A DNA stretch of 37,905 nucleotides from an uncultured Acidimicrobiales bacterium (GCA_964612655.1 CAZTDG010000004.1:9600-47504), one strand, 5' to 3'; counted from the first letter of the stretch, positions 1 through 37,905 are shown. Notes: generated by a model from the letters alone, not told the origin. Translations and numbers: made by a program.

Positions 1-1855
1 ACGAACCGTTGACCTCGGTGGCGGTTGCCGCGGCGGGAAGCACAACGTCGGCGCCCGTCGAGGTGAAGTTCAACAACGTGTCGACCGAGATGAGGCTCGA
101 TACCTGCTGCAGCGCCGATTCGACGAGTGCAGTGTCGGGGAAGTCGGTGAGAGGATCTGCCCCGAGGAGAATGATGGTGTCGAATCCACCGGCGGCGGCC
201 CGACGAAGGATTTCGGAGGTGTCGTCGCCCGTGGCGGACGGGGCCTTGTCCCATGTCTCGGGAATGTCGCCCAACGGCACACGACCTGGCAGCAATCCTG
301 GGGCGAGCCCCATGTCGATTGCGCCCATGACGTTGCTGCGGTGCAAGGCCGGAAGGAATCGGGCCTCGCCGTTGGCGTTGGCGATAGCGGCCAGGGCCGT
401 TTCGATCACGCCGGGGTCGGTGCCGAGTGGTCCAGGTCCGTACACGACGGTGACCGGACCACGAAGCGCGTCTGCAAGAGCGCCCTCGGCTCCTTCAGCG
501 AGCGCATCGGAGATGTGTGCACCCAACTGGGAGAAGCGCACGATCTCGGTGGCCTTGGCGTAAGGAGCGAGTCCGCCCATTCGCGGCCCGACCTCGATCA
601 AGGTGGCCTTGTCGTTTTCGGCTGCGTGACGCAGACGCAAGAAGAGTGCGCCGTGGGTTTCCTTCGGGTCAGCGCCGAGGACCACGATGGTCCCGCCAGG
701 TGCGCAGGCCTCTGCGATGGTTGCCCGAGGCAATCCAAGGACCAGGCGGGCGTCGAGACCGTCGCCCAACTGCGCGTCGACGTTGTCGGTACCGATGACC
801 GACTTCGCGAGCTTGGCCCAGGCGTACTGGGACTCGTTCGACATGCGAGCGCCACCGATGACGGCGACACGATCGGGGTCGGTGTCCTTGAGAGCCTCGG
901 CGGCCTTCGAGAGCGCCATCGACCAGGAAGCGGCCACCAATTGATCGCCATCGTCAGCGGGCGATCCGAGGCTGTCGCCTCGTACCAGCGGCGTGGTCAC
1001 GCGAGCATCGGAGTTCCACGCTTCGAAGTTGAAGCGTTCCTTGTCGGAGAGCCAACCCCAGTTCACAGCGTCGCTGTCGACGCCGAGGTACCGAAGCACT
1101 TCGTTGCGTGAGGACTGGACGGTGATTCGAGAGCCGACCGAATCGGTCGTGGCTGTGGATGGAATCTCGGAGAGATCCCACGGACGGGCCTTAAAGCGGT
1201 AGGGCTTCGCGGTGAGGGCGCCGACCGGGCAGATCTGCACGGTGTTGCCGGAGAAGTACGAGCTGAACGGCTCGTCGGGGAACGTATTGACCTCGGTCTG
1301 GTTTCCGCGGGCCTGGAAGTGGATCAGCGGATCGCCAGCAACCTCTTTTGCGAATCGGGTGCACCGGTCGCACAAGATGCAGCGCTCTCGGTCCAAGAAG
1401 ACCGTGTCGCTGATCGGGATCGGCTTCTTGAAGTGGCGCTTCTCTTCAACGAACCGGCTTTCGCCAGGTCCGTAGGCCATTGTCTGGTCCTGCAACGGGC
1501 ACTCGCCGCCCTTGTCGCAGATCGGGCAGTCGAGCGGGTGGTTGATGAGCAGGAACTCAAGAATGCCGTCTTGGGCCTTCTTGGTTACGTCGCTCTCGGT
1601 GTCGACGGTCATGCCGTCAGAAACCGGCACCATGCAGCTCGGTTGCAAGCCCATGCCGCGGCCGGTGTCGACCTCGACAAGGCACATGCGGCACATGCCG
1701 ACTGGCTTCATACGTGGGTGGTAACAGAAGCGTGGGATGTAGACGCCGTTGCGCTCGGCGGCGTCGATCAACATCTCGCCCTTCTCGGCCGTGATCTCGT
1801 TGCCGTTGAGATTGACGGTTACGCCAGTTTCAACTTCTGGTTCAGTCGCGGTCAT
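1..1855 (-). CDS. nuoG: NADH-quinone oxidoreductase subunit G (3' part outside window)
   Basis: Not in the ORF track because it runs off the edge. Manual translation from ATG 1855 (ATGA overlap with nuoF stop): MTATEPEVETG...IPRFCYHPRMKPVGMCRMCLVE...HPLDCPICDKGGECPLQD...RERCILCDRCTRF...QICPVGAL, the N1b/N5/N4 cluster motifs. Confidence 0.96.
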   Translation of the reverse strand, partial: MTATEPEVETGVTVNLNGNEITAEKGEMLIDAAERNGVYIPRFCYHPRMKPVGMCRMCLVEVDTGRGMGLQPSCMVPVSDGMTVDTESDVTKKAQDGILEFLLINHPLDCPICDKGGECPLQDQTMAYGPGESRFVEEKRHFKKPIPISDTVFLDRERCILCDRCTRFAKEVAGDPLIHFQARGNQTEVNTFPDEPFSSYFSGNTVQICPVGALTAKPYRFKARPWDLSEIPSTATTDSVGSRITVQSSRNEVLRYLGVDSDAVNWGWLSDKERFNFEAWNSDARVTTPLVRGDSLGSPADDGDQLVAASWSMALSKAAEALKDTDPDRVAVIGGARMSNESQYAWAKLAKSVIGTDNVDAQLGDGLDARLVLGLPRATIAEACAPGGTIVVLGADPKETHGALFLRLRHAAENDKATLIEVGPRMGGLAPYAKATEIVRFSQLGAHISDALAEGAEGALADALRGPVTVVYGPGPLGTDPGVIETALAAIANANGEARFLPALHRSNVMGAIDMGLAPGLLPGRVPLGDIPETWDKAPSATGDDTSEILRRAAAGGFDTIILLGADPLTDFPDTALVESALQQVSSLISVDTLLNFTSTGADVVLPAAATATEVNGS

Positions 1856-3255
1856 TTGCCAACCTCCACTGGAGTGGGCGCCGGTTGGGCGTTCTCAATT
1901 TTCTCGTCGAACTCGTCACGGAAGCGTCGCAGCGCCGAAGTAATCGGTGCCACCGACGATGGGCCGAGCGGGCAAATGGTGGTTTGCTTCGGCGGGAACG
2001 GGACGGCTTCGAGGCCTTCGGCTTCGTGCGATGCAACCGGGTACGGCCCCGGGGAAATGTTGTCGCCGATGTCGAGCAGAAGTTCGATGTCTCCGGGACG
2101 ACCGTGACCGTCGAGGATGCGCTGGAGGATCTTCTCTTCCCAGCTGGTGCCTTCACGACACGGGGCGCACTTGCCGCACGACTCACGTGCGTAGAAACGA
2201 ACGAGACGTAACGCCGACTTCACCGCGCAGCTGGAGTCATCCATGACCATGATTGCGCCCGAACCGAGCATGGTTCCCGCAACGCCAACCGGCTTGGCCT
2301 CAAGAGGCAACCCGACCTGCTCGGGGAACAGCCAAGGAGCCGAACCGCCGCCAGGAACGAAGGCCTTCAACTCACGACCGGGCAACATGCCCTGGCAGTA
2401 GTCGTCGCCGTAGAGCAGATCTTCATAGGTGGTGACACCTTGCTCGACCTCGTAGACGCCGGGGCGCTTTACCTGGCCAGATACCGCGAACATGCGGGTT
2501 CCGGGCGAGGTCTCGGAGCCGAACTCCTTGTAGGCATCGGCGCCGTTGTTCATCAACCACGGCAAGTTCGCGAGCGTCTCGACGTTGTTCACGATCGTGG
2601 GCTGGCCATAGAGGCCAACGGCGGCCGGGAAGAACGGAGGCTTCAGGCGAGGCATGCCGCGGTTGCCTTCGAGGCTTTCGATCAGCGCGGTCTCTTCGCC
2701 AACGATGTAGGCGCCTGCGCCCCAATGGAGAACAATGTCGACCGAGAAGTCGGTGCCGAGAATGTTCTGACCGATGTAGCCGGCGGCGTACGCCTCGTTG
2801 AGCGCATCAGCGATGCGCTGCTGAGCGATAGGCATCTCGCCGCGCACGTACAAGAAGCACTGGGTGAGCCCAATCGCGTAACACGCGATGAGACAACCCT
2901 CGATGAGCTGGTGAGGATCGCGTTCCATGAGGAGGCGGTCCTTGTAGGTACCGGGCTCTGACTCATCGCCATTGACGACGAGGTAGCGAGGCCACACTTC
3001 GTCGGGGACGAAACCCCACTTGATGCCGGCAGGGAAACCTGCACCGCCGCGACCGAGCAAGGTCGCGTCTCGGGTGGTGCCGTGTACTTCAGCTGGCGTC
3101 TGCTCCAGGGCAGCTTTAATGCCCGTGTAGCCGCCGGTGGCCTCATAGCGTGCGAGCGTGTAGCTGTCCTCGTAGGTGAAACGGGACGTAACGATCTTGG
3201 TTCCCGGAGTCTCTACATAGCCCGGAGCGTGCGGGACGTAATCACCGATGGCCAT
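1852..3255 (-). CDS. nuoF: NADH-quinone oxidoreductase subunit F (FMN, N3)
   Basis: GRGGAGFPAGIKW, NGDESEPGTYKDR, GAGAYIVGEETAL, ESCGKCAPCREG...TICPLG. Start placed at ATG 3255 (TAATG overlap with nuoE stop) rather than 3285. Confidence 0.96.
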   Translation of the reverse strand: MAIGDYVPHAPGYVETPGTKIVTSRFTYEDSYTLARYEATGGYTGIKAALEQTPAEVHGTTRDATLLGRGGAGFPAGIKWGFVPDEVWPRYLVVNGDESEPGTYKDRLLMERDPHQLIEGCLIACYAIGLTQCFLYVRGEMPIAQQRIADALNEAYAAGYIGQNILGTDFSVDIVLHWGAGAYIVGEETALIESLEGNRGMPRLKPPFFPAAVGLYGQPTIVNNVETLANLPWLMNNGADAYKEFGSETSPGTRMFAVSGQVKRPGVYEVEQGVTTYEDLLYGDDYCQGMLPGRELKAFVPGGGSAPWLFPEQVGLPLEAKPVGVAGTMLGSGAIMVMDDSSCAVKSALRLVRFYARESCGKCAPCREGTSWEEKILQRILDGHGRPGDIELLLDIGDNISPGPYPVASHEAEGLEAVPFPPKQTTICPLGPSSVAPITSALRRFRDEFDEKIENAQPAPTPVEVGK

Positions 3256-3899
3256 TAGCTGTCCTTCGCTGCAGCGGTAAGCCATACCGGTGCTTCGTTG
3301 ACGAGTTCGGGAGCGATGATGTGCGCCGTCTGCTCTTCGGTCATGTGCTGGCGCGCAAGCCCCAATGTGCCGTGGCTCGGAATTGGCTCACCGGGGTTCG
3401 CGGTGATCAGCTTCTCGGGCGTGTTGCCCGCACGAAGCGCCGCAATGATGTCGTCGAGATCATCGGTGGTCAACCGCATGCCGAACCGGTAGTTCACCTG
3501 GATGCAGGGAGCTTCGGTGCAGGCCGCGATGCACTCGACATCTTCGATGGTGAACATGCCGTCTTCGGTCGTTCCGCCAGCGCGGATACCGAGCGTCTGT
3601 TCGGCGTGGTGCAACAACTCTTCGGCGCCGAGCAGCTGGCACGAAAGGTTGGTGCAGATGTTGATCATGTATTTGCCAACGGGATGCAGCTTGAACATCT
3701 CGTAGAACGTGCAGGTACCACGAACCTCCGCAGGGGTGACTCCCACGAGTTCGGCGAGATGCGCCATGGCCTCGTCAGACACCCAGCCATCTTGTTCTTG
3801 GGCCAAATGCAGCAGCGGAATCAGCGCGGACTTCGGCCGCGGATACCGGCGAATCACGTCGTGCGCGAGCGCAACGTTGTCTTCATTCAATCTACTCAT
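3255..3899 (-). CDS. nuoE: NADH-quinone oxidoreductase subunit E ([2Fe-2S] N1a)
   Basis: SALIPLLHLAQEQDGW, CTNLSC...ECIAAC; lies between nuoD and nuoF. Confidence 0.95.
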   Translation of the reverse strand: MSRLNEDNVALAHDVIRRYPRPKSALIPLLHLAQEQDGWVSDEAMAHLAELVGVTPAEVRGTCTFYEMFKLHPVGKYMINICTNLSCQLLGAEELLHHAEQTLGIRAGGTTEDGMFTIEDVECIAACTEAPCIQVNYRFGMRLTTDDLDDIIAALRAGNTPEKLITANPGEPIPSHGTLGLARQHMTEEQTAHIIAPELVNEAPVWLTAAAKDS

Positions 3900-3909
3900 G
3901 CGACAGACC

Positions 3910-5217
3910 TCACCGATCTACCTCGCCCATAATCGGGTCAACACTCGAAATATTTGCAACGGCGTCCGCGAGCAGACCGTTCTCCATCAAGTGTGGCAAC
4001 ACCTGCAAGTTGATGAAGCTCGGCGGGCGAACTCGCATGCGATACGGGTTCGATGACCCGTCCGACACGATGTAGACACCCAGCTCGCCACGCGGACTCT
4101 CGACCGCGGCGTACGCCTCGCCGACGGGAACTTTGAACCCCTCGGTGAAGATCTTGAAATGGTGGATCAGCGCTTCCATGGACTCATCGATTCGAGCCCG
4201 AGGTGGAGGGGTGACCTTCTTGTCTTGGACGCGGTAGTCGCCCGGTGGCATTTTCTCCACGCACTGGCGCACGATCTTGATCGACTCTTCGATCTCGGCG
4301 AGCTTGATCGCAAACCGGTCAAAGCAATCGCCATAGCTGCCTACGGGAACGTCGAAATCGACTTCGTCGTACGCGAGATACGGCATGTCACGACGAAGAT
4401 CCCAGCTACTACCCGCTGCACGCAGCAATGGCCCGGTCGTACCCAATGCGAGGCACTCGGCCTCGTTCAAGATGCCGACCCCTTGGAGGCGGTCGCGCCA
4501 CAGTGGCTGACCGTTCATCAAGATGTGGTACTCCTCGAGCCGAGGCTCGATGGCATCCATAAGGGCAATGACGTCGGTTTCCCAACCATCGGGAAGATCG
4601 GCGGCCACGCCGCCAGGACGGATGTAGTTGTGGTTCATGCGAAGGCCAGTGACCTTCTCAAAGAACCGCAGTACCGGCTCGCGCTCACGCCAGCCGTAAA
4701 TGATCATCGAGACCGCACCGAGATCGAGGCCGTTGGTGGCCATGAACAACAGGTGCGACGAGATCCGGTTCAGCTCGCACATGAGCATGCGGATCCAGGT
4801 AGCTCGTGCCGGAATTTCCAAACCGAGCAGCTTCTCGGTAGCGAGAGAGAACGCCAATTCGGTGAACAGCGGCGCCGCGTAATCCATCCGGGTCACATTG
4901 GTGCAGCCCTGAAGGTAGGTCAGGTCCTCGCCGGTCTTTTCCATGCCGGTGTGGAGATAGCCAATGATGGGCTTGGAACGAAGGACCGTCTCGCCCTGCA
5001 TCTCCAACATCAGGCGAAGCACGCCGTGAGTCGACGGGTGCGACGGACCCATGTTGATGATCATCTTGGTATCGCCGATGTCATCGGTGGGGTCTAGCGA
5101 AAGTGCGGAGGCCTCGGTCTCGGACAGCCGAAGTACGGCGTTCTCCCGACCGCTGACGCGATCGGCGGTCCCGACGCTTTCGTCGAGTTCGGAACTCTCT
5201 TGTTCTGCAATAGTCAT
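3910..5217 (-). CDS. nuoD: NADH-quinone oxidoreductase subunit D
   Basis: NMGPSHPSTHGVLRL, GYLHTGMEK, ESPRGELG, C-terminal DPIMGEVDR. Confidence 0.97.
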   Translation of the reverse strand: MTIAEQESSELDESVGTADRVSGRENAVLRLSETEASALSLDPTDDIGDTKMIINMGPSHPSTHGVLRLMLEMQGETVLRSKPIIGYLHTGMEKTGEDLTYLQGCTNVTRMDYAAPLFTELAFSLATEKLLGLEIPARATWIRMLMCELNRISSHLLFMATNGLDLGAVSMIIYGWREREPVLRFFEKVTGLRMNHNYIRPGGVAADLPDGWETDVIALMDAIEPRLEEYHILMNGQPLWRDRLQGVGILNEAECLALGTTGPLLRAAGSSWDLRRDMPYLAYDEVDFDVPVGSYGDCFDRFAIKLAEIEESIKIVRQCVEKMPPGDYRVQDKKVTPPPRARIDESMEALIHHFKIFTEGFKVPVGEAYAAVESPRGELGVYIVSDGSSNPYRMRVRPPSFINLQVLPHLMENGLLADAVANISSVDPIMGEVDR

Positions 5218-5230
5218 CGAATCATCCGGC

Positions 5231-5800
5231 TCATGTGCGTCCCGGCGCGTCTTTGAATGCCACGGGGATCGCGCCGATGTCGTAGTCCTTGCGAAGTGGG
5301 TGACCGTTCCATGATTCAGGCATCAGGATCCGGCTCATGTCGGGATGGTCAGCAAAGACGATGCCGTACATGTCAAAGGTTTCACGTTCGAGCGCCTCGG
5401 TACCTGGGAAGAGGTCGAACAAGGTCGGAACCTCGGTACCTTCGGCGACTTGGAGGCGAATCCGAACTCGTTCGCGGCGAACCTGACTGAGCAAGCTCAC
5501 GACCACTTCGAATCGCTCGGGAGTGACGCTTGCTGGCAAGTCGCTGCGCTGGTGATGGAGATAGTCGACACCGAACAGGTCGGTGATGGTGCTGAAACCG
5601 TCTTCTTTGAGTTCCGAAACAAGATCTTCGTAGTCGTCGATTCCGGGGAACAGAACCGCATCGCCGAACGCCTCGCCAGCGGGCACGCCATAGCGTTGGT
5701 CCGCGCCGGCTTGGGCAGGCGAATCTTCGGTGTCGGTCTCTTCGACGACCTCTTCTTCGACCGGGGCTTCGGTTTCTGTGTCTTCGCTCGCCTCAGCCAT
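5231..5800 (-). CDS. nuoC: NADH-quinone oxidoreductase subunit C
   Basis: ERETFDMYGIVFADHPDMSRILMPESWNGHPLRKDY. Start moved to ATG 5800, 1 nt after the nuoB stop; the track start at 5980 overlaps nuoB. Confidence 0.93.
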   Translation of the reverse strand: MAEASEDTETEAPVEEEVVEETDTEDSPAQAGADQRYGVPAGEAFGDAVLFPGIDDYEDLVSELKEDGFSTITDLFGVDYLHHQRSDLPASVTPERFEVVVSLLSQVRRERVRIRLQVAEGTEVPTLFDLFPGTEALERETFDMYGIVFADHPDMSRILMPESWNGHPLRKDYDIGAIPVAFKDAPGRT

Positions 5801-5801
5801 C

Positions 5802-6398
5802 TCAGCTTCGACCAATCGCAACGGCGGTTTGACCGTCGCGCTGGGCGACTTCGATGCCAGCGCCGCCACCGGTTGCTTCGCGGCGGCGCAGAATTTCGCC
5901 GGTTTCGATGCTGTTATGCAGCGTGAAGATCGCGTGCAAGAGGGTTTCTGGTCCTGGAGGGCAGCCCGGGGCGTAGACATCGACGGGAACTACCTGATCG
6001 ACACCTTGGACGAGGGCGTAGTTGTTGAACATGCCGCCACTCGACGCGCAGACGCCCATAGAGATGACCCACTTGGGTTCAGCCATCTGGTCGTAAATCG
6101 TGCGTAGTACCGGCGCCATCTTTTGCGATACTCGACCGGCAACGATCATGAGGTCGGCCTGGCGTGGCGAAGCTCGGAACACTTCCATGCCGTAGCGAGC
6201 CATGTCGTAGTGAGCTGCGCCTGTCGCCATCATCTCGATCGCGCAGCACGCAAGGCCAAACGTCGCCGGCCACGTGCTTCGAGCACGAGACCAATTGACG
6301 AGGTCTTCGACCCGGCCTGTTACGAAGTTGTGTTCGAGGCCAGCGAGGCCGTCGTCAACAACGCCACGCCCCGTGGCTTCATCTTGAAAGAGTCCCAT
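5802..6398 (-). CDS. nuoB: NADH-quinone oxidoreductase subunit B (N2 cluster)
   Basis: [47 protein letters not shown]. Confidence 0.97.
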
Positions 6399-6868
6399 TA
6401 GGCACCCTCAGATGAAGCTGCGTAATCCTCGCGACCCTCGACGCCAACCTTACGGATGGTCGAGCGTGTGGTGCGTCCCTCAGACACGGCTGCGGTAAGG
6501 CGGCGAGCCTGGTGGACGGGGCCCCATTCGAGCGCCCCATTACCAATGAGGTAGACGAATGATTCAAAGACCGCTGCGGTGAAGATCAGGATCGCCAGGA
6601 AGCCAAACGTTCCCAGGCTCGCGTTAGCGACAGCCCATGGATAGAAGAAGATCAATTCGATATCGAACACAATGAAGATCATCGCGATGAGAAAGAACCG
6701 AACGGGGAACCGCTCTGGTGTGTCCTTCGCAGGCTCAATTCCGCACTCATAGGCGGAGTTCTTCTTATCGTTCGGACGCTTCGGAGCGAGCAGCTTGTTC
6801 ACGGGAAAGCTAAGTGCAGCGAACAAGACCCCTAGAGCACCAAGCGCGACTAACGGCAAATATTGCAT
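6398..6868 (-). CDS. nuoA: NADH-quinone oxidoreductase subunit A
   Basis: [34 protein letters not shown]; three hydrophobic segments; TAATG overlap with nuoB. Confidence 0.96.
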
Positions 6869-6874
6869 GACAAT

Positions 6875-7963
6875 CTAACCCTCGTTTGAGAACGCTTCTA
6901 CTCGTCTCATCGTTGCGATGTCGCGGAAGTGAAGCAGATAGACGAGCGCAGTGAAAATAAGTAGCGATCCTAGTGTGATCATGGCTGGTGGGAACCGGAG
7001 ATTGCCCAGTTCACGGACCATAACCACCGAAATGACCGGTGCATCTTCATCAACTCGTGGGAACGGTGGCGCTTCACCCTCACGGGTAATCAGCGCCTCG
7101 GCGTCGATCGCTTGAAGCTGAACGACGGAGTATTCGGTTGGATTCCTAATCCGTGCGGAATTTGCGATCCAGTGCCAGCCACGGCGCAGGTTATCGGTAC
7201 AGAAGGTGCAAAGAAGATCGATGTCGCGATCGAGGCGAGGCTTGCCGCCGGTACGGAATGCATCAAGGAAGCGGAACTCGGCCTGCGAGTCGAACGGGAA
7301 GCCATCTTCTTCGAGGATCGCTGCGCCAGCGGTGGTCTGGGCCTCGCCAGCCTCGCCGGTGCTCAAAATTTCCCAGCCATTGAGGTCCGGCAGGACTCGG
7401 GTCTGCCCGTCTGCTCCCGGAATCTCGCCGGCAGCGAACGCCTGCTCGACGAAGTCGGGCGCAACCGAGAAGACCTGCGAGATGGTGGTCGAATCGTTGC
7501 GCTGGAGCTGGCGAATGGTTTCGGCGGTAATCTCATCGGCCGTCATCTGTGCGGCGGCGTCAGAGAACTCGTCGAACTCGTCGACGAATTCGGCCATCTC
7601 TTCAACGCCCTCCGCCATACCAAAGTTCGCGATATCGATGCCGAGCCCCTCTAGATCTGCGGCAATAGGGAGATCTCGGGCACGTTCCACGGATGATTCA
7701 GTGATGTCGGTGCGGTTGAAGTCCTGGACGACCCAAGAGACCGAGTCGCCAACGAAACCGATTCCACGGATCCACCAGAAGGCCCCCATGATGACCATCC
7801 AGCCAAAGAACGCTGCGATGCAAAGCAGTGCTGCCAGGCGTGCGCCTTGGTTGGTAGCCATGATCATCCAGACCGAACCAAACAACACGATGGCGCCGAC
7901 AGCGACAACGAGGGCACCGCGAATCTCGGGGTCGAACCCGATCTGTGCGAGAAGTGAAGTCAC
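6875..7963 (-). CDS. Uncharacterised membrane protein (2 N-terminal TM, large acidic loop, C-terminal TM)
   Basis: Open frame with hydrophobic segments; probable GTG start at 7963 overlapping the upstream TAG (TAGTG); ends 6 bp before nuoA. Confidence 0.85.
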   Translation of the reverse strand: MTSLLAQIGFDPEIRGALVVAVGAIVLFGSVWMIMATNQGARLAALLCIAAFFGWMVIMGAFWWIRGIGFVGDSVSWVVQDFNRTDITESSVERARDLPIAADLEGLGIDIANFGMAEGVEEMAEFVDEFDEFSDAAAQMTADEITAETIRQLQRNDSTTISQVFSVAPDFVEQAFAAGEIPGADGQTRVLPDLNGWEILSTGEAGEAQTTAGAAILEEDGFPFDSQAEFRFLDAFRTGGKPRLDRDIDLLCTFCTDNLRRGWHWIANSARIRNPTEYSVVQLQAIDAEALITREGEAPPFPRVDEDAPVISVVMVRELGNLRFPPAMITLGSLLIFTALVYLLHFRDIATMRRVEAFSNEG

Positions 7964-9306
7964 TACAGGCTCCTCTCGTATGCAACGATCGCGGCGATCT
8001 GATCTTCGGTGAGGCTCGCTGGCCATTCGACCGAGACCTCGACGAATTCCTGCAAGGTCGGATCAAAGACTTCTTCGACCAGGCCGGAGTCTTGGCGAGC
8101 GCCAAAGCCCGGCATCTGACCACTGCCCTGTCCCGCGTTGCCGTATTGAATTCCAAGCTCGGAGCCCGAGGCGATGAATGCTTCCATCGTCGCCACTGCC
8201 GGGAACTGACCGAGCGTGCCGCCGTTGGTCAGGTTCGGACCGAACCAGCCGCCGCCTTGTTGGTGACCGGGAACTTGATTTCCGGCCTCGTCGGTCACGG
8301 TGGTCAGGACTTCGCCGTCGACGTTGATGTCGTTGGCTCCATCGAAGGACCAGCCTGCGGTATGGCATCGAGCGCAACCGTATGCGCCGGCGTCGGCCCG
8401 ATTGGTGAAGAGCAGCTCGCCGTAGGTGAGGTACTCGGGATGCTCGGGATCGGAGATCTCGTCGAGCCAGTCCGTCAATGCGTCGGTCGGGAAGAGCTCC
8501 CCGAGTTCAGCCTGCAGGGAGCCAAGCTCGCCTTGGGCCTCTTCGATATTGGAACCGACACCGGTCTGCGAGGCCCGCTGCACATTCAGGCGAGCTTCTT
8601 GGAGGCGATCGGACAGTTCGGGATCTCGGCTAACCATCTCGAGTCGCGCGCCCTCTACGAGGCCATCTTGCACGGAGTTCTGCACCGAATCGAAGTCTCG
8701 CTGTGTGGTGCGAAGGTAGACGATCAGAATCTCGAGCTGCTGCGTGGTGAGCGGGCCACCACCGGGAGCGCCCCATGCGGGCATTACGCCATTTCTTCCG
8801 AAGTTAAGCGTGTGGAGGACTTCGTCCTCAGAGAAGCGGGTTAGTACCGATGTGAGCGAGGGAGCTACCCAGTCAACAGAAGAAATGAATTCACCGGTTC
8901 CGGCTTCGGTGATCGCGAACGCGACCGTACCGCCAGCACCGCCACCACCGTGGCAAGACGAGCACGCTTCTTCGAATTCTTCAGCGCCGTCTTCCGCCCA
9001 TAATTCGAGCGTGTTTTCCACCAAGCCCTCTTGGCGGCCGGGCTCACCCAGCCAGTACAGCGGAAGGGCAATTCCGATGATCGAGAGGAGCGCCAACCCC
9101 GAAAGCAAGCTCTGATCGAGCTTGCGTGTTTCCAAGATGTCGTCGTCGTGGTACGGCTTTCGATTGGCCGCCAACTCGATCTCTGCACCTCCCTCGCCTC
9201 GAGAGTCGAGGAGGTTGAAAAACAGATAGACGATGAAGCCGATAATGACGATGGCGAGGATGACGAAGCCAACGTCGCGTGCGGCGCTCTGGGCAAGAAA
9301 CATCAC
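7963..9306 (-). CDS. Membrane-anchored diheme c-type cytochrome
   Basis: Two N-terminal TM segments, CSSCH...VMPAWG and CARCH...GQMPGFG (two CxxCH plus distal Met motifs). Confidence 0.92.
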   Translation of the reverse strand: MMFLAQSAARDVGFVILAIVIIGFIVYLFFNLLDSRGEGGAEIELAANRKPYHDDDILETRKLDQSLLSGLALLSIIGIALPLYWLGEPGRQEGLVENTLELWAEDGAEEFEEACSSCHGGGGAGGTVAFAITEAGTGEFISSVDWVAPSLTSVLTRFSEDEVLHTLNFGRNGVMPAWGAPGGGPLTTQQLEILIVYLRTTQRDFDSVQNSVQDGLVEGARLEMVSRDPELSDRLQEARLNVQRASQTGVGSNIEEAQGELGSLQAELGELFPTDALTDWLDEISDPEHPEYLTYGELLFTNRADAGAYGCARCHTAGWSFDGANDINVDGEVLTTVTDEAGNQVPGHQQGGGWFGPNLTNGGTLGQFPAVATMEAFIASGSELGIQYGNAGQGSGQMPGFGARQDSGLVEEVFDPTLQEFVEVSVEWPASLTEDQIAAIVAYERSL

Positions 9307-9318
9307 AGTCTTAAACTA
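9307..9318 (-). promoter_or_regulatory. Putative -10 element (TAGTTT) 6 nt before the GTG of the diheme cytochrome c gene; leaderless-type start
   Basis: Minus strand reads TAGTTT-aagact-GTG ATG with no Shine-Dalgarno; it follows a terminator. Confidence 0.45.
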
Positions 9319-9355
9319 GGGGAATATCGCGCGTAAAACTCTGTTTAGGGGGGGC

Positions 9356-9397
9356 AAAAATATGAGAACGAGGTCACGTTTCCGTAACCTCGTTCTC
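9356..9397 (-). terminator. Intrinsic terminator after the Rieske gene
   Basis: Minus transcript GAGAACGAGGUUACG-GAAA-CGUGACCUCGUUCUC-AUAUUUUU: 15-bp stem with one G-U pair, GNRA loop, U tract. Confidence 0.8.
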
Positions 9398-9409
9398 TAA
9401 GTGAATAAA

Positions 9410-10276
9410 TTAGGCGTGCGACGACGCTCCGAGGCAGCTCGGACCCTCGCGTTCTTGGCCGGTTGTGTTCACACCAATGGCCGGGCCATTGATGATATTG
9501 CCGGTGTCAACGGTGAGAACTCCACCGGAAACATCCATCGCCATGAAGTCCATGCCACGAGGTGCCGGACCGCCACGCTTTTCGCCTACTCGGTTGTAGA
9601 CCGAACCGTGGCACGGGCACTCGAAGAACTGTGAGCTACCGCATTCAGGTACACGGCAACCGAGGTGTGGGCACTTCTGGAACACGGCCTTCACGCCAGC
9701 TTGGATACCAGGCCACGCTGGGGTTGAGGCATAGATCGGTGCGCCAGCTTCGAGTGATCCCACGGGATACTCGGTGAGATACATACGACCCTCGGGCAGA
9801 TACAAGAAACCGTTGTTCGAACGGATGCTTGCGATCACGTCGGGGATCGGGCCGACCGTAATCGGGTTACCGAAGCCCTCGCCTGCGCCCGGCCACAGCT
9901 GAGCGATAACGGCGAGGCCGAAACCGGTCAGGTTGAGACCGAAGACCGCAATGATGGCTCGGTTCAAGAACTGACGACGAGCAACACCGATCTCTTGGGG
10001 ATCTGGCGCTACCCACGGCTCGATTTCATCCTGTGGGACAGCGATTTCGCTCTTGCGACGCTCAAGGGCCACAGACTTCTCGACGTCACGGCCGGTAACA
10101 CCGCCTTCAACCGCGGCTGCACCGACGGCGGACTTAACCCGCTCGCGGTCACGACGCCGTGTCTCAGCGGACACTTCATTGATCGCGCTCGATGCGTCCT
10201 GTCTACGGGACGCAGCGAACAATCCGATGGCAGCCAGTGCTACCAGGATTACTACTGCAACAATTATGAATATCAC
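9410..10276 (-). CDS. Rieske [2Fe-2S] protein of a Rieske/cytochrome b complex
   Basis: CPHLGC and CPCHGS boxes, GPAPRGM; internal RRQFLN followed by a TM helix, plus an extra N-terminal TM. Confidence 0.95.
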   Translation of the reverse strand: MIFIIVAVVILVALAAIGLFAASRRQDASSAINEVSAETRRRDRERVKSAVGAAAVEGGVTGRDVEKSVALERRKSEIAVPQDEIEPWVAPDPQEIGVARRQFLNRAIIAVFGLNLTGFGLAVIAQLWPGAGEGFGNPITVGPIPDVIASIRSNNGFLYLPEGRMYLTEYPVGSLEAGAPIYASTPAWPGIQAGVKAVFQKCPHLGCRVPECGSSQFFECPCHGSVYNRVGEKRGGPAPRGMDFMAMDVSGGVLTVDTGNIINGPAIGVNTTGQEREGPSCLGASSHA

Positions 10277-10288
10277 TACCAGCTCCTT

Positions 10289-11089
10289 TTAGAACTCGAA
10301 GAACAGACCATCTCGCCAAGGGAAGACAAAGTTGAATCCCGGACCTCGGAAGAACGAACCAATCATCGTGAGAACAGCCCAATACATCAGGTGTACCGTT
10401 TGTAACGAGATAGCGAACTTGCGATCTTCCGGCTTCATAGAAGGGTTTCGATCGATGTAAGGAGCCAGAATCAGCAAAATCATGCCCATTCCGGGAATAG
10501 TCACCCCTGCGACCTGTGGATGGAACAGCGTCAGAAGCTCCTGGAGGCCCAAGAAATACCACGGTGCCTTGGACGGATTCGGCGTTTCATTGAAGTTTGC
10601 GAGCTCCAACAACGGTGCGTTTACAAAGACCGAGAAGATCAAGATGAACGCCAACACGAACAAACAGCACACGAACTCGACGACGAGTAGGTGAGGCCAG
10701 GTGTGGACCTTGTCCTGTGGGACGGCCTTGACGTCTTGGATCGATCCGGACTTGACCACCGTCAACAGCCGTTGCGTGTGGCCACCGGGGCCTGTTGCGA
10801 TCGGCGCTGGAGCAGCGGCAACTGCGGTGGCAACTCCGCCACCAGCAGCAGGAGCGGCTTCTGCGGTGGCTGCCGGCTCTACGGCACCGCCACCATCGGC
10901 CTTGGACTTCGCTGCCTTTGAGCGTGCCAAGAGATGCGCAGGAATCTTTGATGCTGCTTCGCTCTTCGGTGCGTCGTCGGACGCTTCCGCAGCTGGAGCT
11001 GCCGCTTCGGCTGGAGCATCATCGGATGCTGCAGCTTTCGCACGTGCCTCGGCGGCTCGTTTACGAAGATGTTCAGGGATTTCAGTCAT
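10289..11089 (-). CDS. Cytochrome b C-terminal subunit (subunit IV/PetD-like) with low-complexity N-terminal extension
   Basis: WPHLL, APLLELANFNETPNPSKAPWYFLGLQE, PYIDRNP; three TM segments; immediately after the cytochrome b6-like gene. Confidence 0.9.
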   Translation of the reverse strand: MTEIPEHLRKRAAEARAKAAASDDAPAEAAAPAAEASDDAPKSEAASKIPAHLLARSKAAKSKADGGGAVEPAATAEAAPAAGGGVATAVAAAPAPIATGPGGHTQRLLTVVKSGSIQDVKAVPQDKVHTWPHLLVVEFVCCLFVLAFILIFSVFVNAPLLELANFNETPNPSKAPWYFLGLQELLTLFHPQVAGVTIPGMGMILLILAPYIDRNPSMKPEDRKFAISLQTVHLMYWAVLTMIGSFFRGPGFNFVFPWRDGLFFEF

Positions 11090-11107
11090 GTCTCAATTCC
11101 CTTTCGA

Positions 11108-11896
11108 CTAGAGCGGTCCGGAGATTCCGCCGTCTTTGCGGACTCTCCAGAAGTGGATGGCCATAAAGATGACGGTGACGAACGGTAAGAACAGAACGTG
11201 CAGCACGTACCAGCGGAGCAACGTGTCCGTTCCGATTTCGACACCACCGAGTAGTACGAATCGGACTTGTTCACCAAAGACGGGTGTAAAGCCCATCATG
11301 TTGGTTCCCACGGTCACAGCCCATAGTGCGAGCTGGTCCCATGGTAGGAGATAGCCGGTGAAAGAAAGCAGCAGGGTGAACTGCAACAACATCACACCAA
11401 TAACCCAGTTGAATTCACGCGGTGCCTTGTAGGCGCCGTGGTAGAAGACGCGGGCCATATGCAAGAACACCGATAGCACCATGAGGTGAGCCGCCCATCG
11501 ATGCATGTTGCGTACGAGCAGACCGAAGGTCACGGCGCTTTGGAGCGCAAAGATGTCGTCCCAGGCTTGGGCTGCGGTCGGCCGGTAGAAGAACATCAAG
11601 AAGATGCCGGTGACCGTCAAGAGGATGAAGGTGAAGAAGCTGATGCCACCGAGGCACAGCGTGTAGCTGACCTTGACCGCGTGACGCTTCACCTTGACCG
11701 GGTGCAAGTGATACAGCACCGAGTTCATGATCACGTAGGACCGGTTACGAGGGCTATCGCTGTAGCCCTTGCGGAAGATCGAACCGGGACGGAAGATCGA
11801 GCTCCAGGCCTGTGAGCCTTGAGTCTGATCAATCAGTTCGTTCGTCTTCTTTTGGATCTGTGCCGAAACCGGCAACTTGTTCTGGTCTTTTGCCAC
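11108..11896 (-). CDS. Cytochrome b6-like N-terminal subunit (4 TM)
   Basis: YTLCLGG, RNMHRWAAHLMVLSVFLH, FTGYLLPWDQ, LHVLFLPFVTVIFMAIH, C-terminal GISGPL; GTG start. Confidence 0.95.
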   Translation of the reverse strand: MAKDQNKLPVSAQIQKKTNELIDQTQGSQAWSSIFRPGSIFRKGYSDSPRNRSYVIMNSVLYHLHPVKVKRHAVKVSYTLCLGGISFFTFILLTVTGIFLMFFYRPTAAQAWDDIFALQSAVTFGLLVRNMHRWAAHLMVLSVFLHMARVFYHGAYKAPREFNWVIGVMLLQFTLLLSFTGYLLPWDQLALWAVTVGTNMMGFTPVFGEQVRFVLLGGVEIGTDTLLRWYVLHVLFLPFVTVIFMAIHFWRVRKDGGISGPL

Positions 11897-11940
11897 GAAT
11901 CAGAACCCCTCAGTAAGCGTCGTGTTTGTAAAGAAATCGT

Positions 11941-12357
11941 TCATCCGAGCCGCATTCCGTAGCCGTAGCCATGGGTGTTTGTGCGCTGGTGGTAATCGCC
12001 GTTGGGATCAGGGTCGCTGATCTTGCCCAAGATGATCACACCGGTCGGACAGCGATCGACACACAGTGCGCACCTGGTGCACACGTCGTCGTCGATCGTA
12101 AAGATGACATTGTCGGATGGATCGAGACCGGGTTGTTCGGTTCCGATCGCTTCATCGATAGCCGTGGGCGACACCATATGGATGCACTTCCACGGGCAAA
12201 TATCGACACAGCCTTCGCACATGATGCACTCGGACTGATCGATATGAATGAACTGCTTTGGCTTGACCGCCGCCGATAGCCATGCCGCGTCGACTTCCTG
12301 CAGGACGTAATCGTCCCGGAATTCCGGCATCGGGGGATTGGCATCGGTGACCGACAC
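11941..12357 (-). CDS. 2x[4Fe-4S] dicluster ferredoxin
   Basis: CIMCEGCVDICP and CTRCALCVDRCP; no signal peptide or TM. Confidence 0.93.
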   Translation of the reverse strand: MSVTDANPPMPEFRDDYVLQEVDAAWLSAAVKPKQFIHIDQSECIMCEGCVDICPWKCIHMVSPTAIDEAIGTEQPGLDPSDNVIFTIDDDVCTRCALCVDRCPTGVIILGKISDPDPNGDYHQRTNTHGYGYGMRLG

Positions 12358-12360
12358 GGC

Positions 12361-12816
12361 TTAGCTCACACCTTCTCGCACGAGCGGACGCCCGAACTCA
12401 GATGGTGCCTCGGTTGCCTGCTCGGTTGCGGCAGCGCGTGCATCTCGGGTCTGCCAGTGATTCCAGTAGAAGATGTTGGCGCCGAGGAACGCTATGTAGA
12501 TGCTGACCGAAATGAGGTCACGCAACACGATGAAAGGAATATTGAACGGGAAGAAGCCGCCGTTGGATTGCGAGCGAAGCAGTCCGAACAATTCGAAGTT
12601 GCGGTCGGCCCGCCAGTTGAGACCGCCGTCGGCCCACTGAAGCCAGAAGTGCGGCACTACCCCGTAGATCCAGAAGAAGATTGCGAAGACGTACGTCGAG
12701 GCAATCATCGCTTCGCCCCATGTCATCTGCTTATTGACCGGAGTGCGCTTCTCGTACCAGTGGTAAACGCTCACCATCAAGGCGGTGACGACCAACGAAA
12801 CAATGAACTCAGCCAT
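12361..12816 (-). CDS. Small aromatic-rich membrane protein of unknown function (about 3 TM), first gene of the cluster
   Basis: Three hydrophobic segments; AGGAG upstream; 3-bp gap to the ferredoxin gene. Confidence 0.8.
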   Translation of the reverse strand: MAEFIVSLVVTALMVSVYHWYEKRTPVNKQMTWGEAMIASTYVFAIFFWIYGVVPHFWLQWADGGLNWRADRNFELFGLLRSQSNGGFFPFNIPFIVLRDLISVSIYIAFLGANIFYWNHWQTRDARAAATEQATEAPSEFGRPLVREGVS

Positions 12817-12898
12817 GTCGTGCGCTCTCCTCGCTCGGTAATTTCAGGGTTGTCTTCGTAAAGTCTTCCACGATTACTATCGGCCGCGAGGCCAGCGC

Positions 12899-12921
12899 TC
12901 GTGAATGTAAGCACAAGTGTA
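12899..12921 (-). promoter_or_regulatory. Putative -10 (TACACT, 12921-12916) with adjacent Rex-like operator (12899-12916)
   Basis: Plus strand TCGTGAA-TGTA-AGCACAA versus Rex consensus TTGTGAA-N4-TTCACAA (11 of 14 matches); covers the predicted start site. Confidence 0.5.
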
Positions 12922-13195
12922 GTCGGAGCGGGAATAACTTAATCGCTCGCGACCAGTGGTTTATCGCGTAAATCGTAGTCGAGCCGATATCGGCGAGTGG
13001 TGACAAACGTCGCTCCCGATAGTTCTGCCGCGACTCGATTCCACCCATCGCATCCTCCTAGGCTTCACATTTGTTGCCACGGCTTCGCTATCGTGAGATT
13101 TGCGCGGCCAAACCCAACGCTGTTGGCCGAGAAGGCCGTACGCTTTCGAGGGCGATATTCGTCCCCAATGTTGCACGTCGAAGAGGAGACGTCTG

Positions 13196-14047
13196 ATGAC
13201 CGAAATCCCGGAACATCTGCTGAAGCGTTCGAAAGAGCGTAAGGCGGCGCTGTCTGGGGAGTCCGGCGACGCCGAGGCTCCGGCTGAAACCTCAGAAGCC
13301 TCGACCGCGGTCGAGCCAGCCGCTGCACCATCTGCAGCACCAGCGGTCGCCCCCGCACCCGTTCCTGATATTGCGGCCGAGCCCGAGCCTGTCAAGGTCG
13401 CCCCTTACGTTCAGCAGTTCGAAGAGCGCAAGAAGATGCCGTTCTGGATCGCACCTGTCTTGCTGGCACTTCCGGTATGGGCGTTGTTCTATGTCGGAAC
13501 CCTGGAACGAGTTCCCCAAGGTCTCACCGGTCTGCTCGGCGAAGGCGAAGAGCTCTATATCGAATCGGGCTGCTCGGGTTGTCACGGCGCTGAAGGCGGC
13601 GGCGGTATCGGCCCAGCCCTTGCGAACGGCGAAGTACACATCACCTTCACATCGATCGAAGATCAGATGGCCTGGATCGCTCGCGGTTCGGCAATCGTGG
13701 GCACCGGCAACAACTACGCATCGCCCGACTCGCTTCGTCAGCGCCCAGTCGCTGGCCAAATGCCTGGCTACGGCATCGACGGCTCGACCTCGCTCAACGT
13801 CGAGGAGTTGCTCGCTGTCACCCTGTACGAGCGCACGCAACTCGAACCAAACGAGGAAATCGCCGAAGAAGAGATTCTCTTCGCCGAGGCGATGAACCTG
13901 TTGCTCGAAACCGGCGAACTCGAGGGAATGCTCGAAGAGGACGGGCTCACCATCGAAGATGTTTTCGACGGCCAGACCGTCACTTCCGAACAGATTGCCG
14001 AGTATTTGGCGCCTGTTCGAGAAGCGATCGCTGGCGAGGCCAGCTGA
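13196..14047 (+). CDS. Membrane-anchored monoheme cytochrome c
   Basis: GAGGAG RBS before ATG 13196; one TM; CSGCH...GPAL...GQMPGYG. Confidence 0.9.
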   Translation: MTEIPEHLLKRSKERKAALSGESGDAEAPAETSEASTAVEPAAAPSAAPAVAPAPVPDIAAEPEPVKVAPYVQQFEERKKMPFWIAPVLLALPVWALFYVGTLERVPQGLTGLLGEGEELYIESGCSGCHGAEGGGGIGPALANGEVHITFTSIEDQMAWIARGSAIVGTGNNYASPDSLRQRPVAGQMPGYGIDGSTSLNVEELLAVTLYERTQLEPNEEIAEEEILFAEAMNLLLETGELEGMLEEDGLTIEDVFDGQTVTSEQIAEYLAPVREAIAGEAS

Positions 14048-14051
14048 TCGA

Positions 14052-14495
14052 ATGACCGCTGCGACGTTCCCCGGTGAGGTTCGCAGCCATCAGCGTTATT
14101 TCCATGCGGTGCGATCTCATCGCGCCACGCCCGCCATCACACTCGCCGGGGTCTGCGCCGTCGCTGCCTTTACGGAGGCTGGCGCCGACGAAGGCGTGGT
14201 GTTGTGCCCGTTCCGGCTAGCGACCGGCGGTTGGTGCCCAGGCTGTGGCTGCACCCGAGCGTTGGGTGCCCTGATTCGAGGCGACGTGAGCGGGTCGTTC
14301 GCGTACAACCCGTGGTCGATGATCCTGCTCGCTCAAGCGACCGTGATCGCCGGTTGGGTTATGGCCGCTCCCGAGAGCGCAAAGGCGTGGTGGACACACC
14401 GCGGGATACACCTCATCGTCGCGAACCTGGTCCTCGCCGTTTTGATCTGGATTCCTCGCCTCGTCGGCGGAGTCATCCCACTGCCCTTTAGCTAA
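14052..14495 (+). CDS. DUF2752-like membrane protein
   Basis: CPFRLATGGWCPGCGCTRA...YNP motif with TM segments; start uncertain (ATG 14052 or a later GTG). Confidence 0.75.
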   Translation: MTAATFPGEVRSHQRYFHAVRSHRATPAITLAGVCAVAAFTEAGADEGVVLCPFRLATGGWCPGCGCTRALGALIRGDVSGSFAYNPWSMILLAQATVIAGWVMAAPESAKAWWTHRGIHLIVANLVLAVLIWIPRLVGGVIPLPFS

Positions 14496-14530
14496 CCGGC
14501 CCCTTAGCTGACCAGGCTCCAGCTAACCGC
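14483..14530. repeat. Three imperfect ~16-bp tandem repeats at a convergent junction
   Basis: gccctttAGCTAACCg / gccccttAGCTGACCa / ggctccAGCTAACCgc. Confidence 0.5.
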
Positions 14531-17444
14531 CTGGCACGTTTCGTACATCGACCCGGTCGGTGTCTGAAACGAGGGTGTCGAAGAAGTCGATTAGGTCGTC
14601 GAGATCGATATCGGCAAGCGCATCGACTTGGGCTTGGCGGGTGAGGATTCGCTCTTCGGACTCTCGTGCTTCGTCGAACAACGACGCGATGTAGAACCCG
14701 TTCGTGACGAAGTTGAACTCCGACTGCAGGATCGACACCGCTTCGTCGAAGTCGGTTTCCGATATCTGTCCGCTTCTGATCGACTCGAGTTCACCAATGA
14801 CCGTTCCGGCGATCTCATCGACACGTCCGGGGTCCCCGTCGATCGAGATGAATAGCTCCACCTCTTCGCCAGGATCCGAGAACTCCACCCCTGCGCCGCC
14901 CCCGTAGCTTGCACCGAGCTCCTCGCGAATGACGGTGAAGATTCGGTCGTTGAGGATGGTGGATGCCAGCTCCGCGAGCACTTGGTTACGGATCGTCTCG
15001 TCGCTCTCCCCCACCACCAATAGCCGGTACGACCCGCTCGACGCTCCCGACCCGACATCGAGACGCTCGTCGACCAACCCCGGAAGCGACGGCTGCTCGG
15101 GGTTGTCTTGGTTGGCTGGGGCGGGGAGTGTGCCGATCCATTGGCGTGACAGTTCGACGATGGTGTCCTGGTCGGCATCTCCGACTATCACGAACACGTG
15201 GTCATCGAGTGAATCGAATCGGTCCCGCCAGATATCGAGGGCTCGATCCGGCGTGAAGGCATCGAGAGCGTCCAGCGTGGGCGCTGCGGCCAGCGCCCCT
15301 CCCCCAGTACGCCCGTCCTGGAGTGCGATGTTTGCCGCCGTCGAGGAATCGACCTGTGCCCGGTCCACGCGATCCCGCGCAGACTCGACCTGCTGGCGGA
15401 AGGGCACGTCATCAACTCGAGGTTCGGTGAGCTGGAGATGGATCAGTTCGAACAGGGTTTCGAGGTCCTCGGTTGATGAGGTGGCCGAAACGCCTTCGGA
15501 GAAGTCGGCGACGTAGGGAGAGACGCTCACGTCCAAGTCGGAAAGGAACCGTCGGATTTGGACCGCGTCCCACTCGCCTGCGCCGCTGGCCGTAACCGCG
15601 CTCACGGCCACGCTGGAGAGCGCGCCATCGTCGCTACTCAACACGGCCCGACCGCCCGGCGACTCAGAGACGACGAACACCTCGCCTTGAGAGATGTTCG
15701 ATTCGGTGAACAATACGCGTGCACCGTTTTCGAACGTCAGCTCGACGCCGTCATTGCTAACCAGGTTGCGTCGCCCAATCTCCTCGACCGGGTCAGGGTC
15801 GGCGAGTAGGTCGTCGATCTCTGCGATGTCGTCGACAAACCCGTCCGCCACCGAAAGCTCCGCACGTCCGATTGCCGCGGCGATGTCTTCGACGGTGCCG
15901 GTTCGCTCCGCATCGGGGCCCGCCACGATGACGATCGGCGCACTCGAGGTGATCAGCCATCCGTAGTGTTCGTTGACCGCATCGATATCGAGATCGTCGA
16001 TGAAGTCGAGCGTGTCGTCTACAACATCGTCGACCCCTCGGAGGTCGGTTCCGCCCAGGAAATGCTGGATTATCTCGTCGGCGAACTGTCCATCTTGGAC
16101 GGTGTTGAACCCTGCTGCTCGCTGCTCGACTGAGCTCGCAATCACTTGGGTTGCTCGATCTAATTCGGCTTGGGTGAATGGGTTCTGCACGCTGGCTCGG
16201 AGCTCGGCGAGGAAGACTTCGGTACCGGCGGTGAAGTCATCGGCGTCGAGGTTGAACCCGAGATAGCTCAACCCGCGATTGCGTTGGAACCACCCGCCTC
16301 CAGCGCGACGAAGATCGAGCCGGCCCGAGTTGACGGCCTCGACGAGCCGGTTGTTGATCATGATGCCCGAGATGATGTCGGTGAGCTGTAGCTCCGCCCC
16401 GCCGACGGTCGTCGTGTCCCACGTGGGGATGGGGATGTCCACGCTGATGAACGAATCGGCAAAGCTCGGTTCGACCACGACGTCAACCCATGGAACTTGT
16501 CGCAGTTGGTCGAGGGAGATGTCGGGCGCATCCGGAGTGGTACCGCGGTCTTCGATCTCGTCGAATCGGTCGATGATGAGCTCTTCGAGGTCATCGAGGC
16601 TCCGATCACCGACGGCAACCACCGCCATGTTGTCGGGTCGGTACCAGTCGTCGTAGAAGGTTCGAAGATCGTTCGACGTGATCGCGTCTACCGTCTCGGG
16701 CGTGCCGATGATGTTGGTTCCCTCGAAGGGAGTGTCGGCGAAGTAGGCGAGGTCGAAGGCTTGGTTGACCAACCCATCGCCCGACTCTTCACGCAAGCGA
16801 AGCTCTTCTCGGACCACCGGTGCTTCCGCGGCAACTTGATCGGGGGCGAGCGTTGCGGCCGACGCCCACTGGCTCAGAACGTCGAAGGCGATCTCGACGT
16901 TGTCGTTTCGGTCTTCGACGTCGAGTTGGTAGACGGTCTCGGTGTCGCTGGTGAAGGCGTTGAAGTCTGGGCCGATCTCGGCTCCAATGCTTCGCAACGT
17001 GTCGTCGAGGGTGTTTCCAGGAAACTGCTCGGTGCCGTTGAACATCATGTGTTCAAGGAAATGGGCGGTGCCTGTGCCGACCGGCGTCTCGTGCACTCCC
17101 CCGGCCCGAATGGCGAGCCGCAACGACACCGACGACCCCGGGCTGTCGTTCGAGCGCACGAAGTAGGTGAGTCCGTTGTCGAGGGTTCCGATTCTGATGT
17201 CGTCATCGACATCGAGCGCGGTGTCGTCGATCTCGGTCGGGCCGGCAAAGTCACCGAGGCCGACGAACCCGGCGTCGCCGCCATCTTCATCGCCGTCGGG
17301 CGAATCTCCGGAATCGTCCGGGTCGTCCGAGCTTGAATCCGGGGCCGAACCCGACGCTTCGCCCGGGTCGGACGTACACGCGGCAGCCATCAGCGCCGAT
17401 ACGACGACCAACGCGAGCACTCCTATGACCGACCGTTTTGCCAT
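14523..17444 (-). CDS. M16 (insulinase/PqqL-like) zinc peptidase, predicted lipoprotein
   Basis: Inverted zinc motif HFLEH, FNAFT, WYRPDNMAVVAVGD, IREELGASYG; signal MAKRSVIGVLALVVVSALMAAA-C from ATG 17444. Confidence 0.9.
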   Translation of the reverse strand: MAKRSVIGVLALVVVSALMAAACTSDPGEASGSAPDSSSDDPDDSGDSPDGDEDGGDAGFVGLGDFAGPTEIDDTALDVDDDIRIGTLDNGLTYFVRSNDSPGSSVSLRLAIRAGGVHETPVGTGTAHFLEHMMFNGTEQFPGNTLDDTLRSIGAEIGPDFNAFTSDTETVYQLDVEDRNDNVEIAFDVLSQWASAATLAPDQVAAEAPVVREELRLREESGDGLVNQAFDLAYFADTPFEGTNIIGTPETVDAITSNDLRTFYDDWYRPDNMAVVAVGDRSLDDLEELIIDRFDEIEDRGTTPDAPDISLDQLRQVPWVDVVVEPSFADSFISVDIPIPTWDTTTVGGAELQLTDIISGIMINNRLVEAVNSGRLDLRRAGGGWFQRNRGLSYLGFNLDADDFTAGTEVFLAELRASVQNPFTQAELDRATQVIASSVEQRAAGFNTVQDGQFADEIIQHFLGGTDLRGVDDVVDDTLDFIDDLDIDAVNEHYGWLITSSAPIVIVAGPDAERTGTVEDIAAAIGRAELSVADGFVDDIAEIDDLLADPDPVEEIGRRNLVSNDGVELTFENGARVLFTESNISQGEVFVVSESPGGRAVLSSDDGALSSVAVSAVTASGAGEWDAVQIRRFLSDLDVSVSPYVADFSEGVSATSSTEDLETLFELIHLQLTEPRVDDVPFRQQVESARDRVDRAQVDSSTAANIALQDGRTGGGALAAAPTLDALDAFTPDRALDIWRDRFDSLDDHVFVIVGDADQDTIVELSRQWIGTLPAPANQDNPEQPSLPGLVDERLDVGSGASSGSYRLLVVGESDETIRNQVLAELASTILNDRIFTVIREELGASYGGGAGVEFSDPGEEVELFISIDGDPGRVDEIAGTVIGELESIRSGQISETDFDEAVSILQSEFNFVTNGFYIASLFDEARESEERILTRQAQVDALADIDLDDLIDFFDTLVSDTDRVDVRNVPGG

Positions 17445-17550
17445 ACGCCAGTATCGGCCAGCATGGCCCGCTATAAACGCACCCCGCCGCAAAGCCCCCG
17501 GGTCAAGGCACCCGTACTTCTCGCAGGCAAGCACCGCCGGTGGTATGGAG

Positions 17551-18054
17551 TCATGAGTGCTCGACAGTGACCTCGCCAGGCGGGCGTGAACTGTCAAAGA
17601 CGATGGTCACCGTCTCACCTCGTGGCGCGAGGAGCTCACGGTCGATTGCGAACAACGATGCACCGGATAACTCAAAGTCCAGGCAGCCGCCATTTTCAGG
17701 TCCTTCGTTGAACATCACCTCGACACGAACGTCACCTCCATCGAATTGGAAATCGTTGTGGACCGCAGGCCCGCAACCTCCGCCGTCGTTGTAGAAGAAG
17801 AGCACGCTTTGGGTTTCGAAGTCGATTTGTCGCGCCGCGTCCGCTGCGGCTGGGGAGCTGAGGCCATCAAGGTCGTCTCTCTCAACGAACAGATCTACAT
17901 CACCAAAGGTGGTCTCCACCCCGTCGGCGTCCTCGAACCAACCAAGGTGCACCCAACCATCGCCTGAGGCCACCTGCACCGGCTCACCGTCGCCGCCGCA
18001 GGCGGCCAGCATGACCGCCATCGTGAGAACCCCGAAAACCAAAGAACGTCGCAT
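17551..18054 (-). CDS. Hypothetical lipoprotein
   Basis: MRRSLVFGVLTMAVMLAA-C lipobox from ATG 18054; acidic mature part with two further Cys. Confidence 0.7.
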   Translation of the reverse strand: MRRSLVFGVLTMAVMLAACGGDGEPVQVASGDGWVHLGWFEDADGVETTFGDVDLFVERDDLDGLSSPAAADAARQIDFETQSVLFFYNDGGGCGPAVHNDFQFDGGDVRVEVMFNEGPENGGCLDFELSGASLFAIDRELLAPRGETVTIVFDSSRPPGEVTVEHS

Positions 18055-18129
18055 TGACACTGATACGAAACTAGCCGTGTGGTAGTTCCCGCGATGTATC
18101 ACCGCTATCTACGAGACCACGCGAAGTCT

Positions 18130-19398
18130 TTAGACCTCGACGCTTGCTGCGGCTTCGGCCATGATCGAGATCGCGTCGTCGATCACGTCGTCGGTGTGGG
18201 CGAGTCCAGGGAAGAGGATCTCGTACGCGCCGGGAGCGAGGGCCAGACCGCGCTGGAGGCACTCGTGGAAGAACTTGGGGTACACGCCGTTCTCGGCGAG
18301 TGCTTTGACCTCGTCGAAGTCCGTGGGTTCGGTATCGCCGAAGAACAGCCCGATGAGCGGTCCAACCTGCGGGACGACCGCTGGGAGACCGGCCTCAGAG
18401 AAGGCATTGCGCATGCCGGTGGCTAGGCGGGTGGAGATCCGTTCGAGCTCGACGTACGCATCGGCATCGAGCAGTTCGAGGGTGGCGAGGCCGGCGGCGG
18501 TCGCCAGAGGGTTACCCGAGAGCGTGCCACCCTGATAGACGCCACCGAGCGGCGAGATGTGTTGCATGACTTCGCGGCTCGCGCCGTAACAGCCGACGGG
18601 GAGTCCGCCGCCGATGACCTTGCCGAAGGCCCAAACGTCGGGCTGAATGCCGAACCATTCGGTCGCGCCACCGCGGGCCAAACGGAAACCGGTGATGACC
18701 TCGTCGAAGAGCAACATCGCTCCGGCGGCGTCGCAGGCCTCTCGCAATCCTTGGAGGAAACCCTCGCTTGGAGCCACGAGGCCCATGTTGGCCGCTACCG
18801 GTTCCACCGCTACGACCGCGACGGAGTCGTCGATTTCGGGCACAACGTTGAACGGCGCAACAACCGTGTCGGCTACCGCGCCGTCTGGCACGCCATCGCA
18901 TCCCGACAAGCCTTGTTGAGCAACGCCGCTACCGCCCGCTGCGAGAAGCGAATCGGTATGGCCGTGGTAACAACCGGCGAATTTGATGATCGTGTCGCGT
19001 CCGGTCGCGCCGCGAGCGAGACGAATAGCCGACATTGCGGCCTCGGTACCCGACGAAGTCAGGCGCAGCATCTCCATGCCCGGGACGCGGTCGCAGATGG
19101 CCTCGGCGAGTTCGGCTTCGCGAACCGTTGGTGCGCCGTAGCTCGTTCCAGCGGCGGCGGCCGCGGTGATCGCATCGACGACCTTGGGGTGGGCGTGTCC
19201 GAGAATTCCGGGGCCGTAGCTCTGCACGAAGTCGATGTAACGCTTGCCCTCGACATCGGTGATGTAGGGCCCAGACCCGCTCTCCACGAAGTACGGGGTG
19301 CCGCCGACCGACCGGAAGGAGCGGACGGGCGAGTTCACGCCCCCGGGCATAACGAGCTTGCTGCGCTCGAAGAGCGCCTCGTTCGTGTGGTCGGCCAT
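18130..19398 (-). CDS. hemL: Glutamate-1-semialdehyde 2,1-aminomutase
   Basis: PGGVNSPVRSF, SSGTEAAMSAIRLAR, FAGCYHGH, FDEVITGFR, FGKVIGGGLP, GTLSGNPL. Confidence 0.97.
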   Translation of the reverse strand: MADHTNEALFERSKLVMPGGVNSPVRSFRSVGGTPYFVESGSGPYITDVEGKRYIDFVQSYGPGILGHAHPKVVDAITAAAAAGTSYGAPTVREAELAEAICDRVPGMEMLRLTSSGTEAAMSAIRLARGATGRDTIIKFAGCYHGHTDSLLAAGGSGVAQQGLSGCDGVPDGAVADTVVAPFNVVPEIDDSVAVVAVEPVAANMGLVAPSEGFLQGLREACDAAGAMLLFDEVITGFRLARGGATEWFGIQPDVWAFGKVIGGGLPVGCYGASREVMQHISPLGGVYQGGTLSGNPLATAAGLATLELLDADAYVELERISTRLATGMRNAFSEAGLPAVVPQVGPLIGLFFGDTEPTDFDEVKALAENGVYPKFFHECLQRGLALAPGAYEILFPGLAHTDDVIDDAISIMAEAAASVEV

Positions 19399-19402
19399 GT
19401 TG

Positions 19403-20449
19403 TTAGGACTCCAGTTCTCGTGAAGGAGGATCGATCGCTCGTGGAGGCGACGGCAGGGCGGGTCGAACGCCGCGCAGAACCTCGGCGATACTGCGAGCGA
19501 AGTAGGTCAAGATCAGGTCCGCCCCGGCTCGTTTGATCGACACCAACGATTCGAGTGCCGCGGCGGGTCCGTCGATCCATCCGTTCGCTTCAGCCGCTTT
19601 GAGCATCGCGTATTCGCCAGACACGTGGTACGCCGCTATCGGAACGTCTACTTCGAGGCGGGCGCGCAAGATGATGTCGAGGTAAGCCATGGCGGGCTTG
19701 ACCATGATCATGTCGGCGCCCTCCGCGAGATCCGCGTGGATCTCGGCCATCGCCTCCCGACCGTTGCGAGGGTCTTGTTGATAGCCCTTGCGATCGCCGC
19801 CATCGGCGATCGTCACGTCGACAGCGTCGCGGAACGGGCCGTAGAAGCTCGACGCGTACTTGGCGGCGTAGGCGAGGATGGCGATGTCGTGGTGCCCGGC
19901 TTCGTCGAGCGCTGCACGGATTGCGGCCACTTGGCCGTCCATCATTCCGGAGGGGGCGACGATGTCGGCTCCGGCATCGGCTTGAGCGACCGCGATCTTG
20001 CGGTACAGCTCCAGCGTCTTGTCGTTGTCGACCGAACCCTTGCCATCGAGGATTCCGCAATGGCCATGGCTGGTGTACTCGTCCACGCACAGATCGGCGA
20101 TGAGGACCATCGAATCGCCGAAGCGTTCACGGGCCTGGGTGAGCGCTACTTGGACGATGCCCTCTGGGTCCCACGCGCCAGAACCTTCTTCGTCTTTCGT
20201 TGCGGGCACGCCGAAGAAAATGACTCCAGCGATGCCGAGTTGGCGGAGATCTTCGACCTCGTCGAGGGCCGATTCGAGTGTGTGTTGCACCACACCTGGA
20301 AGCGACGCGATGGGTTCGGGCTCGTCGATTCCTTCGCGGATGAACAGCGGTGCGATCAGGTCGCTCGTGGACAGCGTCGTCTCGGCGACGAGTTGTCGGA
20401 GCGCCTCGGTCCGGCGAAGACGACGAAGACGACGCTCAGGGAAAGCCAT
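19403..20449 (-). CDS. hemB: Porphobilinogen synthase (ALA dehydratase)
   Basis: RLRRLR, DEYTSHGHCG, APSGMMDG, AKYASSFYGPFRDA, MVKPA, YHVSGEY. Confidence 0.97.
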   Translation of the reverse strand: MAFPERRLRRLRRTEALRQLVAETTLSTSDLIAPLFIREGIDEPEPIASLPGVVQHTLESALDEVEDLRQLGIAGVIFFGVPATKDEEGSGAWDPEGIVQVALTQARERFGDSMVLIADLCVDEYTSHGHCGILDGKGSVDNDKTLELYRKIAVAQADAGADIVAPSGMMDGQVAAIRAALDEAGHHDIAILAYAAKYASSFYGPFRDAVDVTIADGGDRKGYQQDPRNGREAMAEIHADLAEGADMIMVKPAMAYLDIILRARLEVDVPIAAYHVSGEYAMLKAAEANGWIDGPAAALESLVSIKRAGADLILTYFARSIAEVLRGVRPALPSPPRAIDPPSRELES

Positions 20450-20467
20450 AGCTGGAATACTACGGCC
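20450..20467. promoter_or_regulatory. Putative overlapping divergent -10 elements for hemB and the VOC gene
   Basis: Only 18 bp between the two ATGs; TAGTAT (minus) lies 7 nt from the hemB ATG and AATACT (plus) 6 nt from the VOC ATG. Confidence 0.5.
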
Positions 20468-20833
20468 ATGGAGATCAATGCCGTCACCCTCGCCGTCGCC
20501 GATATGGCGGCAGCACTTCGGTTTTACGCCGACACTCTCGGGTTATCCGTCGCCTACGGCGGCGCGGATTCAGAGTTCACGACCCTCGAGCTCGACAGCA
20601 CGTTTCTGAATCTCTTCATCCACGACGGACCGATCGAGTTCTGGGGTCGTTTCATCGTCCATGTCACCGACCCGGATCAGCTGCACGAGACCATCGTGTC
20701 CGCCGTGGCATCAGGCGATCTACCCGAATCGTCCACACCGCACGCGGCGCCCGCCGATGCCCCATGGGGCGAGCGCTACTTCCACGTGCATGACCCCGAC
20801 GGCCACGAGCTCTCCTTCGCCCGACGGCTATAG
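20468..20833 (+). CDS. VOC/glyoxalase family protein
   Basis: MEINAVTLAVADMAAALRFYADTLG...PWGERYFHVHDPDGHELSF; it is the C-terminal part of track ORF 19625..20833. Confidence 0.9.
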   Translation: MEINAVTLAVADMAAALRFYADTLGLSVAYGGADSEFTTLELDSTFLNLFIHDGPIEFWGRFIVHVTDPDQLHETIVSAVASGDLPESSTPHAAPADAPWGERYFHVHDPDGHELSFARRL

Positions 20834-20836
20834 GTT

Positions 20837-21244
20837 CTAGACGCTTTGGTCGTCGCCGTTGTTGGAGAAGTGCGGGACGGTGTCGGAGAGTACGTGGTGA
20901 TCTTGGGCGTCGTCGACGAACCAGACACCGGCGAGTTCCAGGCCGGTGGTGTCGTCGAGAACGCCGACCTGAACGCTGGTGCGATCTAGGTGATCGTTGC
21001 CTTGCCACAACATGTGCGAACCACAGCCCGAGCAAAAGCCGTAACGGCAGTGCTCGAGTTCGTGCCAGCGGAAAAGGTCGTCCGGATCATCGATGGTCAG
21101 ATCGGTTGTGGCACACCCGCTCGCGGCGACGAAGTTCCCGGTCGCTCGGCGGCAGTTCTCGCAATGACAATGCAGGACCGGACGCATCGGGCCGTCGACT
21201 ACGAAGCTCACCCGACCACACAGACAGCGGCCGGCGGCGTTCAG
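20837..21244 (-). CDS. GFA/CENP-V family Zn protein (probable CTG start)
   Basis: GRCLCGRVSF...HCHCENCRR...FCSGCGS. The first CxC lies upstream of the track start (21211); CTG at 21244 is the most plausible start after the in-frame stop. Confidence 0.85.
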   Translation of the reverse strand: MNAAGRCLCGRVSFVVDGPMRPVLHCHCENCRRATGNFVAASGCATTDLTIDDPDDLFRWHELEHCRYGFCSGCGSHMLWQGNDHLDRTSVQVGVLDDTTGLELAGVWFVDDAQDHHVLSDTVPHFSNNGDDQSV

Positions 21245-22245
21245 CGCTGGCCCCCGAGGAACATTGCCTTGAGGGCCTCAAAGGACTCGATGCAGCGGCC
21301 AGCGCCGTGGACCACGCATTCGAGGGGGGTCTCGACGATGTTGACCTCCACTTTGGTCTCGTCGGCAAGGCGGACGTCGAGGCCGCGAAGCATGCCACCG
21401 CCGCCCACGAGATGAATTCCCTGGACGATCAGATCCTGCGACAGTTCGGGTGGGGCCTGCGAGATGCACGAGAGCACCGAGTCAACGATTGCGCTCACCG
21501 GTTCGTCGATCGCCGTGCGGATCTCTTCGGGGGTAAGCACGATCGTCTTGGGAAGGCCGCTCATAAGTTCGCGACCGCGGACCTCGGCACGAACTTCGTT
21601 CGGCGTCGGTGCAGCCGAACCGATGGTCAACTTGATGTCCTCTGCGGTTCGTTCCCCGATTGCGATGCCGTACTCACGTCGAACGAACGCCTGAATCGCT
21701 GCGTCGATATCGAACGACCCGACACGGATTGCTTCCAAGGCGACCACGCCGCCGAGCGACAAGATGGCGGACTCTGACGTACCGCCGCCAACATCGACGA
21801 CCATGTTGCCGAGCGGTTCGTTGATGGGCAGGTTGGCGCCGATTGCGGCGGCGACCGGCTGCTCGATCAGTTGGGCATCGCTCGCACCCGCACGTCGAGC
21901 AGCCTCGGTCACGGCTCGGCGTTCGACGGCGGTAATCGCCGAGGGCACGCAGATGACGACGCGAGGTCGGTTGAAACGGCTGACGCCGACGCGCTCGAGC
22001 ACGAGGCGAATCATTCGCTGGGTGACGTCGAAGTCGGTGATCGCACCCTTGCGAAGCGGACGCACAGCCACGATGTGGCTCGGGGTACGGCCGATCATTT
22101 GCCAGGCTTCTGAACCGATCGCCAACACGTCGTTGGTCTGTGAGTTCAGCGCAATGACGGACGGCTCGTTGAGAACGATGCCTTCACCGCGGGCATACAC
22201 GAGGGTATTTGCCGTCCCGAGGTCGATCGCGAGGTCTCGTGCCAT
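21241..22245 (-). CDS. mreB: MreB/Mbl family actin homologue
   Basis: AIDLGTANT, EPSV, VRPLRKGAITDF, MVVDVGGGT, IGERTAEDIK, GGGGMLRGL. Confidence 0.93.
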   Translation of the reverse strand: MARDLAIDLGTANTLVYARGEGIVLNEPSVIALNSQTNDVLAIGSEAWQMIGRTPSHIVAVRPLRKGAITDFDVTQRMIRLVLERVGVSRFNRPRVVICVPSAITAVERRAVTEAARRAGASDAQLIEQPVAAAIGANLPINEPLGNMVVDVGGGTSESAILSLGGVVALEAIRVGSFDIDAAIQAFVRREYGIAIGERTAEDIKLTIGSAAPTPNEVRAEVRGRELMSGLPKTIVLTPEEIRTAIDEPVSAIVDSVLSCISQAPPELSQDLIVQGIHLVGGGGMLRGLDVRLADETKVEVNIVETPLECVVHGAGRCIESFEALKAMFLGGQR

Positions 22246-22248
22246 GGG

Positions 22249-22629
22249 CTACTCGTGTTCCTGGCGAGGCCGCGGTCCCGGACGCGGTCGTGGGCTCGTT
22301 TGAACGACCTTGCCCGGGCGGGCGGCGTTCTGACGGTTCGACTTCGCCGGTGTGCTCGTCGAACCCTGAGGGGAGCGGGCTTGGTTTGGCCGTGGTGGCC
22401 GTACGTTTGGCGTTTGCGACAGCCCTGACGGCACTACGGGACGACGCTGGCGTCCTCGCTTACGCCCAGAACCGCTGCCTGGCGGAGCGAGTGCGCTCAA
22501 GTCACGGCTGAAAGTATCGATCGTGTTCCCAAACTTCTCACGTCGAGGTCGGCTGAGGACCCAGACGATCAGCCCGCCGAGCGCGGACAGCGCGACTGCG
22601 CCGAGGAGAAAAAGGACCGGCTCGTTCAC
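22249..22629 (-). CDS. Hypothetical single-TM protein with Arg/Pro-rich tail
   Basis: GGAGG before GTG; GTGA overlap with moaE stop; N-terminal hydrophobic helix; 3 bp before mreB. Confidence 0.65.
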   Translation of the reverse strand: MNEPVLFLLGAVALSALGGLIVWVLSRPRREKFGNTIDTFSRDLSALAPPGSGSGRKRGRQRRPVVPSGLSQTPNVRPPRPNQARSPQGSTSTPAKSNRQNAARPGKVVQTSPRPRPGPRPRQEHE

Positions 22630-23108
22630 TTGCGAACCTCCGGGGCGGGCAGACCTACGTCATCGATTTCGCGGGCGTCGAGTCCCCAACTCTCGCCTTG
22701 TGACCACACTTCGCGCTTCCAAATGGGCGCTGTTGCCTTGAGACGATCGATCCCATAACGCGCGGCTTCGAAGGCCACATCACGGTGCGGCGAGCCAGCG
22801 ACGACCACAACGGTCGATTCCCCAATGGGGACCTCTCCTACCCGATGCATAATGCACACCCTACGAACCTCAGGCCACTTGTCACGGATTTCGGCTACCA
22901 ATCCTTCGAAACGCTCGATGAGATGTTCCTCGTATGCCTCGTAGGCGAGCATGGATACATCTGGTCGATCTTTGGAGTGATCACGGGCTGTGCCACTAAA
23001 GAGAACAACGGCACCACAGTCAGGCTGAACCGTCCATCGATACGCCGTATCGATCGGCGGTTCGGTCTGGGTGATTGCCAGCCAGGTATCTGACTCAGGG
23101 CCCTGCAT
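22626..23108 (-). CDS. moaE: Molybdopterin synthase catalytic subunit
   Basis: CGAVVLFSGTARD, LAYEAY, HRVG, SPHRDVAF, LKATAPIWKRE; GGAGGAG RBS before ATG 23108. Confidence 0.93.
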   Translation of the reverse strand: MQGPESDTWLAITQTEPPIDTAYRWTVQPDCGAVVLFSGTARDHSKDRPDVSMLAYEAYEEHLIERFEGLVAEIRDKWPEVRRVCIMHRVGEVPIGESTVVVVAGSPHRDVAFEAARYGIDRLKATAPIWKREVWSQGESWGLDAREIDDVGLPAPEVRK

Positions 23109-23212
23109 CGACTCCTCCACGACCGACCATCGTACGTGGTTTGGGCGCTCTAACGAATTCGGCGGCCTACCCGCGTCCAGTAGAGGCGTTTGGGTCGGTA
23201 TTATTACCCTTC

Positions 23213-24439
23213 GTGGAGGGACCACTAGAAGACTTCGATCCCGAAAGGGATGTAGTGCCGCATGCGCAAGATCGCTTGTGGCGCCACCCAGCCGAGCGCG
23301 GCGCGGCACAAGCCGAAGCCAACCTCGCTGCTCGTCGCGCCACGGGCCGTCATTGGCCTTCCCTGATGGTTTCCTTTATCGCCGGCGGTGCCTTGGTCGG
23401 TTTGATCTGGTTGGTCCAAGAAGAGCCTCCAGCCACGATCGAGGAATCGACGACCTTCGAGATCGCCGCACCGGAGGCCCCAAACGTCGGCCCGTTGAGC
23501 TTCGATGCGTGGGCCGATGAGGTTGCACAGTTGAATCGAGAATCGGTTGTGGGCCTCGCTCTGGGAGGAAATCCACGCCACGAACACGCCCAGGCGATCC
23601 GCCTAGACACCAGCGGTTATCTCATCACTTCGGCTCACGCGCTCGAGGGTGTCGAGGAAATCGGTGTGTCGTTGAGCGATGGCAGCCCGACACCTCCAGC
23701 TCAAATCCTCGGCTCTGACCCCGTGTCGGGAGTTGCCGTACTCAAGATCAATTCGACCGGGCTCGAACCACCCACGTTCTCGGCCGCCGCCGACGTGGCA
23801 GTCCGAGACCGACTAGTGGCACTCGCCCAGACCGCAGAAGACGGCGGAGCGAGCGCACTCGCTGTCGACGTGCTCGCAGATGATCAGGTCACCCCCGCAC
23901 AAAATGGTGATCTGTTGTCAGGGTTGCTTCGCCTGTCGAACGAACTCGATGACCCGTGGGCAGGAGCAGCGGTTCTCGACGAGAACGGAGGCATCGTCGC
24001 GATGACCGTCGCGTCTCGTAACGGCGGCCACTTCGCGGTGCCGATCGATGTCGCCCGAGAGGTCGCCCAACAACTCATCAACAACAACGGCGAGGTCACG
24101 CATCGAGCCTGGTTGGGTGTCGAAATGGGTGACCTCAGCGAGGGCATCAAGACCCAACGTGACTTGCTGGGCGGAGTGTTGCTGTCGCGAGTCTGGGATG
24201 AAACCCCCGCTGCGCAGGGCGGCCTTCTCGCAGGCGACATCATCGTCGGTGTCGGTGACGCAAACATCCTCGACCCTCTCGATCTCCAACTGCACCTCGG
24301 TTCGCTCGCGCCGGGAGAGTCGGTCGACGTGCGCTACTCCCGGGTGAACCTTCCCGAAGCGCGAAGCGGCACCAACGAACTCGATCTGAGCGGTGAGTTC
24401 TTCACGACGACGGTCACCGTCGGAGCGCGAAACTCCTAG
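23213..24439 (+). CDS. HtrA/S1C-like trypsin-fold plus PDZ membrane protein, probably catalytically inactive
   Basis: TM helix, YLITSAH, DPVSGVAVLKI, AWLGVEM, PAAQGGLLAGDII; GTG 23213 follows TATTAT; start uncertain. Confidence 0.85.
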   Translation: MEGPLEDFDPERDVVPHAQDRLWRHPAERGAAQAEANLAARRATGRHWPSLMVSFIAGGALVGLIWLVQEEPPATIEESTTFEIAAPEAPNVGPLSFDAWADEVAQLNRESVVGLALGGNPRHEHAQAIRLDTSGYLITSAHALEGVEEIGVSLSDGSPTPPAQILGSDPVSGVAVLKINSTGLEPPTFSAAADVAVRDRLVALAQTAEDGGASALAVDVLADDQVTPAQNGDLLSGLLRLSNELDDPWAGAAVLDENGGIVAMTVASRNGGHFAVPIDVAREVAQQLINNNGEVTHRAWLGVEMGDLSEGIKTQRDLLGGVLLSRVWDETPAAQGGLLAGDIIVGVGDANILDPLDLQLHLGSLAPGESVDVRYSRVNLPEARSGTNELDLSGEFFTTTVTVGARNS

Positions 24440-24450
24440 CTGTCAGTCGG

Positions 24451-25482
24451 TCACCGGGTGCCGGAACCACGTCGGACAACCCACGAGACCGCGCCCGCTA
24501 CCCCCACAGCACCTGCTGCGATTGCCGCACCGGCCGCGCCCAGTGCGAGTTCTTGACGTCGTTTAGCGTCGACGCCGTCGAAGCGACTGGGCTGATAGCC
24601 AGCCACGTACGCCTCTTCGTTGCTGAATTCCGGTTCCCAGCCGAGCGCCTTGAGTTTGTCGTTTGCGATGACCCACGAGTGCTGCAGATACGGCGTGAGG
24701 CCCGGGTGGGTTGCTGCACCGAGACGACGGCGGGCGTCGGACACGGCGGTGATCACCGGTGCGGGAACTCGTAAGGGCGTTTCGGGGACGCCGCGCAACG
24801 CGTTGACCTCGGCTACTCGCAACCAGCCGTCGGGGGCCACATTGAAGACGCCTGCGTGGCGTTCGGCCACGAGTAGCTCGACCGCGGCTGCGAAGTCTTC
24901 CGCGTGCAGGAACTGCGCTGGAGCGTCGCCATCGCGGTTACGAAGTGCGGCGGAATTTCGAAGGAGCAAGGCGAGCCCGTTCTCTCGCCCTCGGGCCAAG
25001 GTTGTAGCGGGGCGGACGATCGTCAACGCACCGCCCGTTTCGGTTGCCCACTGCTCGCCGAGCGCTTCGATCTCGCCACGAACCACGCCGAAGCGGAACT
25101 CTGGGTTCGGCCGTATCACGGCGGACTCGGTTAGCGGCACCGGATTGTCGGGCCAGGCCCCGTACACCATCGATGTCGAGGCCAAGAGCACATGTTGCAC
25201 CCCGGCTCGCGTCGCAGCATCCAGGGCACGTTCAGCGAGCTGCCGATCCGCTTTGGCCGCTCCACCATCGCCCGCGAAACCAGCAGGAGTGGCCGCGAGA
25301 TGAACTAATGAGTCCCCGGATTGAAGATGCTTGGTCAGGTCATCGGTTTGCAGTTCGAACTGGATAACGCCATCAGAAGACACTCGATCGAGTGCGATGA
25401 CCTCAATGTTTTGGCGGCCAATCAGCCGATCGGCGACGTGTCGCCCGACCGCCCCACTCGCTCCTGTGACGACGACTCTCAT
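24451..25482 (-). CDS. Extended SDR / NAD-dependent epimerase-like protein with C-terminal membrane anchor
   Basis: VVTGASGAVG, VHLAA, STSMVYGA, IVRP, QFLHAED, LGWEP; hydrophobic tail ending in RR. Confidence 0.87.
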   Translation of the reverse strand: MRVVVTGASGAVGRHVADRLIGRQNIEVIALDRVSSDGVIQFELQTDDLTKHLQSGDSLVHLAATPAGFAGDGGAAKADRQLAERALDAATRAGVQHVLLASTSMVYGAWPDNPVPLTESAVIRPNPEFRFGVVRGEIEALGEQWATETGGALTIVRPATTLARGRENGLALLLRNSAALRNRDGDAPAQFLHAEDFAAAVELLVAERHAGVFNVAPDGWLRVAEVNALRGVPETPLRVPAPVITAVSDARRRLGAATHPGLTPYLQHSWVIANDKLKALGWEPEFSNEEAYVAGYQPSRFDGVDAKRRQELALGAAGAAIAAGAVGVAGAVSWVVRRGSGTR

Positions 25483-25550
25483 CGGGAATGCGCCGATTGT
25501 TGGGAATTGAGCCAGCCCAGCCGTTGTTGCATTCCTCTACCATGCACGGT

Positions 25551-26855
25551 GTGAGTGATTCCGGTCCATTCGACGATGATGATGTCCCTGAGGGGTTCGA
25601 CTTCTCCAGCCTCTTTGGAGGCGCTGGAGCAGGTGGTGACCCACAAGCGATGCTGAGCCAATTCATGCAGCTGTTTGGAGGGATGTCTGGCGGTGGTCTC
25701 GACCATGCCACCCAGGTCGCTATTTCTGTCGCCACCGGCGGCAAACCCGAGAACAACGTCGACCCTGTCGAACGAATGGCGCTCGAACAACTGGTTCGCG
25801 TCGCCGAGCTACAGGTTGGCGAAGCCACCGGATTGCGAACTTCTACCTCAGGGCCATTGACGATCTCGGCGGTCACCAAGACCGATTGGGTCCGCAAGTC
25901 CATGCAGGCGTACAAGCCACTGCTCGAGAAGTTGGCCGAGTCGATGTCGCCGCCCGATCTGGGTTCGGAGTACGGCAGCGACCCACAGATGGCGATGTTC
26001 CAGCAGCTCATGGGCAGCATGCGGCCGATGATGGTCGGGCTGACATCGGGTTCGATGGTCGGCCATTTGGGAGCTCGCGCTCTTGGCACCTACGACCTTC
26101 CGCTGCCCCGCTTGGGCGCAGACGAAATCCTCGTGGTGGCATCCAACCTGAACGATCTTGGCGAGGAGTGGAGCCTCGACCCCGAGGCGCTCAGGCTCTG
26201 GCTCGCGCTGAGCGAAGTGACCTTTCACGCCGTCCTGTCGATCTCCCACGTTGGCGAACGCATCGAAGAACTGATCGGGCGATACACGAGCGCATTCGAC
26301 AACAACCCAGAGTCGATCGCCGAGTCTTTCGGCGATATCGACGCCTCGTCGGGCGACTTTGGGGCCATCCAGCAACAGATCCAAGAGATGTTCGGTGATC
26401 CCACCGAGATGTTGCTGTCGATGCGCTCCGAGCAACAACTCGCGATCCTCCCCGAGATCGCAGCGCTGATGGCACCCATCGTTGGCTATGTCGATCACAT
26501 CATGGATCGCATCGGCGCCTCACTGATCCCGAGCTACCCCCAGATCACCGAGGCGCTGCGTCGGCGCCGGGTAACGACATCGGAATCAGACCGATTTGTC
26601 GAACGGCTACTCGGCCTAGAGCTCGACCAAGACCTCTACGACCGCGGCGCTGCCTTTGTCGACGGCGTACACGAGCGAGCCGGAAACGACGGACTCGCCC
26701 GCTTGTGGCAGGACCCGGAGTCGCTTCCCACCGCTAACGAGATCGCAGCGCCGGGCCTCTGGCTCTCACGCATGGAAATCGACTTCGAAGTAGAAATCGA
26801 CCCCGCCGAACTCGCAGCCCTAGACAACTTCCTAGAAAACCCCGAAGAGGAATAG
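25551..26855 (+). CDS. Zincin-like 'zinc-dependent metalloprotease' family protein with degenerate metal site
   Basis: RALGTYDLPLP, LRLWLALSEVTFH, EALRRRR, RLLGLEL, LWQDPESLPT; start GTG 25551 (7 nt after TACCAT) or ATG 25542. Confidence 0.8.
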   Translation: MSDSGPFDDDDVPEGFDFSSLFGGAGAGGDPQAMLSQFMQLFGGMSGGGLDHATQVAISVATGGKPENNVDPVERMALEQLVRVAELQVGEATGLRTSTSGPLTISAVTKTDWVRKSMQAYKPLLEKLAESMSPPDLGSEYGSDPQMAMFQQLMGSMRPMMVGLTSGSMVGHLGARALGTYDLPLPRLGADEILVVASNLNDLGEEWSLDPEALRLWLALSEVTFHAVLSISHVGERIEELIGRYTSAFDNNPESIAESFGDIDASSGDFGAIQQQIQEMFGDPTEMLLSMRSEQQLAILPEIAALMAPIVGYVDHIMDRIGASLIPSYPQITEALRRRRVTTSESDRFVERLLGLELDQDLYDRGAAFVDGVHERAGNDGLARLWQDPESLPTANEIAAPGLWLSRMEIDFEVEIDPAELAALDNFLENPEEE

Positions 26856-26874
26856 CGACAAAGCGCACCCGCAG

Positions 26875-26912
26875 TCTGGGATTTATTTGCCTAAAGGTAA
26901 ATCAATCCCAGA
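26875..26912. terminator. Imperfect 18-bp inverted repeat at a convergent junction (probable bidirectional terminator)
   Basis: TCTGGGATTTATTTGCCT-AA-AGGTAAATCAATCCCAGA; right arm overlaps the MFS stop codon. Confidence 0.65.
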
Positions 26913-28779
26913 GCCGGTATTGGCCGTCGTCGCCCGGTGAGGCGGGGGGATCGGTCGGGCTGACCCAGACGCCATCGCCAGAGACCTGTGGGCCAAGAGG
27001 TGATGACCAGTCAGCGCTGTCGATGGGCCCCACGGGCGCGAGATCGGTATCGTCAGCCCGCCCGGTTTGGACTTGTGGACTGCGCAGTTCCTTAGCCGCA
27101 TCGAGATCCATTTGGACCAGTGTCGGATCGAGTTGCTCCTCGATCTCTGCGGAAGCGCCATCGAATGGAGCGCCATTGCTCGGAACTCCATTGGCCGGGG
27201 ACGCGGTAGGCGGGGCTTTCGTTGGGTTAGTTGGCGCTGGATTAGCTGGCGCCGGGCTGGCAGCCTCTGGGTTGGTCGAGTCGCCAGCCGTGGGGGCTAC
27301 CTCACCGAAGATGGCCATGCGGGACGCCAACGGCTTGAGCCGTTGGACGGCCTTGTTTGAACCGATCTTCTCGACAGCCTCTGGCGGCATTCGGCTTCGA
27401 ATGGCCTCTGCGAGCCGAGATGACTCCTGCACTCGGTCGGTGCGGCGGCCGAGCTCGTAACTGACTGCGGCAAGCGCCGCAGCGATCGCTACGAGCAACG
27501 CGCCGAACTGGATCGGGATTCGAGAGACGACCGCGAGGAACGCACCGAAGGCCCAGAAGAGTTGGAAGCGGCCCTCAAACTTTGCGAACTGACGGCCGTA
27601 GTTGGTTCGAGGAGCGTCGCGCTGGACGAGTGCATCGAAACCGAGCTTCGCGGTTGCCGCGGATACGGCAACGCCGAAGGCCAACATCGCGATGCCGGTA
27701 ATACCGCCACCCCATGCGCCGAGAAAGGCGGTGATGGTGGTCGCCAGCAGCGCGCCAAAGACGATGCGTTCTTCACCGACGCGATCGCGGATCATGGGCG
27801 CGTATTTGGCGCCGAGGAAGACCCCTAAACCGGCAGCCAGGCCAGCGACACCGAAATGCCATTGCGGCGGCCCGGGTGTCCCCAAAACGACCGACTCTTC
27901 CACTCCTTGCGCGAGCGCAACCGCTGCTCCCATCGGGGCGCCTGGTTCGGCGAGGTCGATCCCGTCTTCACCGGCACGCAAGTGGAAGGCGAGCAAGAAC
28001 GTCGTGAAGCCCGAGATGCCGCGCATGATCGCGATCGCCGTGGCAGCGAGAACGATATTCGCACCGCGGACCTCTAGGCGCTCGGTGTCGTCGACCGGGT
28101 CTGCAGCGACCTGCACCTGAGGAAGTGCGAGCGCGACGACGGCTCCAACGCCAAATATGAAGACCGCCAGGATCGTCGACGCCGCGTTGTTGCCGAAGAT
28201 TGCGATCAGGATCACGCCGAACGTTCCGCCGACGACCGCGCCGATCGAGCTGATCAAGGCCAGCTTAGAATTCGCTTGGATCAGCTCTTCTTCTCGTGGC
28301 ACTACGGCCGGCACGAGGGCTGTTCTCGAAACGCCGTAGGCCTTTTGCAGCACGAGCATGGCGAAGGCTTCGGGGAAGAGCAGGAGGCTGTCGATGTGGC
28401 GCGCCATGAAGAACGCGAGCAACGCTCGCACAACCAGCGAGCCGATGATCATCCCGCGCCGTCCACCGCGGGCCCGGTCAATCGCAGGGCCGAGCAGCGG
28501 AGTGACGATGGCGAACGGTGCGATCGTGAGCACGAGGTACAACGCCACTCGCCAACGGGCATCGGAAGGGTCGATGGAAAAGAAGATCGAACCGGCGAGT
28601 GCTACAGCGATACAGCCGTCGCCGATAACCGACAGGGCGTGAACCCGGGCCAGGCGGGTGAACGGTGTGACGATCAGTCCGTTGCCGATGCCAGGGTTCG
28701 GGGCAGGCGAAGGTGACTCATCGCCTGAGGAGCGACGCGGTTGGCGTAGCGGAGTCCATCCTTCCGGCTCGGTCATCAA
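26902..28779 (-). CDS. MFS-type membrane protein with Pro-rich disordered C-terminal tail
   Basis: About 12 hydrophobic segments, GPAIDRARGGRR motif-A-like loop; TAGTAT just upstream; start TTG 28779 or ATG 28776. Confidence 0.85.
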   Translation of the reverse strand: MMTEPEGWTPLRQPRRSSGDESPSPAPNPGIGNGLIVTPFTRLARVHALSVIGDGCIAVALAGSIFFSIDPSDARWRVALYLVLTIAPFAIVTPLLGPAIDRARGGRRGMIIGSLVVRALLAFFMARHIDSLLLFPEAFAMLVLQKAYGVSRTALVPAVVPREEELIQANSKLALISSIGAVVGGTFGVILIAIFGNNAASTILAVFIFGVGAVVALALPQVQVAADPVDDTERLEVRGANIVLAATAIAIMRGISGFTTFLLAFHLRAGEDGIDLAEPGAPMGAAVALAQGVEESVVLGTPGPPQWHFGVAGLAAGLGVFLGAKYAPMIRDRVGEERIVFGALLATTITAFLGAWGGGITGIAMLAFGVAVSAATAKLGFDALVQRDAPRTNYGRQFAKFEGRFQLFWAFGAFLAVVSRIPIQFGALLVAIAAALAAVSYELGRRTDRVQESSRLAEAIRSRMPPEAVEKIGSNKAVQRLKPLASRMAIFGEVAPTAGDSTNPEAASPAPANPAPTNPTKAPPTASPANGVPSNGAPFDGASAEIEEQLDPTLVQMDLDAAKELRSPQVQTGRADDTDLAPVGPIDSADWSSPLGPQVSGDGVWVSPTDPPASPGDDGQYRLWD

Positions 28780-28978
28780 TACAGATACTAGAGAACGGTT
28801 GTGACCCTAAACAGGTTGGGGCGCTCAGAACCCCAGAAATGTCCGTGAATTGCGTCAAAGATGGCCTTAGAAGACGCCGAGGTGACGCCCGTCGGTGACC
28901 GACGTCAAGAAACCCAGCACCCCTTTAGCGCTATCGTGGAGAGTACGCCTGACGACGGCAGAACAAGGGAGAGATTTG

Positions 28979-30379
28979 GTGCTTGCCCAACTCACCGAAG
29001 GTTTCGTGCCGCTCCTAGCTCAAGACGCCCTGTTGCCCGCTCGCAACCAGATGGCGATCTCCTTGGGAGCCCACATCATCCTGGCCTGCTTCGGTGTTTC
29101 GATGCCCGCCATGTTGTTCGTGCTGCACCGCAAAGGCGTGAAGGGCGACGCCGACGCACTGGAACTCGCCAAACGCTGGTCGAAGGTCTCGGCGGTCTTG
29201 TTCGCTATCGGCGCCGTCTCCGGCACGATCTTGGCCTTCGAGTTGGGTCTCCTATGGCCAGGCCTAATGGAACAGTTCGGTGACGTTGTTGGCCTCGCCT
29301 TCACCCTGGAAGGCATCTCGTTCTTTGTCGAAGCGATCTTCCTCGGCATCTACGTCTACGGCTGGGGTCGACTACCGACCAAGACCCACCAGTTCTTGCT
29401 CTTGCCGATGATCATCTCCGGAATGACCGGCACGTTCTTCGTGATGTCGGTGAACTCGTGGATGAACGCCCCGACCGGATTCGACATCGTCAATGGCCAG
29501 GTCGTCAACATCAACCCGTGGGCGGCCATCTTCAACGACGCGGTGTTCCTCCAGTACCTGCACATGCTGCTGGCCGCCTACATGGTTGCCGCCTTCACCA
29601 TGGTGTCGGTGTATTCGGTTGGCTGGCTCCGTGGCAGGCGTGATCGTCTGCACCGCCTCGGCATCCTCGTCCCGCTGACTTTCGCCGCGATCGTCACCCC
29701 GATCCAACCCATCGTCGGCCACTTCGCTGGTCAGGCAATCGCCGACCGTCAACCGATCAAGTTGGCGGCGATCGAGGGCTTGTCAGAGACCGAGTCGCGA
29801 GTGCCGATCATCGTGGGCGGCTTCTTCGACGAGGAAGAGGGCGAAGTCGTGGCTGGCGTCGAGGTGCCGATCCCCGGCCTCGGATCGTTCCTAGCCCAGA
29901 ACAGCTTCAACGCGGAGATCATCGGACTGAACGATGTTCCCGAAGACGAACAGCCCCCGGTCAACATCGTCCGCTACTCGTTCCAGATCATGGTCGGTAT
30001 CGGAACCGGTCTGGCGATGTTGGTCACCTACGCTGGGTTCCGCTGGTTTCGAGACAAAGACTCCTTCCTCGACAACAAGTGGATGTTGCGAGCCTTCGCA
30101 CTGACCGGGGCGGGTGCGATCATCGCCATGGAGACCGGGTGGATCACGACAGAGGTCGGCCGCCAGCCTTGGGTCGTACATGGAATCTTGCGCACCGAAG
30201 ACGCGGTCACCGACGGCAATTGGGTGTGGTTCACCTTCATCGGGCTAACGGTTATTTACGTCGGCATGTTCGCCGCCGGTTTCGGCGTGTTGCGCTCAAT
30301 GTCGAAGCGCTGGGCTGCGGGCGAGAAGGATCTCGAGTCTCCCTACGGTCCAGCCCGCATCCAAGAGTTGGTGGCCTGA
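28979..30379 (+). CDS. cydA: Cytochrome bd quinol oxidase subunit I (short Q-loop)
   Basis: GAHII, GAVSGTILAFE, FFVEAIFLG, NSWMNAP, YLHM, QPIKLAAIEG, FQIMVG, ETGWITTEVGRQPW; start probably TTG 28976 or GTG 28979 after AAGGGAG. Confidence 0.95.
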   Translation: MLAQLTEGFVPLLAQDALLPARNQMAISLGAHIILACFGVSMPAMLFVLHRKGVKGDADALELAKRWSKVSAVLFAIGAVSGTILAFELGLLWPGLMEQFGDVVGLAFTLEGISFFVEAIFLGIYVYGWGRLPTKTHQFLLLPMIISGMTGTFFVMSVNSWMNAPTGFDIVNGQVVNINPWAAIFNDAVFLQYLHMLLAAYMVAAFTMVSVYSVGWLRGRRDRLHRLGILVPLTFAAIVTPIQPIVGHFAGQAIADRQPIKLAAIEGLSETESRVPIIVGGFFDEEEGEVVAGVEVPIPGLGSFLAQNSFNAEIIGLNDVPEDEQPPVNIVRYSFQIMVGIGTGLAMLVTYAGFRWFRDKDSFLDNKWMLRAFALTGAGAIIAMETGWITTEVGRQPWVVHGILRTEDAVTDGNWVWFTFIGLTVIYVGMFAAGFGVLRSMSKRWAAGEKDLESPYGPARIQELVA

Positions 30380-30380
30380 G

Positions 30381-31373
30381 TTGTTAGCTGCTGATGCGGT
30401 CGCCGCGGTGATGTTCGCCGCGGTGACGCTTTACGCCGTGTTTGCTGGCGCCGACTTCGGCACCGGCCTGTGGGACATCCTTGCCGGTGGGGCGAAGAAG
30501 GGTGCCCCGACCAGGCGTCTCATCGACAAAGCCCTCGGCCCGGTGTGGGAGGCAAACCACGTCTGGCTGATCTTCGTGATCGTGTTGTTGTGGTCAGGTT
30601 TCCCTCGCCCGTTCGCCACGATCATGCGAGAGCTCGCCATCCCTTTCTGGCTGGTGGGCCTCGGGATCGTGCTGCGCGGCTCGGGCTTCGCCTTCCGCAA
30701 GTTCGCACCGACCTTGCTGGCCGCCCGCCTTGCAGGAATCGTGTTCGCCGGGTCGTCGGTATTCACTCCGTTCTTCCTTGGCACAATCGCCGGGGCCATC
30801 GCATCGGGACGAGTCGGGGCAGGCATCGAAGACGAGGTGATCTGGCTCTCCTCCACCTCGATCCTGGGCGGACTGCTCGCCACGGGCACCTGTTCGTTCC
30901 TCGCCGCCGTCTTCCTCACCGAGGAGGCCGAACGGTTGGGTGACAGCGAACTCACCGAAGACCTGCGAAAGAAGAGCCTCATCTCGGGATCGATCACCGG
31001 CGTGATCTCGCTGCTGGGTGTGAGCGTGCTCGCTACCGATGCCCCAACGTTGTTCGACGGCCTGACCGGTCGTGGCGCTCCGGAAATTTTGATCGCCGCG
31101 GTTGCCGGCTCGTTCACGATGATCATGTTGGCCCAGGGCTACACCCGCAGCGCCCGCTTCGCTGCGGTGATCGCTGTGGCGACGGTCGTGATCGGGTGGG
31201 GGTTCGCCCAGTACCCGTGGCTACTCGTCGACAACGTCACCATCGCAGATGGTGCTGGTCATCCGGCCACGCTCACCGCGCTACTCATCGCCTCGGCAAT
31301 CGCCGCGGTCGTGATCACCCCCGCACTCATCCTTCTGTACCGCCTAGTGGACACCGACCAACTCGGCCACTAA
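30381..31373 (+). CDS. cydB: Cytochrome bd quinol oxidase subunit II
   Basis: GADFGTG, GPVWEANHVWL, LRGSGFAFR, AQYPW; 1 bp after cydA. Confidence 0.94.
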   Translation: MLAADAVAAVMFAAVTLYAVFAGADFGTGLWDILAGGAKKGAPTRRLIDKALGPVWEANHVWLIFVIVLLWSGFPRPFATIMRELAIPFWLVGLGIVLRGSGFAFRKFAPTLLAARLAGIVFAGSSVFTPFFLGTIAGAIASGRVGAGIEDEVIWLSSTSILGGLLATGTCSFLAAVFLTEEAERLGDSELTEDLRKKSLISGSITGVISLLGVSVLATDAPTLFDGLTGRGAPEILIAAVAGSFTMIMLAQGYTRSARFAAVIAVATVVIGWGFAQYPWLLVDNVTIADGAGHPATLTALLIASAIAAVVITPALILLYRLVDTDQLGH

Positions 31374-31377
31374 TAGG

Positions 31378-31426
31378 GATTTGTACGTAAAAACTGACCG
31401 TGACGGTCAGTTTTTACGTACAAATC
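31378..31426. terminator. Perfect 23-bp inverted repeat at the cydB/hydrolase convergence (bidirectional terminator or palindromic element)
   Basis: GATTTGTACGTAAAAACTGACCG-TGA-CGGTCAGTTTTTACGTACAAATC. Confidence 0.8.
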
Positions 31427-32207
31427 TTTTGCAGAAGGCGGCGATCTCGTCGATGATTTCGTCGCGGTTGGTTTCGTTTACCAGCTCGTGGCGGGCGCCT
31501 TCGTAGACGCGGGTGGTCTTGTCGGTGCTGGGCATGGCTTCGACGGCGGCGAGCGATGTTCGGTAGTCGACGTAAGGGTCGTCGTCGCCGTGGCAGAACA
31601 GCACCGGCATGGTGAGCTCATCTATGTCGGCCTGGAACTGGTCGAGGGCGATCATCTCGGCCTCGAGGAGTGGACGTTTGTACTTGCCGCGGTAGATGAG
31701 CGGGTCGGTGGCATAGGACTCCACCGTGGCTGGGTCGCGCGACATGCCATCGAAGTCGGTGCTCGCAGGTGGAAGGTCGGGAGCGGCGAGCGCTTCACGG
31801 GCCCAGGTCCAGTCGCCGATCACCGCGCCGAGCAGCCCGATGCCGGCCACATCATCGGGGTAGGTCTGGGCGAATCGGGAGGTGAGCAACCCACCCATCG
31901 AATGCCCGATCATGACGACCGGCAAGCCTGGGTGATCGTCGGTGGCGATGTCGACGAGCCTTCGGAGGTCGCTGACCACCTCGCCAAAGTCGTTGATCAG
32001 TGCCCGTTCGCCGTCGCTATGGCCGTGGCCCATGTGGTCCTGGCCGTATACGGCCGCACCGTCGGCGACGAGGCGCTCCGCAACGTGGGCATAGCGGGCG
32101 GCGTACTCGGCGTAGCCATGCACGATGACAACGATGCGCGTCAGCTCACCCGCCGGCTCCCACTTCTCGAAATGCACCGCTCCAACGGATCCATCAAAGC
32201 TCGGCAT
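31407..32207 (-). CDS. Alpha/beta hydrolase (lysophospholipase/monoacylglycerol lipase-like)
   Basis: VHGYAEY, DHMGHGHS, GHSMGG nucleophile elbow, HGDDD, ARHELVNE. Confidence 0.92.
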   Translation of the reverse strand: MPSFDGSVGAVHFEKWEPAGELTRIVVIVHGYAEYAARYAHVAERLVADGAAVYGQDHMGHGHSDGERALINDFGEVVSDLRRLVDIATDDHPGLPVVMIGHSMGGLLTSRFAQTYPDDVAGIGLLGAVIGDWTWAREALAAPDLPPASTDFDGMSRDPATVESYATDPLIYRGKYKRPLLEAEMIALDQFQADIDELTMPVLFCHGDDDPYVDYRTSLAAVEAMPSTDKTTRVYEGARHELVNETNRDEIIDEIAAFCKRFVRKN

Positions 32208-32209
32208 CG

Positions 32210-34447
32210 TTAGGTCTCCTGTTCATGGATGGCGGCGAGGACTCGGCTCGGAGTCAGTGGGAACTCATCAAACCAAATGCCGGTCGCGTCGTGCACTGCA
32301 GCAATCACCGCAGGGGCGTAGGAGATGTAGGGCATTTCGGCGACGCCCCGAGCGCCCCACGGCCCCAGCGGATCGCCGAGTTCGAGCACGACGCTCTCCA
32401 CATGTTCTGGCACGTCGCCGATCCCTGGGATCAGGTAACCGCTGAAACGCGGGTTCACGATCCGGCCGTCCTCAACGATTAGGTTCTCGCTCAATACGTA
32501 CCCGTGGGCCTGCACGATGGCGCCCTCGATCTGGCCTCTCACGAGCTGTGGGTTAATCGCCTTGCCCACATCGTGAACGCTCGTGACCCGGTCAACTCGG
32601 ATATGGCCTGTGCCCAGATCGACGCTGACCTCTACGGCTTGGGCCATGTAGCCGTAAGAGAAGTTAGGTTGCCCGGCGCCGGTGTCGGGGTCGAGCGCTT
32701 CGGTCGGCGGTGGGGTGTAGCGGAAGGTTCCGATGGCGGGCCGTTGGCCGTCTCGCCACGCCTTCTCCGCTTCTTCGGCTGCACCGAGCACGGAGTTTCC
32801 TGCCATGAAGGTCATGCGTGATGCGGACACCGACCCCGAATCCGCAACGGGCGCGGAGGTATCGGAGAAGTGGCCGCGGACGTTCTCGATCGGCACGCCG
32901 GTTGCGTCAGCGACCATCTGGCGTAGCGCCTGGTGCACGCCCTGCCCGACCTCGGCGGCCCCGTGGTAGAGATCGGCTGACTCGGGAACGTCGGCGCCGT
33001 CGGCCCCATGCAGTTGGATCTCGGCCTCGCACCGCTCGGGGAACCCGAAGCTGAATCCCACGTTCTTGAATCCGGAGGCGAACCCCCGGCCTCGCTTCAC
33101 GTCGTCTGGAGCGGCGGGCAGCGTTGCCACCGGCGCGAACGGTTTCGCCGGGAACATGTCGCCCTGCATCTGCGCTCGCTCCGCGCACGTGTCGATGACG
33201 TCGCGGATGGTGACGCCTTCGGGCACAACCGCTTGGGTCAGCCCAAGGCTGCCTTCGACAAGCGCGTTCTTCCGACGAACCTCGACCGCACCCATGCCGA
33301 GCGCCTCAGCGAGCTTGTTCATCTGCATCTCGGCGACGAAGGCACCCTGTGGGCCACCAAAGCCGCGGAACGCTCCGCCGGGCACCGTGTTGGTGTAGAT
33401 CGCTGTGCTGTCGATGTGTGCGTTGGGAACCTCGTAGGGGCCAGCCACGCTGAGGTGAGCGTTGCCCAGCACCTTGTTCGACGTGTAGTTGTAGGCGCCA
33501 GCGTCGAGGAGCACCTCGGCCTCGACGGCGGTGATCGTGCCGTTCGTGGTGGCGCCGAGCTTCGCATGGATTGTGGCCCGGTGACGTTTGTGGTGACCGA
33601 CGATCGATTCCTCACGAGACCAGGTGCAATGCACCGGCCGGTCGATGCCGAGCGCATGCACCTTGCGGGCGGCGAGCGCGAGCACGATCTGGAGGCTCAT
33701 GTCCTCTTTGCCGCCGAACGCTCCACCGATGGCCGAGTAGACGATGCGAACCTGAGCTGGGTCAACGTCGAGCGCGTGGGCGACCTGTTGCTGGTCTTCC
33801 CACGCCCACTGGCCGCCGGTTTCGACAGTGACGACTCCGTCCTCGATCCATGCGGTTGCCGATTCGGTCTGGAGGAATGCGTGCTCTTGATGTGGGAGTT
33901 CGTAGGTTCCCTCGACCACCACTTCGGCGTCGGCCCACCCCGCAGCCATGTCACCCTTGCGGATCTTCAACTGGTGATAGCTGTTGCTGGCGAGCTCGCC
34001 GTGAACGAGGGTGTCGTCGGTACGAGCTTGGGCGACGTTCTCGACGATCGGCAACGGCTCCCACTCGATGTCGAGCAGTGTCGCCGCGTGACGCGCTTGT
34101 TCGTCGCTTTCGGCCACGATGACCGCCACGTGGTCGGCTTCCCACCGGCTGATCGTCGGATCGACTGCGCTCACTCCGGTGTGTTCCAGGCCGAGCAGAA
34201 CCGGCTGGTCAAACATGGTCAGCCCGTACTCGTTCACGGGGACATCGGCGGCGGTCACGATGGTGATCACGCCGGGCGCTGACTCCGCGGCGCTGGTGTT
34301 CATGGCGATCATTCGTGCGTGGGACTGACCCGAGAACACGGTTACTGCGAACAGCGCATCAGCGGGAACATCGTCGCCCGCATAGCGAGTAGCGCCCGTG
34401 ACCTTGTCGTTGGCGTCGAAGCGGCTGGTCGATGCTCCGACGCTCAT
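32210..34447 (-). CDS. Xanthine dehydrogenase/aldehyde oxidoreductase family molybdopterin-binding subunit
   Basis: KVTGATRY, IGGAFGGKE, AFRGFGGPQ, EVGQG, GQIEGAIVQ, GARGVAE; ATG 34447 in ATGA overlap with upstream stop. Confidence 0.94.
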   Translation of the reverse strand: MSVGASTSRFDANDKVTGATRYAGDDVPADALFAVTVFSGQSHARMIAMNTSAAESAPGVITIVTAADVPVNEYGLTMFDQPVLLGLEHTGVSAVDPTISRWEADHVAVIVAESDEQARHAATLLDIEWEPLPIVENVAQARTDDTLVHGELASNSYHQLKIRKGDMAAGWADAEVVVEGTYELPHQEHAFLQTESATAWIEDGVVTVETGGQWAWEDQQQVAHALDVDPAQVRIVYSAIGGAFGGKEDMSLQIVLALAARKVHALGIDRPVHCTWSREESIVGHHKRHRATIHAKLGATTNGTITAVEAEVLLDAGAYNYTSNKVLGNAHLSVAGPYEVPNAHIDSTAIYTNTVPGGAFRGFGGPQGAFVAEMQMNKLAEALGMGAVEVRRKNALVEGSLGLTQAVVPEGVTIRDVIDTCAERAQMQGDMFPAKPFAPVATLPAAPDDVKRGRGFASGFKNVGFSFGFPERCEAEIQLHGADGADVPESADLYHGAAEVGQGVHQALRQMVADATGVPIENVRGHFSDTSAPVADSGSVSASRMTFMAGNSVLGAAEEAEKAWRDGQRPAIGTFRYTPPPTEALDPDTGAGQPNFSYGYMAQAVEVSVDLGTGHIRVDRVTSVHDVGKAINPQLVRGQIEGAIVQAHGYVLSENLIVEDGRIVNPRFSGYLIPGIGDVPEHVESVVLELGDPLGPWGARGVAEMPYISYAPAVIAAVHDATGIWFDEFPLTPSRVLAAIHEQET

Positions 34448-35934
34448 GAGCCTGCACCCTTGCGTTGCGTCGAGGCGGCGTTGCGAACAGCTTGGGTGAT
34501 CGGGTAGTAGCCGGTGCAGCGGCAGAGGTTCCCGCCGAGACCTTGCGCGATCTGGTCGTCGGTTGGGTCTGGGGTGGCCGCGAGCAACCGTTCGACGGCC
34601 ATCACGAAACCGGGGATGCAATAGCCGCACTGCACCGCGAATTCATCGACGAACGCCTCCTGTACACAATGAAGCGCATCGGAGTCGGCGAGCCCTTCCA
34701 CGGTCACCACGTGCGCACCGTCGGCTTGGGCGGCAGGCACCAAGCACGACATGACGGCCGCGCCGTCGAGGTTCACCGTGCACGCCCCGCACTCCCCCTC
34801 GGCACAGCCCTCTTTGGTTCCCCAGAATCCCGAGCTCTCGGTCGTCTGCTCTCGAAGCCAGTCGAGGAGAGTTCGGCTGGCTCCTCCACTGCCGCGCAAT
34901 GGCTCTCCGTTAACGGTCACTGCTATTGCGGTTTCGTCGGTGACCATCGGTTGGGTCGGCTTCACCGCGTGATCGGGAGTGGCCCGAAGCGTCGGGGGTG
35001 CAGCTGACCATGTCGCCGCTTCAGCGCCACTCGCAAGGGCCTGCAGCGCACGCTGTACGACGGACTCGACAACGCTGGTCCGGTACTCGCTCGTCCCTCG
35101 ACCATCGGAGATTGGCGAAACCGCGCTGGCCGCCGCCGAAGACGCTGCGGCAATCGCGTCTTGGGTGAGCGGGGAGCCGACGAGCACCTCAGCGAACTCG
35201 TCGATCATCACGACGGTTGGCGCCACGCTGCCGAGCGCCAACCGGGCCGAGGTCACCACGTCGCCGTCGAAGCCGAGAACCAAACCACCATGCACGACGG
35301 AGATCGCTTGGTTCTTTCGAAGACCAACCTTGAACCACAGTCCGCGCCGCTCGACGCTCAGCTTCGGCACGTCGATGGCGGCGATGAGCTCGCCCGAACG
35401 GAGATCCGTCTCGCGGAATCCGGTGAAGAACTCCGCGACCGGAACGACCCGGGTGGTCATCGAGCCGTCTGCGTCGAGGGACGCGAGTTCGAGACTTGCG
35501 TCCAGCGCCATGAGCGCGCTGATGGTGTCATTGGCCGGGCTAGCCGTCACGAGGTTCCCGGCGACGGTGGCTCGGTTCCGTAGCTGTGGCGAACCGACTT
35601 CGAGACAGGCTTGGGCCAAGGGCAGCGCCGAACCAACGCACCGGGCATCGTCCACCACTTGGGAATGTGTGACCCCGCCACCGAGGCGAAGGCTGTCAGC
35701 AGACTCGGTGATCATGGCGAACCCGTTGATCGAAGTGAGGTCGACAACGGTTGCCGAATCGGCTTGTTCGCTACGAGCAAACTCCAACAGCAGGTCGGTT
35801 CCGCCGGCGATCGGTCGACGGGAAGGTTCTGCGGCCAGCGCCACAAGCGCGTCATGGAGGGTTACTGGACGAACGACTTCGGAGATTGCCCGCCCACTGC
35901 GCTGCACCTCGTGGACGCGGAACCCTTCGCTCAT
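34444..35934 (-). CDS. Fused FAD-binding (N-terminal) and 2x[2Fe-2S] (C-terminal) subunit of the molybdoenzyme
   Basis: IAGGTDL, GSPQLRNRATVAGN, ASPAND; then TKEGCAEGECGAC...SC, QCGYCIPG, GNLCRCTGY. Confidence 0.93.
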   Translation of the reverse strand: MSEGFRVHEVQRSGRAISEVVRPVTLHDALVALAAEPSRRPIAGGTDLLLEFARSEQADSATVVDLTSINGFAMITESADSLRLGGGVTHSQVVDDARCVGSALPLAQACLEVGSPQLRNRATVAGNLVTASPANDTISALMALDASLELASLDADGSMTTRVVPVAEFFTGFRETDLRSGELIAAIDVPKLSVERRGLWFKVGLRKNQAISVVHGGLVLGFDGDVVTSARLALGSVAPTVVMIDEFAEVLVGSPLTQDAIAAASSAAASAVSPISDGRGTSEYRTSVVESVVQRALQALASGAEAATWSAAPPTLRATPDHAVKPTQPMVTDETAIAVTVNGEPLRGSGGASRTLLDWLREQTTESSGFWGTKEGCAEGECGACTVNLDGAAVMSCLVPAAQADGAHVVTVEGLADSDALHCVQEAFVDEFAVQCGYCIPGFVMAVERLLAATPDPTDDQIAQGLGGNLCRCTGYYPITQAVRNAASTQRKGAGS

Positions 35935-36014
35935 CGCTTCAGTCTGTCACCCGGCCGGTCGACCAGGCCGTCTTGCAGGCAGCAGGTTTGCTTCCGTCGA
36001 GACACGGGCAGTCG

Positions 36015-37367
36015 CTAAATGGTCTCGTTCCAGAGCACCGCGCCGGTGCCGTTGTCGATCGCGACTATGGAGACCGTCGTCGTCACGTACGCAATACCGG
36101 CGGCCGACGACACATCGAACCCGCTCGTGCGGCCGACATCGGTGGTCCATATCGGTTGGCCGGTCTCGGGATCGAGACGAGAAACCATCGACCCGTCTCG
36201 TTGCCATACCGAGCCACCCTCGGCCACCACATCTTCTAGGTTCGCAACCGACGATCGCCAGATGACCTCTCGAGTGGTCAGGTCGAACCCGATGAGTTCG
36301 TCGTAGGCAATGAACAGGGCCACGTCACTCATCGAGCCGAGCGGGGTGCCGAGTCCATCGGCTTGTCGAAAGACCTCAGTGCCCTCCCGGTCGAGGATGA
36401 TGAGGTTGGCCTGCACGCCACCGGTCACCGTGAGGTCACCAACACGAATAGCCCCGTCGAGTCCAGTCACCTGATCATCGATTCCGTCGTCGATCGGTTC
36501 AAGCGAGCGCACCTCGCCGGTGTCGGCTTCTATGACCGCGAGCAGGTGGCCGCCATCGACAGCGGGATCGAAGGTAACCAGGTGCAAGACCTCGTCATGG
36601 AGAACCGGTTCGGTACAGGGAACCTCGGTAGCCCACCGTTCGACGCCCGAGGGCACCTCAACGGCTACCAACGTGGCGATCTCCTCGTCCCCGCGGCACA
36701 GATAGACCACACCCTCCGATGCTCCCACAACGCTCCCGCCAGCTCGCCAAACAACAGCACCTGACAGAGAGTCGAAGACCACGGCGTCTGCGTTGTCTTG
36801 AGCGGCTAGGAAGACCTGATCATCACCCCCTGCAGCTCGAAACCGCGGGAAGGAGCCAAGCTCAATAGCGGCGGGAAATCGCGTTCCCACTGAATCGAAA
36901 CGGATCACCTCCGGATCGTCGAAATTGCCGCGTACGACCAACGCTCCGCCGGCGATGGCTTGGACCTCCGGAATGATTCCCCCGAACCGAGACTCGAGAT
37001 CGAGACAGTCGTCTTGACCGCATCCCACTAGAGCCCTACCACCGAGCGGTTCCGTCAGCTCGATCGACAGACGCTCCTGTGCGCCATCGTCCGTGCAGCT
37101 ACTCGGAGCGATTCGACGCCACAGGTTGGCGGTGATCTCGACCCGGTCGTCGGTCTCAACAACTTCCCACGAGTCGAACCGTGTGCAGTCGGAGGCCACG
37201 CCGCCGAAGAAGGTGGAGACCTCGAGCGTGCGACCGTCAGCGCTTACACCGTCGACGGTCCAATCATTCGGACTCACCCGACCGCCATCGGTTCGCACGC
37301 CCAAGACAGCCAGCAATACGACGACACCGAGAGCCAACACTCCCAACACGCCCACCGTCCGCTTCAT
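36015..37367 (-). CDS. Exported or anchored protein with PQQ-like beta-propeller repeats
   Basis: N-terminal hydrophobic signal; repeated D-x-x-(S/T)G-x-x-x-W motifs (DSLSGAVVW, DPETGQPIW, DNGTGAVLW). Confidence 0.78.
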   Translation of the reverse strand: MKRTVGVLGVLALGVVVLLAVLGVRTDGGRVSPNDWTVDGVSADGRTLEVSTFFGGVASDCTRFDSWEVVETDDRVEITANLWRRIAPSSCTDDGAQERLSIELTEPLGGRALVGCGQDDCLDLESRFGGIIPEVQAIAGGALVVRGNFDDPEVIRFDSVGTRFPAAIELGSFPRFRAAGGDDQVFLAAQDNADAVVFDSLSGAVVWRAGGSVVGASEGVVYLCRGDEEIATLVAVEVPSGVERWATEVPCTEPVLHDEVLHLVTFDPAVDGGHLLAVIEADTGEVRSLEPIDDGIDDQVTGLDGAIRVGDLTVTGGVQANLIILDREGTEVFRQADGLGTPLGSMSDVALFIAYDELIGFDLTTREVIWRSSVANLEDVVAEGGSVWQRDGSMVSRLDPETGQPIWTTDVGRTSGFDVSSAAGIAYVTTTVSIVAIDNGTGAVLWNETI

Positions 37368-37428
37368 AGCCGTCCTCTACGATCGCTCGTTTCGATCTTG
37401 CCACATCCACCTGAGCCAGCAGTGGCGC

Positions 37429-37905
37429 CTACGCCAGCAGAGCGACGCAGAGTTCGCGGGTTTCGTCGTCGATCGGGAAGTAGCTCTCGATCCGCAACTC
37501 ATCGAGGGTCACGTTCTGGGGGGCGTTGAATTCGGTCATCGTCGTCAAGAACCGAAGGCCAATATCCCCTGATCGAAACTCAAGACCCAACATCGGATCA
37601 TCCGGCGCACTTGGATCGGGCTGGCGCCAATCGGCTGGCAGGCCATGGGTGTTCGTGAGCTCCTCGAGAAGGGCGGCCATCTCGATGTCGTGAGGGCGCT
37701 GGAGCACCTCTCGTTGGAACCGGCGCAGAACGGTTCGCGCTGTTACCTCCCAATCGCCGATCATGGCTCGGTTAGCGGGATCGAACAGAAGGCGCAGCAC
37801 GTTGACCTCACTAGGAGCGTGCCCGGCTAGGTCGACATCGGCCAACGCGAACAGCATGGTGCCAGCTCGATTTGTTCGCAGCACGTTGTAGAGCCGATCG
37901 ACGAC
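37429..37905 (-). CDS. XRE/MmyB-type regulator ligand-binding domain (5' part outside window)
   Basis: Frame open to the window edge: VVDRLYNVLRTN...NVLRLLF...LRFLTTMTEFNAPQNVTLDELRIESYFPID. Confidence 0.85.
   Translation of the reverse strand, partial: VVDRLYNVLRTNRAGTMLFALADVDLAGHAPSEVNVLRLLFDPANRAMIGDWEVTARTVLRRFQREVLQRPHDIEMAALLEELTNTHGLPADWRQPDPSAPDDPMLGLEFRSGDIGLRFLTTMTEFNAPQNVTLDELRIESYFPIDDETRELCVALLA

Follow-up and report, generated by a model that had tools for sequence, protein, structure and literature searches.

A split b6-type Rieske/cytochrome b complex with a ferredoxin and two family-less membrane proteins directly precedes the complex I genes in Acidimicrobiales

A stretch of DNA from an uncultured Acidimicrobiales bacterium (the window: 37,905 nt, GCA_964612655.1 CAZTDG010000004.1:9600-47504, with all coordinates counted from its start) was found to encode a split Rieske/cytochrome b complex which is probably a housekeeping menaquinol:cytochrome c oxidoreductase (complex III), built on the b6f rather than the bcc plan and supplemented with additional module proteins. 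The first-pass annotation had regarded this locus as a poorly described system, which stands only in part: both the clade carrying the APWY and CxGG motifs and the occurrence of a split cytochrome b in Ilumatobacter are already in print (PMC4122944), and it is the ferredoxin gene that precedes the cytochrome b6 gene at every locus examined, the two conserved membrane partners and the placement of the module directly before nuoA throughout the order that appear to be undescribed.

Annotation was based on open reading frame (ORF) calls, Pfam, NCBIfam and a sequence-feature scan. ORF calls and Pfam revealed seven genes on the minus strand that run into nuoA and then into the rest of nuoA-N, in the transcription order m151, ferredoxin, cytochrome b6, subunit IV (SUIV), Rieske, dihaem cytochrome c, g383, nuoA and nuoB (Table 1). 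Every gene previously claimed for this region was located where expected by ORF calls, Pfam and NCBIfam, the module and nuo genes on the minus strand and the divergent cytochrome c on the plus strand. The successive intergenic gaps measured 3, 44, 18 (between cytochrome b6 and SUIV), 12 and 103 nt, followed by an overlap of the cytochrome c and g383 genes and a gap of 6 nt (positions 6869-6874) between g383 and nuoA; nuoA and nuoB themselves overlap by 1 nt. The nuoH-N genes, including that for the 2x[4Fe-4S] protein NuoI, run on below the window on the same strand of the same contig, giving a complete nuoA-N. Wherever the contig of a relative from the order extends far enough, the same gene order was present, so that the arrangement is more than a product of chance.

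Table 1. Positions of the module genes and neighbouring features within the window.
Feature	Position	Strand	Evidence or remark
m151, 151-aa membrane protein, 3 predicted TM helices	12361..12816	-	First gene of the module
fdx138, 138-aa 2x[4Fe-4S] ferredoxin-like protein	11941..12357	-	Fer4 Pfam families, E 6e-11
Cytochrome b6, 262 aa	11108..11896	-	PF00033, 151.7 bits
Subunit IV (SUIV), 266 aa	10289..11089	-	PF00032, 28.3 bits
Rieske [2Fe-2S] protein, 288 aa	9410..10276	-	PF00355
Terminator-like hairpin	9364..9397	-	15-bp stem, 4-nt loop, then ATATTTTT
Dihaem c-type cytochrome, 447 aa	7963..9306	-	Two CxxCH; PF13442 and PF00034
g383, membrane protein	6875..8026 (or from 7963)	-	Last gene of the module; no family
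nuoA	6398..6868	-	PF00507
nuoB	5802..6398	-	Pfam
nuoA, B, C, D, E, F, G (nuoG cut by the window edge)	2..6868	-	Pfam families
Divergent monohaem cytochrome c, membrane-anchored	13196..14047	+	One CxxCH, one TM helix, PF00034

The complex is a split b6-type Rieske/cytochrome b complex. Its cytochrome b6 has four helices and corresponds to the N-terminal half of cytochrome b, providing bis-histidine ligands for two b haems, and the C-terminal half is encoded by the separate SUIV ORF. In known b6f structures helices B and D carry the ligand pairs for haems bp and bn, at spacings of 14 and 15 residues. The corresponding pairs H132/H146 and H233/H248 were invariant in all 52 rows of the b6 alignment, as was C81-L82-G83-G84 of helix A, the CxGG motif for attachment of haem ci/cn. 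The Qo motif of SUIV, APWY (A175-P176-W177-Y178), was also invariant across 52 aligned sequences. The solved chains nearest to this b6 were chloroplast and cyanobacterial cytochromes b6 (164 bits, E 4e-47). It passed the NCBIfam model for ExtP (NF040969; 301.1 bits, cut-off 290) and scored below the cut-off of the NCBIfam b6 model (NF002990; 209.4 bits, cut-off 325). The model for ExtQ, an SUIV-type protein, was not passed either (51.6 bits, cut-off 150). The earlier proposal that the b6/SUIV pair is distinct from the unsplit QcrB was confirmed, in that the actinobacterial QcrB model NF050120 scored 119.6 bits against a cut-off of 500, and canonical unsplit QcrB was found neither in the metagenome-assembled genome (MAG) nor in a single-contig genome of the same genus. 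The CxGG and APWY motifs would place the complex in the APWY clade of Kao and Hunte (2014), an assignment drawn from these motifs, the ExtP score and the published listing of Ilumatobacter.

SUIV additionally has a low-complexity N-terminal extension of approximately 125 aa, predicted to be cytoplasmic, which contains two copies of IP(E/A)HL-x-(K/A)R(S/A). A scan of the whole MAG returned only three occurrences of this IPEHL-type motif, the third being in the divergent cytochrome c, whose predicted cytoplasmic N terminus opens with the motif MTEIPEHLLKRS, as in SUIV. The motif was present at 35 of 37 loci of the class versus none of the 20 loci of other classes.

The Rieske protein possesses an N-terminal TM helix, a twin-arginine-like RRQFL motif before a second TM helix, and the cluster boxes CPHLGC and CPCHGS. 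Its matches to the b6f PetC-like models of NCBIfam were below cut-off (PetC equivalog, 49 against 250). Rieske electrons are presumed to be accepted by the dihaem cytochrome c, which has N-terminal hydrophobic segments and is anchored in the membrane at that end, and whose gene has a conserved place 3' of the Rieske gene. The divergent cytochrome c, likely starting at an internal Met at 13196 and not at 13100, occupies a conserved position within the order. The 103-nt gap between the Rieske and dihaem cytochrome c genes harbours a strong hairpin with a T tract; when 46 loci were examined, 40 of which had a scannable intergenic region, the hairpin was found, with changes in its stem, only in the two closest relatives. 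It is possibly a partial terminator or an mRNA-stability element, hence the seven genes may not form one uninterrupted transcript in this genome.

The case for a housekeeping role comes from the remainder of the respiratory complement in related genomes. Among 151 genomes sampled from the class, 141 encoded a b6 of at least 71% identity, and 148 had some match at E<=1e-20. Three single-contig relatives each yielded a single cytochrome b match and an A-type COX1, and a search of these three genomes for an NrfD-family protein found none, which suggests that they have no alternative complex III. With a sole cytochrome b complex, an A-type oxidase and no NrfD in these relatives, the module is most likely their housekeeping menaquinol:cytochrome c reductase. 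COX1 was encoded in all 10 relatives tested, at a distance from the module, and was not found in the MAG itself (91.9% complete, 334 contigs) or in the window. Both the MAG and its single-contig congener encode an NrfD-family protein, and an alternative complex III is thus possible in this genus.

We propose that b6 and SUIV would form a core that binds two b haems and very likely also a covalent haem ci on the cytoplasmic side, joined by a Tat-exported Rieske protein and the membrane-anchored dihaem cytochrome c. Electrons would leave the latter, probably through the divergent monohaem cytochrome c, for an A-type haem-copper oxidase encoded elsewhere. The ferredoxin would lie on the n-side face of b6/SUIV, where it would provide a second, cytoplasmic electron connection to the quinone-reduction site, and may be held there by the conserved cytoplasmic tail of m151; g383 would contribute a 3-TM protein with an outward-facing domain. 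In Acidimicrobiales the module stands at the head of nuoA-N, such that complexes I and III may be co-expressed from a co-oriented block of approximately 22 kb and 21 genes. Gene content, motifs, conservation, synteny and the lack of a second cytochrome b complex in the three single-contig relatives were observed; that electrons flow forward, that haem ci is present, where the ferredoxin sits and what it does, and that the genes are transcribed together is what we infer.

The ferredoxin, fdx138, contains two CxxCxxCxxxCP cluster motifs separated by an insert of approximately 30 aa, and its N-terminal extension is conserved; as it has no TM segment, it is predicted to be cytoplasmic. All eight cluster cysteines were invariant (52/52 aligned rows). 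A displaced NuoI was ruled out as its identity, as the nuo operon has a 2x[4Fe-4S] NuoI of its own. The gene was directly upstream of b6 at 17/17 loci of the order, in 19/19 genomes from other orders of the class, and at 20/20 loci representing 14 families from other classes of the phylum. Across the class its amino acid identities ranged from 50% to 99%, exceeding those of the Rieske protein and cytochrome c and tracking those of b6.

Complex prediction of the ferredoxin with b6 and SUIV gave a median score of 0.45 (runs of 0.51, 0.45 and 0.27) against 0.00 for the best of three controls, with contact agreement of at least 35% among runs and a partner pLDDT of at least 60. Of 80 solved complexes 58 had reached the prediction mark, as had 2 of 110 mismatched pairs, and passing scores at or below 0.60 came from only seven of the 80 solved complexes and from both passing mismatches; the calibration is rough here, with self-made alignments and 4Fe-4S clusters riding along. 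At a score such as that of the ferredoxin, the tool is by its calibration more often wrong than right unless the pairing was likely beforehand. The prediction gives a weak hint that the ferredoxin may dock on b6/SUIV, and no more than that for the ferredoxin-linked quinone reduction raised in the first-pass annotation.

A route from ferredoxin to quinone has long been proposed for the b6f complex in cyclic electron flow. The main function of the present module could likewise be linked to ferredoxin or NAD(P), with iron-sulphur electrons passing via haem ci to the quinone pool, or with a reverse or bifurcating mode delivering low-potential electrons to the cytoplasm, a mode already suggested for Rieske/b complexes of the APWY clade and of anammox bacteria, although we consider this quite unlikely here. 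Such a function is consistent with the APWY and CxGG motifs, the dedicated 2x[4Fe-4S] protein conserved beside b6 and the weak docking result, and the literature ties APWY to reverse operation (proposed by Kao and Hunte, PMC4122944) and reports FeS/NAD(P) oxidoreductase subunits on the cytoplasmic side for complexes of subfamily G (PMC5600118). However, the three aerobic-type single-contig genomes, in which an A-type oxidase was found but neither a second cytochrome b complex nor NrfD, would need the module for forward quinol oxidation, and the operon contains no NAD(P)- or FAD-binding subunit. Furthermore, three paralogous ferredoxin-b6-SUIV-Rieske-cytochrome c clusters encode a b6 without the CxGG cysteine and nevertheless retain the ferredoxin-like gene, which argues that the ferredoxin is not strictly tied to haem ci.

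The two membrane proteins that the first-pass annotation had recognised in the module beside a ferredoxin were, like the latter, borne out. Neither m151 nor g383 matched a Pfam or NCBIfam family, and fold searches of the PDB returned no match at E<=0.001 for either (best TM for g383, 0.16). The AF2 model of m151 (pLDDT 88.6) consists of three long helices and a low-confidence tail; this disordered C-terminal tail ends in S-x-F-G-R-P-L, a motif that was near-invariant in an alignment of 32 rows. Its Atlas neighbours are hypothetical proteins from Actinomycetota only, and it was detected throughout the class and at 1 of the 20 loci of other classes. It is possibly a membrane anchor or partner for the ferredoxin. 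For g383 the model (pLDDT 90.8, pTM 0.80) shows a pair of TM helices at the N terminus, an alpha/beta ectodomain of approximately 250 aa, and a single TM helix at the C terminus. The true start is likely the GTG at 7963, giving a protein of 362 aa; the Atlas version begins at residue 22, and its neighbours are also hypothetical proteins of Actinomycetota. At loci with a divergent nuo the gene remains in the Rieske/b operon, and the N-terminal TM pair was detectable at 15 of the 20 loci of other classes. The positions of both genes are conserved across the class.

In chloroplasts the attachment of haem ci requires dedicated membrane factors. By that precedent, the ferredoxin, and perhaps m151 and g383, could be assembly or maturation factors that help, for example, to attach haem ci or to insert the Rieske cluster; alternatively, the ferredoxin could be an independent carrier that is merely co-transcribed. 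The weak ferredoxin docking result and the want of a recognisable family or fold in both membrane proteins would suit such an explanation, which we nonetheless judge very unlikely given that the ferredoxin is highly conserved and tracks b6 and not the faster-evolving subunits; its retention in the paralogous clusters without the haem-ci cysteine additionally speaks against a part in haem ci ligation.

The linkage to nuo, proposed from this single locus, was conserved in relatives: nuoA lay directly 3' of the module at 16/16 informative loci and in 29/29 informative genomes of the order (45 in all, the rows of the 29 genomes having been paired by hand). In approximately 48 other genomes from the class, nuoA lay no more than approximately 22 kb from b6, either co-oriented or divergent, and where nuo was divergent or displaced there were intervening genes, such as one resembling FAD-dependent geranylgeranyl reductases. 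The linkage was absent from all 20 module-bearing loci of other classes, and in genomes of approximately 1 Mb within the class (4/4 cases) hundreds of kb of one contig separated b6 from nuoA.

One explanation for this neighbourhood, raised in the first-pass annotation, is a stable, respirasome-like supercomplex of complexes I and III, held together by m151, the SUIV extension with its IPEHL-KRS repeats and/or g383, with the fusion of the gene clusters reflecting co-assembly. Besides the adjacency of nuoA throughout the order and its proximity in the wider class, it is in line with this explanation that m151 and the IPEHL motif match the taxonomic range of the nuo neighbourhood, and that this motif occurs in the MAG exclusively in two different membrane proteins, both encoded in the cluster. 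Adjacent respiratory operons are, however, no evidence of contact, and the genomes of approximately 1 Mb have kept m151 and the motif despite their unlinked nuoA. Together with the complete lack of linkage in other classes and the genes that intervene at divergent or displaced loci, this makes a supercomplex distinctly unlikely, and the linkage is best read as probable co-regulation, which is no proof of physical association.

A broader proposal, also unlikely, is that in Acidimicrobiia and several other deep actinobacterial classes the b6-type complex III has a 2x[4Fe-4S] subunit as a permanent component, through which haem ci and the site of quinone reduction are connected electrically with the cytoplasm, with additional tethering to complex I in Acidimicrobiia through the class-specific SUIV and cytochrome c motifs and m151. 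If true, this would constitute a natural, non-photosynthetic version of the long-hypothesised route from ferredoxin to haem cn of the b6f complex and, in Acidimicrobiia, a ferredoxin-gated I-III unit produced from one super-operon.

Amongst known systems, the complex described here has its top solved-structure match in the cyanobacterial and chloroplast b6f, with which it shares the split b6 and SUIV, the CxGG motif for an n-side haem ci/cn and a Rieske protein. It differs from b6f in that no cytochrome f (PetA) or PetG/L/M/N was recognised and a dihaem cytochrome c is the presumed acceptor, in having APWY where b6f has PEWY, and in its 2x[4Fe-4S] protein, its two family-less membrane proteins and its non-photosynthetic context. 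Membership of the cyanobacterial/plastid b6f was rejected, there being no PetA-like gene and the b6 and PetC equivalog models scoring below cut-off.

The actinobacterial bcc complex (QcrCAB, of the bcc-aa3 system) resembles the module in its phylum, its dihaem cytochrome c, a Rieske protein with extra N-terminal TM helices, and a presumed menaquinol substrate and aa3-type oxidase partner. Actinobacterial QcrB is unsplit, has approximately 540 aa and lacks CxGG, whereas cytochrome b here is split, has no cta neighbours and is accompanied by the ferredoxin, m151 and g383. QcrCAB membership was rejected, given the failure of NF050120, the split cytochrome b and a COX1 that is not beside the module. 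In Firmicutes, the Bacillus QcrABC (b6c type) is a non-photosynthetic complex that has a split cytochrome b and haem ci and oxidises menaquinol, and is like the present complex in being a non-photosynthetic b6-type complex with a split cytochrome b. Its SUIV carries a fused monohaem cytochrome c, its Qo motif is PDWY (PMC4122944), and no ferredoxin gene is described there. The I-III2 respirasome of mitochondria and some bacteria unites the same two enzymes, and is defined by physical association where the present pairing is defined by gene linkage alone.

Further parallels are found in the APWY clade. Ilumatobacter coccineum was listed among the few actinobacteria with a split cytochrome b, which fall in the PEWY-cyt c or APWY clades, and that survey described the APWY complexes as, without exception, uncharacterised at the time (Kao and Hunte 2014, PMC4122944). 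This clade, or subfamily G of Dibrova et al., which includes the Cbc5-type ExtO-P-Q of Geobacter and anammox complexes, has in common with the module the APWY motif, a short b6 with CxGG and a split SUIV. The Geobacter ext cluster encodes multihaem cytochromes and porin-like and rhodanese-like proteins, and a ferredoxin is not among the products given for it in PMC5877670. Membership of this selenite/tellurite-reducing type was rejected, as the ExtQ model failed and the module has only di- and monohaem cytochromes and no porin-like gene; the name ExtP should not be transferred. In planctomycetes, Rieske/b versions come with a large FeS oxidoreductase that binds NAD(P) (PMC5600118). Among the seven module proteins Pfam revealed no domain for NAD(P) or FAD binding, and the 138-aa ferredoxin is the sole FeS partner besides the Rieske protein, and the anammox/planctomycete type was accordingly rejected. 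Unlike its Geobacter and anammox counterparts, the present complex has no second cytochrome b complex beside it in the single-contig relatives, whose genomes are of aerobic type.

Open reading frame calls, together with Pfam and NCBIfam searches, bore out the gene set described in the first-pass annotation, with the module and nuo genes on the minus strand of the window. The intergenic gap between g383 and nuoA is 6 nt, and nuoH to nuoN lie on the same contig downstream of the window, including a 2x[4Fe-4S] NuoI belonging to the nuo operon; m151 through nuoN comprise 21 co-oriented genes over about 22 kb. A terminator-like hairpin was located between the Rieske and cytochrome c genes, and amongst the loci scanned for hairpins it was common only to the two closest relatives of the window locus (L057 and L058), with stem substitutions. 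This hairpin may cause partial transcript termination, in which case the cytochrome c, g383 and nuo genes would be a separate unit. An Rfam search of the whole window returned no family at gathering score, and a promoter scan found 2 sigma-70-like sites against 2.9 expected. The window also encodes a small Cys-rich membrane protein, kept beside the divergent cytochrome c within the genus, whilst a 1024-aa M16/pitrilysin-like peptidase and haem-synthesis genes are found near the cluster.

Coordinates of the module, its neighbours and related features in other sequences
Feature	Sequence	Coordinates	Strand	Remarks
m151	window	12816-12361	minus	no Pfam or NCBIfam family
m151 C terminus	window	12361-12400		directly before the ferredoxin gene
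138-aa ferredoxin-like protein	window	12357-11941	minus	two CxxCxxCxxxCP motifs, Fer4 families
cytochrome b6	window	11896-11108	minus	PF00033, 151.7 bits
subunit IV	window	11089-10289	minus	PF00032
IP(E/A)HL-x-(K/A)R(S/A) motif, subunit IV N-terminal extension	window	10935-11089 and 10680-10730		
Rieske protein	window	10276-9410	minus	PF00355
terminator-like hairpin	window	9364-9397	minus	15-bp stem, then T tract
cytochrome c	window	9306-7963	minus	two CxxCH motifs
g383	window	8026 or 7963 to 6875	minus	no family
nuoA	window	6868-6398	minus	then nuoB, C, D, E, F, G
divergent cytochrome c	window	likely start internal Met 13196		one CxxCH, one TM helix
IP(E/A)HL-x-(K/A)R(S/A) motif, divergent cytochrome c	window	13196-13260		
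small Cys-rich membrane protein	window	13959-14495		
M16/pitrilysin-like peptidase	window	14523-17597		
haem-synthesis genes	window	18130-20449		hemL-like (aminotransferase class III) and hemB (ALAD)
b6-like paralogue (L002)	MAG (G000)	C10:916-1782		288 aa
second nuoA	MAG (G000)	C165:2134-2424		
second NuoF-type gene	MAG (G000)	C33:8373-8885		
paralogous cluster L054	G009	C1:3722000-3741500		no m151, g383 or nuo
paralogous clusters L055, L056				no m151, g383 or nuo
weak COX1-like frame	G045	C1:988235-989044		
weak COX1-like frame	G096	C1:10266-11078		
weak COX1-like frame	G128	C1:1003026-1003670		stop codons
geranylgeranyl-reductase-like gene	L061	11317-12600		FAD-dependent

Sequence alignments of the b6 protein revealed that both histidine pairs for the b haems and C81-L-G-G were invariant in 52/52 phylum sequences, and A-P-W-Y was invariant at the Qo position of subunit IV. 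In comparisons with solved chains, b6 scored highest with chloroplast and cyanobacterial b6f cytochrome b6 (164 bits), and no higher than 112 bits with bc1 and actinobacterial bcc cytochromes b. The NCBIfam ExtP model, that of the Geobacter ‘selenite/tellurite reduction operon’ cytochrome b, was passed (301.1 against a cut-off of 290), and scores fell below the cut-off for the ExtQ (51.6, cut-off 150), b6 subfamily (209, cut-off 325) and actinobacterial QcrB (119.6, cut-off 500) models. Having passed the ExtP model, this cytochrome b would be given the wrong name in annotation, and three conserved genes of the module are still labelled ‘hypothetical’.

Of 41 genomes, among them that of the window, 39 had a match to the b6 query, and from these 17 main-copy loci (17 genomes) were extracted, onto each of which the window proteins were mapped. 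The nuoA-D genes directly followed g383 in all 16 loci of sufficient reach, the contig of the other (L048) stopping after the Rieske gene. Both m151 and the divergent cytochrome c were present in 16/17 loci, the latter being missing from L050, which stops at a contig edge. The pairing of b6 with nuoA was also followed, by manual reading of two tables, in a class sample of 151 genomes, 35 of them from the same order. A high-identity b6 was encoded by 30 of these 35; a co-oriented nuoA lies 3.7-4.6 kb downstream in 29 of the 30 (among the matches listed), and there is a contig break in G166. The other five of the 35, of families f19, f20 and f25, had a distant unsplit-type match only. The linkage to nuo that had been noted from this one stretch is therefore conserved in relatives, though related genomes are not independent, and such counts reflect inheritance and retention, not repeated origin.

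Elsewhere in the class, about 48 of 115 genomes had b6 and nuoA less than 22 kb apart on one contig, among the matches listed. In four, all of them ~1-Mb genomes of family f29, the two genes were hundreds of kb apart, and in the rest they were either on separate contigs or the relevant nuoA was not among the matches listed. Module regions were extracted from 19 genomes of the class outside the order, all of which encoded the ferredoxin, b6, subunit IV, Rieske protein and cytochrome c, along with m151 in 18 and g383 (at least 35 bits) in 13. The position of nuoA was variable, being directly downstream in three, co-oriented after 2.7-17 kb of other genes in eight, divergent in seven and distant in one. 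In the loci with a divergent nuo operon g383 was still found behind the cytochrome c gene, hence the module can be taken to span m151 to g383. In one locus (L061), an FAD-dependent geranylgeranyl-reductase-like gene, possibly encoding a menaquinone side-chain reductase, lies between the divergent module and nuo operons and precedes nuoA.

Relatives of the ferredoxin were identified in 124 of 301 sampled phylum genomes, a tally that takes in 10 unpublished genomes, and were not found in several large families sampled from the phylum (e.g. 0/22, 0/20 and 0/9). In 20/20 loci of other classes, representing 14 families, the ferredoxin gene was immediately upstream of b6, followed by subunit IV and Rieske genes in all 19 with flanking sequence. 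A g383-like N-terminal TM pair was encoded in 15 of these 20 loci and m151 in one, weakly; nuoA-D were found in none of the 20 stretches. A ferredoxin search of genome contigs retrieved Acidimicrobiia-type records only, among the best 80 of 398 confirmed stretches, the named records with the closest ferredoxins being Acidimicrobiales, Ilumatobacteraceae, Microthrixaceae, Aquihabitans (a named strain with a complete genome) and Iamia (a MAG), a set that puts the window within Acidimicrobiia. Neither the ferredoxin partner nor the linkage to nuo was found described in the portions of the literature consulted, PMC4122944, PMC5600118, PMC3509893 and PMC5877670 among them, a claim on which operon maps in figures and supplements may bear.

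The model of m151 (pLDDT 88.6) has three TM helices and a tail that is disordered; the confident model of g383 (pLDDT 90.8, pTM 0.80) has an alpha/beta ectodomain flanked by two TM helices on its N-terminal side and one on its C-terminal side. PDB fold searches with both models gave no match at E<=0.001, and no named relatives of either protein were present among their protein-atlas neighbours. The C terminus of m151, disordered in the model, carries a nearly invariant S-x-F-G-R-P-L(V/K) across the 32 aligned sequences; the positive-inside rule predicts this tail to be cytoplasmic, and it is possibly a docking peptide. A role for m151 as a CCB1-like haem-ci ligation factor was unsupported, there being no Pfam match at E<=0.01.

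When translated from Met 13196, the divergent cytochrome c has an N terminus, MTEIPEHLLKRS, that repeats the N terminus of subunit IV. Suitable open frames of the MAG contain three copies of the motif IP(E/A)HL-x-x-R(S/A), two in the subunit IV extension and the third N-terminal in the divergent cytochrome c. No motif of this type was found in a comparable frame elsewhere in the MAG, and six other hits, obtained with a less stringent pattern, seem unrelated. A slightly wider pattern was matched in 35/37 loci of the class compared with 0/20 loci of other classes, and its range thus corresponds to that of m151 and the nuo neighbourhood. In some families the motif lengthens to PEHLLRRSAEARAKALG-x-P-x-E-x-VLAEM, which looks like a small helical domain.

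All eight cluster cysteines of the ferredoxin were invariant in an alignment of 52 sequences. The protein also has an N-terminal extension, itself conserved, and its two cluster motifs are separated by an insert. Ferredoxin identities over the class ranged from 50 to 99%, a conservation that parallels that of b6 and not that of the Rieske protein or cytochrome c. A PDB profile search matched generic polyferredoxin and NuoI-type domains only, with no bc-complex subunit among the matches. The possibility that this protein is a displaced NuoI was rejected, since the nuo operon carries its own NuoI. Complex prediction of the ferredoxin with b6 and subunit IV gave a median score of 0.45 (runs of 0.51, 0.45 and 0.27; best of three controls 0.00), with at least 35% contact agreement between runs and a partner pLDDT of at least 60; the mark applied is reached by 58/80 solved complexes and 2/110 mismatched pairs, and at 0.60 or below by just 7 of the 80 solved complexes and both passing mismatches. 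The ferredoxin prediction departs from this calibration in its author-made alignments and two riding 4Fe-4S clusters, and weakly supports a docking of the ferredoxin on b6 and subunit IV.

There were several instances of genomes (G029, G039 and the single-contig G009 of the same genus as the MAG) harbouring a second ferredoxin-b6-subunit IV-Rieske-cytochrome c cluster. The paralogous b6 is devoid of the CxGG cysteine, and the paralogous subunit IV retains APWY. These clusters keep the ferredoxin yet have a b6 without this cysteine, which weakens the case for a strict coupling of the ferredoxin to haem ci. In G009 the cluster and a COX1 gene are ~4 kb apart, and an adjoining frame of 749 aa has a stretch that weakly resembles cytochrome b.

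The search of the MAG (3.19 Mb, 334 contigs, 91.9% complete) yielded no unsplit QcrB. Its sole other cytochrome b-like ORF, on contig C10, was rejected as a canonical QcrB, being a b6-like paralogue (48% identity to b6 over residues 90-253) in which the second helix-B haem-ligand histidine is apparently replaced. Neither a subunit IV gene nor a Rieske gene adjoins this stand-alone ORF, possibly a paralogue that has degenerated. Haem-copper oxidase subunit I (COX1, PF00115) was likewise not found in the MAG, probably due to an assembly gap; it was present in 10/10 relatives tested (5/5 and 5/5), always distant from the module. The ~1-Mb class genomes have, ~1.6-1.8 kb from b6 and on the opposite strand, a frame with weak similarity to COX1 (38-43 bits), which in two of them is about 469 aa long. 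An NrfD-family protein is encoded by the MAG and by G009. One further nuoA and one further NuoF-type gene are also found elsewhere in the MAG, and most of the 151 class genomes had two nuoA copies among the matches listed, which suggests two complex-I-type operons per genome, just one of them linked to the module.

Three single-contig genomes (G058, G043 and G128) each had one cytochrome b match and an A-type COX1, and no NrfD-family protein was found in any of them, leaving the module as the sole candidate quinol:cytochrome c reductase there. This bears on the APWY complexes, all then uncharacterised, for which reverse operation was suggested in the sections consulted of Kao and Hunte 2014 (PMC4122944). 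That suggestion is at odds with genomes that, beside an aa3-type oxidase, have the module as their only complex III, and would need revision if the APWY complex is the sole complex III of these aerobes. The most economical reading is of a b6-type complex III that would run forward as a housekeeping quinol:cytochrome c reductase, would be joined by three lineage-specific partners and, in the Acidimicrobiales, would have its operon fused to nuo for co-expression. A physical complex I-III supercomplex, as raised in the first-pass annotation, is also possible. Within such a forward-running complex we favour the ferredoxin as a putative n-side FeS connection to the quinone-reduction site, based on its conservation, its position and the weak prediction.

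Photosynthesis research has long asked what purpose haem ci/cn serves, and whether electrons from ferredoxin can enter b6-type complexes at the site of quinone reduction. Here, aerobic heterotrophs, some of them cultured, were found to have a b6-type complex whose dedicated ferredoxin-like partner is tightly conserved, such that the haem ci/ferredoxin question becomes approachable without a photosystem background. Sea water, lakes, soil and wastewater sludge all harbour abundant Acidimicrobiia, and a sizeable fraction of environmental actinobacteria would hence have this respiratory chain.

The portions consulted of Kao and Hunte 2014 (PMC4122944) record CxGG in the APWY group, and Ilumatobacter coccineum among four actinobacterial strains with a split cytochrome b. 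The corresponding group in the text seen of Dibrova et al. 2017 (PMC5600118) is subfamily G, whose planctomycete members are tied to large cytoplasmic NAD(P)/FeS oxidoreductases. Given the motifs, the scores against solved chains and models, and these published descriptions of the APWY group and subfamily G, the core of the module is therefore a known kind of complex.
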